This document shows, piece after piece, positions 1 to 64,000 of a DNA stretch of 64,000 bases (the first letter of the stretch is position 1; each line of letters begins with the position of its first letter). Made by a program: the position numbers and the translations under genes. Source of the stretch: Haliotis rufescens. Its lineage: Eukaryota. The stretch spans positions 7,626,001-7,690,000 of the forward strand of contig NW_025964372.1 in NCBI RefSeq assembly GCF_023055435.1. The letters are read 5' to 3'. The notes beneath the pieces were generated by a model that was not told the origin of the DNA, did not search any database, and worked only from the letters and a program-made list of their open reading frames with translations.

Positions 1-590
1 TCCTCATACTTATTCTAACCCTCCTCCTGGATTGCAAAAGATTCGAGCAACGACCATTCTCCAGCTGCTTTTGGTCGTGCCTTATTGGCCGTCTTGGGTG
101 TAGTTTCAGGAGCTCATACCACTGTCCATTGGTAATCAACAAGAGTAGAAACTGGACTTTTACAGTCAGTTAACACCCTTGCCTAGAGCAAATGTCTTTT
201 AGACTGTAGGAAATTCATGAAAATAGTGAAATTCTCAGGTCTGAATGCAGTGAACTTGGAAATTGTTTGCTCAAACTAATATTTCTCAATTACGCCTCGA
301 ACAGTCACTCATGAGGTTACAATCTCAACAAACAGATACTTTGAACTTCTGTTGAAGGTTGTTCACTGGATGACAAGATGTGAATAGCCGTATACAGATT
401 TTCCCCCAAATAAAATACTGGAGCACACTCTCAAGTTTTTTGTCTTTTTAGTTTCTTTAATATTGAAAATAACTAAAAATACAATATTTCAATTCATTAT
501 AAAGTGGTGTAGCCAATATTTTGGTGGTGCAAGTTGATTAATACACTTGGTTGCACCTGTTGAAAGTGGTTCACTTGTACCCTGCAGCTA

Positions 591-1587
591 GTGAGGTGCT
601 TGTGGGGGGCCATGTTGTAATCTATGCCTGTTTCCCTGACAGTTTGTTGTTGGTGAGATGCTTGTGGGGGGCCATGTTGTAATCTATGCCTGTTTCCCTG
701 ACAGTTTGTTGTTGGTGAGGTGCTTGTGGGGGGCCATGTTGTAATCTATGCCTGTTTCCCTGACAGTTTGTTGTTGGTGAGATGCTTGTGGGGGGCCATG
801 TTGTAATCTATGCCTGTTTCCCTGACATTTTGTTGTTGGTGAGATGCTTGTGGGGGGCCATGTTGTAATCTATGCCTGTTTCCCTGACAGTTTGTTGTTG
901 GTGAGATGCTTGTGGGGGGCCATGTTGTAATCTATGCCTGTTTCCCTGACATTTTGTTGTTGGTGAGATGCTTGTGGGGGGCCATGTTGTAATCTATGCC
1001 TGTTTCCCTGACAGTTTGTTGTTGGTGAGATGCTTGTGGGGGGCCATGTTGTAATCTATTCCTGTTTCCCTGACAGTTTGTTGTTGGTGAGGTGCTTGTG
1101 GGGGGCCATGTTGTAATCTATGCCTGTTTCCCTGACAGTTTGTTGTTGGTGAGATGCTTGTGGGGGGCCATGTTGTAATCTATGCCTGTTTCCCTGACAT
1201 TTTGTTGTTGGTGAGATGCTTGTGGGGGGCCATGTTGTAATCTATGCCTGTTTCCCTGACAGTTTGTTGTTGGTGAGATGCTTGTGGGGGGCCATGTTGT
1301 AATCTATGCCTGTTTCCCTGACAGTTTGTTGTTGGTGAGATGCTTGTGGGGGGCCATGTTGTAATCTATGCCTGTTTCCCTGACAGTTTGTTGTTGGTGA
1401 GGTGCTTGTGGGGGGCCATGTTGTAATCTATGCCTGTTTCCCTGACAGTTTGTTGTTGGTGAGGTGCTTGTGGGGGGCCATGTTGTAATCTATGCCTGTT
1501 TCCCTGACAGTTTGTTGTTGGTGAGGTGCTTGTGGGGGGCCATGTTGTAATCTATGCCTGTTTCCCTGACAGTTTGTTGTTGGTGAG
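591..1587 (+). repeat. 62-bp minisatellite x16 spanning the CRAT 3' splice site
   Basis: Unit gtgcttgtggggggccatgttgtaatctatgcctgtttccctgacagtttgttgttggtgag. The last copy supplies the real acceptor. Confidence 0.95.
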
Positions 1588-1673
1588 AAGGGAGTGTGTG
1601 GCCTGAACTACGAACACACCACAGCGGAAGGGCCTCCCATCGCGGCCATCATGGACCATGTGCTCACATTCTG
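1573..1673 (+). CDS. CRAT: Carnitine O-acetyltransferase, internal exon with the catalytic His
   Basis: AG at 1571-72, GT at 1674. Translates FVVGEKGVCGLNYEHTTAEGPPIAAIMDHVLTF; YEHxxAEG is the CRAT active-site motif. Upstream exons lie outside the window. Confidence 0.93.
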
Positions 1674-1891
1674 GTCAGTCAGTCAGTCACGCGTCTCAGG
1701 ACCTTGGAAATTTTAAGTGAAACTTGAAGGAAGAATATTTGAAGATGTGTGGGCATTGGTTCAGAATTTAATGTGAACCTCTCTGAACCACAAAGAACTC
1801 AATCATCATGCCAATAAGTTATATTACAAAATTGTCTGAATTTGTTATCGTAATCAAATGGGGTAAAAAGAAGGATATTTTCACTTTTTGA

Positions 1892-2161
1892 TTGGTTTGT
1901 TTTGTTTGTTGTTTAAAACCGCACTCAGCAATATTCCAGCTATATGATGGCGATCTGTAAATAATTGTGTCTGGACCAGTGAATGCAGTGATTGACATCA
2001 TGAGCATCGAACCACGGAATTGGGATAAGATGACATGCATCAACCAAGTCAGCGAGCCTGACCAGCCAATCCCGTTAGTCGCCTCTTATAACAAGCACAG
2101 TCGCCTTTTACAGCAAGCATGAGTTGCTGAAGACCTATTCTACCCTGGATCTTCACTGGTC
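1892..2161 (-). mobile_element. SINE family A (AAAC tail)
   Basis: Reverse complement of the recurrent GACCCGTGAAGA...GTAAGAGGCGACTAACGGGAT...GCTGGAATATTGCTGAGTGCGGCGTTAAACAACAAAC element. Confidence 0.85.
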
Positions 2162-2345
2162 TCAGTATCTGAGTATTTAGATAGAAAGGCTAGATATGCA
2201 GGCAAAAGCTCTTCTTTCTATATCATGTATTTCGTAGCTTAAGGTCAAAAAGCACTTCATTTACAAGAATCTGTATAAAACCTACTTCTGTGACCAGTGA
2301 CAACACTGAACCTGTGTGATGATGTGAGTGTTCTGTTGGTGGCAG

Positions 2346-2462
2346 TGAGAAGAATGAGACGGGGCTGAAGGCGGGGGGCATGACAGACGTGCGGAAGATG
2401 GAGCTCAACTACTCCAAGGAGGTGCTCAAGGACATTGAGGAGGCCAAAGTGCAAGCAGACAG
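2346..2462 (+). CDS. CRAT: CRAT internal exon
   Basis: ggcag|...|gtaatg, phase 2/2. (C)EKNETGLKAGGMTDVRKMELNYSKEVLKDIEEAKVQAD, in frame with both neighbours. Confidence 0.88.
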
Positions 2463-3034
2463 GTAATGCAGCACTTGTTGGGGAACTCATCAACCGTCAA
2501 ATGGTAGAACAATTCATAGCTGTGTGTGTCAGCCAGTTTGCTCATGGTGGTATTGATCGGGACAACTGTGCTTATAACATGTGTTCCTAGTGACCTGGGC
2601 CTCGTTCAACAAAGCGATATCTGGCTAAGTTGATCGTAACTCCCATCCTTTAACATTGCCTTATGATAGTCCTAGTGCTGAGATCGCTTTATGGAAACGG
2701 ATCACAGCAAGCACCGTAGTAATTGTGGCATAAAGGAGATTTTTTTTGATACTATGAGAACAGTGACCAGTGTAAGCTGATTCATGACCGGCGAATAATA
2801 TTGTTATGATAAAATATGTTTGACAAATTTGTTTTTAAACATAACTTTGTATTCATGACCCAATTGTATATATTTCACTTTTTTCTTGTCGCTATATGGC
2901 TGAAATAATGCTGATGCGATGTTAATAACTCACACACTCATGACCGGCGACCCCATAAGTGTGACATTCAGCCCAGATGTATTTCAAATTACATAGAACA
3001 AATACAGGGACATTGACTGAAGACCCTCGGTGAC

Positions 3035-3560
3035 CATCTTCCCGAGGCAAGAGAGTTAACTGACTTTAAAAGTCCAGTTTCCACCCTTGCCGAACTAGGC
3101 TGGAATTCCTGGGCTCGATCGTAGCGCCACCAGTGGCTATTACGAGTTATGTCCTTTCTATGCCTCTCCTATTGACCAATCAGATTCAACCTCTCGTATC
3201 ACTTGCATTTGCTTCAAACAAAACGGTGGCGCCCAGTCAAGACAATCTGATCGATAATCAAGATCTATATTGTGATGAAACGAGTCTCACATTGCGAAGT
3301 GCATCAAATCACGTGAGCACCTTGATTAAAAGCATGAAAAGATTTAGAAGTTAGCGGTGCACATGCTTTACAAATCCTGCAGTCGACCGAAATCTGCATG
3401 ACACTTTACGAACCAGATTTCGATTTCAGTGCGTGATTTTGATTGGACTATGCATAGACTCGTTAGTCCAGCCAAAATGTAGCTCCATAATACCAGCCTA
3501 GTTCGGCAGGGTGGAAACTGGACTTTTATAGTCAATTAACTCACTTGCCTCGGGAAGATG
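3035..3560. mobile_element. Mutator-like MITE
   Basis: ~70-bp TIRs CATCTTCCCGAGGCAAG...CTTGCCTCGGGAAGATG and a perfect 9-bp TSD CTCGGTGAC (3026-3034, 3561-3569). Confidence 0.88.
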
Positions 3561-3660
3561 CTCGGTGACATGCAGTGATATACTACTCAACTTTTGATAG
3601 GGATAATCAGATATGTCATTCTGTTTAGATGTACACTGGACAGATTAAAGTGCAGTAGTG

Positions 3661-3875
3661 TATTTCACGGACAATAACATACACCCATTCAGCTTGTTCA
3701 GGGTATTTCACGGACAATAACATACACCCATTCAGCTTGTTCAGGGTATTTCACGGACAATAACATACACCCATTCAGCTTGTTCAGGGTATTTCACGGA
3801 CAATGACATACACCCATTCAGCTTGTTCAGGGTATTTCACGGACAATGACATACACCCATTCAGCTTGTACAGGG
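3661..3875 (+). repeat. 43-bp minisatellite x5
   Basis: Unit tatttcacggacaataacatacacccattcagcttgttcaggg. Confidence 0.9.
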
Positions 3876-3944
3876 TTTATCATGGTTATGAACTGACTCT
3901 GGCATCAGCGGATGCCATGGACGTTGTCGGTAGTCTCTCTACAT

Positions 3945-4140
3945 TGTTTTGTTTGTTGTTCAATGCCGCACTCAGCAATATTCCAGCTATATGATGGCGA
4001 TCTGTAAATAATCTAGTCTGGACCAGACAATCCAGTGATTGATATTACCAGCATCGATCCACACACCTGGGATACAATGACATGCATCAACCAAGTCGCC
4101 AAGCCCAACCACCTAATCCTGCTAGTCACCTCTTACGACA
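3945..4140 (-). mobile_element. SINE family A, 5'-truncated
   Basis: Same body and tail as the other copies. Confidence 0.8.
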
Positions 4141-4624
4141 TTATTCAATCATTGTGTGGATATTCACTGAATTTATGGAATTATGTTATACGGAATTTGT
4201 GAAGTTTGAAATTAAAGACAATATTAATTAGATAATTTAAGAGTTCACACATAGGTTAAACCACATGTTTTTGTTTTGTTTTGTTTGTTTGTTTGTTTGT
4301 TTGTTTGTTGCTGAACGCCACACTCAGCAATATTCCAGCTATATGACAGCGGATTGTGTATGGGTTGTCGAAGATCTTCACGGGTGTAAACCAGAAATCG
4401 GTATATAACACAGAACCCCAAACATGCCTCTCCTACATCCAGGTCACCCATGCCCAGAGTTATCTGCCCTTGGTCCCGACTACCGTCTCAGCACTCAGCT
4501 TGATATTCAGACAGGGGACGGACGGGTGGGCCTGGATAAGTATCCTGTCATCAGTCATTTGCTGCCACTGCCATCAGCAGTAACAAACTAACAACAGCCT
4601 GAAAGCTGAAAGTCGGGGGTTGTT

Positions 4625-4880
4625 TCCCTGCCTGGGGCTCGGCATTAAGGGGCTAAAACAAGGACTGGGTAGGCTTGGAGTCAGTATGCTGTGTCTGAAT
4701 AGAGTATTCATGTTAAACTGTGGCATGGTATCTCAGTGGCTAGCACTATGAAATCGGCTAGACTTAGTAGACTAGTACAAGCACACACTAGTACACACAC
4801 ACACACACACACACATGCATGCACGTTGCTTTGTTAGTGCAATAATCATGGACGCGTTGTTAAACCTCATTTCACCTCCC
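4625..4880 (+). mobile_element. SINE family D (3' part)
   Basis: ggcattaaggggctaaaacaaggactgg...gctagcactat...gttaaacc...ttcacctc, also at 42195-42423. Confidence 0.7.
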
Positions 4881-4917
4881 CTCCCCATGAGTGCTTATGG
4901 TATGTGGTGTCTTCCAG

Positions 4918-5040
4918 CATGGCAAATGATGTGGACATGAGAGGGGTGACCTACGACAGGTACGGCAAGAACTTCGCCAAGTCCCAGCGACTCAGCCCTG
5001 ATGGTTACATCCAGGTGGCCATGCAGCTGGCATACTTCAG
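4918..5040 (+). CDS. CRAT: CRAT internal exon
   Basis: ttccag|...|gtaggt. MANDVDMRGVTYDRYGKNFAKSQRLSPDGYIQVAMQLAYF matches the family motif GKxxxKxxxxSPDxxIQxAxQLAY. Confidence 0.95.
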
Positions 5041-5057
5041 GTAGGTCGAGAGCATAA

Positions 5058-5328
5058 GGTTGGTTGTTTGGTTGGTTGGTTGTTTAAAGCCACACTCAGC
5101 AATATTCCAGCTATGTGACGGACGTCTGTAAATAATCAACTCTGGAACACAGTCCAGTGATTGATGTCATGAGCATCGATCTATGCATTTGGGATACGAT
5201 GACTACATCAAACAAGTCAGCAAGCCTGACCTCCCTTTTCCGCTACTAGCCTCTTGTGACATATATAGTCACCTCTTGCAGCAAGCATGAGTTGCTGAAG
5301 ACATGTTCTCTGCCCAGATCTTCAGGGC
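5058..5328 (-). mobile_element. SINE family A
   Basis: Same body and tail as the other copies. Confidence 0.8.
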
Positions 5329-5592
5329 ATGGAGGCTACATGTTGTACATATCAGAATGCCTTGTACTTGATGGAAACCAGGCAGAGAAAAGGATTGTTT
5401 GGCCCCATTTACAGACAAGAAAGATGTCTCTTGGCAATTGCCTGCCTGTAACATTTACGACCCCAAAATTCAGCTCCTTAATTAATGTTTTAAATGTATT
5501 GGAGTGGTCATACACAGATGATCAGTGAAGCTTGCATTGTAGTAGCTCTGTTGGCATCAAGTGTATTGTAAATGTATATTGCCACAACCCAG

Positions 5593-5791
5593 ATTGTATG
5601 GCAAGCCGTGTGCCACGTACGAGACAGCATCGCTGCGTCGGTTCCTGCATGGCCGCACCGACACCATCAGATCCTGCTCCATCGACTCCTTCAACTTCAC
5701 CAAGGCCATGCTGGACAGCTCTGTGTCACAGGAGGTCAAGGTCGACCTCTTCAAGAAGGCTGTCCTGGCTCACAGGAAGTACACTGATGAG
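5593..5791 (+). CDS. CRAT: CRAT internal exon
   Basis: cccag|...|gtcagc. LYGKPCATYETASLRRFLHGRTDTIRSC...HRKYTDE carries the TYExASxRxFxxGRTDTIRS motif. Confidence 0.95.
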
Positions 5792-6110
5792 GTCAGCAAT
5801 GATTGTTTACATGTGATTCTCTTCTGTTTAGAAAAAGGCTTTCTACTCGTTTCCTCTTCTGCTTTACGTTACAAGGAGATCATATGTAAATTTTGGGTGG
5901 ATGTGCAATTTGTGTTGCGATATTGGATAAAGAGATGGTGTGCAATTTCTGTTGTGGTGTAGAAGTGGTATAGGAAAATATACAACTCTATGGATAGTAA
6001 CTTCTAGAATGCCAATCAAACATTGATTGTTGCTATTCTGGTTATTGAAAAACTTGATTTAAATGACACTGAAAGATCTTTGAACACGACATGTATTTAC
6101 CTGTAGATTT

Positions 6111-6340
6111 GACCCATGACGAGGGGTAGAATAGGTCTTCAGCAGCCAGTGCTTACCATAAGAGGCGACTATGCTTGTCGTAAGAGGCGACTAACAGGAT
6201 CGGGTGGTCAAACGTATCCAAACTGGGTGGATCAATGATGTCAATCACTGGATTGTCTGGTCCAGACTTGATTATTTACAGACTGCCGTTATATTGTCGG
6301 AATATTGCTGAGTTGCAGCGTTAAACAACAAACAAACAAA
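6111..6340 (+). mobile_element. SINE family A
   Basis: gacccatgac...ttaaacaacaaacaaacaaa. Confidence 0.8.
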
Positions 6341-6447
6341 TTTTGTAGTACTCCTTAGATATGTAAACCAATATTGATCTGAACTGCATTGCCATGGGTA
6401 CAGAACGATGTACCCCAAACTGTACTGCAAGAGAATGTATGTTTCAG

Positions 6448-6585
6448 GCTATTAACGGCAATGGAATTGACCGCCACCTCCTGGGGTGGAAGCTAGCAGC
6501 AGTGGAGGCAGGCCAGAACATCCCTGACCTCCACATGGATGGATCTTACGCCACCAGCCTGTACTTTAAGGTTTCCACTAGCCAG
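6448..6585 (+). CDS. CRAT: CRAT internal exon
   Basis: tttcag|...|gtagag. AINGNGIDRHLLGWKLAAVEAGQNIPDLHMDGSYATSLYFKVSTSQ carries the GxDRHL and STS motifs. Confidence 0.95.
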
Positions 6586-6916
6586 GTAGAGTCTTGTCCT
6601 CCTTCATGCAGTAAGGTTGTAATAATACCGGTGTAGAACAAGTCCCTAGAAACCATGCTTTTCGAAAGTCTCCAATAGGATCAGCCATCTTCCTGAGGCA
6701 AGGCTGGAATTCCAGAGTTACAGTTTGGCTGGACTAACGAGTCTTTGCATAGTCAAACCAAAATCTAAAAGATAATATCCATAAAACTAGTCATCCAGTT
6801 TGTAAACAACATGACCAGGGTTGTTCTCTATCAGGCGTTGGTTTGCCTGGTCCAGACTTGATTATTTATACTTTTACATTGTGTGATATCAGTGTGTGTT
6901 GTATCGTGTCACTCAG

Positions 6917-7129
6917 GTTGGTGCCAAGCATGATGCTGTGATGGCGTTCGGTGCAGTTGTCCCCGACGGCTATGGCATCTGCTACAACCCTCAGAACACT
7001 AAGATCAACTTCTCTGTGTCGTCATACTTCAACAGTCCGGAGACCGACTCGAAACGCTTTGCCACAGCTCTGAAGGAGAGTCTGGATGACCTTCACACAT
7101 TACTGGGAGCCCCTCAAGCCAAGTTATAG
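6917..7129 (+). CDS. CRAT: CRAT last coding exon, ends in peroxisomal targeting signal AKL
   Basis: actcag|VGAKHDAVMAFGAVVPDGYGICYNP...GAPQAKL*. The Met before FGxVVPDGYG is the short-chain gate residue of CRAT (Gly in CROT/CPT). Confidence 0.95.
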   Translation, partial: VGAKHDAVMAFGAVVPDGYGICYNPQNTKINFSVSSYFNSPETDSKRFATALKESLDDLHTLLGAPQAKL

Positions 7130-7328
7130 GCTGGTGTCGGATGTGTGTGACCTGAATGTGTGGTAGTTGTTCCAAGGCTTGTAGGATAGTTGTCCCTAAA
7201 CCCTAGCGTGTATGATTGTGAAACGACAGCGGAAATGTTGCTAGGAAGTGTAACACGAACGTCTGTCCTTGACACTCACCTGTTGCCCTTGTTTGTGTCC
7301 ATTTGCTAAAATAGATTCTACTTTTAGT

Positions 7329-7641
7329 CAGGGCTTGATTTAGCACAAGTGCAACCTAATATTTTTACATCTACTTGCACCCAGTGCTTGTCAATGTTTT
7401 TGAATTTGTGTCTGACCAACCCATATGACAACTGATCTTTGAACACTCAGGTCCTGTAAAGTTTATTTAACATACTACATCACTAATCCCTGGTTAAGAA
7501 TAATTTGTTATGTTTTCTTGGGTGTGATGTCATCAAACAGCACATGTTCCTACTACGTTTTATAGCAATGCTATTTTATAGCAGCAGACTGGCCTATGTT
7601 TCATGCCAGCATGCACCCGGTGCAAGTTAAATCAAGCCCTG
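7329..7641. mobile_element. hAT-like MITE in the CRAT 3' region
   Basis: TIRs CAGGGCTTGATTTA / TAAATCAAGCCCTG. A related end occurs near 63420-63465. Confidence 0.6.
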
Positions 7642-8609
7642 AATTTATTGTGTGTATGGTGTGGGTAATTCTTGAAATATCAGATATTGTTTTGTATTGC
7701 AAGATGTCTTGTAACCAAAAGTTCTGATATGTTAGGTAAGTGTTGTACTCTTTAACGATGAGCTACTCAGTTTAATTAAGTTACCATGGTTATATGACAA
7801 TCCATTACTTGTTTTTAGAAATGAATTTCATGTTCAGTGACCATAATGGTCAGGATGTATGCAAAACTGGATCCCTCAGTTAAGAAGAATTACCTTTTCT
7901 CATGACAATGTTAAAGTTGATTCTCAATACACCCACCCACCACTGTATTAAGGCTGAAGGTGTGTGGCATTGTTGCTCAACGAAATTCTGATACCTTTAT
8001 TTTGTAGTCATGTGAAAGAGAAACAATGTCAGTTGTTGAAGCAGGGTTTCATATGTTATGGACTCCCCGGGTGAAGGTAGGAATGAAACAGTCACCCAAT
8101 CCCTCCAGAGGAAGGGAATTCCTGTCCTTTGTTGTTACATGTATTAACATGTAGTGAGCGTCGTGGGACAGCAGTCTGTGAATGTACAGGTTGTACCACT
8201 CCCCAAATTGCAAGCATAATACGTGCATGTGATGGAGTCTCATCAGAACTGCAGAATGTTCTTGCATAATTAGGTAATGTTTTCTTTCATATCTGTACAT
8301 ATGTGGCTACAAGAAAGTATATTTGCATGTTCCCCTCCTGTGTATTGCATCTCATACCACCTGTATGATAATGCTGCTGTCAGTGCTCGATTCTTCAATG
8401 CAGTGTTCCTCATTTATATCACTGTTAAATGGGAGGCATCCCTAAAGAAATGGACAGCTGGATGGGTTTTCACATGAACAATGGCATGGAATTGGGTTTC
8501 TTTTAGTTTTTGATAGTCAATGTCTGCAGAAGATAGAACTGAAAACCCATGTCCCTGCTCTGTGTGGCACCAGTACATGTTGTACTGTGTCTGTCTGCAG
8601 GCCGTGTTT

Positions 8610-8772
8610 GTGAGTGAGTGAGTGAGTATGGTTTAACGCCGCTTTTAGCAATATTCCAGCGATATCACGGCGGGGGACACCTTAAATGGGCTTCACACAT
8701 GTCGGGAATCGAACCTGGGTCTTCAGTGTGACGAGCAAACGCTTTAACCACTAGGCTACCCGACCGCCACCC
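8610..8772 (-). mobile_element. Short tRNA-derived SINE family C
   Basis: Minus strand GGTAGCCTAGTGGTTAAAGCG...GGTTCGATTCCC...GCGGCGTTAAACCATACTCACTCAC. Degenerate copy at ~51940-52065. Confidence 0.75.
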
Positions 8773-10144
8773 GTGTTTGTGTAGCCATACTTCCAGTCCA
8801 GACCGATTCCCTTTGTTGTAGGTGATGTCCTGCATCATTGTGATACCTACTGAGTTGTACAGACCTGGCAACATTCCCCTGGGTCTGTGCAGGAACGGTT
8901 GTGTGTTTGTTGATGACCACTTTATCAGAGGTCTTATTGACTGGTGACAGTGATCACCATCATTGTTTTGCCAAATAATATTTTTTGCAATGAAACAGTT
9001 TAAAAAACAACTTCTTATGCTTCAAAGAAGCTAACACCATCGTCTTAGCTTAGAGGGCAATCATTAATGTGTCCTTTGTCTTGGTTCTCTACCTTCTGAC
9101 ACTGGGCAGAATATCCTCAGTTCCTCGGGAGTGAAGAGCTGACTCATTGAAGAAGTTGTGATGTGTCTTGATAGTGTGGGTTGTTGCTCATGCTGTCAAC
9201 CATTGGTTTGGTTGACCCAGATTTATCTATATGAAGGGTGCCTTGATATAGCTGGAATACTGCTCTGATCAACTCCTCCACGCTACTCATCATCAGGAGG
9301 CTTCTCATGGAGAGAGTATCGTTTTATGTAAAGAACGTCCACATAGCCTGTTTATTTTGTAAAGTGCCTTATTAATTAACTTTTAATTGTCAGTGCAATC
9401 ACTCACAACATCAAGTTTGTTGAATGTTATATAGCAGCAATATACATGTTCATAAAGTGTTTTGTGCACCTCCTGTAACAGTGTATGTACACAGATTACG
9501 TGTGCACACCCCACAGATTTATGTAGACTAGCTCAGTGCCCATACTCACCCCAAGTCTGCAGCAAATGTCAGTCAAAACTCCCGATTTGAGTTAAAAATT
9601 CCCGATTCCTGAGAATTTAAGAAAAAAAAAGCATGTAGTTTCCCAGTTTGACTGCCAAGGGCACAGAGTTTGAAATCCTAAATAAATCCCTGACCCAGGG
9701 TGAGACTTGCTGTGATGATATCAATCAGGTTTAATAACCATTCTCCATAAAACCCTTCCCATCAAAACGTAATGAGATGCTTTTGTAATGAGGCAAAAGA
9801 GTTGCTTCCGGCATTGAAATAGTGTTGAGCACTGGATCCCGGAAGTATTTATCACTAGCGTTGTTGGAAACCCCTGTTGTCCCAGTGAAGCAGAGGGGAT
9901 GACAGTGACTGAAAGCAGATGGTCTTGTATGGTTGTGACTGCACTGGTTCATGGCAAGGTGGTATATATGTCTGAGTGTTATCTGTTGAGGATATGGTTT
10001 GTTAACTTGGGACACAAGTCGTTTCTGACTTGCTGCCTGAAAACAACTGAATCAGGCATCTGTTTATTATAATGTATAATGAAATAATATATAAGCAGAA
10101 CCCGATTCATGGTGTGTTAGCATGCAGTTTTAGTTCAGTTTTAT

Positions 10145-10150
10145 AATAAA
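10145..10150 (+). terminator. Possible CRAT poly(A) signal (another AATAAA at 9681)
   Basis: AATAAA followed by GT/T-rich sequence; would imply a ~3 kb 3'UTR. Not verifiable from sequence alone. Confidence 0.3.
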
Positions 10151-10257
10151 CAGGATTGAACTATGTGTTTGTGTTATTAATATACTTGATGACTTGAAAC
10201 AGATCATATCAAATAGTCTGTTTAAAACAAGTAAACAGAAATAGGCCATGTCAAAGT

Positions 10258-11089
10258 AGGTCATGCTTGTCATAAGAGGCGACTAACGGGATCAGGTGGT
10301 CTGGCTCGCTGACTTGGTTGATGCATGTCATTGTATCCCAATTACGTGGATCGATTATTATGATGTCAATCACTGTATTTTATGGTCCAGACTCGATTAT
10401 TTACAGACCACCGTCATATAAACAACTTGCCAAAGCAACCCTCAGTCTGTGGCGACCTGATATGGTGGGCAGCATGGGCAACCTGGTTGTGAGTCATCGG
10501 ATGGCGTGGGAGGTTGCTTGTAATATCAATCACTGGTTTGTCTTGTCCAGACTTGTGTCATACAGCTGGAATATTATTCAGTGTGGCCTTAAAAACAAGA
10601 TGGTCAAAGGAACTACCAAAACTAACACTTGGTTGTGTAAATGAGGTCTGTTGGTTACATAGGAGTTGGTCTTCAGCAACCTATGCTTGTGGTAAGAGGA
10701 GACAAACAGATCGTGGGGGCAGGTTCGCTGACTCGGTTGATGCATGTCATCGTAACCCAATTGCATAGAACGATGCTCATGACGTCAGTCACTGGATTGT
10801 CTGGTCCAGACTCCAACTTTTACAGACCGCCTTAAACAACCAACCCAGGTTATCTTGTTTCCTTGTTTGTTGTTTAACACACTCAGCAATATTCCAGGTA
10901 TATGACCGCAGACTAAATAATTGAGTCTGAACCAGACAATCCAGTGATTGTACTCATGAGCATCCATCCACCCAACTGGAACACGATGACATGCATCAAC
11001 CAAGTCAGCGAGCCAGACTCTGGTTACTTGCCTGTTATGGCAAGCATGGGTTGCTGAAGACCTATTCTACCCCCCACCTTCATGGGTCC
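10258..11089. mobile_element. Cluster of SINE family A copies (+,+,+,-)
   Basis: Copies at ~10258-10400, 10520-10600 and 10665-10845 (+), and 10862-11089 (-). The last two are tail-to-tail. Confidence 0.8.
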
Positions 11090-11499
11090 CCTGGTGATCA
11101 GCTGTAGTAGTTAATGATGGGATATGCTGCTTGAGTACTTTTGATAGCCGTTCTGGGGTCGAATTAGAGGATATTATATTCGGGACTCGGTAGTGGGGTA
11201 CGCGGGACGCAAATAAAATCGTATTTGGTACTCAGATTGAATATTTAACTTCAAACCGCATCCTTTTCTCAATGCTTTTGAGATTTGTCTTATAAGGAGT
11301 ATAAGGGATTCAAGGGTGAACAACGAGAGTGGAACATTAGATGGTATTCGGGGTTCAGTTGCAAACCCGATTACACTGTATTATGTGGAGTCCTGGTTGA
11401 AATAATGTCTGACTAGAACATATTTACTGTCATTATTAAATGTACAGACAACTATGGTTGACAAGCGCTTACATTAAACCTAAATTACACGTCATTAGT

Positions 11500-12690
11500 T
11501 TCTGGAATGCTCGTCAATAGTTTCAACAATTCGTCACTAGTTTCAATAGCTCTTCAATAGTTATGTACTATTGACGAGCTATTCGAAAAGACATAACAAA
11601 GTCGGGAGTGTGCATATTGTTGTTGTTTTTTCTCACTTGGGCAAACTTTATTTATCCAGGGTTACATTGTAAGTGTCAGTTTGCCATGGTAGACTTCACC
11701 TTTCAATATTTTTTACCTCCGTTATGAAGGCGATAAACACTTGGTTTAACTCGCCGTCAGACGCTTGTAAAAGATACATGTCTACTTCTTGTCCATTCCA
11801 TTTTCTTACTTTGTACCAAGTAGACAGTAACCGAAGGGCCCAGTCACATTTTTTAAAAGTATTTTTACTTTATGCAGATCTTTCCAAATCTTGCAATTCA
11901 AGTGAAGAGAGTGGCCTACCGAAACGGCGCGATACCGGACTTAAGGGGGGTGGAGGGGGAGTTTCAGCTTTTTATCGTGCAATCTCCACAGCATTAAATC
12001 CTTGCTGCAAGGAATAATTTCATCATCAGATGAAGTACCAAGTTCTATGTGGAATTTGCCAGTGGATGTTTCACCGACCGGAGAAAGAAAAAGCTTCAGT
12101 TTCTCATCAGGGCGATTAGGCAATTCGGTCATAGATTTACTTGTACCAACATTGCCGTCATCATCATACGCGGGAGAGATGTTTAATAAATTCTCAAAGT
12201 CACTGTTTATATCTTGTGTATCAAAGTTTTGCGAAAACTTACTCTGGGTCAAAAATAACTCGCTGTCTGAATCCGATTGACAAGTTATGTGGTTATGTCG
12301 AACGAAATGCACGCGCACAACTAATGACGTGCAACTGAAACCGGTTTCGCATGATTCTGGTGTGTTCGAGTGAACTGCACGCGCACAACTAATGACGTTC
12401 AACTGTTACCGGTTTCTGTTCTCGGTTACCTAATTGTCTGATACTAAGGGATTCAAACTTGCAAAAGCTATATAATATATTTTGCGTTTGTTTTTAGTTG
12501 AGGTGTACATACTTTTTGAAAGCATAATAGTTTTTTAAGGGGATGTAGCATTCCAATTAAACTAAAGACGCGACAATTTTGGTTTAAGTATAATAAACTC
12601 CGAAGACGCGTCAATAGTTGTGCACGGGTTTAACGCGCCTCAGACCAAACCCCGTGCACAACTATTGACGCGTCTTCGGAGTTTATTCTT
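11500..12690 (-). mobile_element. Degenerate Crypton-like (DUF3504-type tyrosine recombinase) element
   Basis: Minus-strand peptide SDSDSELFLTQSKF ... RRFGRPLSSLELQDLERSA*SKNTFKKCDWALRLLSTW...ELNQVFIAFITEVKN resembles the N-terminal region of CryptonA/ZMYM-type proteins. GTCAATAG-containing hairpins occur at both ends. Confidence 0.6.
12592..12687. repeat. Perfect 37-bp inverted repeat (hairpin)
   Basis: aataaactccgaagacgcgtcaatagttgtgcacggg (12592-12628) and its exact reverse complement (12651-12687). Confidence 0.95.
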
Positions 12691-13086
12691 TACATATAAG
12701 TCCAAGTGAAAACGTTCTTGCCTCCTATATTTATTTCGGCCTCAGTTCATTTACCATGGTGTCACTGGTTGTCGATCCCACGTAAAACACGTGCACATGG
12801 ACACGTTCAGTCGGCGTTTCAGAAGATAAGTCATCTCCACATGAAAAAATGGCGGCCTCACTTTGGTCTTAAGCATTATTGTAACGCCGAAAGCCACAGT
12901 ATGTGAACGTGTCACGGACGGAAGGTTGTATATAATTACACGACTGATGCAGTCAGCTGGGCAGTTATATTCCATAACATTACGCAAGCGCTCCAGGACC
13001 CGGTGAGATTAACTGAGTCAGATTTACGTTCCCAAACAAGCCGCAGCAACGTATATATAACACTGGTCAACCGAGACGGACAGTGG

Positions 13087-13150
13087 TATATAAAGCGCCC
13101 GTGATGGTCACAGCTCACAGGCAATCACAGCTGTCGTTTGCAAGGTAAGA
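13087..13150 (+). promoter_or_regulatory. TATA box, Inr and short non-coding first exon (alternative leader 1)
   Basis: TATATAAA at 13087, TCAC Inr 30 nt downstream (A13117), donor CAAG|GTAAGA at 13145. Confidence 0.55.
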
Positions 13151-14134
13151 ATTACCCTTCTTTTCTCTGTATGTATCGGGTACTTCAGTCTTCTATTAAA
13201 GTAGTACTTATGGATAAATACGGGATGTACGCGTGTTCAGGGTCAGATGTGGAGATTCTTACATGGTAGGTCTGCTTATACATGTATTGTAGCCGTTTGA
13301 TGAACATATTCAGAGACCATATAATAGACATATTGTAGAAAATACACGAAGCTTATACGTAAGTCAAACACAAAATGACCCAAGAATACATAACGATATC
13401 ATAAAACCATGCTAGCCAATCTGTTGTATACAACATTTCTTAAAATACTCAGTTCCTGAGGTAATTTCTAGATGGAGCAAGTTCGTTTAATCATTACTTT
13501 ATGTAACAGCGCTCAGCAGGTGCTCCCGAGTAGATGTAGAGAAATATGCCGACTAACCAGTAGAAGTTGTTGCTAGGATATTTAATATGGCTGAAGAAAT
13601 CGCGTAGAACCCAGAACACTAGAGCTAATCACGAACAAGCCTGTGGCCGACCCAGTGACAATAACTAGGACCTGAATAAAGTAAGTAGCTTAACTACCCA
13701 AGCTGACTAGAGAAACTAGCTTACCTACTAGTTGGTAAATTTGTTAACTCGGATATGTATTTAAAGGAATAATGATAAATAATTTAGGTTTAGATATTAC
13801 TGTAATTCAGCACAATTTATGGTGTTTTAATATACAACATACTCTTTACAAACATAGTTACATGTATATGGTATACAAACCACGACTGTTGCACTGCTCC
13901 GCTTGTAATGTTTTACTCTTTGGATCATAATAAACATATCACTAATATTAATATGGCCCTTGCGTATTGCTAGATGTAATGTATCTGGACAATACATCTA
14001 AAATATATGTAACAAAATGTATGGGTAAATATACCAAACATACAAATACAGTTATATAGCTATAAAGTACATTCTGTGTTTCACCTTACAAGTACATGGG
14101 ATAAAACAAATACATCTAATGCATATGAAATAAG

Positions 14135-14395
14135 GGTGAGTTGGGTTTCACGCCGTTTTGAACAGTATTCCAGTTATATCACGGCGTGTCAGCTTGATGT
14201 GGGAGGAAAGCCCGAGTGATGCAGGTCTCGGGCGTTTACCACTTTGGTGCAACCCACGAGCATGGGTATGGTGCTGTCAAACTTTGAAACATAATCGGGA
14301 CTTACCGGGATTCGAACCCACAATCCTGGATTTATGGCGTGCCCAAGGGACCGCGAATAGCTACACCTCGGACGGCTGGGCCACACGTGCCCCCG
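14135..14395 (-). mobile_element. tRNA-derived SINE family B (ACTC tail)
   Basis: Head GGGGCACGxxTGGCCCAG with B-box GGTTCGAATCCC; tail GCGGCGTxAAACCCAACTCAC. Confidence 0.8.
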
Positions 14396-15526
14396 CATCT
14401 GAGATACATGTACAAGACAGATTGTTAAACGCGTGTTGGTAACACCAGCGATATAATGATACATATTTTCGGCGAACGTTGTCGGGAACACATCTGCATA
14501 ATGAATAAAATTGTATGCAGAAAAGGAAAATATGTAAATACATACTACTCAAACTTAAAAAACCGATTCTTTCTGTGACTGTGACCTAACAGGACAGTTT
14601 TCCATGGTCATCTGTAAGAATCGGATGTTCTTTAAATCCTTGGTAAAACTATGCATAAAAATATAAAAAAGATCACCACTTAAAGAGACAACGATCTTTT
14701 ACACATGTACTTACCCTGATACACCAATCACTCGTATGAACCATTCATATACTTACATTCATTCATTACTGTACAGATAGGCTATAACATAAGATATATA
14801 ATATTGTTGATATATTTAGGCAAGGGTTTAATACTAAAGTCATACTGAATAGTCACATGATCAACTCACTGAATTCATCTAAAACAATAAATATTTACAC
14901 AAGTACAAACTTTCTATTTCAAATCAATCTAATCATTATAAAAATCATTATAAAAATCATTATAAAATAGAAACCATCCATTATACTATACATGATCAAC
15001 TTGCCTCAAATATCCATGAATATCTCACAAGTTCCCCAAATCCTCACATGAGTAGCCTCTACAAAAGAACTCGACAATTGTTACCGATTTGCTTCCTACA
15101 GATGTAAACTGGCAACTGACTTATGATGTATGAAATGTGAACATTGAAATGGAGCTGTGGCGGGCTTGGGCTATGGGAGAGACCTATACTGAGCAACGCG
15201 CTGCGGGAACGAGTGATGTGAGTGAGCATGCATTGTGACAATTAGTGGAGGAGAAAGTTTGCTTAATATTACAAGGCTATAGAATGAATGATTAAGGTAT
15301 AAAATGCAAAGTATAAAACGTAACTATACTTTACCTCATTCAGTGGGATGAGATTATTTTGCTCTGTTATGTATTGAAGGTACTTATCTAAATAAATGTA
15401 AGGTCATACAACCTTACCAACTACTTAGACGACTTGTAGAGGGTCTACCCGGAGAGTGGATGGCACGGGTATCAATCCCCGGCTGCATCATACCAAAATA
15501 CGTTAAGATGGTACTTGTTGTTACCC

Positions 15527-15790
15527 ACCCGTGAAGATCCGAGGTAGAATAGGTCTAAAACAACCCATGCTTGCTTAACAGGCGACCATGCTTGTCGTAA
15601 GAGGCGACTAATAACGGATCGGGTAGTCAGGCTCGATGACTTGGTTGATGCATGTCATCGAATTCCAATTGCGTGGATCGATGCTCATATTGTTAATCAC
15701 TAGATTGTCTGGTCGAGATTCGATTATTTACAGTCGGCCGTCATGTAGCTGAAATTTTGCCGAGTGCGGCGTTAAACAAACGAACAAAAC
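15527..15790 (+). mobile_element. SINE family A, full length
   Basis: acccgtgaagatcc...gcggcgttaaacaaacgaacaaaac. Confidence 0.85.
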
Positions 15791-16497
15791 ACTGTTAGTC
15801 GCCGTGCAGTGTTTGTTCACTACCCCCCGTATCATATTGACAATTACTTTGATGTTATAATTCCTGGCTAAGTTATCTGCCCTAGGCTGTCAATGTTGTC
15901 TACACAAAAGCAGGTGGTAATAGAATAGTATCAGTATTGCCTAACAAGTATTGATTTAATTAGTTTTAAATGACGGTCAAAACCTGGGCCAGCTGGTTAC
16001 AAAACATCTATTAAGAGAACAAAGGACAGTGCGGGCGTACCCGCCGACTTTATCTATGATTACGTAATTTACTGTTCGCGTTGTTGGCGATAAATAAACG
16101 AGAAATACTGGTCTGGCGACTTTTGAATTTTAGAATTTCCTTCAAGTTTAATTTGCGAAGAATATAGAAAAAGTACAATGAAACATATGCACTGTAATAC
16201 TACCATTATTGATATAATCTTCACTTTGAAGCTACATTATTTCCGAGAAACCCCGTTAATCTCAAAGAAAATGTACGAATGTGCATAAATGCAACATAAC
16301 TGAATTAAAGAGACAATTTCCGCGGTTATGTTGGACAAGCCACACTTTTCATGTTGTCATAGTCCTAAAACAACTAAATTCTAGAAGTATTGTCATATTT
16401 CAATGCGTTTTGTATTTGTATCAATATTTTATCTTGCAACCAGCGAAACCAAAACATTTCACAATCTTTGGATAATGTCAGTCACTTGTCCCGTCGC

Positions 16498-16815
16498 TGA
16501 CGTCACACACTGACTCGGGGTTATGTAACTGACCAGGGGTTATGTAACTGACCAGATGTAAAATGCTGTGCATGGCAATCATTTTAAATAGACAATGTCA
16601 GTTGGGCTGTAATATAAATTATGTGAAGTAATCGGTGCACCCGTATCGAATAATTGTTGTTCATACACTAGATATCTGCCAGTCAGCTAAGGTACCTAAT
16701 ATATTCCACAGGAGGACCAAGTCCCGGTATATGCGTACGGAGTCCAGTGGTTAACTTCACTCTGCCCCGAATACAGACTTAAAGGGGCTCAGCAGCCTTC
16801 TGTTTAAAGGTAAGA
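16498..16815 (+). promoter_or_regulatory. Promoter (CRE, 2 D-boxes, TATA, Inr) and non-coding first exon (leader 2)
   Basis: TGACGTCA at 16498; GTTATGTAAC at 16520 and 16539; TATATG at 16728; TCACT Inr with A16759 at +31; donor AAAG|GTAAGA at 16810. Confidence 0.6.
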
Positions 16816-16951
16816 TCAGGTTATATTCTGTCCTTGAACTTATTTTGTTTTTATACTATCTTTCAATATCCTGAACAATAAATTATATTTCATTTATTAT
16901 ACTACAAGGCTGCCGCGCGTGCGTGCTTGCGTGTGTGTGGTTACTTCACAT

Positions 16952-17224
16952 GGGGCACGGGTGACCCAGTCGTCTAATGCGCCGCGATTCGCTGTGCAGA
17001 GTTGCGTCCCTTGGGCGCGCCAGAAACCTATGATGATTGTGGGTTCGAATCCCTGTTCGCCCTGATTGTTTCTAGGTTTGTCAGCACCATACCCGTGCTC
17101 GTGGGTTTCACCGAAGTTGTAAACGACCTGTATCACTTCGGGTTTTCCTCTTTCATAAAGCTGACACGCCGTGATATAACTGGAATACTGTTAAAAGCGG
17201 CGTTGAACCCAACTCACTCACTCA
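16952..17224 (+). mobile_element. tRNA-derived SINE family B
   Basis: A/B boxes and an actcactcactc tail. Confidence 0.8.
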
Positions 17225-18653
17225 TTACTTTACATAGCGTAAGTAAGAGTACATGGTGGTACATACCCACGGGTAATCTCACGTAACTACTGTTTCACCG
17301 GGAATCTGGCTATACCCCGTCTATCATTTGGTTAAACATTTACAGCACTGAAATAATACATTTGTCTGTCAATACATCGGTCAAGCTGTGAATGTAAATG
17401 CTAAGTTGCGGTAATGAAATGCGTTAGTTACACTGGTGCTTCTTTTCAATTATTCTATGACACAATTCGCCTTTTATCCCCCGCCGCGATACAGGAACAG
17501 ATTTCGTCCGTCCTCCCACTTCTCAATGGGAACACATTTTCTCAAACTATTTGTTTGAGAACTATTTTAGTTAGAATTTACATTGATGTTACAGCAGCTA
17601 TCTCAAATGAGTTCTCAAACTGGTGCCGTAAATTATATTTATACAGTTACGACCCTTGATCCATCTTATTTTATGCATAGTGTCTGCAAGTGGCACCCGT
17701 TTTCTCAACTTACTGAAGTAACATGGCTGAACTTTCTGGGCTTACCTTAGAGATACTTATCAGGACAGTTTGACAATTGGTACCATAAATAACCTTCCGA
17801 CCCAGAGTTACGTCCCTTGTTACTTGTTTTTAGACCTGCAAGAAGACTCGTCCCCCTTTCGATGAATGTTATGTGCGAAAATGCGACAAACCAATCAGAA
17901 TGCGCGTATGATTTCAAGTTCTTCGTCAAAGAATCCCTCAGAAACAATTTTTTATTTAACATATGTCTTACATCTAAAAATATACCCAAGACAGTTAAAT
18001 GTAGTCAATCATACTGTATAATTCCGCATGTCCCGCTGTGCTTTAAATTGCATCTAAAATATATATAATATATGGGGAAATATATGTGAACCATTACGCA
18101 ACGAGTTGACAATTGTTTTAGGTATGCCCGTTTGCGCTAAGACGGAACCCGGTCGCAAAAATTGGCACGAGAGGGGCACAAGTCGCTATTCTGCTTGTCC
18201 CGTAATAACACGAGTTGGTCACGAATGAGATTTTGCGTCTCCTGTCTTCACCCCGTGGCGGGGGATAGTGATAACGCTGTTTTCATCTTGTAATTGTATC
18301 GCCACATGTATCCAAATAATCATGTTGAAACGTTCAAACCACTGATTTTAAGTTCTTCTCGCAGTATAGTTGTTCAATAACAATATTTATTTTCTTCAAA
18401 ATCTATTATAACTAATACACGTTCCACCGCACTGTCAACTGAATATCTGAACAGGGATGTGGTGTATTGTTTCAATATTATACGCCGATCGGTCGGGATA
18501 AAGACAATAACCCCCAGCCCAACTTCCCCCAATAGCACCCCCCCCCCCCCCCCACCCCCCATCCCCCAGACAATAACACCACCACCCCAACTACCCCAGA
18601 CAATAGCATCTCCCCCCCTACTCTTAATAATTGTCGGAATGTTCACCTTGCAG

Positions 18654-19465
18654 AGACATGACGGCGTTCTTCACTGCTGGCGCAAGACATGAATAGAGCG
18701 ATGACGTTGCTAATGGCGCCAAGGTCATGCCAGTGGAGCAGGCGACTTCCACGTAACCTATCACCTTGTAGCAAGCCTTAGGACACGCGATCTGGTGCTG
18801 CCGCCCTCGAAGTCAACGCCGCCCTCGAAGTCAACGCCGCCCTCGAAGTCAACGCCGGCCTCACCAATCGGCAAACCAGTTTATGCTTGCAGAATTGAGT
18901 CGTGTGTTGTCGTTATGCTTTGTCCAGACAGAACACTAGTTGAGTTACCTCCTTGCTCAGATGCGAGGTAAACCAGACTCTCTACACTTACATTGGCTGA
19001 GACCCTTATGGAACCTTATTGTCTGGAGACACCAGTACACATCAGTCATGAAATAACTGTCAGCTTGTTCTGTCAATGTGATGGTGATGTGGAGTTGTGC
19101 ACAGGACACAGAACTGTGATATTTCTAACAGTTTAATGAAGACTCAAAGGATTGGCTCACAGTTTATCAGCGAGCGGAAGCCCCTGCTTGACCGAGTGAC
19201 GTACATAGATCAGTCTGGGTTCCTGGCTACCTATCTATGGACGTGGACACTTCATCCCGGCAACTAACTACGCTGGCCAGATGTTATCAGTTGATGACGG
19301 ACCGAGGAATGTGGCTATTGGTCATCCCAAGGCAGCGGTCAGTATGTCCTGTCTGGACGGTTGTTGGGTAATAATTATCACCAGATTGACATACATCGGA
19401 AATATCTCTTGCCAGTGTGGTTAGAATACACCCAGTGTTCAATTAAAGGTATATATACTTAACTG
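18654..19465 (+). ncRNA. Candidate terminal exon of a lncRNA/smORF gene
   Basis: Acceptor ttcaccttgcag at 18642-18653 is the best + strand acceptor I found downstream of the two leader donors. Unique, GC-richer sequence; only short ATG ORFs (12 aa at 18658, 30 aa at 18689); ATTAAA at 19442. Confidence 0.3.
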
Positions 19466-20129
19466 AAAGTCCACAAGGCTAAACGATTGAAGCTGTGCTG
19501 TAGGTTTCTTGTATTGCGGACAGTACTAGCTGTCATCTAGTTGATAGTGTTCACGTGCAAGAAAACTATGTTGTGACGTTAAAAAGGCACTGAGAGTTTG
19601 GCACCGACCAATTGATATTCTAGGGATGGGGGTGATGGGCTTTTATCGAAAAAATATTGTCCCAGAAAATTCTTGAAAAAAATGAGTTTATCTTGCATAC
19701 TGAAAAAAGAAAATATCTACCACAAAAATACATTGTTGCAAGGTGTTTTCTGAGAAAAATATTCAGGCTCATAGTTTTAATTTACAAATATCTGGTTTTG
19801 CAACTGTAGCAGAAAAAATATGTAATCTGGAGACTCAGTCCAAGTCTTCTAAACCTCCAACCCCAATCCCCTGAATATCGGTCCCCCCAGTGTAGATTTG
19901 TGTGGAATATGGGTTACCAAGCAACGTGACTCTGTATGCGGGTGTATGATTTTAATCAACTATAGGAAAAATAATACGAGAAAGAATAGTTGTACCATGT
20001 TTAATATATACTATTTTAGGGAATATGTAAACAACCCCATGTGTTGGAATGAGAACGGAAATCTGTGTACAGAAATATAACGGACATGGTGTATCAATAG
20101 AAATTAAAGTCTTGTGTAGTAGTGACGTA

Positions 20130-20222
20130 GCCGTCTTTTGGGTGACGGTAGGCGTCTTTTGGCTGACGTTGGCGTCTTTTGGCTGACGTTGGCGTCTTTT
20201 GGCTGACGTTGGCGTCTTTTGG
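20130..20222 (+). repeat. 20-bp TGACG-containing minisatellite at the array edge
   Basis: ggcgtcttttggctgacgtt x~4. Confidence 0.85.
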
Positions 20223-23074
20223 GATGTTTGCTAATTGGTGGAATCAGCAGGGCAGGCAAGACTGGCTATGACCATACACAGAAAGCTGCTGAGTTTTAAT
20301 GGGTGGAGGCAGTGAGATGCACAACCATAATACAACAATACGCGTACAACACGTACGTCAATCATCATGATCATACAGAATGTATACACACGGAAACATA
20401 ATGACATTGTACGTTAATACAACAATACGCGTACAACACGTACGTCAATCATCATGATCATACAGAATGTATAAACACGGAAACATAATGACATTGATAT
20501 ACTGTAGATAAACAGACAACTATATAATACTAACGTAACATTAACTTGTAACTAACTGTAGCTTTGTCTCTTTCTCGTCTTTATTCAATGGAGTGACGTA
20601 GCGTGTCTTTTGGGTGACATAGACGTCCTTTGGGTGTTACTTCTTAATCGGGGGAATTAGCGGTAGTAGAGGTCACGACTGGCTATCACCTTGAAGAACA
20701 GAGAAGGCTGTTGAGTTGATGGCGTTTATTCGTTGGAGGTAGAGTGAAGTACATTTAATTATAATGACAAGATAATATGATACGTGTGCAACACGTGTTA
20801 AGAGGAAGAGTCACATTCATATAATCGTATACATATAATTATAATAATTCGATACGTGAACAACACGTATGAACGGTATGATCATGATAATATAATCTGC
20901 ATACAACAGATAATGACATGACTATATAGACGTACAATATATTGTATTTTAAGGTTTAACAGGTGGTTATGAAAAGGCATTTATTACGAGAAAATATGTC
21001 TGGTAGAAAACAGTACATGGGCTCCCGCTGTCACGCGTGGATATTTAACAACATACTGTTATAACAGACAATATAATATAATGTTGGCCGACTCAGTTTT
21101 CATTGCTACTAAGTTGCAGGCAAATCATTATGAGTGTCACTGAATGTAGGAACGTACTTGGTTATTGACATTGGTGCACATACTCATATTGGGATGTTGC
21201 CGTGCAACTAGTATGCTAATATACAAAAATATACGTTCGCGAAAGGCAGTATTGTCTGGATATTAAGTCAATGATAGTTTTCATAACGCTACGATATAGT
21301 CGAAATAGATCTTACCTACACCTAACGTATTACGATCGTAGCTGACAGGATGTTAACATTTAAGTCAATAGTGTCTTACCTTGAAGAACAGAAGGCTACT
21401 GAGTTGATGGCGTTTATTCGGTGGAAGCAGAGTGACATACATAAAATCATAATAACAATCCGATACGCGTGCAACACGTGTACACAGGCAGTCATATACA
21501 TATAATCATAACAATCCGATACGTGTACAACATGTATGGCCATGATAATGATGTCATCAATATATATATGTCTTACATTTGTTTGCATAACTATCTGACC
21601 AGCACCATGAGAAATGTTGAACCCGTCGGATATGCGTTATCGGGTTGACCCATGGCAGTCTAAATATAATGGAACGTGGTCGTTAGTAACAATCCTTTAT
21701 TTCACATTTTCCAATTCTTAATGTCATTTAACGTGATTAAATGTTTGTCCATTTCCCCATCTTAATAACAAACATGTTTCAGAATATAAAGATAGAGCCG
21801 ACTCATGTTTCATTGTTACTAAGTTGCAGACATTGTTCTGACTATCTCTGAATGTAGGAACCTGCTAGTTATTGACATTGGTACTCATACTAATATTGGG
21901 ATATTGCCGTGCGAATAGTAAGCTAATGTATTATGCATAAAATGATCGCAAGAGGAAGTTTTGTTAACGAGATATTTACCCATAACTTGCACCACGCTAC
22001 GATATAGTCCAAACATAATCTAAACCTAACGTACTATGATCGTAGATAGCAGAATAAGTTAATATCTAAAGTCAATAGATTCTTATCTTGAAAAACAAAA
22101 GGCTGCTGAGTTCTTGGCGTTTTCATCGGTGGAAGCAGAGTGCATTTGCTACCACCGACCGCCGTACCTGATATAATTAACCTTATGACCTATATAATAA
22201 CCTTGAACGGTTTGTTTGGTCTAGGCTGATTATAATACCTAGAATTTGTTGTCTGGGAATAAGCTTGGGACAGCACTCCTTAAAACAACCTAGAGAAGCA
22301 TCTGTTAGTGGCCAGTCTTTATTTGGTGGATCTCATCAGTGAGGAACCCGTTTTGGCTTGTGTGGGCGTGGTCCCGTTTTGCCTTGTGTGGGCGTGGTCC
22401 CCTTTTGCCTTGTGTGGGCGTGGTCCCGTTTTGCCTTGTCTGGGCGTGGTCCCCTTTTGCCTTGTCTGGGCCTGGTCCCGGTCCCGTTTTGCCTTGTGTG
22501 GGCGTGGGCCCGTTTTGCCTTGTCTGGGCGTGGGCCCGTTTGCTACGTCACAATGACCAAGATAGTGGGGGAATTAACTTGGTAGAGCTGATTACTCGTC
22601 TAACAACTTAAAACAGAGAGAAGGCTGTCGAGTCTCTTTAAGTCTTTATTCGTGGCAGAGCTAAAATACATAACACAGCTTTGACCTAGATCAAGTTATT
22701 GAAACCGTCCGTTTTAAGGGACAGTTTATACCTAGAATTGTTACGGGGAATTAACTCCGGGATCTCCATGCCTTCCAAAACAGAGGTTCTCAGGCGAAAT
22801 GCAGGAATTCTTCATTATATATGACGTCAAAAGGGCAACAACATACATTCAACAGCATCTCAGTATTCTTTTTCATAGTTAAGACATCACAATGAGAATT
22901 AACTAGTAAAGCATTAAGATATGAAATCAATTGTTAAGAAATGATAATGAGTTACATAAGAGTGGACTCGTTAAGATACCATGTTATAAACGCCATGGTC
23001 TCTTACAACATTGTGCTCAGTGAATGTCAATCATGTTCATAGCGTACATCATTCATAAATTTGGACATAAGGAT

Positions 23075-23547
23075 GATTTATGGTCAATTGAGCTCTTGAT
23101 AACTTTTCAAACAATTGTCTATTGGCTCTCCTATACTCCCCCCACGTGTCTGTAGCGATTATGATGTCATCGATGTATGCGTAAAAGTGTTTCTCGTCAC
23201 ATATGACTCCATTTATCAAACGCTGAAATTTTGCTGGCGCATTTTTCAGATCAAATGGCATCACATTATATTCGAACAGTCCTTCAGGTGTACAAAATGC
23301 ACTTACTTGCCTTGCTCTAGATGTTAATGGAATGCCCCAGTAACCTTTTCACAAATCAAACTTTGACACATATGTAGCATGCCCTATTCGATCAATGCAA
23401 TCGTCTATCGTAGGTAAAGGGTATGAATCTGATTTTGAAATGGCATTGACCTTTTTAAAGTTTGTACACAATCGTACACCTCCATCTGGTTTAGGTACTA
23501 GGATGCATGGAGAACTCCAAGGACTATTGCTAGGCTGTATGATGTTA
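23075..23547 (-). pseudogene. Ty3/Gypsy reverse transcriptase fragment, copy 1
   Basis: IIQPSNSPWSSPCILVPKPDGGVRLCTNFKKVN...YPLPTIDDCID...KFDL*KGYWGIPL...MPFxLKNAPAKFQR...YIDD. Confidence 0.92.
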
Positions 23548-25418
23548 TATACCGTAGATGAACAGACAACTATATAATACTATCGTAACATTAACTTGTA
23601 ACTAACTGTAACTTTGTCTCTTTCTCGTCTTTATTCAATGGAGTGACGTAGTGTGTCTTTTGGGTGACGTAGACGTCCTTTGGGTGTTACTTCTTAATCG
23701 GGGGAATTAGCGGTAGTAGAGGTCACGACTGGCTATCACCTTGAAGAACAGAGAAGGCTGTTGAGTTGATGGCGTTTATTCGTTGGAGGTAGAGTGAAGT
23801 ACATTTAATTATAATGACAAGATAATATGATACGTGTGCAACACGTGTTCAGAGGTAGTCACATTCATATAATCGTATACATATAATTATAATAATTCGA
23901 TACGTGTACACCACGTATGAACGGTATGATCATAATAATATAATCGGCATACAACAGGTAATGACATGACTATATAGATGTACAATATATTGTATTTTAA
24001 GGTTTAACAGATGGTTATGAAAAGGCATTTATTACGAGAAAATATGTCTGGTAGAAAACAGTACATGGACTCCCGCTGTCATGCGTGGATATTTAACAAC
24101 ATACTGTTATAACAGACAATATAATATAATGTTGGCCGACTCAGTTTTCATTGCTACTAAGTTGCAGGCAAATCATTATGAGTGTCACTGAATGTAGGAA
24201 CGTACTTGGTTATTGACATTGGTGCACATACTCATATTGGGATGTTGCCGTGCAACTAGTATGCTAATATACAAAAATATACGTTCGCGAAAGGCAGTAT
24301 TGTCTGGATATTAAGTCAATGATAGTTTTCATAACGCTACGATATAGTCGAAATAGATCTAACCTACACCTAACGTATTACGATCGTAGCTGACAGAATG
24401 TTAACATTTAAGTCAATAGTGTCTTACCTTGAAGAACAGAAGGCTGCTGAGTTGATGGCGTTTATTCGGTGGAAGCAGAGTGACATACATATAATCATAA
24501 TAACAATCCGATACGCGTGCAACACGTGTACACAGGCAGTCATATACATATAATCATAACAATCCGATACGTGTACAACATGCATGGTCAGGATAATGAT
24601 GTCATCAATATCTATATATATATGTCTTACATTTGTTTGCATAACTCTCTGACCAGCACCATGAGAAATGTTGAACCCGTCGGATATGCGTTATCGGGTT
24701 GACCCATGGCAGTCTAAATATAATGGAACGTGGTCGTTAGTAATAATCCTTTATTTCACATTTTCCAATTCTTAATGTCATTTAACTTAATTAAATGTTT
24801 GTCCATTTCCCCATCTTAATAACAAACATGTTTCAGAATATAAAGATAGAGCCGACTCATGTTTCATTGTTACTAAGTTGCAGACATTGTTCTGACTTGC
24901 AGACATTGTTCTGACTATCTCTGAATGTAGGAACCTGCTAGTTATTGACATTGGTACTCATACTAATATTGGGATATCGCGTGCGAATAGTAAGCTAATG
25001 TATTATGCATAAAATGATCGCAAGAGGAAGTTTTGTTAACGAGATATTTACCCATAACTTGCACCACGCTACGATATAGTCCAAACATAATCTAAACCTA
25101 ACGTACTATGATCGTAGATAGCAGAATAAGTTAATATCTAAAGTCAATAGATTCTTATCTTGAAAAACAAAAGGCTGCTGGGTTCTTGGCGTTTTCATCG
25201 GTGGAAGCAGAGTGCATTTGCTACCACCGACCGCCGTACCTGATATAATTAACCTTATGACCTATATAATAACCTTGAACGGTTTGTTTGGTCTAGGCTG
25301 ATTATAATACCTAGAATATGTTGTCTGGGAATAAGCTTGGGACAGCACTCCTTAAAACAACCTAGAGAAGCATCTGTTAGTGGCCAGTCTTTATTTGGTG
25401 GATCTCATCAGTGAGGAA

Positions 25419-25920
25419 CCCGTTTTGGCTTGCGTGGGCGTGGTCCCGTTTTGCCTTGTGTGGGCGTGGTCCCCTTTTGCCTTGTGTGGGCGTGGTCCCC
25501 TTTTGCCTTGTGTGGGCGTGGTCCCGTTTTGCCTTGTCTGGGACTGGTCCCGTTTTGCCTTGTGTGGGCCTGGTCCCCTTTTGCCTTGTCTGGGCGTGGT
25601 CCCGTTTTGCCTTGTCTGGGCCTGGTCCCGTTTTGCCTTGTCTGGGCCTGGTCCCCTTTTGCCTTGTCTGGGCGTGGTCCCGTTTTGCCTTGTCTGGTCC
25701 CGGTCCCGTTTTGCCTTGTCTGGGCCTGGTCCCGTTTTGCCTTGTCTGGGCCTGGTCCCGTTTTGCCTTGTCTGGGCCTGGTCCCGTTTTGCCTTGTCTG
25801 GGCCTGGTCCCGTTTTGCCTTGTGTGGGCGTGGGCCCGTTTTGCCTTGTCTGGGCGTGGTCCCGTTTTGCCTTGTCTGGGCCTGGTCCCGTTTTGCCTTG
25901 TGTGGGCGTGGGCCCGTTTG
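25419..25920 (+). repeat. 26-bp GC-box VNTR (largest block; others at 22347, 28781, 31856, 35008, 35302)
   Basis: Unit cccgttttgccttgtstgggcstggt; about 7/19/8/11/4/3 copies per block. Confidence 0.95.
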
Positions 25921-26451
25921 CTACGTCACAATGACCAAGATAGTGGGGGAATTAACTTGGTAGAGCTGATTACTCGTCTAACAACTTAAAACAGAGAGAA
26001 GGCTGTCGAGTCTCTTTAAGTCTTTATTCGTGGCAGAGCTAAAATACATAACACAGCTTTGACCTAGATCAAGTTATTGAAACCGTCCGTTTTAAGGGAC
26101 AGTTTATACCTAGAATTGTTACGGGGAATTAACTCCGGTATCTCCATGCCTTCCAAAACAGAGGTTCTCAGGCGAAATGCAGGAATTCTTCATTATATAT
26201 GACGTCAAAAGGGCAACAACATACATTCAACAGCATCTCAGTATTCTTTTTCATAGTTAAGACATCACAATGAGAATTAACTAGTAAAGCATTAAGATAT
26301 GAAATCAATTGTTAAGAAATGATAATGAGTTACATAAGAGTGGACTCGTTAAGATACCATGTTATAAACGCCATGGTCTCTTACAACATTGTGCTCAGTG
26401 AATGTCAATCATCTCATAGCGTACATCATTCATAAATTTGGACATAAGGAT

Positions 26452-26926
26452 GATTTATGGTCAATTGAGCTCTTGATAACTTTTCAAACAATTGTCTATT
26501 GGCTCTCCTATACTCCTCCCACGTGTCTGTAGCGATTATGATGTCATCGATGTATGCGTAAAAGTGTTTCTCGTCACATATGACTCCATTTATCAAACGC
26601 TGAAATTTTGCTGGCGCATTTTTCAGACAAAAAATGGCATCACATTATATTCGAACAGTCCTTCAGGTGTACAAAATGCACTTACTTGCCTTGCTCTAGA
26701 TGTTAATGGAATGCCCCAGTAACCTTTTCACAAATCAAACTTTGACACATATGTAGCATGCCCTATTCGATCAATGCAATCGTCTATCGTAGGTAAAGGG
26801 TATGAATCTGATTTTGAAATGGCATTGACCTTTTTAAAGTTTGTACACAATCGTACACCTCCATCTGGTTTAGGTACTAGGATGCATGGAGAACTCCAAG
26901 GACTATTGCTAGGCTGTATGATGTTA
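26452..26926 (-). pseudogene. Gypsy RT fragment, copy 2 (extra frameshift)
   Basis: As copy 1, plus an A-run expansion at ~26629-26634. Confidence 0.9.
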
Positions 26927-29528
26927 TATACCGTAGATGAACAGACAACTATATAATACTATCGTAACATTAACTTATAACTAACTGTAGCTTTGTCTCT
27001 TTCTCGTCTTTATTCAATGGAGTGACGTAGCGTGTCTTTACGTGACGTAGACGTCCTTTGGGTGTTACTTCTTAATCGGGGGAATTAGCGGTAGTAGAGG
27101 TCACGACTGGCTATCACCTTGAAGAACAGAGAAGGCTGTTGAGTTGATGGCGTTTATTCGTTGGAGGTAGAGTGAAGTACATTTAATTATAATGTCAAGA
27201 TAATATGATACGTGTGCAACACGTGTTAAGAGGAAGAGTCACATTCATATAATCGTATACATATAATTATAATAATTCGATACGTGAACAACACGTATGA
27301 ACGGTATGATCATAATAATATAATCGGCATACAACAGATAATGACATGACTGTATAGATGTACAATATATTGTATTTTAAGGTTTAACAGATGGTTATGA
27401 AAAGGCATTTATTACGAGAAAATATGTCTGGTAGAAAACAGTACATGGACTCCCGCTGTCATGCGTGGATATTTAACAACATACTGTTATAACAGACAAT
27501 ATAATATAATGTTGGCCGACTCAGTTTTCATTGCTACTAAGTTGCAGGCAAATCATTATGAGTGTCACTGAATGTAGGAACGTACTTGGTTATTGACATT
27601 GGTGCACATACTCATATTGGGATGTTGCCGTGCAACTAGTATGCTAATATACAAAAATATACGTTCGCGAAAGGCAATATTGTCTGGATATTAAGTCAAT
27701 GATAGTTTTCATAACGCTACGATATAGTCGAAATAGATCTAACCTACACCTAACGTATTACGATCGTAGCTGACAGAATGTTAACATTTAAGTCAATAGT
27801 GTCTTACCTTGAAGAACAGAAGGCTGCTGAGTTGATGGCGTTTATTCGGTGGAAGCAGAGTGACATACATATAATCATAATAACAATCCGATACGCGTGC
27901 AACACGTGTACACAGGCAGTCATATACATATAATCATAACAATCCGATACGTGTACAACATGCATGGTCAGGATAATGATGTCATCGATATCTATATATA
28001 TATGTCTTACATTTGTTTGCATAACTATCTGACCAGCACCATGAGAAATGTTGAACCCGTCGGATATGCGTTATCGGGTTGACCCATGGCAGTCTAAATA
28101 TAATGGAACGTGGTCGTTAGTAATATTCCTTTATTTCACATTTTCCAATTCTTAATGTCATTTAACGTGATTAAATGTTTGTCCATTGCCCCATCTTAAT
28201 AACAAACATGTTTCAGAATATAAAGATAGAGCCGACTCATGTTTCATTGTTACTAAGTTGCAGACATTGTTCTGACTATCTCTGAATGTAGGAACCTGCT
28301 AGTTATTGACATTGGTACTCATACTAATATTGGGATATTGCCGTGCGAATAGTAAGCTAATGTATTAAGCATAAAATGATCGCAAGAGGAAGTTTTGTTA
28401 ACGAGATATTTACCCATAACTTGCACCACGCTACGATGTAGTCCAAACATAATCTAAACCTAACGTACTATGATCGTAGATAGCAGAATAAGTTAATATC
28501 TAAAGTCAATAGATTCTTATCTTGAAAAACAAAAGGCTGCTGAGTTCTTGGCGTTTTCATCGGTGGAAGCAGAGTGCATTTGCTACCACCGACCGCCGTA
28601 CCTGATATAATTAACCTTATGACCTATATAATAACCTTGAACGGTTTGTTTGGTCTAGGCTGATTATAATACCTAGAATATGTTGTCTGGGAATAAGCTT
28701 GGGACAGCACTCCTTAAAACAACCTAGAGAAGCATCTGTTAGTGGCCAGTCTTTATTTGGTGGATCTCATCAGTGAGGAACCCGTTTTGGCTTGTGTGGG
28801 CGTGGTACCCTTTTGCCTTGTGTGGGCGTGGTCCCGTTTTGCCTTGTGTGGGCCTGGTCCCGTTTTGCCTTGTGTGGGCGTGGTCCCCTTTTGCCTTGTG
28901 TGGGCGTGGGCCCGTTTTGCCTTGTCTGGGCCTGGTCCCGTTTTGCCTTGTCTGGGCCTGGTCTCGTTTTGCCTTGTCTGGGCGTGGGCCCGTTTGCTAC
29001 GTCACAATGACCAAGATAGTGGGGGAATTAACTTGGTAGAGCTGATTACTCGTCTAACAACTTAAAACAGAGAGAAGGCTGTCGAGTCTCTTTAAGTCTT
29101 TATTCGTGGCAGAGCTAAAATACATAACACAGCTTTGACCTAGATCAAGTTATTGAAACCGTCCGTTTTAAGGGACAGTTTATACCTAGAATTGTTACGG
29201 GGAATTAACTCCGGGATCTCCATGCCTTCCAAAACAGAGGTTCTCAGGCGAAATGCAGGAATTCTTCATTATATATGACGTCAAAAGGGCAACAACATAC
29301 ATTCAACAGCATCTCAGTATTCTTTTTCATAGTTAAGACATCACAATGAGAATTAACTAGTAAAGCATTAAGATATGAAATCAATTGTTAAGAAATGATA
29401 ATGAGTTACATAAGAGTGGACTCGTTAAGATACCATGTTATAAACGCCATGGTCTCTTACAACATTGTGCTCAGTGAATGTCAATCATGTTCATAGCGTA
29501 CATCATTCATAAATTTGGACATAAGGAT

Positions 29529-30001
29529 GATTTATGGTCAATTGAGCTCTTGATAACTTTTCAAACAATTGTCTATTGGCTCTCCTATACTCCTCCCACG
29601 TGTCTGTAGCGATTATGATGTCATCGATGTATGCGTAAAAGTGTTTCTCGTCACATATGACTCCATTTATCAAACGCTGAAATTTTGCTGGCGCATTTTT
29701 CAGACCAAATGGCATCACATTATATTCGAACAGTCCTTCAGGTGTACAAAATGCACTTACTTGCCTTGCTCTAGATGTTAATGGAATGCCCCAGTAACCT
29801 TTTCACAAATCAAACTTTGACACATATGTAGCATGCCCTATTCGATCAATGCAATCGTCTATCGTAGGTAAAGGGTATGAATCTGATTTTGAAATGGCAT
29901 TGACCTTTTCAAAGTTTGTACACAATCGTACACCTCCATCTGGTTTAGGTACTAGGATGCATGGAGAACTCCAAGGACTATTGCTAGGCTGTATGATGTT
30001 A
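29529..30001 (-). pseudogene. Gypsy RT fragment, copy 3
   Basis: MPFGLKNAP...YIDD, same internal TGA. Confidence 0.9.
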
Positions 30002-32687
30002 TATACCGTAGATGAACAGACAACTATATAATACTATCGTAACATTAACTTGTAACTAACTGTAGCTTTGTCTCTTTCTCGTCTTTATTCAATGGAGTGA
30101 CGTAGCGTGTCTTTACGTGACGTAGACGTCCTTTGGGTGTTACTTCTTAATCGGGGGAATTAGCGGTAGTAGAGGTCACGACTGGCTATCACCTTGAAGA
30201 ACAGAGAAGGCTGTTGAGTTGATGGCGTTTATTCGTTGGAGGTAGAGTGAAGTACATTTAATTATAATGACAAGATAATATGATACGTGTGCAACACGTG
30301 TTAAGAGGAAGAGTCACATTCATATAATCGTATACATATAATTATAATAATTCGATACGTGAACAACACGTATGAACGGTATGATCATAATAATATAATC
30401 GGCATACAACAGATAATGACATGACTGTATAGATGTACAATATATTGTATTTTAAGGTTTAACAGATGGTTATGAAAAGGCATTTATTACGAGAAAATAT
30501 GTCTGGTAGAAAACAGTACATGGACTCCCGCTGTCATGCGTGGATATTTAACAACATACTGTTATAACAGACAATATAATATAATGTTGGCCGACTCAGT
30601 TTTCATTGCTACTAAGTTGCAGGCAAATCATTATGAGTGTCACTGAATGTAGGAACGTACTTGGTTATTGACATTGGTGCACATACTCATATTGGGATGT
30701 TGCCGTGCAACTAGTATGCTAATATACAAAAATATACGTTCGCGAAAGGCAGTATTGTCTGGATATTAAGTCAATGATAGTTTTCATAACGCTACGATAT
30801 AGTCGAAATAGATCTAACCTACACCTAACGTATTACGATCGTAGCTGACAGAATGTTAACATTTAAGTCAATAGTGTCTTACCTTGAAGAACAGAAGGCT
30901 GCTGAGTTGATGGCGTTTATTCGGTGGAAGCAGAGTGACATACATATAATCATAATAACAATCCGATACGCGTGCAACACGTGTACACAGGCAGTCATAT
31001 ACATATAATCATAACAATCCGATACGTGTACAACATGCATGGTCAGGATAATGATGTCATCGATATCTATATATATATGTCTTACATTTGTTTGCATAAC
31101 TATCTGACCAGCACCATGAGAAATGTTGAACCTGTCGGATATGCGTTATCGGGTTGACCCATGGCAGTCTAAATATAATGGAACGTGGTCGTTAGTAATA
31201 ATCCTTTATTTCACATTTTCCAATTCTTAATGTCATTTAACGTGATTAAATGTTTGTCCATTGCCCCATCTTAATAACAAACATGTTTCAGAATATAAAG
31301 ATAGAGCCGACTCATGTTTCATTGTTACTAAGTTGCAGACATTGTTCTGACTATCTCTGAATGTAGGAACCTGCTAGTTATTGACATTGGTACTCATACT
31401 AATATTGGGATATTGCCGTGCGAATAGTAAGCTAATGTATTATGCATAAAATGATCGCAAGAGGAAGTTTTGTTAACGAGATATTTACCCATAACTTGCA
31501 CCACGCTACGATGTAGTCCAAACATAATCTAAACCTAACGTACTATGATCGTAGATAGCAGAATAAGTTAATATCTAAAGTCAATAGATTCTTATCTTGA
31601 AAAACAAAAGGCTGCTGAGTTCTTGGCGTTTTCATCGGTGGAAGCAGAGTGCATTTGCTACCACCGACCGCCGTACCTGATATAATTAACCTTATGACCT
31701 ATATAATAACCTTGAACGGTTTGTTTGGTCTAGGCTGATTATAATACCTAGAATATGTTGTCTGGGAATAAGCTTGGGACAGCACTCCTTAAAACAACCT
31801 AGAGAAGCATCTGTTAGTGGCCAGTCTTTATTTGGTGGATCTCATCAGTGAGGAACCCGTTTTGGCTTGTGTGGGCGTGGTACCCTTTTGCCTTGTGTGG
31901 GCGTGGTCCCCTTTTGCCTTGTGTGGGCGTGGTCCCGTTTTGCCTTGTGTGGGCCTGGTCCCGTTTTGCCTTGTCTGGGCCTGGTCCCGTTTTGCCTTGT
32001 GTGGGCGTGGGCCCGTTTTGCCTTGTCTGGGCCTGGTCCCGGTCCCGTTTTGCCTTGTGTGGGCGTGGTCCCCTTTTGCCTTGTCTGGGCGTGGTCCCGT
32101 TTTGCCTTGTCTGGGCGTGGGCCCGTTTTGCCTTGTCTGGGCGTGGGCCCGTTTGCTACGTCACAATGACCAAGATAGTGGGGGAATTAACTTGGTAGAG
32201 CTGATTACTCGTCTAACAACTTAAAACAGAGAGAAGGCTGTCGAGTCTCTTTAAGTCTTTATTCGTGGCAGAGCTAAAATACATAACACAGCTTTGACCT
32301 AGATCAAGTTATTGAAACCGTCCGTTTTAAGGGACAGTTTATACCTAGAATTGTTACGGGGAATTAACTCCGGGATCTCCATGCCTTCCAAAACAGAGGT
32401 TCTCAGGCGAAATGCAGGAATTCTTCATTATATATGACGTCAAAAGGGCAACAACATACATTCAACAGCATCTCAGTATTCTTTTTCATAGTTAAGACAT
32501 CACAATGAGAATTAACTAGTAAAGCATTAAGATATGAAATCAATTGTTAAGAAATGATAATGAGTTACATAAGAGTGGACTCGTTAACATACCATGTTAT
32601 AAACGCCATGGTCTCTTACAACATTGTGCTCAGTGAATGTCAATCATGTTCATAGCGTACATCATTCATAAATTTGGACATAAGGAT

Positions 32688-33160
32688 GATTTATGGTCAA
32701 TTGAGCTCTTGATAACTTTTCAAACAATTGTCTATTGGCTCTCCTATACTCCCCCCACGTGTCTGTAGCAATTATGATGTCATCGATGTATGCGTAAAAG
32801 TGTTTCTCGTCACATATGACTCCATTTATCAAACGCTGAAATTTTGCTGGCGCATTTTTCAGACCAAATGGCATCACATAATATTCGAATAGTCCTTCAG
32901 GTGTACAAAATGCACTTACTTGCCCTGCTCTAGATGTTAATGGAATGTCCCAGTAACCTTTTCACAAATCAAACTTTGACACATATGTAGCATGCCCTAT
33001 TCGATCAATGCAATCGTCTATCGTAGGTAAAGGGTATGAATCTGATTTTGAAATGGCATTGACCTTTTTAAAGTTTGTACACAATCGTACACCTCCATCT
33101 GGTTTAGGTACTAGGATGCATGGAGAACTCCAAGGACTATTGCTAGGCTGTATGATGTTA
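32688..33160 (-). pseudogene. Gypsy RT fragment, copy 4
   Basis: MPFGLKNAP...YIDD, same internal TGA. Confidence 0.9.
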
Positions 33161-35455
33161 TATACCGTAGATAAACAGACAACTATATAATACTATCGTA
33201 ACATTAACTTGTAACTAACTGTAACTTTGTCTCTTTCTCGTCTTTATTCAATGGAGTGACGTAGCGTGTCTTTTGGGTGACGTAGACGTCCTTTGGGTGT
33301 TACTTCTTAATCGGGGGAATTAGCGGTAGTAGAGGTCACGACTGGCTATCACCTTGAAGAACAGAGAAGGCTGTTGAGTTGATGGCGTTTATTCGTTGGA
33401 GGTAGAGTGAAGTACATTTAATTATAATGACAAGATAATATGATACGTGTGCAACACGTGTTCAGAGGTAGTCACATTCATATAATCGTATACATATAAT
33501 TATAATAATTCGATACGTGTACACCACGTATGAACGGTATGATCATAATAATATAATCGGCATACAACAGGTAATGACATGACTATATAGATGTACAATA
33601 TATTGTATTTTAAGGTTTAACAGATGGTTATGAAAAGGCATTTATTACGAGAAAATATGTCTGGTAGAAAACAGTACATGGGCTCCCGCTGTCACGCGTG
33701 GATATTTAACAACATACTGTTATAACAGACAATATAATATAATGTTGGCCGACTCAGTTTTCATTGCTACTAAGTTGCAGGCAAACCATTATGAGTGTCA
33801 CTGAATGTAGGAACGTACTTGGTTATTGACATTGGTGCACATACTCATATTGGGATGTTGCCGTGCAACTAGTATGCTAATATACAAAAATATACGTTCG
33901 CGAAAGGCAGTATTGTCTGGATATTAAGTCAATGATAGTTTTCATAACGCTACGATATAGTCGAAATAGATCTAACCTACACCTAATGTATTACGATCGT
34001 AGCGACAGAATGTTAACATTTAAGTCAATAGTGTCTTACCTTGAAGAACAGAAGGCTGCTGAGTTGATGGCGTTTATTCGGTGGAAGCAGAGTGACATAC
34101 ATATAATCATAATAACAATCCGATACGCGTGCAACACGTGTACACAGGCAGTCATATACATATAATCATAACAATCCGATACGTGTACAACATGCATGGT
34201 CAGGATAATGAGGTCATCAATATATATATGTCTTACATTTGTTTGCGAAACTCTCTGACCAGCACCATGAGAAATGTTGAACCCGTCGGATATGCGTTAT
34301 CGGGTTGACCCATGGCAGTCTAAATATAATGGAACGTGGTCGTTAGTAATATTCCTTTATTTCACATTTTCCAATTCTTAATGTCATTTAACGTGATTAA
34401 ATGTTTGTCCATTTCCCCATCTTAATAACAAACATGTTTCAGAATATAAAGATAGAGCCGACTCATGTTTCATTGTTACTAAGTTGCAGTCATTGTTCTG
34501 ACTATCTCTGAATGTAGGAACCTGCTAGTTATTGACATTGGTACTCATACTAATATTGGGATATTGCCGTGCGAATAGTAAGCTAATGTATTAAGCATAA
34601 AATGATGGAAAGAGGACGTTTTGTTAACGAGATATTTATCCATAATTTGCACCACGCTACGATATAGTCCAAACAGAATCTAAACCTAACGTATTATGAT
34701 CGTAGATAGCAGAATAAGTTAATATCTAAAGTCAAATAAATTCTTATCTTGATAAACAAAAGGCTGCTGATTTCTTGGCGTTTTCATCGGTGGAAGCAGA
34801 GTGCATTTGCTACCACCGACCGCCGTACCTGATATAATTAACCTTATGACCTATATAATAACCTTGAACGGTTTGTTTGGTCTTGGCTGATTATAATACC
34901 TAGAATTTGTTGTCGGGGAATTAGCTTTGGACAGCACTCCTTAAAACAACCTAGAGAAGCATTTGTTTGTGGCCAGTCTTTATTTGGTGGATCTCATCAG
35001 TGAGGAACCCGTTTTGGCTTGTGTGGGCGTGGTCCCGTTTTGCCTTGTGTGGGCGTGGTCCCGTTTTGGCTTGTGTGGGCGTGGTCCCGTTTTGCCTAGT
35101 TTGGGCGTAGTCCCGTTTGCTACGTCACAATGACCAAGATAATTCCCCCACTAACTTGGTAGAGCTGATTACTCGTCTAACACCTTAAAACAGAGAGAAG
35201 GCTGTCGAGTCTCTTTAAGTCTTTTTTCGTGGCAGAGCTAAAATACATAACACAGCTTTGACCTAGATCAAGTTACTGTCGGTATCTCATCAGTGAGGAA
35301 TCCGTTTTGGCTTGTGTGGGCGTGGTCCCGTTTTGCCTTGTGTGGGCGTGGTCCCGTTTTGCCTTCTCTGGGCGTGGTCCCGTTTTGCCATGTATCACGG
35401 TGACCAAAATCGCCTCACTAGTCTTAGACCCGCATGTCAGGCAGTGAATAGCAGT

Positions 35456-35976
35456 TGTCAGGATAGAAAAATAATACAAACAAGTGGCTTGTTATCTAAA
35501 ACTCAGTTTATTTACATAGGCAATCAAACTAATTAAACATGAGATACCAATAACAACAAAGATACTGACTCAAGTAGGGGTTACAACAACAGGTATGTAG
35601 GACCTGATAGATAAACACCTGATTATGGAGCTAATTGACAAACTCACAACTAAATAGGCTGTGCTAACCAATCTCACCGGACGCTAGACAAGACTATGGA
35701 TATGCTAACGTCTACGTCTGACAGGAATTCACACCTCGAGACAATGAGCAGTGACCAATTAACATAAGCTCTTGATTGGACCAATTAGCGGGGACTCAAA
35801 AGGACAGGGGATAATTACCTCTAAGGGATAATAGGTGGATTTAAATGAAACTACAACGCTTTAAGCGTAAATAAGGATTTTACCCAAAATATCTTCCCAA
35901 AGTACTGTAAGATACAAATAGCTAGTTCTTTGAACTTACAAGTACAAATAACCCTATAATAAAATAGAACGCTACA
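35456..35976 (-). mobile_element. Possible solo LTR
   Basis: Minus strand begins TGTAG and ends TGACA, with AATAAA ~60 nt from the end. No TSD seen. Confidence 0.3.
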
Positions 35977-36199
35977 GAAGGCTATCGAGTGTCTTTAAGT
36001 CTTTATTCGTGGCAGTTAAATGCATAACACAACTTTGGCCTAGATCAAATTACTGTCGGGCCTCGATATGGCGAATTAACTGGGAGCTCGCCTTGAAACA
36101 AGAGAGGAGAGAGCTATGAGGCCCAAGGTCAATCAAGTGTTTAACATATAAATGTATTCCAAAATAATGACAAACAACGGTAATAATGATAATGATATC

Positions 36200-36760
36200 C
36201 TAAAATGTTCAAGGGGGTTCAAATCTTGGCTCATTGCTGGCCAGGGTAGAGTCGTTATTGCATTGGCCCTCATGTAATCCATGACTGCATGCGAACGATG
36301 AGGCCTGAAAGTGCTGAAACGACGGTTGGGCAACCACAGCTGTTTCAGACGAGTACTTGTTAAAAAGGGTTCTCGGCGTATGAGATGAAGAATGTCCCTT
36401 TCTTCGCGATGTGTTGTCACAGGTGGTCTTCCGGATCTGGGACGCTCCCGTTCATAACCAGTCTGAGCATATTTCTCGACTAAACGGCTTACGACAGTGT
36501 GATACCCCAAATTCCGACCAATGGCATTACAAGACACTCTTGTGTTATGCATGCCGATTATTTGCCATCTTGTGGTGTTTGTTGTCCACATAATCGCCTT
36601 CGTGCCGTGTTTGATAATCGCCTTCGTGCCATGGTCACACAATGTCATTGAATAACTGTTGAAAACCGAGCTAAAGAAAGCAATTTTGACGTTTGGATAT
36701 ACTCCTTTTAGAGATACTCGAGGGTAGCATGCTGCACGGGCAATACCATGCATGGCACAT
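36200..36760 (-). mobile_element. Internally deleted Tc1/mariner transposase
   Basis: HTH region WQIIGM...RPRSGRPPVTT is fused directly to the C-terminal PH...LPWPAMSQDLNPLEH (WPxxSPDLNPIE motif). Most of the catalytic core is missing. Confidence 0.85.
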
Positions 36761-36830
36761 AGTGATCTTCTTTAGGTAAATATGACGTCAGTAGTATATA
36801 GTGCACTTATGTCCGTTTTTTAATCGCAGC

Positions 36831-36985
36831 CCTCTCATTGGCTGATTTCTGCCCGCAGGGTCCGCCTCCCCCATTCCCCACACCAGAGTAATGACGTCAT
36901 ATATTTTTGTCCTCTCATTGGCTGATTTCTACCCGCAGGGTCCCCCTCCCCCAACCCAAACCCAGAGTAATGACGTCATATATTT
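36831..36985. promoter_or_regulatory. 80-bp tandem duplicate with CCAAT box, GC box and CRE
   Basis: Each unit has cattggctga (CCAAT on -), ccgcctcccc and atgacgtcat. A third TGACGTCA lies at 36783. Confidence 0.6.
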
Positions 36986-37303
36986 CTGCACGTATGTACC
37001 CATTTTTATTTTTTTATTTTTTTTGTCGTACCTAAACCGCGATATTACAGCAATGTTACTAAAACTGTAAACATTCCCCCCTATTTGTAATGAATTAGAC
37101 AATAACTCAAACAGATTGTAAGCTACATAGTTTAATGCATTGGTATAAACATTGGTGAAAACATTTATCAGAGCCGGAAATACTTCTGCCTTTTGTGGAG
37201 CTGAAACAGCTCCGAATGCATATTGACGGTTCTTCCTGGTAGTGTCTCCCCCTCATCTGTGGGAAGCTGTGGGCTGTTGTGGTTTAATTTGTGGGGTGTG
37301 TGA

Positions 37304-37741
37304 TTACACGCGTCTACAGTATATATATTTAAAACTATTGAATTCAGCATACATAAGCGAATTATTCAAACCGAATGAATCAAACTTTTCTTTGGGTATC
37401 CTTATTCGGTACGTAAAATGTCTTCTATGTTCTCGTAAGATTTTGTCTTCATATTTCCATTTGTACAGTTTAATACCGCACATATAGCACTGAACGCAAT
37501 CGTTCATTCCCGTGTAGAATAACCCGCACCTGGCCAGCTCGAGAGGAGTCTGCTTAATTTGAATAGGAAATGTGTAGTAGGTATCTAAACGATTTTTTAA
37601 ATACCTGTAGGAAGAATGATCGGGAATATCCATATTATCCGATCCCAGTGTCCATCAACTCCGACAACTATCCGCATCCAAACATTTACATCCGTAGTCG
37701 ACACTAGCGTCGCAATCCGCGATTAAATCTAGAGAATCCAT
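37304..37741 (-). pseudogene. Intronless single-BIR (IAP-like) gene, probably disabled
   Basis: RLDTYYTFP...LARCGLFYTGMNDCVQCYMCGIKLYKWKYEDKILREH is a BIR domain, but the fourth Zn ligand Cys is absent. The upstream in-frame ATG at 37741 (acaaaATG) is cut off by a TGA; ORF 37633-37304 is open. Confidence 0.75.
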
Positions 37742-38232
37742 TTTGTAATTTTAGAACTTCTTTTTATTACTATTGTATATGTCAACGACGGGGAAATTAG
37801 CTCAGATTGAAGACGAAGAATACGTTGAGTCCAAATTTCTTTAGTCGGCAATAAAACAAAATACAATTACTGATAGAAATATGTCGAGCGGAGATTCCAA
37901 CTCAACAAGTACAAGTGAAGCCCAGCAAGCAGGCGTATCCTACTCGTGGCTGTACATACAGGTGCTGTCGGAATACCAGACTAACAGGAAAGATGTAAAC
38001 ATATATATACACTATTGGACAACAATAGACAGACAAAGAGACAATGGCGTTGCCCTGGACATGGGACTTATGGATGTGATTACAGACACGGCCCCGGGGA
38101 AAATGAATTAAGGCTATCTTTACTCCGGATAGGATGCATGACACCCTCCTTTCTGAACACCACAACTGCTGCTTTTTTCTTCTGTCTCGCAATGCACAGG
38201 ATAGCCTGAAGATTCCTGCTTCATTTCAAAGA

Positions 38233-38505
38233 AGGGGCACGGATGGCCCAGTCTAAGGCGCCGCGATTCGCTGTGTAGAGTTGCGTCCCTTGGGCACGCC
38301 AGAAACCTGTGATTGTGGGTTCGAATCCCGGTTCGCCTCGATTATGTTTCTAGGTTTGTCAGCACCGTACCCGTACTCGTGGGTTTCACCGAAGTGCTAA
38401 ACGTCTTGAGACCTGCATCACTTCGGGCTTTCCTCCCACATTCAGCTGATACGCCGCGATATAACTGGAATACTGTTAAAAGCGGCGTTAAACCCAACTC
38501 ACTCT
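38233..38505 (+). mobile_element. tRNA-derived SINE family B
   Basis: ggggcacggatggcccagtctaaggcg...ggttcgaatcccg...aaacccaactcactc. Confidence 0.85.
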
Positions 38506-39309
38506 CAGAAAGCATCTACATATCCTGTGAACAGACCTCCCCGAGCTGTGTGCTCAAAACTGTCAAAATGCCAGGCGTCATATTTTCAACACCCGGAAGC
38601 CGCTCTCTCGAACAGCCTGGTGCGGCTCCACAGTAGCATATGTAGCTGCCAGCTCCGCTGAATTCACTGAGATTAAAGTACAGGTCTCTGAACAGCGACC
38701 AGTTGAGGTAAGCTCTGCTGTGAGAGAACACAGAATTGTGCTGGGACTGGATACATGAGGGTGCTGTTCAGGAAGCTGATTGCTACAGATTGCATACTTG
38801 ATTACTGTCCGCTGGCAATCCGGACGACATTTGCACATAGGACAGGATGGATTTATATTGGTTATTTAGATGTGCATCTATGCGTTTTAAGCGGATGAAT
38901 GCGGCGTGGTTGCATGGGTCTTATTTGTAATTCTGACATGTTGGCGTAATGGTACATACTATCGCTGAATAGGTGTATGTACGCCAAGCTGATTGGTGAA
39001 CACCGCTTATGGGACGCCATCATTTTCCCTAGTTAGACGGGTCACCTCCCATTAGTAAGACAGCCCAGTTGTGCGACACCTTAAAACAACAATGTCATAC
39101 CTGGTTGCACATGTTAATCAGGTAATTAACCCCTATCATGAAAATGGACTTGTCTTATTATAGACAAAAGAAATGACTCAAGATGTTTGATACCCTCTTT
39201 TACTTTATTTCATTCAACATTTTAATTCATCCATCCCTTAAATCCATTGTTTAAACATATTCGCCACTTAGAGTTCAGTTAAAGTTAATATCACAGTTCA
39301 CATCACAGT

Positions 39310-39537
39310 TCACATCGAGGTTGTCACACTGACACAACCTTTATCTATCTTCAGAAGTTTGCCAACAGCATCCAAGAACTGGAGTGGTGTCTTGACACCC
39401 TGGGATAGGTGATCCTTCAGTCTGGAAAGTCGATTGTCAATCTCCTTGTACACACGCTTTCTTGCTGGTGGAGCTGCACCTAGGTCTAACTGAGATAGCT
39501 TGGTCTTCTCAGATTTCTCAATCTTCCTGATGACGGT
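39310..39537 (-). mobile_element. C-terminal fragment of a MULE-type transposase
   Basis: TVIRKIEKSEKTKLSQLDLGAAPPARKRVYKEIDNRLSRLKDHLSQGVKTPLQFLDAVGKLL..., resembling the C-terminus of animal MULE transposases. No start codon, so absent from the ORF track. Confidence 0.65.
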
Positions 39538-40091
39538 GTGACACTCACCAGTGTGAGATGGCGTGACAGCTAATTACTCCGTTAGAGGGTATATGAGTAA
39601 CACCATTGAGCACAGTTGGGCAGGGAATGGGCTGTGGGTGGTCGGTGTTTACCCCCACAGTTAAACTGTGTGAGACTGGACATTATTGGGTACTGTTAAT
39701 GGATGCTCGAGCAAAACCACTGGTGCATCTATGTGAACAGGTATATACTATTTTGTTAGCGGGTGGCAAACAACTAGTGTAAGTAGCCATGTGGTGGTGG
39801 TTAAGCAGCGCGTGTTGATGAGGCGTGGGACGTTAATAAGGTGAGAGAAGATTACAAGATACTGAATACAGCATGTGATGAGATTTATGTAACTGTAATG
39901 AGGTAGATGTACGGGTGGTGGGTTGCGTAACTGTTCACCCGAGAAGTAACATTACTACTCTCTATTGCACGAGGCGATATTCTGAGTACAAATTACTGAT
40001 CCACCCAAAAATACCTCACGAGGTAGACATAGGCAACACTTTAGGAACCCAGACATTACGTATCGGATTTCAAAATATATATCGGTATACC

Positions 40092-40184
40092 CTTCTGAAC
40101 CAGTTGCTCAGGCCAGTCCTTGAAAGTAGCCATCCTCTAGTGTCCGTATAGCATATCTTCGTTGTAACAGTTGTCGCTTAAATC
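40092..40184 (-). pseudogene. Second BIR remnant (N-terminal part only)
   Basis: DLSDNCYNEDMLYGH*RMATFKDWPEQLVQK. RxxTFxxWP is the BIR start and aligns with RLDTYYTFPIQIKQ of the 37.5 kb copy. Confidence 0.55.
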
Positions 40185-42194
40185 AGACAGCAACCTCCTC
40201 AGCAAATTTTGACATGGGACTCCAAGGTTGACGACCTTAGTATTACATTACTCGCTGTGGTCGCTGGCTGTTTCCTCACTTGTAGGTTGTCCATAGTTTC
40301 ATGGATGGTCCATTCAAGATGACGGTGTTGGAGTGCCATCGATCAGGACGCTTGTAATTTCTTGGGGTAAACTTGGGTATTCCAACAAATACAGATGCTG
40401 ATGGTAGGCAGATACAGAGGTAACAGGCTCAGGAGTAAGCTCAACAGTTACCCTACCTGGATTCTCCACCAGTTGTCAACACGTTTGTCGACAGGGGGAC
40501 TTAGATCAGAATGAAGAAGGGGAAAAAAAGTTGAGCCAAACTTCAGTCTTCTATAAAACAAATAAATTACTCATAAAAATATGCCAAGCAAAAATTCAAA
40601 CTTGACTACTCTACGTCAAGTCCAGCAAGCGAGCGCATTCTACTTGTGGTTGTACATTCAGTTGCAGTCGGAACACCAGACCAACAGTATAGATGTTAAC
40701 TTGTATATAGTAATGGGCAACAATGGACAGAGACGATGGCATTGCCCTGGTCATGGGACTTACAGATGTAATTACGGGCATGGACCAGAGGATAATCAAT
40801 TAAGGGTATAAATGCCATATGAATTACTGTGTTAGACAATGGCAAACTTGACCGTATTCCGATTCTGTGATTGAGAGTAGCAGTCTGAGACCAACTTGGG
40901 TGTGCCGTGGATGACTGTAGACTTTGGGGAATAGCAGGAATTGGAGAGACGAGGGATGGGGCATTAATGCGTGCTTTTTTCATGCTAATGGAGTCAATCC
41001 GACATGAAAAGCATAATGACTGATGAGGTCACTCTAGTTTTAGGTCGTCTATATATTCCAGACTATTCCCCAACGTCTACAGTTATCTACAACACACCCA
41101 TGTATATGTAAATGTATATTTATGTGCGTGTGCGTGCGTGCGCATATACACACATACACACACAACGCTATTGTTGCACTTGGTTCTGAGGAAGGAATTC
41201 TCTGGTCATTCTGATAGTGCATTTTACATTCTACTGACACTGCCAATAAGCGAAAACCAATAGATCAACCATACCATGAAGATGGATTAACATTCCCATG
41301 ATTTTTCCATTACATAAGAGTTACATTCGAGTGCTACACATTTTGTTGTAGACACTATGATAAATGTATGGTATGTTGTAGATGCATGTGACATTGCACC
41401 AATGTTTTCAGTGTGGCTAAGATAATCCTTCCTCACAATCTCGGGGATAATACTGAGATAAACGTTTAGGCCAAAACTTTAAGATCTTAAAACCTACAAC
41501 TAATAAAAAAATACGGCCTAATGTATACATACTGATTGTAGTCATTACATCAAGGATTAAACAGTTCTTGTACTTTTATAGTGTTCATGTTTCCATGACG
41601 ACTTTAACAAACCATGTATGAGTCATACAAATTTATGTTGTGTTGTAATAAGTCTGATATATCCAGCTATTTTGTACCTCCAACCTGTTTAACTGTTATG
41701 AAATGTGTCATGTAAACATGCTTTGTAATCCTACTCTTTGGACAGTTGGTTCAACACGAACTGCACTGTCATCACCTGTTTGAATAAAGACATAAGATGG
41801 AACCAATTGTGGTATGTCGTTCTGTTTTTGTTTCCTTGTTTCTTAGCATCCGACCTATTATTTTCATTGCATGTATTTTCCAAGATAGTTTTTTTATCCT
41901 TCCCCTGTGATTTCAAGATGCCCGCTGTACCCCATAATGGGTGGATCTCTAAGACAAGCTTAATTGATGATTCAGAGGTCGGATTGATCCGTCGAACCAA
42001 AATAGGCGTCTCGTGTTGATGGAGTATACGTTTGAAAAACAAACATGTTGGCCTCATTCTGACATTAAGCATTGACTGGAACTCTCGAGAGTCGAAACAA
42101 ACATACACACTACAAATATTGCTACTATTTTACTTTAGCATGTTGGTTCGTTATGACCCTGGAGGCCCTGTACCCCCTGATGGTACTTGTTGTT

Positions 42195-42423
42195 ACCCTG
42201 ACAGGTGTTCGGCATTAAGGGGCTAAAACAAGGACTGGTCGGCTCGGAGTCCGTATACTGTGTCTGAGTGGGGGTATTCATGTTAAACTGCCGCATGGTA
42301 TCTCGGTGAGCTAGCACTATAAAATCGGCATCAGTCCGGATGAGTACACACCACACCACAGAGAGTTGTATGCAATAATCTAGAGCGCGACGTTAAACCC
42401 TATTTCACCTCACCTCACCTCAC
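42195..42423 (+). mobile_element. SINE family D (3' part)
   Basis: Homologous to 4625-4880, with a (cacct)n tail. Confidence 0.7.
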
Positions 42424-42444
42424 CACGGATTTAATACACTTGTA

Positions 42445-42680
42445 TCTGTGAAGATTCGGCTCAGAACAGGCCTTCAGCAACCCATCCTTGTCGTTAGAGG
42501 CGATCGACTAACGGTATCGGGTGGTCGGGCTCCAGACTTGGTTGATGCATCGTGTCCCATTTGCGTTGATCGATGCTCATGACATCAATCACTGGATTTT
42601 ATGGTCCTGCCTTGATGATTTACAGACCGTCATCATATAGCGGGAATATTGCCGAGTGCGGCGATAAACAACAAACACTA
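42445..42680 (+). mobile_element. SINE family A
   Basis: Diverged full-length copy. Confidence 0.8.
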
Positions 42681-43576
42681 CAACAAATAATTCTTTTGTG
42701 TTTCCATAATATATAACACCATACCATACTCGCTTTGATGCGAGGATACAGCGATACTAGCAGCTTGGGTTATCAATCAGACTCAAACCACTCACGAACC
42801 CGCTCCTTTCTACGGAAAGAGCCAGTCCCGAACAAGCGCATTCGCGTGTCAGTTTAGTCACTAATTAATAAATGTGTGTGAAGAAATTACACGTTAAATG
42901 TCGTGGCATCGTAAAGGTACAACATGTAGCACTGTCTACAGAACTTAGGGGTCAGCTTGAACCTTGCTGAACAGAATTTGCTGAGGTGAGGCCCATGGTG
43001 ATCCGGTCAGTCCCAAGTACCAAATTCTTGTAAGAGAAGACTGTTGGGTAATGAATTTCCATCGTTTGCCATCTTGCTCCGATCACCGTCAACCAACGGT
43101 TGTCCCCGACCTCAGGGGGGTATATCTACGCAACCCTTATATTGTGGAACGCGGAACAAACATACCAAAGAACACATATCATAAGAACACGTGCACATGC
43201 CATAGGACCACGTACCTCACCTCACCTGAAAGTGAATGGCTTACAAAAAGTACAATTGATTCTGTAACTAGATACTTATTATGGTTATAGAAGTGTTTTG
43301 CCACTTTTTATTAAAAAAGGAAACGTTTACCAATTTTCTTTTTCAAGTATTTTATCAGGAACAATGGCCCGATGTCAAATATCTCTTACAAGTTTCAACA
43401 GGATCAAATGAGGCATCTCGATGAGGAGTCAACTGGAATAATGAAGAGAATGCAAACTAAAGCATCAACTCAGTGACAGTGGTATAGAACAGAGCAGACA
43501 GATGTCAATGACCACACTTAATCCTGTTTTTCTGTACATGCCAATGGCGGTGTTTAGAGTACACAGTCACTGGCGT

Positions 43577-43795
43577 CCCCGTGAAGACCCGGTCTAGAAT
43601 TGGTCTTCAGCAACCCATGCTTGAGGCGGCTAACGGGATGGGGTGGTCAGGCTGGCTGACTTTGTTTGATGGTCATCGTGTCCGAGTTATCATGATGTCA
43701 ATCACTGTGTTGTCTGGTCCAGACTCGATTACTTACAGACCGCCGTTACAGAGCTGGAATGTTGTTGAATGTGGCGTTAAACGAAAAACAACCTA
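43577..43795 (+). mobile_element. SINE family A, internally deleted
   Basis: Head and tail both recognisable. Confidence 0.75.
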
Positions 43796-44080
43796 ACAAT
43801 GCCTGCCGTGGAGCACGTGGGTTCAAAACATGACGCGGCAAAAATAACCAATCACAAAAACCTCTTCAGCTCCGGTCCTCCTGCGAATGTATATCAGGAC
43901 AAACGGAGTGTTGGTATTTAACCATACACCCGATACTGCCGAAGCATTGAGTTACGCCGTATCGCAGGATATATCGAGATAAGTGACTTCGTGTTAACAG
44001 CGTAAACATTGAAGTAGAGAGCTCGATCTTTGGAATTTACTGATGAAATGGTTGTCTTATTTCAAATTGCAAGAAACTGG

Positions 44081-44435
44081 GACCCCAGAAGACCCGGGGT
44101 AGATTAGGTCTTCAGCAACCCATGCTTGCCATAAAAGGCGACTATGCTTCCGGTAAGAGGCGACTAACGGGATCGGGTGGTCAGGTTCGCTGACTTGGTT
44201 TGATGCATGTCATCGTGTCCCAATTGCGTGGATCGATGCTCATGATATCAGTCACTGGATTGTCTAGCCCAGACTCGATTATTTACAGACCGCCGTCATA
44301 TAGCTGGAATATTGCTGAGTGCGGCGTTAAACAACAAACAAACAATATAACAAATAATTGTTGTGTTTCCATAATATATAACACCATACCATATTCGCTT
44401 TGATGCGAGGTTACAGCGGTACTAGTCTAGATAAA
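44081..44435 (+). mobile_element. SINE family A plus ~90-bp extra 3' segment inside one TSD
   Basis: 13-bp direct repeat TGCAAGAAACTGG at 44068-44080 and 44436-44448. Confidence 0.8.
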
Positions 44436-44827
44436 TGCAAGAAACTGGTTTTCGCAAGTGCCATAAACAATGACACACTTGTCCCTGTCAGAAAAAACAG
44501 TTAACTCCGTCACCAGGGTGAATTGATTGATCAATAGTGATGGTTAAATAGTGACAGTCAGTATACATTATCTACCTTTGCGAGACGAACAGACCGTGAC
44601 AAGGGAACGCAAATACACAGAGCTGAGTGATTAATGATAAATGACACTCGAGCAGGCGTTGACAGACACTTTCATCGCAACACAAACCACCCGGGCACGT
44701 GACACCCGGATATGTACACCACGTGACCGTTAGCGTTTACATATAACACATATTGTATGAGCGGAGGTACTTCTGTCGGGATTTAGTAAACGATATATTA
44801 CACAGTCAACGCTTTAAGAATCTAGCC

Positions 44828-44859
44828 ATGGCCAGTGTTGTGGTCGAAATTGAATACTG
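44828..44859 (+). CDS. MIEN1: Selenoprotein W2 / MIEN1 (Rdx family), exon 1
   Basis: gccATGG Kozak; MASVVVEIEY-TG|gtaagt. Confidence 0.9.
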
Positions 44860-46834
44860 GTAAGTAGTTCAAGCTGTTTAAATTCATTGGTTTTTTTACC
44901 TGTGTAAATCGTACAAAGCTCAAGAGTACAGTTACTTAAAGCAGGACATCCTGTTTGACTGCAAGTTCTCTATTATAATACGGAAATGAGGTATTAATAG
45001 GGCCTCGTGGTACCATTTGAGCTCGACTAGGGAGGGAATGGTTGTTTAAAAAAGTAGAAACTGGTCCATTTTCTCGTCACTGTCGAATAGATGTAAATGA
45101 AATTATTTCATGTCGTAATATGCAAGGTATGTGCCGACTTATTTAATCCATTCATGGATGGAACCCGTTTGAATGGACCCAGGCTCAGAGACGAATTGAA
45201 AAGATATAAAGCATCGTAATATACGTAATATGTGTCCAGGAAATATATATTTTTCATGCCAGTGTCCTTTATATTCCACAGTGTGTTTGCAGGTTGAGAA
45301 CTCATATCGATTATACATTGTTCTTTCCGATCAATACACTTCGCCATTTGTCCACAGTCACTAATGTACATTAGTGCACGTCAGGTCAGTCGGCTGATAG
45401 CCGTATGTACTCGCCATGACAGTGGACATGATCATTGTGTGACTGTCCAATATCTCGATCATAACAGATATAGGTCAGTACATTTATGTTGACGCGCGAG
45501 GTTCATCTCCTGGGGGAATGAAAACTAGCTGAGTCATTGTGCAGTCGCGCAATGTCATGGAGCGCGTTATGTTGGCGCAGTCGCAATACAAAGACAAATC
45601 CCGTCACGGTAGCTGTAGGCTTAGTGTACCGAGTCGTGCGTGATCCGAATTCTTCACCAGGTGTAGATATAGTGACACCTGCAGCTGCTTAGTCATCTAG
45701 GCCTCTAGGGTCGGGTAGTTTAACTTTTCATGAACTCTTGTAAACAAATTTGTCGTTGGAGCAGTTTAGCATTTGAATCACACATAGATCGATCTACCTG
45801 TCCTGTCAGGATTCGCCTGTACATTTATACGATAGGTGACAAAGGATCCCACGTTGATGTCCAAAGTCGGTCAAAGTATTGGCACCGTGCCAGATTACGG
45901 ACTACACGCAGTCGGGGTGTGACAGGAAACAAACACGGCCAGCACGTGCAGACACGAGTTTCTAGAGAAGGAGGGGTGCTTTTTGTCACACCCTAACATA
46001 TAGCAAAATCAAGATGAAAGCAAATTCTTCGCAAAGCAATTTGGTAGTTATATTTTTGGGGAAACATCACCAAATGAGTTTAACTGCCTAGCAATGAAAG
46101 TCAAACAAGAATTCGATGGTGATCGATATTCCAGCCATATGATGGCGGTCTGTGACCAACTCTGACAACTGGGGTATCTCACTAATGGCGTTTGACCTCT
46201 GACAATAACCTTTGATACGCTGTATTTGTGCCAAGGCCCAATTAGTACTAATTGAGTTGTTTGAATATTTATATATTTTATATATTAACTGCATTTATTT
46301 AAAATCTGAGATCGAAAAAACAGGGTTTTTTTCATTTCCGTGAGTACTTTAGTGACAACTTAGGTAACAGAGTCAGGACATGTCTGTTTTCAAAGATACC
46401 CTTCAAATTAACGTAACCTCATAAAACTACGAAATAATTGACGAAAAATCATAAACATTTTAGAAAGTTGTTTTTGTTTTGAAATTACTAAATATCTCAT
46501 GTTAAATGTTTTCAATTAATGTCACACTGAAATTTCTGCCAGATGCACTTACAGAATATCATTAGTTGCAGCTTCCGCCAGTTAGTGAGTGAGTGGGTTG
46601 GGTTTAACGCCGCTTGTTTCAGTATTTCCGTTACATCACGGGGTGTCAGTTGAATGTGGGAGGAAAGCTCGAAGTGATGCAGATCTCAGACTTCAGCGAA
46701 ACCCACGAGCACAGTATGATGCTGACAAACCTGAAACATCTCCTTTCAGGGGAAATATGGGGGTATTGAAACACGTTGTCCTGACGTCACGCCATGGTCA
46801 TAGTTGAAACTTAGGTGCCACACTTAAACGGACA

Positions 46835-47090
46835 CCCGTGAAGATCCGGTTAGAATTGGTCTTCATCCTTGCCATAACAGGCGACTTTTCTTGTCGCAAG
46901 AGGCGACTGACGGGATCGGGTGGTCAGGCTCGCTGTCTTGGTAAATGCATGTCATCGTATCCCAATTGCGTAGCTCGATGCTCATGTTGTCGATCACTGG
47001 ATTGTATGGTCCAGACTATATTACTTAAAGACAGCCATCATGTAGCTGGAATATTGCAGAGTGCGGCGTTGAACAACAAACAAACAAACC
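46835..47090 (+). mobile_element. SINE family A
   Basis: Full-length copy in selenoprotein intron 1. Confidence 0.8.
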
Positions 47091-47194
47091 TCTTTAACGG
47101 AGTTCCATAGGCGTAAAAGTTCTATTCAAGTATCGAGTTTTAAGTCACAGCGGTGTTTCAGATAAAGTGTTTGATGCTGATCACTGTGTTTCAG

Positions 47195-47289
47195 TGGCGG
47201 ATGAGGCTACGCTCCTCGGTACGGGAAGCTGAGGAACTACCTCGCTTCCAAGACCGGGGCTGGCGTCAGCGGCAGGGTGGGGCGCAGGG
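47195..47289 (+). CDS. MIEN1: Selenoprotein W2 / MIEN1 exon 2, containing the Sec codon TGA (47202-47204)
   Basis: tttcag|T GGC GGA TGA GGC TAC = C-G-G-U-G-Y (CxxU), then APRYGKLRNYLASKTGAGVSGRVGRR|gtaagt. Confidence 0.92.
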
Positions 47290-47324
47290 GTAAGTAGATG
47301 TCTGGCTACTCACAGGTGGGGGAT

Positions 47325-47605
47325 GTAGAGTGAGTGAGAGAGTCAGTTGGGTTTTTCGCCGCTTTTAACAGTATTCCAGATATATCATATATCACGACGT
47401 GTCAGCCTGATGTGGGAGGAAAGCCCGAAATGAAGCAGGTCTCAGACGTTTACCACTTTGGTGAAACCCGCGAGATCGGGTATGGTGCTGACAAACCTAG
47501 AAGCATAATAGGGGCGAACAGGGATTCGAACCCACAATCATAGGTTGCTGGCGTGCCCAAGGCGAATCGCGGCGCCTTAGACGACTGGGCCACCCGTGCC
47601 CCCTG
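47325..47605 (-). mobile_element. tRNA-derived SINE family B
   Basis: Reverse-complement copy. Partial copies also at ~46585-46740 and ~52700-52767. Confidence 0.8.
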
Positions 47606-47607
47606 GG

Positions 47608-47773
47608 GGTGGAGAGAGAACAGGGGTAAGTATGTGTGTATGCCCCCGGGTGGTGTAGAGAGAACAGGGGTAAGTATGTGTGTATGCCCCCGGGTGGTGT
47701 AGAGAGAACAGGGGTAAGTATGTGTGTATGCCCCCGGGTGGTGTAGAGAGAACAGGGGTAAGTATGTGTGTAT
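47608..47773 (+). repeat. 44-bp minisatellite x~4 carrying CAGGG|GTAAGT
   Basis: Unit gtagagagaacaggggtaagtatgtgtgtatgcccccgggtggt. Confidence 0.9.
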
Positions 47774-47949
47774 GCGAAATGTTTTATCTCAGGGCACTGA
47801 AAGTATTGACAATGTGCATCAGAAATAATAATTATTTGCTCAAAAAACAATGTTACTTATCGTGGGTTAATTTAAACTCGCATCCGTGTGATCCAGTTTT
47901 ACAATTACTGCTAAACTGAACTAAGACAAATCACTACATGATAACCCTG

Positions 47950-48142
47950 ATGATGCTTGTCGTAAGAGGCGACTAACGGGATCGGGTGGTCAGGCCCGCT
48001 GACTTGGTTGATGCATGTCATCGTATCCCAATTGAGTGGATCGATGCACATGATATCATTCACTGGACCACTCGAGTATTTACATACCGCCGTCATATAG
48101 CTGTAATATTCCTGAGTGCGGCGTTAAACAACAAACCACCAA
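47950..48142 (+). mobile_element. SINE family A, 5'-truncated, abutting the exon 3 acceptor
   Basis: Tail ends ~20 nt before the AG at 48161. Confidence 0.8.
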
Positions 48143-48162
48143 ATCGTTGTTTGTTGTTGCAG

Positions 48163-48239
48163 GTTCGTTTGAAGTGACTGTGAACGGCAAGCTGGTGTTC
48201 TCTAAGTTGAAGGTCGGATCATTCCCCTACGACGAGGAT
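48163..48239 (+). CDS. MIEN1: Selenoprotein W2 / MIEN1 exon 3
   Basis: ttgcag|[26 protein letters not shown]|gtaagt, the Rdx signature GxFEVxVNGxLVFSKxxxGxFP. Confidence 0.93.
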
Positions 48240-48286
48240 GTAAGTATTCAAGTTGCTATGTCGTTATGGCGTTGTGAAATACTTAA

Positions 48287-48940
48287 AGGGGAAGTGTACA
48301 CGCAAAAATCACTTTCTTTCTTTTTCTAAACAAAACGCAATTTTAGAATTAGTTAGTATCTGTGTTTGAAAATATACACTCATTTTTTCTCACAGTGAAA
48401 GTAGGAAGCTCACAATAGTGTTAAAATGATATGCCGTTATGAGGCCTTCGTTTTACGAGCAAAATAGGCCTGAGTTATCCCCCTTAGATTATGACGTAAT
48501 TGGTGCTAATTCAACTGGGTCCCTGTCTATTCTCAACGCAAAAGATATCAAGGACCAGTTTTTATGTAAAACAACATGGTCTACGACACACTCCGGCGCA
48601 GTGGTGACTCAGTATAACACAATTCTGGCTGGCATCTGAGACGCTAAAATCACAAAACTGTACCTACACCACGTGAAGCGGCTCTAACAAAGCATGATGA
48701 CGTCATAATGTTTATCAAATGGCACCAATGACGTCATATTGCAAGGGGCATAAGCCATGGTGTTTTTGTTATGGAAATAGAACACTTAGTAAATGTGAAA
48801 AATATAAATCGTTTTAATGCAAAAAATATGTTAATTAAATATGATGTTTTTATATTTTTGTCTATGACACTTCTATGTTAACACTTTTAATGTGGAAAAA
48901 GTACAAGAAAAATTGGTTCATTTCCGTGTGAACTTGCCCT
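48287..48940. mobile_element. TTAA-flanked non-autonomous DNA transposon (Kolobok-like)
   Basis: TTAA|AGGGGAAGTGTACACG ... CGTGTGAACTTGCCCT|TTAA. Confidence 0.7.
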
Positions 48941-49164
48941 TTAAACGTTAGCCACAGTCACACAACGTCAATTGTCAACATTGTCACCGTATACCCAACT
49001 ATTGGAGGTCAACCCATACAGAATATATGGCAGAGTTGTAGCCGTCAGTGAAATCAAACGAAATGAAGTAAACAAAGGTCACGTGATGGTGAACGTGTAT
49101 TTTACTAAAGGAAACAATATAAGCGGATGAATACACAATGCCATTCAGAAAGTGGTCAAATGTA

Positions 49165-49373
49165 ACACATGTTATATTTGGGATTACACTTTCTAAGTCA
49201 ATGTGGAAGCCTCAGTGGCTGAGTGGGTGACTCGTAGATCGCTGACTGTGTGTGCTAGCGATTAGGTGCCTCACTCTGGCAGTGCTGGTTCGAATCCCGG
49301 ATGGGACTCAACCCCCAAACGTACTAGAATATGTACTTCACTATGAAAGTGTAATCCCACATATAACATTTGT
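49165..49373. mobile_element. TA-flanked MITE enclosing a tRNA-like Pol III promoter
   Basis: ~29-bp TIRs acacatgttatatttgggattacactttc / gaaagtgtaatcccacatataacatttgt; internal TGGCTGAGTGG and GGTTCGAATCCC. Confidence 0.7.
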
Positions 49374-50333
49374 TAAAATATATGCGAACATGGATAAATA
49401 ATACAGGAATCACCGCCATATTTAAAACTAAAAAAATTATTTATATGTGATTTGAAATTTGGCATGTTTGTAGTCAGAGACCGTATACCGACATATGGTA
49501 TCTGGTGTAGGTAATAGTGGACCTTAAAATATATGTTCCATTGTTTTGCGATGTCATGGTTTTTCACTTTGATTTGACCTCTAAATAGTTTGTGTCACCA
49601 CAGTGAATAGACTGTATTAATATCAAATTGGATGAAACATTGGAAAAGAGTATCTTAGACCCCAATGCAGACAAGCCAGCCTCCACGTTTCCTTTCTTTA
49701 TGACCGGTAAAGAAATACACCACTACTTCGGCAGTAGAGGCTTATTTTGTTCAAATCATTATGATTTTACTTTATTTTGTTTCTGATAAGACATGTAAAA
49801 ATCAAATTTTACAAAAAGTTTCAAAAATGTAATCTTAAGAACCACAGGGCACCTAAAGCTGAACTTTGCGAGAATGGAAATGACAAAAGTAGATTCAGGA
49901 TTGTTCAGCATCAAGTCTGGCTCTCAACTTTGAAAAAATGCAGTGTTTTCCTCTTATTCCAAGAATCTATTGCACCCAGTTTTCTTTTCTAGTTAGAATG
50001 TGTTATGTTCGCCTGTTTACACCTGGTCCTGTTACAGTCACCCGGAGTGTAGGCTCTTGAAGCTGTGGCTTTCAGTGGGACTCCTCCCAAACATCGGGTT
50101 TATCATTTGGATGTACTTGACTGTATTACTTGTTGACACGAGGAGGTAGGATAAGAATAACACGTAGGATCAGACACGTACAAATGGCTCATGTCTTGCC
50201 TTTATTTCTCCCTTTTTGGATTTCTGACGTAATCAAATACAACAGTATGGCTTAATGAGGTTAAGAGGCCCATTTTTCGAACAGGAATATGAGCAAGTTC
50301 GAGACCCACAGATCATCTATCTACATCTCTTAA

Positions 50334-50876
50334 CATCTTCCCGAGACAAGAGAGTTAACTGACTTTAAAAGTCCAGTTTCCACCCTTACAGAACTAGCCT
50401 GGAATTACTGGGCTCGATCGTAGCGCCACCAGTGGCTTTTACCAGTTATGTCCCTTCTAAGCCTCTCCTATGGACCAATCAGATTCCACCCCTCGTATCA
50501 CTTGCATTTGCTTCAAACAAAATGGCGGCGCCCAGTAAGGACGATCTGATCGATAATCAAGATCTATATTGTGATAAAACGGGTCTTACATCGCGAAATG
50601 CATCAAATCACGTGAGCACATTGATTAAAACATGAAAAGAATTGGAAAATATCTGCTTACAACGAGTTGGCGGTGTACACGCTCTGCAAACCCTGCAATC
50701 GACCGAAATCTGTACGACACTTTACGAACCGGATTTCGATTTCGTTGCGCGATTTTGATTGGACTTTGCATAGACTCGTTAGTCCAGCCAAAATGTAACT
50801 CGAAAATACCAGCCTAGTTCGGCAAGGGTGGAAACTGGACTTTATAGTCAGCTAACTCCCTTGCCTCGGGAAGATG
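50334..50876. mobile_element. Second copy of the same Mutator-like MITE (selenoprotein intron 3)
   Basis: Same TIRs and interior as 3035-3560, degenerate 9-bp TSD ATCTCTTAA/ATCTCCTAG. Fragments also at ~150-195 and ~6686-6765. Confidence 0.85.
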
Positions 50877-51184
50877 ATCTCCTAGGAAATCAGCTCAGGT
50901 CAAAAACTTTCTCATGTTGAAATATTCGAAAACTATTCCTGAAATGTCTACCACGGGATATTTGAACGTTTAGCATTACCTTTGCACTTGATGTTCTACG
51001 TCACAAATACCGGAATGTATTTGCTGAAATGAACCAAGTCTCATTCTCATTGTATGAACACATCTCATAGCTCCCTTAATGATTTGTGGGATTTTCCTCG
51101 TTTCCTAAATTATTGATATCCCATGGGTTAAAGAAGGCGCTTATCATCGATTGTCCTTCTGATTTCAATGTCTACTGTTGCCAG

Positions 51185-51271
51185 ATTCTGGAGGCGGTCA
51201 ATCAAGCCAAGCAAGGCATGCCGCCCAAAACCATCACAGAAGGTCAAGGTGGGAGCTGTGTCATTCTGTAG
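51185..51271 (+). CDS. MIEN1: Selenoprotein W2 / MIEN1 exon 4, with CaaX box
   Basis: ccag|ILEAVNQAKQGMPPKTITEGQGGSCVIL*. The CVIL terminus is as in vertebrate MIEN1/SelW2; total 96 aa. Confidence 0.92.
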   Translation: MLEAVNQAKQGMPPKTITEGQGGSCVIL

Positions 51272-51324
51272 ACACATGTGACATTCAGAACACACCGGTC
51301 GTCAAAGAAACTCTGTGTCTACGC

Positions 51325-51395
51325 CCGAGCTGCTGCCCGAATGATGGCCTGTTCAGAAATCTCCTTGCACTGGCTTAATGTGCCGCGGAGCTCGG
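51325..51395 (+). promoter_or_regulatory. SECIS element (type I shape, non-canonical 3' core)
   Basis: Helix I ccgagct(g)ctgc/gcggagctcgg; ATGA at 51341; 11-position helix II ggcctgttcag/ttgcactggct; AAA at 51357; TAAT rather than TGAT at 51376. Confidence 0.75.
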
Positions 51396-51581
51396 ACCGA
51401 GGCACCGATTCCTATTTGATGATCGGATCGCAATGGACGTGTTTTGACATTATTTATTATTTATATTTTACTGCTGAAATGATACTCCACTCCAATTATT
51501 GATATTATTTTTTCACATCTTTCACTTCATTGAACTTAAGCTACAACTATGCAGTGTTCCATCCGTAAAATGATAATGTTA

Positions 51582-51587
51582 AATAAA
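51582..51587 (+). terminator. Poly(A) signal of the selenoprotein gene
   Basis: First AATAAA after the stop codon and SECIS, followed by T/GT-rich sequence. Confidence 0.6.
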
Positions 51588-52930
51588 CTGTTTTTACATG
51601 GGTTATTTGTCGAAAAGATTTTTCTCCATTACGATACCTCTCTGTGGAAAAATCTGGCATCCCCTTCATAGGACGTCGCTCCAGATGAACTTTCTGATGA
51701 ATCAATTAGCACGGGGGCTTCTATATTCAGAACAGCAATTTTGATTTGTGTATCTTCAAAACGAGCTTAAACGGCCAGTTCCGAATGTACATAATAAAGG
51801 CCAAGTATTTATATTGCAACAATAGCGTGTTTCCAATACCACCGAACAAAATAAATGTGGATTCGCTGTCAAACTGATTCGAAGTTGATTTTGTTTTCAT
51901 TGTTTGTGCAATCCGTTTTCGGGAGGAATGTCAATCGGGATGAAAAGTGATTATTAGCACTATTTCAGCAATAATAAGACAGGGTACACCAGAAACAGGC
52001 TTCACACAATGTACCAATGTAGGGAATCGAACATTAGCGTGACGAGCGCACGCTTTATCCACTATCGCAACTTAACTTTAAATTAAATAAAATTTAGAAT
52101 TTGTATAGCGCATTTTCCAATAAACAACTGCTCAAATGCGCTTAGACCATGAATAATTTACTCAAAGGCTCTCTTGATGAGACAGGTTTTGAGGGTCTTT
52201 TTAAAGTTTGTCAGATTTTTTGTTTCTCGGATTTCTTGTGGCAAATTGTTCCATAATGACCTATTGCCAGATGGTTTGGTACGTGACATTGCCAACACCA
52301 ACAGATGTTGATCTTCTGATCGGAGAGAACGTGCAGACTTGTATGGTACTATCAGTTCATGTAACTATGCAGGAACCAAACTATGCATTGCCTTGTGAAC
52401 CAGAGTGAGTAGTTTAAATTGCACTTCTTGTTGGAATGGCATTCAGTGTAGTTCAGTCAATATGAGTGAAGTGTCCTCGTTAAGGTGTTCTTGTCGGAAT
52501 TCTTGCAGCTGTATTCTGAACACGCTGTAGCGTTTCTGCATCCTTCTGTGGTAGGCCATAGAAGAGGGAATTACAATAGTCCTACCAGGAGACTACAAAA
52601 AGCTTGGGTCAACGTTGAAGGGGAAACCAGCTTACCTCGTATAAAGACGGGCACCAACGTGGTAAAAATCTGAGACCAGCCCCACTACGACTTCCCTCAC
52701 ACATTAAGCTGACACACAGTGACGATACTGTTCAAAGCGGCGTTAAACCCTACTCACTCACTCACTCGGATAAAGAACGTACGCAGAAGCCCATAGGTTT
52801 AGGCACTCACACAGGCCTACAGTGGCTATATTATCATACCTCCATGTCAGAATGATGAGAACTGATTGGTAAACGTGATCTTGATAAAATACTGTGTGAC
52901 CCGCCTTGGAGGATAATAAATTTCTCAGCC

Positions 52931-52932
<2 letters not shown>

Positions 52933-52971
<39 letters not shown>
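52933..52971. repeat. (GT)n microsatellite
   Basis: Pure GT run. Confidence 0.95.
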
Positions 52972-52974
<3 letters not shown>

Positions 52975-53435
52975 TTTCTTATACCCCGCCACGAGTAATA
53001 CAGGCTGCACGTGGATTTCTGACAGGCAGAAGCACAAAACCCCATGTATCCCTCGTGATCCTGCTCCAACGAGCATTGTTGCAGTGGGTATCGTCGAGAT
53101 AACACAGGCAGTGTGTTAACGTAAAACTAATCTTGCTTAGTTGGAATATAAACTGATGGTGAACGTATACTCAAAGGCAAAAGTTATTGTGACAGTTTTG
53201 TTTCATTTACAAATATTTATATCAATGTCTGGCTTTGAACCAAGGGAAATGTTTATGAAAAAGCACGAAGTATCCCAATCAATCAAATGTCGCTGGTATT
53301 GCATGTGTTTTGCCAGAAATAATGAATACTTGGGTGAAATTGCTTCAGATGTTCTCTATGAAAGGCCAAATGTCGAATCCCATACCAATGCCACTCTATG
53401 CAATCACTTTCGGTCGATTTGATGATATTTCACCA

Positions 53436-53915
53436 TGCCACGCCTCAGTGGCGAACTTTAGGACTGCTTGAATTGCGTACCTCGCAGTGTGATGTCCGGC
53501 TATGCAAATCCACAGGGACACCATGTGACACTAATGGCGACGTTATCAACAGAACAACGGTGTGAGAGACCTCCCTTTAGTGGCCGCCCGCCCGGGACAA
53601 CCCCTCGCCAAGACATATGGATCCAAACCAGACATCATCAACACAAATTCCAGAGAGCAACTCTCACAGCTCAAACCATCCCAAGCCACAACGGGTATTT
53701 GAGCACAGCCCGACGACGAAAGTCTTCGTCGTCATATGTGCAAGGCGCCTAGCCAGATGGCCAGTCGTGAACGTCAATAGAACATCGACGTGGATGTATC
53801 CAGTGGTGCAGACAACGCTGGCTGTGGACAACACGTGGATAGGTTCCTCTGTATTGGTGGGGCACGTTTCCTTCATTGCCGACACGATGACAGGACACGA
53901 GTGTACAGAGGTGGA
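53436..53915 (+). mobile_element. Degenerate Tc1 transposase 5' part
   Basis: MPRLS start, then ERPPFSGRPPGTTPRQD and D.RTRVYR in shifting frames. Confidence 0.65.
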
Positions 53916-54296
53916 CGCCATGTTTTCTTGAAGGCCATCGCTTTGGAGGTGATGGTTATTACAAAAATTGTCATTGAGGCCTCAAACTTGGAAATATGCC
54001 CCACGTCTACAATAAAACATTTTGAAAGCTTTACTAAGTCATTGAATGTTGTAACCCTGATCAAACCACTTTCGGGCAAGAGTAGTACGAGGCTTTTGAT
54101 ATTCATAGAAAGAGCATGCTCGATTGTATACAAAGGTTGTGAAGGGTAGACACCAATTTGCACTGTTTCATAATTTCCTTCCTGATGACCTTGACCTTCG
54201 TCACCCACAATAATATTTGGGCAAATCCTAGAGATCATTTAAACAAGTATAGATATAATCAAAAACTCCAAGTATACAGGAAGTGTGTTAAGTCCT

Positions 54297-54505
54297 TGGT
54301 TGTTTGTTAGTTGTTTAACGCAGCACTCAGCAATATTCCAGCTATATGACGGCGGTCTGTAAATAATCAAGTCTGTCTGGACAAGACTATCCAGGGATTG
54401 ACATCAGGAGCATCGATCCACGCAATTGGGATACGATGACATGCATCGACCAAGTCAGCGACCCTGACCAAACTATCCCGTCGCCTCTTACTACAAGCAT
54501 GGGTC
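54297..54505 (-). mobile_element. SINE family A
   Basis: Reverse-complement copy. Confidence 0.8.
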
Positions 54506-55356
54506 AAGTCCTTGGTGGATATAGTTGGATAAATGCAACAGTCAATTTACAGAAAATATTAAGCGGGCACATTTCAAAGGGTCCTGGTTAATTACTTACA
54601 GGTCATTATTATAATATTGCCGACTTTTATCCAGTGCTGTGACAAGCATTGGGCAATTGTGGTCCATGATTCTACCTCACGATAATAGTTTTTAAAAACT
54701 GCATTGTGCATTTTAGCATAGACAATATTAGTACCAATTATTTGTACATGATTATATGAAAACTCTGCTCTCAGCAGAGTGAATTGTACGATTCTGGCTA
54801 TATGATGACCATGTGTTTATTAAATATGAATCGCTATCGAATAGTGACGACACCAGGTGTTCGTGAAAATAAGAGCGTGCCCTGTCCCACCGGTGGCACT
54901 CGTCACAAACACAAGCAGTCACTTGAAAAAACATGGGAACATACGGTATAAGTCAAAATAGGGAATTGCATCAGACATGAGTTTTGTCACTGATGCGTCA
55001 AATTTGGAAATGTCCTCCACATGTCTACTATAAACCTGTGAAGACTTTGCTAATGCCTTGAATATTGTAACCTCGATCCAACTTAAGTATTGAAATCAAA
55101 ACGTACTGATGGAACTGTGCAGGTCTCAATATGTAACACAACACTTCTGCAAATGAATTATAAATTTTAATATTGAACAAATGCATAAAACACAAGACAT
55201 ACAAGTATAAAACAGTTTCATCAGAAAATAACCATTTACTCACAGCAGTCTACTCCTATGTAACAATATACCTTGCACATGTTCTCACCAATCCAATAGA
55301 ACTACCGATACCATTCAACTCATACCAAGCAAACAAAGGTTACAGAAATCAGTCAA

Positions 55357-57342
55357 CAGTTCACCACACTAAGCCAAGTGGACTACAATACCAGTCTTCA
55401 GTTCACCACACTAAGCCAAGTGGACTACAATACCAGTCTTCAGTTCACCACACTAAGCCAAGTGGACTACAATACCAGTCTTCAGTTCACCACACTAAGC
55501 CAAGTGGACTACAATACCAGTCTTCAGTTCACCACACTAAGCCAAGTGGACTACAATACCAGTCTTCAGTTCACCACACTAAGCCAGGTTGACTACAATA
55601 CCAGTCTTCAGTTCACCATACAAACCAAGAAAAGATACCGGTAACAGATTCCATTCAACAACTCACCAAACAAACTAAAATACATTACAGATTCCATTCA
55701 ACAACTCACCAAACAAACTAAGATACATTAAAGATTCCATTCAACAACTAACCATACAAACTAAGATACATTACAGATTCCATTCAACAACTCACCAAAT
55801 AAACTAAGATACATTACAGATTCCATTCAACAACTAACCATACAAACCAAGATACATTACAGATTCTATTCAACAACTCACCAAACAAACTAAGATACAT
55901 TACAGATTCCATTCAACAACTCACCATACAAACTAAGATACATTACAGATTCCATTCAACAACTAACCATACAAACTAAGATACATTACAGATTCCATTC
56001 AACAACTCATCAAACAAACTAAGATACATTACAGAGTCCATTCAACAGTTCACCATACAAACTAAGATACATTACAGATTCCATTCAACAACTCACCAAA
56101 CAAACTAAGATACATTACAGATTCCATTCAACAACTCACCATACTATTCAAGCAAGGATTACTGATTCCATTCAACAACTCACCACACTAATCAAGCAAG
56201 GATTACTGATTCCATTCAACAACTCACCACACAAACTAAGATACATTACAGATTCCATTCAACAACTTACCATACTATTCAAGCAAGGATTACTAATTGC
56301 ATTCAACAACTCACCACACTAATCAACCAAGGATTTCTGATTCCATTCAACAACTAAACACACTAATCAACCAAGTTACCCTATTTATCCAACTAAGAAA
56401 ACATGGATTATCAATTCACAATTTTAACAACTCACCTTACTCTTAATTGGTTTTACAGATTTCATTTAACAATTCACCAAACAATTCGACCAAAGAAAGC
56501 TGATTCTGATACCCAAGCAACGATAACTGATCCCATATACAACTCATAGCAATAAGCAAGCTGAGATTACCACATCTTTAAGAGGCATTTCAGAAGCTCT
56601 AGTAGCAAGGAAGACAGTAAGAAAGAATAAACAAGTTAATATCTAAGTTGAAATCTTCTGTCTACAGAGGCTACCAATTACAGTGTACAACTCACCATTG
56701 TTACCAAATTGAACTTACACATTAATTCAACAACTCACCATAAACAGCAAGCAATGAATATCCATAGCAACCAAGTGGTAGGATGTAGACATTCAACAAC
56801 AAGGAATACCCAAAACATTCAACAACTCACCATAGTCACTGAACAATGAATGCCAACACATTCAACAACTCACCATACACACTCAACAATGAATGCCATC
56901 ACATTCAACAACTCACCATACTCACTGAACAATGAATGCCAACACATTCAACAACTCACCATACATACTCAACAATGAATGCCATCACATTCAACAACTC
57001 ACCATACTCACTGAACAATGAATGCCAACACATTCAACAAGTCACCATACTCACTGAACAATGAATGCCAACACATTCAACAAGTCACCATACTCACTGA
57101 ACAATGAATGCCATCACATTCAACAACTCACCATACTCACTGAACAATGAATGCCATCACATTCAACAAGTCACCATACACACTGAACAATGAATGCGAT
57201 CACATTCAACAACTCACCATACTCACTGAACAATGAATGCCATCACATTCAACAACTCACCATACTCACTGAACAATGAATGCCATCACATTCAACAACT
57301 CACCATACTCACTGAACAATGAATGCCAACACATTCAACAAG
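55357..57342 (+). repeat. Series of related 42-43-bp minisatellites sharing (ttcaac)aacTCACCA
   Basis: Blocks at 55357-55620 (42 bp), 55644-56370 (43 bp) and 56815-57342 (43 bp). Confidence 0.9.
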
Positions 57343-57448
57343 TGCTATGACAAATGAGCTGGAATCACTGACACCATATAACAACACTAAAACAAAGTTG
57401 GACAGAAACTTAAAACAGATATGACATTGTGCAGAAACATTGTGAGAA

Positions 57449-58016
57449 GTGAACAGTCGATGAGTTCCTCCACAGTGAACAGTTGGTGAGTTCCTCCACA
57501 GTGAACAGTCAGTGTTCCTCCACAGTGAACAGTCAGTGTTCCTCCACAGTGAACAGTCGATGAGTTCCTCCACAGTGAACAGTTGATGAGTTTCTCCACA
57601 GTGAACAGTCGATGAGTTCCTCCACAGTGAACAGTCGATGAGCTCCTCCACGGTGAACAGTCAATGAGTTCCTCCACAGTGAACAGTCGATGAGCTCCTC
57701 CACGGTGAACAGTCGATGAGTTCCTCCACAGTGAACAGTCGATGAGCTCCTCCACGGTAACGATGAGTAACTCCACGGTGAACAGTCGATGAGTTCCTCC
57801 ACAGTGAACAGTCGATGAGTTCCTCCACAGTGAACAGTCGATGAGTTCCTCCAGTGAACAGTCGATGAGTTCCTCCACAGTGAACAGTCAGTGAGTTCCT
57901 CCACAGTGAACAGTCGATGAGTTCCTCCACAGTGAACAGTCGATGAGTTCCTCCACAGTGAACAGTCGATGAGTTTCTCCACAGTGAACAGTCGATGAGT
58001 TTCTCCACAGTGAACA
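57449..58016 (+). repeat. 26-bp minisatellite
   Basis: gtgaacagtcgatgagttcctccaca x~22. Confidence 0.92.
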
Positions 58017-58974
58017 GGGGAGGGTGAGTATGTATGATTATGCCGAGTGGTGTTCCTGTACCCACCGTGTTGTCTCATTCAACAAATTACTGTGTGACAG
58101 ATGCTTTCCTTTTTCCCTTTACAGATTGTCTTACTTGAGACACCTTGCCTTAAACTTGATATAAAAAAGAAAACAAAATGCTAACAACAGTAATTTTAGC
58201 GGCTGTGAGATTTAACTAGGACAATGGGTGAAGGCAAAAACACTTGGTCTGATCCTTTAAATAATACATGTAACTTGAATCCACATAAGGATTTAAAATC
58301 TCTGAATTGTTTCTGTTCTCAAGTACTAAAAAAAATTAATTGAAATTTAATCTAAACAATTTTTACTTTTGGTAGACCTACTATTATTGGTGGACTTACT
58401 GCGTTTTCTTCTGTGTCCAGCACGCATAAGGCCTGACATGATGTTTTTGTCAAATGTACAATGGCAGGCGATAACTTTCTTTTGACTTATTAACATACTG
58501 AATCCTCCTACTGGGCTCCTATAGTTGCTGCCTTGTACCCAGGGGAAGGTCAGGGGAGTTCACACAGTTCATGTCTTGCAAGCCTTGCAGAGCTGTAAAA
58601 CTCACACATTTTGAAATTTGCACATACCCCCAAAACAATCTTAGGACTGAAACATTGACTTAAGGAAACAAGTACCAGTAGCTTTTTTAACCTTTTCCGC
58701 CGTGGTGAGTGATCAACATGCCGGTAAAACAGTAAGGGTGATGGTCCTAAAGCCTTAAACAGTCCATCGTGTGTTTTATCACAAAGGACATAAGAATATA
58801 TATTTTGAAATATAAATGTCACAGCTGGCCATACAAGTTCAAGACATACAAGTTCTACTTTTTACACAGTTAGTCTAGAGGTCATTTCACACTAATATAA
58901 TGTGTATGTCAGCATATTGTAAACCCCGGGTCAATGCTTATCTCTCACCCTCTTCCATGTAACCCCTTGTCAAA

Positions 58975-59800
58975 TAAACTCCATCTGTCAATCCTTCTAT
59001 TTAACACATAGGAGGCTAAACTCCATCTGTCAATCCTTCCATTTAACACACGGGAGACTAAACTCCATCTGTCAACCCTGCAACTTAACACACAGGAGGC
59101 TAAACTCCATCTGTCAATCCTTACATTTAACACATAGGAGGCTAAACTCCATCTGTCAATCCTTCCATTTAACACATTGGAGGCTAAACTCCATCTGTCA
59201 ATCCTTCCATTTAACACATTGGAGGCTAAACTTTATCTGTCAAACGGTCCATGTTACCTTTTGTCAACTAAACTCCATCTGTCAATCCTTCCATTTAACA
59301 CATTGGAGGCTAAACTCCATCTGTCAATCCTTCCATTTAACACATTGGAGGCTAAACTTTATCTGTCAAACGGTCCATGTTACCTTTTGTCAACTAAACT
59401 CCATCTGTCAACCCTTCCATTTAACACATTGGAGGCTAAACTTTATCTGTCAAACGGTCCATGTTACCTTTTGTCAACTAAACTCCATCTGTCAATCCTT
59501 CCATTTAACACACAGGATGCTAAACTCCATCTGTCAATCCTTCCATTTAACACATAGGAGGCTAAATTCCATCTGTCAACCCTTCCATTTAACACATAGG
59601 ATGCTAAACTCCATCTGTCAATCCTTCCATTTAACACACAGGAGGCTAAACTCCATCCGTCAACCTTTGCATGTAACACATAGGAGGCTAAACTCCATCT
59701 GTCAACTCTTCCATTTAACACATAGGAGGCTAAACTCCATCCATCAACCCTTGCATGTAACACATAGGAGGCTAAACTGCATCCGTCGACCTTTGCATGT
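58975..59800 (+). repeat. 42-bp minisatellite with higher-order variants
   Basis: taaactccatctgtcaatccttccatttaacacataggaggc. Confidence 0.92.
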
Positions 59801-61219
59801 AACCTCTCTTTCTGTGTAACCTGGTCACCTCAAATAAAAGAAAGAAACATTTTGTTACATGGTGCCAAAGAAAAAACACACATGTTCAAAATGAAGAAGA
59901 GAGAAAACATTGTAACATTGTACTTGTTTTTTGGTAAAATTGGTTTCAGTGCTCATATCACTATACCCAAGATCGTTGTTGTAGGCTTGACTATGTGTGA
60001 AAGATATTTTACATGGGAAACGGTTAGAATTATGCCACAGATGAATTCCCACTTCATAAACACAAATGGTGGAAATGGTTTTAGAAAAAAAATAATGACT
60101 GTTCTCGTTTGGATATTTATTCCTTTGTTTTGTTTAGAAAGGATTGATGATGCCGGATGGTGATAATCATGGCGAGAGATCAGTGCTGGATACCCATCCG
60201 GGGGAAAGTGATGAAGAATCCTGCTGGAATCGCAGAACCATCACAACAACATGGCATATCTACATCAGCTTCTTGACTGGACAAATAGCGTTAATTTCAT
60301 TCAAACTAAATATTGGAAATCAATGTAAAATACCTTCCTAGTATTTCAACTAAATATCCAGCATTAACTATTATGATATCTAAAATAACATTAATTTAAA
60401 CAACAGTTATCAATATCCTTGTGATCTAAATACATGCAAAAATTGAGATACTACATATAGATCTACCACAATTATTCTAGTATGCACATCTTACCAAGAC
60501 TTATACAATGAATGGTTAAGATTTATATTTACATATTTAAGAAGCAGTAAATATCTGTCATAAAGACGTAGATTTTGACAGGTATGGAAGTAACATTTCT
60601 AGTGAACCACACACTTTATACCTCATGCATAACTACTTGAAGAAAGTCCCTATTGATAGCGGGGCATGACATTGATATCTCGTATAATATAATATTACCA
60701 TGTATTAAAAAGTTTAAATGTAGAAAGTCATGCTATAACAAGATATTCAGTAAATACAACATACTCTACTTCAGTTTTAAATTACAGCATCCATTATCTC
60801 CCTGCCAACAACAGACGACATCAATGAACATATGTTTACCTAGCTGACAGGTTAGTGACAGGTGATTGACAGCTGCCTCACTGACATATACACCTTAGGA
60901 GATGAAATTAACATATCCATGTACAAGACATTTTGTTTCATATTGAACTAGTTTATTTTGTCTGCAAGCAAACTAGAATACCTACTTGGCAATGAGGCCA
61001 AACTTTGACATGTTTTGTTTTATTGACAATAATAATTAAAATGTCACAAGGTGTGTATGGAATATGATTAAGCATAAAACTGTTCAATTCTAGAACCACC
61101 GACTGACATCTATGTCCAGACATGATCACTGGTGTAAGACTATAAGCAACATTTCCTGAAGATGACATTGATATTTTTTGGTCCAAAATGTTGAACTGTT
61201 CTTCAACACAACATCTAAC

Positions 61220-62362
61220 ATACATAATATGGAATACGTTTATTGATCATACAATAAATACCACTGATTCAACATAGTGATGTTTTGCAAATGAAAGAAG
61301 AAATTTGCATTAACATTTGCAGTGCTAACACAACACAGTAATGTTACATATGTATCTGTAAGTTTCTGGATCTGAGACATTGTGCAAGGAAAAAATATTC
61401 AATAACTGTAATGCGCAGATGGATAATTTCAGCATCACTGTAACCATGGTTACAACTTTTATATTTACATTCTCCTAATACATGTAATATTTAAGACTTA
61501 AATTTGATGTTGACAATAACACTTTTCCTGGCTAACCCAACACTAGTCTATGGATAAACACTGCGTGAGATCTGTGTATTTTTTTATTTCAAAATAAAAT
61601 CTAACCAGTTTGTCTCCGTTGATTAACAAATAGAAAACACTTGCTTGAAAACAAGGAATGTTCCCAATGTGCTGCATTTCATAATATAACTTAATATATA
61701 TTCTATGAAAATCAAAAATGGGATAAAGATTAATTTTAGTTAGAGCATAAGAGCTCAAAGAAGATTGCACTTGCATTAGGATGCAATGAAATACATAAGG
61801 TTGTTGAAAAAAAATCACATGAAAATATTGCTATATATATATGTATATATCAAAATACTGTGTTGCGCTTGTAATTATGATGAAAGTACTGAATACACTC
61901 AAAGATAATAATGATATCACAAGAATAAACAAACTGTATTGTTATCATTCAGATGCATATTTAATAATCATTCACAGCTTTATGTAAATAAATAACCTCA
62001 AGCTAACATCACATGAAGACATATATATATATATATATATACGAAAAAATCAGATGAACCATACTCTCAGTCTGGACAGTGTAGACATTCTTCCACCTGC
62101 TCTCTAATATTCAAAATAGTCACATAGCGAATATATTTAAATATATCATGTAAGTTAAAACCCATCGATGACAAGGAAGCTCTGAGATAGGACAAATTGC
62201 AGATAGAAAATATCATTTTGTACATAAAAGAAATATCATCAAAATGACGACTCTTAGAAATGGACAATAAAATTGTAAGTATTACCAAAACCTAAATAAA
62301 AACATGGTGTGGAAAGTCAGCGTCATTGAGACTTTCTGGCCGTCATCTTCCTCTGTCGACTC
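61220..62362 (-). other. Possible terminal exon/3'UTR of a minus-strand gene lying beyond the window
   Basis: Minus-strand acceptor tgtgtctgtttcag|GAGTCGACAGAGG at 62362, short open tail, AT-rich downstream, AATAAA on - at ~61239-61244. Product unidentifiable. Confidence 0.3.
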
Positions 62363-62706
62363 CTGAAACAGACACAGGTCAGATGAGGAGGAGGGGGAGA
62401 GGAGGGTTCACTTGCATCCCATGCATGTCACAACACATATATACGAGGCCAGCCAATGGAATTAAAGCGCCAATTCCTGAGTTGTAGATGTCTACTGATG
62501 GAAATGAGTAAGGGAACACTTCGTCTTAGACACAGTGGGTTTCCTGCCTTTGCCTACCACATACGCGTGGGAAACAATCCACACAAACACATCTCAACAT
62601 TTGATTCTGACGTGTTGAATTTGAATGAGCTCTATTGACAGTAAAGCTTATTTCCCTATATGTTTCATTGTTCCCTTATTTGTTTCCATCAGTATATATT
62701 CCCCAA

Positions 62707-63237
62707 ACCCAACCTCATCACAATACTGACACATCCAACCTCATCACAATACTGACACATACAACCCCATCACAATGCTGACACACCCAACCCCATCACA
62801 ATGCTGACACACCCAACCCCATCACAATGCTGACACACCCAACCTCATCCCAATGCTGACACACCCAACCTCATCACAATGCTGACACACCCAACCCCAT
62901 CACAATGCTGACACATCCAACCCCATCACAATGCTGACACACCCAACCTCATCACAATACAGACACACCCAACCCCATCACAATGCTGACACATCCAACC
63001 TCATCACAATGCTGACACACCCAACCCCATCACAATGCTGACACAGCCAACCCCATCACAATGCTGACACAGCCAACCCTATCACAATGCTGACACACCC
63101 AACCCCATCACAATGCTGACACAGCCAACCCTATCACAATGCTGACACACCCAACCCCATCACAATGCTGACACATCCAACCTCATCACAATGCTGACAC
63201 ACCCAACCCCATCACAATGTTGACACACCCAACCCCA
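62707..63237 (+). repeat. 26-bp minisatellite
   Basis: cccaaccccatcacaatgctgacaca x~20. Confidence 0.92.
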
Positions 63238-64000
63238 AGATGATGTACATATGTTCATCTTATGTTGTACAGCAATACATTATTAATTTATGTAAAAAAT
63301 CAGAGATCTGAGATTTTATTTATTTAGACTAGTTTATGCATCTATGTTTTGACTTTGATAAATTTATGGGACCAGGGTGCAACCTGGTTTTGTCTGGTGC
63401 AACTGGGTTTTCATGTCAACATGCACCTGGTGCTAGTTAAATCAAGTTCCTTAAATCGAGCCCTGATATGTCTTGTCACTTCCAAACAACCCAAATTAGC
63501 AGTTGAATTTCAGGTATGGACACACTTTGAAGAAAAAGACTGTGATGTCCATGGATGCCTAGTGAACGTCTTGTCTGCTGAGTGACTCTCCTAGGTCTCC
63601 CCGAAGTACACAAGATGAAAACTAAAATTATGGTACTCAGAATTAGTCAAAAAGATCTTACAGAGGTAATTGAGTACTTCTTTATCATAGGCTTCTCATA
63701 CAGCAAGTTGTAAATCAGCCTCAACTACAGCCACTAGTCTGAAGCACGAGTCTACTAAAACTCTGTTGTTAGCCATAATAACAACAGTATATACACTAAA
63801 TTCTACACTAAATTCTACTTAAACCGTTGCTATGGCTAGTCGTCTCTAAAGTTTTGGGGACTTGTAAAATAACACCTATCCAGCCTCCTCTTCCTGCCTA
63901 GTTTTGCCATTTATACAACCTCTCTTGTGTTAGATCTATTTAACAGTTTGTGAAACTTGACTATTCTGCACCACAAGAGACCTATGATGCCAGTATGTTT

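Follow-up and report, generated by a model that had tools for sequence, protein, structure and literature searches.

In Drosophila, flamenco-type unistrand clusters have a discrete promoter, are spliced, and carry antisense Gypsy and errantivirus fragments, with env-carrying families among their targets, as described in the available portion of PMC10643416. Cluster 20A is likewise unistrand; piRNA-guided cleavage close to its 5′ end, triggered in trans from other loci, initiates its processing (PMC4561483, available text). In molluscs, young Gypsy elements were reported to be over-represented in piRNA clusters, and ping-pong was described in both gonad and soma; the accessible part of that report (PMC6128900) contained no instance of "tandem" or "promoter". 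In maize, CRM1TR and CRM4TR are tandem arrays derived from Gypsy LTR/UTR parts, each from one subfamily (PMC3648361, available part). The promoters of transposon-silencing clusters were described as largely elusive in the available text of PMC11615739, and no description of an LTR-promoted piRNA cluster was found in the largely open-access literature searched.

The locus in our study lies in a 64,000-nucleotide stretch of Haliotis rufescens DNA, referred to as the window. Like the flamenco-type clusters, it is one-stranded, with antisense Gypsy/errantivirus fragments and env-carrying families among its targets. Whereas those clusters extend over hundreds of kb and hold whole or internal fragments, the known part of this locus covers approximately 16–20 kb, holds R-U5 leaders, is tandemly amplified, and likely has its promoter in a sense-oriented LTR from one of the targeted families. 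It is Gypsy-rich, as in other molluscs, and tandem, as in maize; unlike the maize arrays, its unit is a mosaic of six families. We consider it probable, at roughly 0.7, that the minus-strand R-U5 stack yields plus-strand RNAs of 27–30 nt that are likely PIWI-bound silencers of several related Gypsy/errantivirus-like families, and that an upstream LTR relic likely serves as promoter and first exon.

The repeated module and its source retrotransposons

The initial annotation described a promoter/leader module on the plus strand at 16728–16815, and this was confirmed, with a TATA-like motif at 16728, a predicted +1 at 16759, and GTAAGA at 16810–16815. Each of five units contained four minus-strand copies, giving 20 in total (local scores 43–66, compared with 23–35 for 10 shuffled queries), in agreement with the approximately 20 copies claimed. 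That figure was an undercount, as family-specific queries added five family-E and four family-F copies, and minus-strand R copies of all families together numbered 32. An outlier proposed near 35980 was a minus-strand copy at 36015–35974 (score 52). The one near 20280 (20327–20275) scored 32, inside the null range, but matched 3′ sequence of a family-B LTR (E 9e-7), and the one near 36090 was an R copy (36140–36091), but of another family (D). As described, the 22141-type copy kept TATA remnants with ATAAGA at the donor position, and the 21433-type copy kept GTAAGA and lacked the TATA. These TATA-only and donor-only forms occur because R is doubled around an intron within the LTR.

The module had been taken as single-copy and as the leader of a protein gene. 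Neither claim held: in a genome search, all 40 of the scored candidates (of 100) matched the module, and no ORF of at least 110 aa was present between 14.6 and 25.3 kb, the sequence downstream of 16815 consisting of repeats and single-copy non-coding DNA. A spliced-leader RNA array was also considered and was abandoned after the module turned out to be an LTR R region. The module corresponds to the R region of dispersed Ty3/Gypsy LTRs, with its cap site, AATAAA, and splice donor, and is not a host-gene leader. The initial annotation had itself stated that a dispersed LTR R region with neither strand transcribed would overturn its reading; the first half proved correct and the second false.

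Genome-wide, module matches occurred as direct pairs 6.9–8.3 kb apart with gag and PR-RT-RH-IN frames between them, and the paired LTRs were 99.0–99.9% identical in seven of eight regions. Families A and B have direct terminal repeats around gag and pol (order PR-RT-RH-IN), and TG...CA LTR termini, TGTCATAG...CTACGTCA, were read in elements L023 and L054. Sequence starting with TGG comes after the LTR in L054 and L058. Some source elements carry an F-type env: family B encodes gag, PR-RT-RH-IN-chromo, and an 813-aa Baculo_F env (E 2.8e-19), and family F showed env-like homology (L058, L089), while no F-type env frame was found in the family A elements examined. In gene content, family B resembles errantiviruses with a chromodomain, described from Cnidaria, Mollusca, and Annelida (PMC13524379, available part); the main text of that source, as available, had no instance of "splic".

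Composition of the array and its small RNAs

A mosaic unit, in which R-U5 pieces of five LTR families are combined with a reverse-transcriptase (RT) fragment, was repeated 4.7 times in the 15-kb array (Table 1), with 0.3–2.5% substitutions between units. The LTR identity of every large piece and the one-way orientation were observed directly, all oriented pieces being on the minus strand. The piece at 20594–21433 was 81–91% identical to dispersed copies, most hits beginning at 21435. In the older B-like piece, AT replaces the donor GT of the R copy at 22141, and the piece joins the next one inside R. In L087, which matches the RT fragment at 96%, integrase precedes RT. The mosaic was not found elsewhere in the genome among the hits scored (40 candidates each of 269, 148, and 192), none of which crossed the junction at 23076, 22172, or 21435. 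Within 20120–36200, AATAAA occurred twice on the plus strand versus 36 times on the minus strand, with none on the plus strand from 16878 to 34734; the flanks held 34 plus-strand copies in 44 kb.

Table 1. Coordinates of LTR-derived pieces, other repeats, and small-RNA species in the window
Feature	Position	Strand	Remarks
5′ part of family-A Gypsy LTR relic (U3, first R copy, part of intron)	16356–17474	+	aligns to L023:634-1628 from TGTCATAG start
R copy 1, predicted first exon	16759–16809	+	donor GTAAGA at 16810; +1 inferred from family
Small-RNA species with 10A and a non-U start	16774–16802	+	17 reads in X22; sequence unique in genome (1 match)
Dispersed SINE-like repeat (putative label) in relic's intron	16949–17235		self-BLAST; very high contig depth
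3′ part of family-B-like LTR	20123–20496	-	intron end forms an 87-bp tandem; R copy 2 degenerate; U5 up to CTACGTCA end
Tandem array	20497–35283	-	units start 20497, 23547, 26925, 30000, 33160 (last partial); source of plus-strand small RNAs
97-bp piece, no assigned origin	20497–20593		present only in the five units
Family-B LTR from R copy 1 +1 via intron, R copy 2 (20745–20688), U5	20594–21433	-	reaches exact LTR end
Top small-RNA species	20673–20699	+	70,042 reads, U start, ~27 nt; antisense to family-B R/U5 junction
Third small-RNA species	21369–21397	+	1,894 reads, U start; only in array; spans R/intron donor junction
Older B-like LTR piece	21434–22166	-	25 bp U3 with TATA remnant, R copy 1 (22141), intron; 75–77% to best copies
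Family-E R copy and U5, intron-less form	22172–22348	-	family comparison
Family-A R copy and U5, 26-bp U5 motif expanded	22347–22661	-	92% to young family-A LTRs over 22660–22507
Second small-RNA species	22574–22602	+	9,812 reads, U start, ~29 nt; only in array
Family-D U5 tail	22662–22697	-	by-eye comparison with L085 and L086
3′ end of family-F LTR, R copy 2 at 22808–22771	22698–23081	-	only between units
Broken RT fragment of another Gypsy-type element	23076–23548	-	tblastn; 96% to L087; only between units
Dispersed repeat	35393–35965		84–97% to other copies
Family-D R copy 2 and U5 (36197–36024), then family-A-type R copy (36018)	35974–36197	-	family comparison

Three other origins were rejected. 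A whole element or TRIM was dismissed, as gag, env, and the LTR 5′ end were all absent and only the RT fragment was present; an assembly artefact was ruled out by the unit differences and by unit-specific alleles in reads; and a serial insertion model, which would leave U3 sequences stacked on the right-hand side of the array, was dropped because families A, B, D, E, and F had no U3 match there.

Small RNAs were mapped from three runs (X21, X22, and X23) of one study, whose species label may differ from that of the genome. In X22, 87,356 of 18.27 million reads (4,780 per million) mapped to 16200–23600, the stretch containing one unit, 86,392 of them at 99+% identity. The plus strand accounted for 99.8% of depth over 14 array bins (98.9% without the top bin), and the peaks, at 27–30 nt with adapter overlap allowed for, started with U (six of the seven distinct start sites listed). 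The same three peaks were present in X21 at 29 per million. The top species (80% of mapped reads) had 15 genomic sites, 5 in the array and 10 outside; two of the three top species matched exactly only in the array. The second species paired with a young family-A LTR to base 25, with differences at bases 26 and 29 only.

Unit-specific alleles were recovered in the reads (23157A, present in one of four units, in 49 of 264; 23140T, present in two of four, in 19 of 31), and unit-1 alleles were absent or rare (0/91, 0/51, and 7/178), which points either to a difference between the assembly and the animals sampled or to little use of unit 1. Another species, on the minus strand with 135 reads, starts at 22550; it had A at base 10 and a variant common to young family-A LTRs and unit 5, which is compatible with ping-pong; among the starts listed, two sense species with 10A were the indications of it. 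The array is a one-strand piRNA-type source, presumably with PIWI loading, and the earlier suggestion of a small-RNA source locus was borne out by these abundant array-derived reads. These reads came from the plus strand, antisense to the array modules, rather than from the minus-strand starts predicted to converge on the 16.7-kb module.

The upstream relic and the origin of the precursor

The relic upstream of the array is missing the second R copy and U5, and the poly(A) signal of its R copy 1 is degenerate (AATACA). In X22 at 97% likeness, 17 reads fell within exon 1, whereas depth was zero at 16300–16737 and at 16884–18781, the latter lying in the putative intron; plus-strand depth was low beyond 18781. 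The genome-unique 10A read species demonstrated that the relic R exon is transcribed in the sense direction. The relic is likely the promoter and first exon of the piRNA precursor, a reading based on those 17 reads of one start site and about one read in X23. No read or contig joining exon 1 to downstream sequence was found among the runs examined, and contig runs X1, X9, X7, and X13, guessed to be RNA, left exon 1 uncovered; none of the matching runs listed was recorded as RNA, and contig runs marked "RNA?" were left out as expression evidence. Under this reading, RNA polymerase II would start at 16759 and pass the degenerate poly(A) signal, and the precursor would be spliced from 16810 to an acceptor before ~18780 and then cross the array, yielding guides that would cut the leader present at the ends of element RNAs.

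The same piRNA source could instead be fed by read-through of an upstream plus-strand carnitine/choline acyltransferase gene, or by a start between 17.5 and 20 kb, leaving the relic as a bystander target. The last Pfam-matching exon of that gene ends at 7078, 9.3 kb upstream, read-through piRNA precursors are known in mammals (PMC11615739, available part), and small-RNA depth reflects processing rather than transcription start. We regard this as unlikely, as 12 plus-strand AATAAA lie within 1–16300, 16300–16737 was without reads, and the relic kept its TATA-like, initiator-like, and donor motifs along with a unique read indicating sense exon transcription.

Still less probable is that the array is a neutral LTR-derived satellite of nested relics and unequal exchange, transcribed by chance, with small RNAs of no selected role. 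Maize provides tandem repeats of LTR/UTR parts (PMC3648361, available part), homology-driven joining could give the pieces a shared orientation, and one-way orientation could mean only that sense R copies would end the transcript at AATAAA. Against it stand the high output (537 per million for one array-specific species), the U starts, the 10A partner, the close pairing with young elements, and the antisense placement of pieces from six element families, including two unit-junction fillers. A battery of amplified Pol II promoters converging on a single-copy host gene, acting through antisense or double-stranded RNA or factor titration, is very improbable: although the modules originate from promoter-proximal sequence, with co-amplified TGACGT and GC-box-like motifs, the array pieces are without U3 apart from remnants of 9–25 bp, those motifs lie in U5, minus-strand small RNA made up 0.2% of array depth, and there is no such gene, the 16.7-kb module being itself an LTR relic.

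Exon 1 repeats in sense orientation what the array encodes in antisense. With the relic as likely promoter, array-type piRNAs may therefore cleave this exon (the 10A species at 16774) and so channel the precursor into processing, in contrast to the trans-acting triggers of cluster 20A. The array guide that would make the cut at 16774 is mismatched to exon 1 at bases 10, 17, 25, and 26 and was not among the listed starts. We tentatively propose, at somewhat below even odds, a self-priming cluster built from its own targets, in which the relic is promoter and sense bait exon, captured minus-strand R-U5 cDNA of five sister families, amplified five-fold, supplies the guides, and the targets' LTR intron survives reverse transcription.

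The doubled R and its intron

In the source LTRs, R was present twice, on either side of a GT intron of approximately 700 bp. The two R copies evolve in concert, and a G resembling a cap copy precedes copy 2, a sequence pattern that suggests that the LTR intron is rebuilt at each replication. In HIV-1, cap copying leaves G substitutions immediately 5′ of the transcription start, at the U3-R junction, and these show where minus-strand transfer took place (PMC12172438, available text). The G mark here is similar; unlike in HIV-1, it lies ahead of the second R copy and never the first. In the target elements, R is doubled, the 5′ leader would be spliced, the 3′ end would be cut in R copy 2, and each cycle would rewrite copy 2 from copy 1; together, these features would let the LTR intron survive reverse transcription. 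Solo LTRs can start spliced transcripts, with the doubled R absent there (PMC4558846, available part), and no description of a natural doubled-R LTR intron was found in the largely open-access literature searched.

If this is true, the doubled-R LTR offers retroelements a natural means of retaining an intron despite reverse transcription, and its sequence signature was present here in an animal genome in five diverged families. The locus would also represent a compact, deletable example of piRNA cluster construction, in which the shared leader of family RNAs was collected and then amplified, and the cluster promoter would be active in the same cells as the elements to be silenced.

Module identity and genomic matches

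A local-alignment scan confirmed the proposed inverted copies of the plus-strand module (16728-16815): every one of the five array units holds four on the minus strand, scoring 43-66, while 10 shuffled queries scored 23-35. The same 20 copies, and one extra at 36018, came back when family queries were used. Across the first 1.8 kb, divergence between units was 0.3-2.5%. In the 1.33-Gb genome, the module was matched by all 40 scored candidates (the best 40 of 100), many of them direct pairs spaced 6.9-8.3 kb apart. Seven of eight fetched pair regions had terminal repeats of 0.6-1.6 kb, 99.0-99.9% identical, enclosing gag and pol frames, and the module-flanked elements carried Retrotrans_gag, protease, RT, RNase H and integrase domains (Pfam) in Gypsy order. 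The sister family B (letters are ours for Ty3/Gypsy LTR families) additionally encoded a chromodomain as well as a Baculo_F envelope of 813 aa, resembling the chromodomain-bearing errantiviruses described for Cnidaria, Mollusca and Annelida (PMC13524379). Two family-B elements of ca. 3.6 kb without coding frames (L055, L056; LTR pairs 98.6-99.8% identical) were classed as non-autonomous derivatives.

The module starts ~30 bases past a TATA box, carries AATAAA at about +12 and terminates at AAG|GT, a layout expected of R; we identify it as the R region of an LTR. The copy at 16.7 kb lies in a relic (16356-17474) that aligned to the initial 1 kb of a family-A LTR, without the remainder, and an ORF search found no protein gene downstream. 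The initial annotation had assigned this copy to a host gene, a claim that a dispersed LTR R with no protein gene after it does not support.

LTRs with a doubled R

The LTR layout was U3-TATA-R1-GTAAG-about 700 bp-R2-U5, also found by eye in families D, E and F (F with GCAAGT); five family-A loci out of 26 (one of the five doubtful) were intron-less (U3-R-U5). The A and B modules differed at 17 positions. Among LTRs having both copies (16 family-A, 12 family-B), R1 and R2 differed at a mean of 1.9 (A) or 1.3 (B) positions within one LTR and 3.1 or 3.3 between different LTRs (permutation p 5e-5 for A, 4e-4 for B), the set of 26 A and 24 B loci being drawn from top hits and not independent of ancestry. 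Flank identity fell to 0.3-0.5 immediately beyond R. CTTC preceded R1 in 35/35, and the base preceding R2 was G in 8/17 (A) and in all four D and E copies seen, and non-C in 6/20 (B; two of these rows poorly aligned). In HIV-1, according to PMC12172438, a G directly 5' of the start derives from the cap, copied at minus-strand transfer.

With odds of roughly two in three, we favor a cycle in which transcription would start at R1, the leader would be spliced with its donor at the R1 end and its acceptor at the AG closing R2, and the RNA 3' end would be cleaved inside R2 of the 3' LTR. Strong-stop cDNA would then land on R2 and overwrite it with R1 sequence, so that the LTR intron would be rebuilt from the RNA 3' end. 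DNA-level conversion between R1 and R2 would explain their concerted change, but accounts more poorly for the sharp R edges and the G. If transcription instead began at R2, the G would make sense while the concerted change would be left unaccounted for. No description of a natural doubled-R LTR intron was found in the literature searched.

Composition of the array

In minus-strand order, each unit comprised an RT fragment, a family-F LTR end, a family-D U5 tail, A and E R-U5 pieces and B-type pieces, with the RT and F pieces only between units. Because the unit is a mosaic of LTR pieces, its module copies fall into types: 22141 was R1 with a TATA remnant, 20745 and 22661 were R2-type, and 21433 was a hybrid with an R2-type upstream and an R1-type downstream flank. 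No array piece held more than 25 bp of U3, which speaks against the suggested battery of promoters. The LTR 3' end was kept exactly or nearly in five pieces (two B, E, D, F; by eye), and the 5'-end motif occurred only in the plus-strand relic, not in the array. The pieces resemble what aborted minus-strand cDNAs, initiated at the U5 end, would leave; nested insertions after one-sided deletion are a possible rival origin.

Features of the window and of related loci elsewhere in the genome (L numbers)
Feature	Position	Strand	Remarks
Array units	starts 20497, 23547, 26925, 30000, 33160	-
RT fragment	23548-23076	-	96% to L087
Family-A R-U5 of unit		-	carries expanded 26-mer
Family-E R-U5		-	next after family-A R-U5 in minus-strand order
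Older B-like piece		-	between family-E R-U5 and family-B R1-intron-R2-U5
Family-B R1-intron-R2-U5		-	then 97 bases without assigned source
Carnitine/choline acyltransferase gene	4913-7078	+	last four Pfam-matching exons; gene begins left of window
211-aa frame	36133-36771	-	weak HTH_32 match below cut-off; presumably resembles a Tc1/mariner transposase relic; antisense to likely precursor
BIR (inhibitor of apoptosis) frame	37304-37654	-	E 5e-17; antisense to likely precursor
Two 79-bp copies	36831-36988		CCAAT-like and TGACGTCA motifs, promoter-like
330-bp piece	37786-38117, 40489-40809		diverged direct copies (75%)
Minisatellites	591-1588, 55350-63237		several, ordinary; units 26-62 bp
Gypsy-type element	L087:4175-6686		integrase upstream of RT, which we take to be Gmr1-like order; source of the array's RT fragment
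Tandem element chain	G000:C614:175054-198191 (L009-L012, L024)		four family-A LTRs, ~7.67-kb spacing
Nested LTR	L092:2619-4911		family-A LTR within intron of another, same orientation
Rearranged LTRs	L090:1415-6062		family B, inverted and rearranged

Small RNAs and their putative precursor

The array yields small RNAs, and the suggestion that it is a small-RNA source is supported by array-only species and by plus-strand reads making up 99.8% of depth in array bins. Reads of runs from one study were mapped to 16200-23600; depth is a sum over five units because one unit served as reference. Run X22 placed 87,356 of 18.27 M reads there (4,780 per million; 86,392 at 99+% identity); X21 placed 618 (29 per million), peaking at the same positions. 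The main starts (20673, 22574, 21369) were all U, and adapter letters absorbed into the match at loose read ends put inserts at about 27-30 nt. Species 22574 and 21369 had exact genomic matches only within the array (4 and 5 sites), and species 20673 had 15 sites, 5 inside it. Read alleles tracked units 2-5, those of unit 1 being absent or rare. Species 22574 mismatched a young family-A LTR at bases 26 and 29 only, and species 20673 mismatched a young family-B LTR at bases 12 and 25; species 21369 had 7 mismatches to that family-B LTR. A minus-strand species at 22550 had A at base 10.

At 97% likeness, X22 gave no reads at 16300-16737, 17 starting at 16774 inside relic R1, and an empty stretch at 16884-18781. 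From 18782 onward, plus-strand depth was low, interrupted by two short gaps, and climbed toward the array; X23 showed this pattern too, with 9 reads. The 16774 species, unique in the genome, has C as its first base and A as its tenth, consistent with a slicing product. In the relic, the poly(A) signal is AATACA, as at another locus (L019), and plus-strand AATAAA was absent from 16878-34734. With the read pattern, these signals fit a putative precursor starting in the relic, with predicted splicing and passage across the array. No splice junction joining the relic exon onward was seen in reads or contigs, and contig runs presumed to be RNA (X1, X9, X7, X13) had no coverage of that exon; the acyltransferase gene, which ends at 7078, is a possible alternative source by read-through.

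In Drosophila cluster 20A, as described in PMC4561483, processing begins at piRNA-guided cuts near the 5' end; here the bait for piRNA-guided slicing would be built in, as the relic exon. The array's best guide for the 16774 cut had a mismatch at base 10. No description of the array's arrangement (an R-U5 stack with a likely same-family promoter) was found in the literature searched. In strand, size and content, the locus agreed with a small flamenco-type cluster as presented in PMC10643416, but differed in being built of R-U5 leaders from five LTR families, in being tandemly amplified, and in a promoter likely derived from a same-family LTR. Our analysis suggests that it behaves as a small flamenco-type piRNA cluster does, with a putative promoter, putative splicing and putative PIWI guides.

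Follow-up and report, generated by a model that had tools for sequence, protein, structure and literature searches.

An abalone SELENOW2/MIEN1-family gene with an in-frame UGA codon and a predicted SECIS element carrying an A.A core pair

The abalone Haliotis rufescens carries a spliced gene of the SELENOW2/MIEN1 family whose internal UGA codon is probably read as selenocysteine (Sec) with the help of a predicted SECIS element that has an A.A pair in its core, and whose predicted product is a membrane redox enzyme anchored through a C-terminal CVIL. The gene lies on the + strand of the window, a 64,000-nucleotide stretch of contig NW_025964372.1, and all features described below are on that strand. 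A paralogue on another contig has a different variant core, UGG/GA, in which the same kink-turn pair is altered to G.G. We infer that this second copy works in the same way, although less surely.

The four-exon gene is real. Its coding parts of 32, 95, 77 and 87 nt sum to 291 nt, corresponding to 96 codons and a TAG stop. Exon 1 comprises a 5' untranslated part (44729..44827) and a coding part (44828..44859) that ends in phase 2 within the Cys codon of the CxxU motif. Position 44729 is the reach of the contigs (44729 in run X12, 44730 in run X1) and not a demonstrated transcript start. Exon 2 (47195..47289) and the coding part of exon 4 including the TAG (51185..51271) are placed by the joined frame and by spliced contigs, and exon 3 (48163..48239) encodes the core of the Rdx domain. 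The three introns (44860..47194, 47290..48162 and 48240..51184) have GTAAGT donors, acceptors ending in CAG, and phases 2, 1 and 0. The sole internal stop in the joined frame is the TGA of codon 14 (47202..47204), located within C-G-G-U. Four exons with canonical splice sites and consistent phases, encoding 96 amino acids with TGA at codon 14, had been proposed in a sequence-only reading of this DNA, and every one of these features was reproduced on the window sequence. An AATAAA at 51850..51855 is the likely polyadenylation signal; contigs stop at 51868-51877, which is a weak hint in its favor.

Splicing across the three introns, which the same reading had singled out for checking, is seen as exact GT-AG joints. 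In four of four runs (three studies, organisms A and C) a single contig of about 1 kb bridges all three joints and lacks all three introns. That these four runs are RNA is a guess, and no listed run with the sequence is recorded as RNA. The exon 2 piece is listed for run X1 alone and matches without a differing letter, which places the TGA in that spliced contig. There is no indication of a DNA retrocopy, because a genome search with the 3'UTR returned one copy and a search with the protein returned only two loci, both of them intron-bearing.

The protein is an abalone member of the Rdx family and of its SELENOW2/MIEN1 group, for which SELENOW2 is the preferable name. Exon 3 alone exceeds the Pfam cut-off for Rdx (PF10262; 23.4 versus 22.6 bits), and it reaches 31.9 bits over 25 residues against TIGR02174, below the cut-off of 34.2. 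Its best and only PDB match is 2LJK, the structure of human MIEN1 (C17orf37, also Rdx12), at an E-value of 1.2e-5, from which we infer a thioredoxin-like fold. Together with a CxxU near the N-terminus (C11-G-G-U14), these matches bear out the earlier assignment to the Rdx family. Exon 2 alone gave no match to family profiles, and neither exon 2 searched against cluster representatives nor the exon 3 frame in a word-index search returned a homologue, both queries being too short. The fold and the nearest named relatives are judged from single exons and from one relative, L037, which scores 70 bits against MIEN1 and 33 against SelW. Identity to the MIEN1-like P0003 is 52%. The abalone protein is nearer to MIEN1 than to SELENOW1 and ends in a CaaX box.

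The earlier label of SelW2/MIEN1 orthologue holds for its SELENOW2 part only. Invertebrate genes have been placed in SELENOW2, and MIEN1 has been dated to a gnathostome duplication (PMC13134290); on that dating an abalone gene does not descend from the gnathostome duplicate and is at best a co-orthologue of MIEN1. The abalone origin of the window is borne out by a neighbouring gene that matches Haliotis at 96%. Our own tree is mostly unresolved (83/89), includes no identified vertebrate SELENOW2, and does not test that split. In the literature on SELENOW2 of invertebrates, fish and amphibians (PMC13134290, PMC3316567, PMC3828610), members of this branch, which takes in the invertebrate genes, share with the abalone protein the Rdx domain, the CxxU near the N-terminus, small size, a 3'UTR SECIS and a UGA-encoded Sec, the last two of these predicted here. 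The abalone differs in having two copies on separate contigs. Human MIEN1 has CxxC, lacks Sec, and carries about 20 additional N-terminal residues, unlike the abalone protein. The description of the gene as hidden was apt with respect to annotation, as both complete named NCBI models found among relatives (P0005 and P0007) lack the CxxU start; it overstated novelty, since invertebrate SelW2 genes have been published (PMC3828610). As a whole, the interpretation offered in that reading is partly supported.

Once the exons are joined, the in-frame UGA falls at a conserved Sec/Cys site. A TGA occupies the aligned site in the paralogue and in all 13 relatives that show the motif. Downstream of the TGA, the two paralogues share the same amino acid at 46 of 82 codons, with a dN of 0.36 against a dS of 1.17 (dN/dS about 0.3, for one pair over 82 codons with dS above 1), which implies purifying selection on the frame behind the UGA. 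Retention of the TGA in both copies combined with this selection makes Sec insertion likely. The genome also has components of the Sec machinery: three tRNA-Sec genes with a TCA anticodon, canonical SECIS elements at other loci, and an L7Ae exon (L069) that we take to resemble SBP2/SBP2L. Decoding of the internal UGA as selenocysteine would be aided by the predicted SECIS hairpin with its A.A core pair.

In the mRNA the hairpin (51312..51408) follows the UGA at a distance of 318 nt, and its form is common to the paralogue. It consists of an outer helix, helix I, a 9x9 internal loop, helix II and an apical loop. The 5' strand of the core is a canonical AUGAU (51341..51345). Helix II with its 8-nt apical loop (51346..51375) has 11 positions with nine standard pairs, predicted with pair probabilities of 0.68-0.99, and the loop presents an unpaired AAA from 51357. 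The 3' strand of the core (51376..51379) is UAAU, with A at 51377 in place of the consensus G, such that A.A replaces A.G at the kink-turn position 2b.2n. The architecture is therefore that of a canonical SECIS (helix I, internal loop, a helix II of 11-13 nt, unpaired apical AA), but the tandem G.A/A.G core, UGAN/KGAW, is replaced by UGAU/UAAU in the window and by UGGU/GGAG in the paralogue. Both variant cores were confirmed in spliced contigs. UAAU is identical in four of four runs from organisms A and C, the organisms surveyed for it. The paralogue exon 4 with its AUGG is intact and joined to exon 3 in four of four runs (organisms A, D, E and F), and its 3' core is GGAU in D, E and F. Canonical elements of the genome have this GGAU as well, which fits the core register we assigned. 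This hairpin, the unusual part of the gene, had been absent from the sequence-only reading.

Conservation between the two copies picks out the same element. A block of about 100 nt common to the two 3'UTRs scores 57, compared with 36 for the best of 1000 Markov controls, and is the sole 3'UTR part conserved with the paralogue in local alignment. The hairpin blocks of the gene and the paralogue fold alike (z of -2.0 and -4.4). Folding of the window hairpin is modest, with 8 of 200 shuffles equally good and a z of -0.6 in an initial, arbitrary cut. Over seven elements, 79% of 77 helix II cells are paired, a value reached by none of 500 shuffles, and changes on both sides occur in 9 of 11 pairs, with the structure derived from those very sequences, whose ends were chosen by hand.

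We searched with a SECIS model (R1) built from nine canonical elements, none of them from the abalone gene or its paralogue. R1 ranks the hairpin first in 51200-53200 (17.3 bits, E = 0.01), aligning UAAU to UGAU, and first of seven matches over the whole window (E = 0.33; runner-up 15.3 bits). The paralogue hairpin is also found, at 15.2 bits, and 15 other loci gave no match at E up to 1. Neither abalone element matches SECIS in Rfam, even at E up to 10, and the elements of five relatives score 25-28.5 bits in the same search. UGA/GA is kept in all nine SECIS candidates behind other relatives, unlike the UGA/AA and UGG/GA cores of the two abalone copies; 12 of the 21 animal-like relatives gave no candidate, in some cases for want of flanking sequence. 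No SECIS was found for a SelW1-like gene on C223, and a SelH-like gene has a weak canonical candidate only (E = 1.4). Two other candidates were set aside. A pairing of AUGA with the GA 53 nt away (51398-51399) is not reproduced when the paralogue is folded, and the hairpin near 51741, whose core is UUGA/AA, has a long loop and is unsupported by the SECIS model.

The abalone element resembles type I SECIS elements in having helix I and an internal loop, an AUGA, a helix II of 11 positions with G-C at +2, and an apical AAA. The eukaryotic type I consensus, as given in PMC3753652, PMC2761289 and Rfam RF00031, has a UGAN/KGAW core and an apical AA. The second sheared pair is instead A.A in the window or G.G in the paralogue, neither has an Rfam match, and the conserved lower stem of the abalone element is unusually long. 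The tandem GA core has been described as universal in eukaryotic SECIS and serves as a hard filter in SECISearch3, which drops candidates that lack GA-AG in the core. A.A at 2b.2n occurs rarely in natural kink turns. Kt-23 of Thelohania solenopsae has this pair, folds, and binds an L7Ae-family protein (PMC3985660, PMC5061560). Kt-23 is an rRNA element with a 3-nt bulge, whereas the abalone element has an internal loop and is predicted to direct recoding of an mRNA. No report of such variant SECIS cores was found in the literature searched, which left out most subscription journals and all supplements; the supplementary SECIS alignments of PMC3753652, PMC3316567 and PMC13134290 could already contain them.

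The altered pair invites the view that both SECIS elements are decaying, the UGA being mostly a stop and the genes transcribed relics or sources of trace protein only. Each copy does break a pair reported as essential, and in the paralogue the adenine that makes a key kink-turn A-minor contact (PMC5061560) is lost to the G at 2b. Decay of this kind would not readily leave the helices and AAA loop in place with compensatory changes, both frames open through the CaaX box at the dN/dS given above, and an intact, spliced paralogue exon 4 with its AUGG, and these two loci are the only SelW2-like ones found in the genome. We consider it unlikely. We think it slightly less likely still that the selenoprotein is made through another, canonical SECIS, in a longer 3'UTR or in a different register of the hairpin, with the variant core incidental. 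True transcript ends are not shown by the contigs, and R1 and Rfam are both insensitive, which favors this view. Against it, a canonical core closed by a helix is lacking from 51272-51900, 51200-53200 yields no better candidate with filters off, alternative GA partners sit in helix I or below, and the hairpin block alone is conserved with the paralogue.

Sec-to-Cys and Sec-to-Arg changes have occurred in the family, as reported in PMC13134290 and PMC3316567, and the UGA might accordingly be read by a near-cognate tRNA for Cys, Trp or Arg as a step towards a Cys form like that of amniote MIEN1. The known cases altered the codon, whereas TGA is kept in both abalone copies at a dS of about 1.2, as is a hairpin of SECIS shape bearing AUG(A/G) and AAA. 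G directly follows the TGA codon, and a G after UGA is a poor context for a leaky stop. Near-cognate reading is the most improbable of these alternatives, and decoding as Sec through the variant hairpin is the reading we prefer.

On that reading, it is reasonably probable that the abalone SELENOW2 SECIS elements work without a tandem G.A/A.G core, using A.A and G.G, that tools demanding GA-AG miss real selenoprotein genes, and that 2b.2n tunes recoding efficiency. SECIS-first searches may then under-count invertebrate selenoproteins. Two natural, expressed exceptions at one pair offer a ready test of the kink-turn needs of SBP2-type proteins. The protein itself belongs to a known family, often mis-annotated in invertebrates, and is unexceptional within it; the interest lies in the RNA signal.

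The C-terminal CVIL (51257..51268, in the joined frame) is a CaaX box and a predicted geranylgeranylation site. Its four residues are identical to the prenylation motif of human MIEN1, as had been noted earlier, and have the C-aliphatic-aliphatic-L form of GGTase-I substrates directly before the stop. Human MIEN1 is geranylgeranylated at CVIL by GGTase-I, and prenylation and membrane localization have been demonstrated for the human protein only (PMC6738349). The abalone protein would be geranylgeranylated at CVIL, and this small thioredoxin-like protein would serve as a redox enzyme on membranes. The combination of Sec with a CaaX box, for which no discussion was found in the literature searched, is common among animal relatives, so the protein itself is not new; a terminal C-x-x-x-stop is present in 20 of 21 animal-like relatives. 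A lipid-anchored selenoprotein ancestor would cast the cancer-linked human MIEN1 as a Cys relic.

The window gene is spread over four exons whose coding parts lie at 44828-44859, 47195-47289, 48163-48239 and 51185-51271, with GTAAGT donors and CAG acceptors. Joined, they give 96 codons followed by a TAG stop. The sole internal stop is an in-frame TGA at codon 14 (47202-47204), within the motif C-G-G-U, and the encoded protein ends in CVIL. Contigs from four sequencing runs, drawn from 3 studies on organisms A and C and taken to be RNA by guess and not by record, were aligned to positions 44600-52200. Each of the four runs has a single contig, 986-1011 nt long, in which the three introns are missing exactly between their GT..AG ends. 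The piece covering exon 2, reported for run X1 only, is identical in its letters to the window. Searches of the genome found no intronless copy of the gene. The sequence-only reading had proposed this four-exon gene with its TGA and CVIL end, and had named joints across the three introns as a check; the reading frame and the spliced contigs from all four runs bear it out.

A second copy of the gene, the paralogue, is present on contig C583 of the abalone genome (L008:7626 to L009:1011). Its four exons (L008 7626-7654 and 9343-9437; L009 206-282 and 925-1011) share the intron positions and the TGA position of the window gene, and its C-terminus is CIIL. The splice between exons 3 and 4 is seen in 4/4 runs, of organisms A, D, E and F. 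The part of the protein present only after read-through is under purifying selection, since the two copies differ beyond the UGA by a dN of 0.36 against a dS of 1.17 (82 codons).

Exon 3 scores above the Pfam Rdx cut-off and has human MIEN1 (2LJK) as its sole PDB match, while a full-length relative scores 70 bits against MIEN1 and 33 against SelW. The gene had been called a SelW2/MIEN1 orthologue. The exon 3 matches uphold the Rdx family and the closeness to MIEN1; strict orthology to MIEN1 gives way to co-orthology. SELENOW2 is the right name because PMC13134290 assigns all invertebrate genes of the group there and has MIEN1 arise by duplication at the gnathostome root, fish MIEN1 still carrying Sec. 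A tree of 19 rows, which holds no identified vertebrate SELENOW2, is mostly unresolved in its branching.

A scan of metagenome contigs for relatives returned 42 loci. The TGA is present at the motif in all 13 with the motif exon visible, and C-x-x-x-stop ends 20 of the 21 animal-like loci with a visible C-terminus, some of these loci being near-duplicates. Sec and a prenylation box in one protein are therefore a widespread combination, not peculiar to the window. The sole exception, L019, has CxxU and a SECIS yet no CaaX box. Human MIEN1 is geranylgeranylated at an identical CVIL, according to the accessible text of PMC6738349. Annotation had been expected to truncate or miss such genes, and relatives lend this support: the CxxU start is absent from both complete named models found, the clam and brittle star NCBI 'MIEN1-like' proteins P0005 and P0007, as would follow from taking the UGA as a stop.

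An Rfam search of the 3'UTRs of both copies gave no SECIS match. The two 3'UTRs nonetheless have a single block of roughly 100 nt in common (score 57 against a best of 36 among 1000 controls; identity in 68/97 columns), which folds as a long irregular hairpin in both copies (z -2.0 and -4.4). Its tip follows the SECIS plan, with AUGAU at 51341, an 11-position helix II, AAA at 51357 and the 3' core strand at 51376; the paralogue's element lies at L009:1049-1144 (core AUGG/GGAG). Across both copies and the elements of five relatives, 79% of 77 helix II cells are paired and both sides have changed in 9/11 pairs, which exceeds 500/500 shuffles and every slid control, with a bias in its favour as the structure was drawn from the sequences later tested. 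A SECIS model built on 9 canonical elements from other genes places the window hairpin at the top of its matches in the 3' 2 kb (E 0.01) and, by a narrow margin, over the 64 kb window; the paralogue's hairpin is likewise ranked first.

Both elements depart from the canonical UGA/GA core at 2b.2n, the kink-turn pair that is normally A.G. The window's 3' core strand reads UAAU, giving A.A, and the paralogue's 5' strand reads AUGG, giving G.G. Neither variant is due to assembly error, because UAAU is identical in contigs of 4/4 runs and AUGG in four, one each from organisms A, D, E and F. In three of the latter the paralogue's 3' strand is GGAU, the form in the genome's canonical elements. Among the genes seen, the core change is confined to the two SELENOW2 copies, since the three Rfam SECIS matches in this genome are each canonical. 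SECIS candidates follow 9 of the 21 animal-like relatives, with UGA/GA kept in 9/9; none was found in the other 12. We found no published report of UGA/AA or UGG/GA cores in literature covered in part and without supplements, nor such a core in the available portions of PMC2375036 and PMC2958745. The gene adds a member to a known family; its SECIS is a known type minus one defining feature, and the testable surprise is its recoding signal.

The available text of PMC5061560 describes 2b.2n as the position most frequently substituted in non-standard kink turns. There and in the accessible parts of PMC3985660, A.A is isosteric and occurs naturally in Thelohania Kt-23, as in the window's predicted core; the G2n contact of L7Ae is lost, and the turn folds when protein or tertiary contacts help, whereas the free duplex with ions does not. 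By analogy, the window element may fold upon binding SBP2L, assisted by its long lower stem, and would drive Sec insertion at reduced efficiency. An invertebrate SBP2L supports Sec insertion in vitro (PMC3328465, text available in part). A G at 2b, as in the paralogue, is less easily accounted for than the A.A, because A2b makes a key kink-turn contact (PMC5061560, same portions).

We consider it probable that the SELENOW2 UGA is read as Sec through the predicted variant-core SECIS. The product would be a geranylgeranylated, membrane-bound, thioredoxin-like protein of 96 residues whose C/U pair may perform redox chemistry. The UGA could instead act as a stop while both SECIS elements decay; with constraint beyond the UGA we regard this as unlikely. 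The UGA lies 162 nt upstream of the last exon junction, where a true stop is expected to trigger transcript decay; we left this argument out of the evidence because contig depth is no measure of expression. Recoding by another, hidden SECIS would account for the departure from the canonical core; in the window gene's 3'UTR, no core of canonical form was found together with a closing helix, and this explanation seems quite unlikely. Near-cognate read-through would also yield the protein beyond the UGA. We hold it to be very unlikely, with a paired SECIS-like hairpin behind both copies.

Reading the UGA as Sec would draw on machinery for which the genome carries three tRNA-Sec genes (anticodon TCA), an L7Ae exon that we take to be SBP2-like, and canonical SECIS elements elsewhere. 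A tandem array of more than 40 tRNA-like genes (C113:5559460-5608893; equal scores, ~1 kb spacing) gives sub-threshold tRNA-Sec matches. A third Rdx-family gene on the minus strand of C223 (L003/L059/L063), presumably SelW1-like, has a G-G-TGA-G-Y exon candidate (L063:3465-3488) and no SECIS found over 20 kb downstream. Exons that we assume from likeness to be SelH-like (C124, L005/L061) and SelT-like (C605, L006/L014) are accompanied by a weak canonical SECIS candidate (L061:2051-2114) and a canonical SECIS above the Rfam cut-off, respectively. Two near-identical canonical SECIS elements ~63 kb apart on C112 (L015 and L016) suggest a duplicated selenoprotein gene.

Elsewhere in the window, positions 5546-5959 (+) hold a carnitine O-acetyltransferase exon; its matched part is 96% identical to a protein of Haliotis cracherodii, which marks the window as abalone DNA. 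An open frame at 36136-36771 (-), with a weak HTH_32 match below the cut-off, is likely a remnant of a transposase that we would call Tc1-like. The introns are packed with high-copy interspersed repeats (for example 44088-44345, 46839-47089, 47954-48151 and 50400-50900), one family having more than 10 copies in the window, and a short tandem repeat of ~49 nt occupies 47600-47780.
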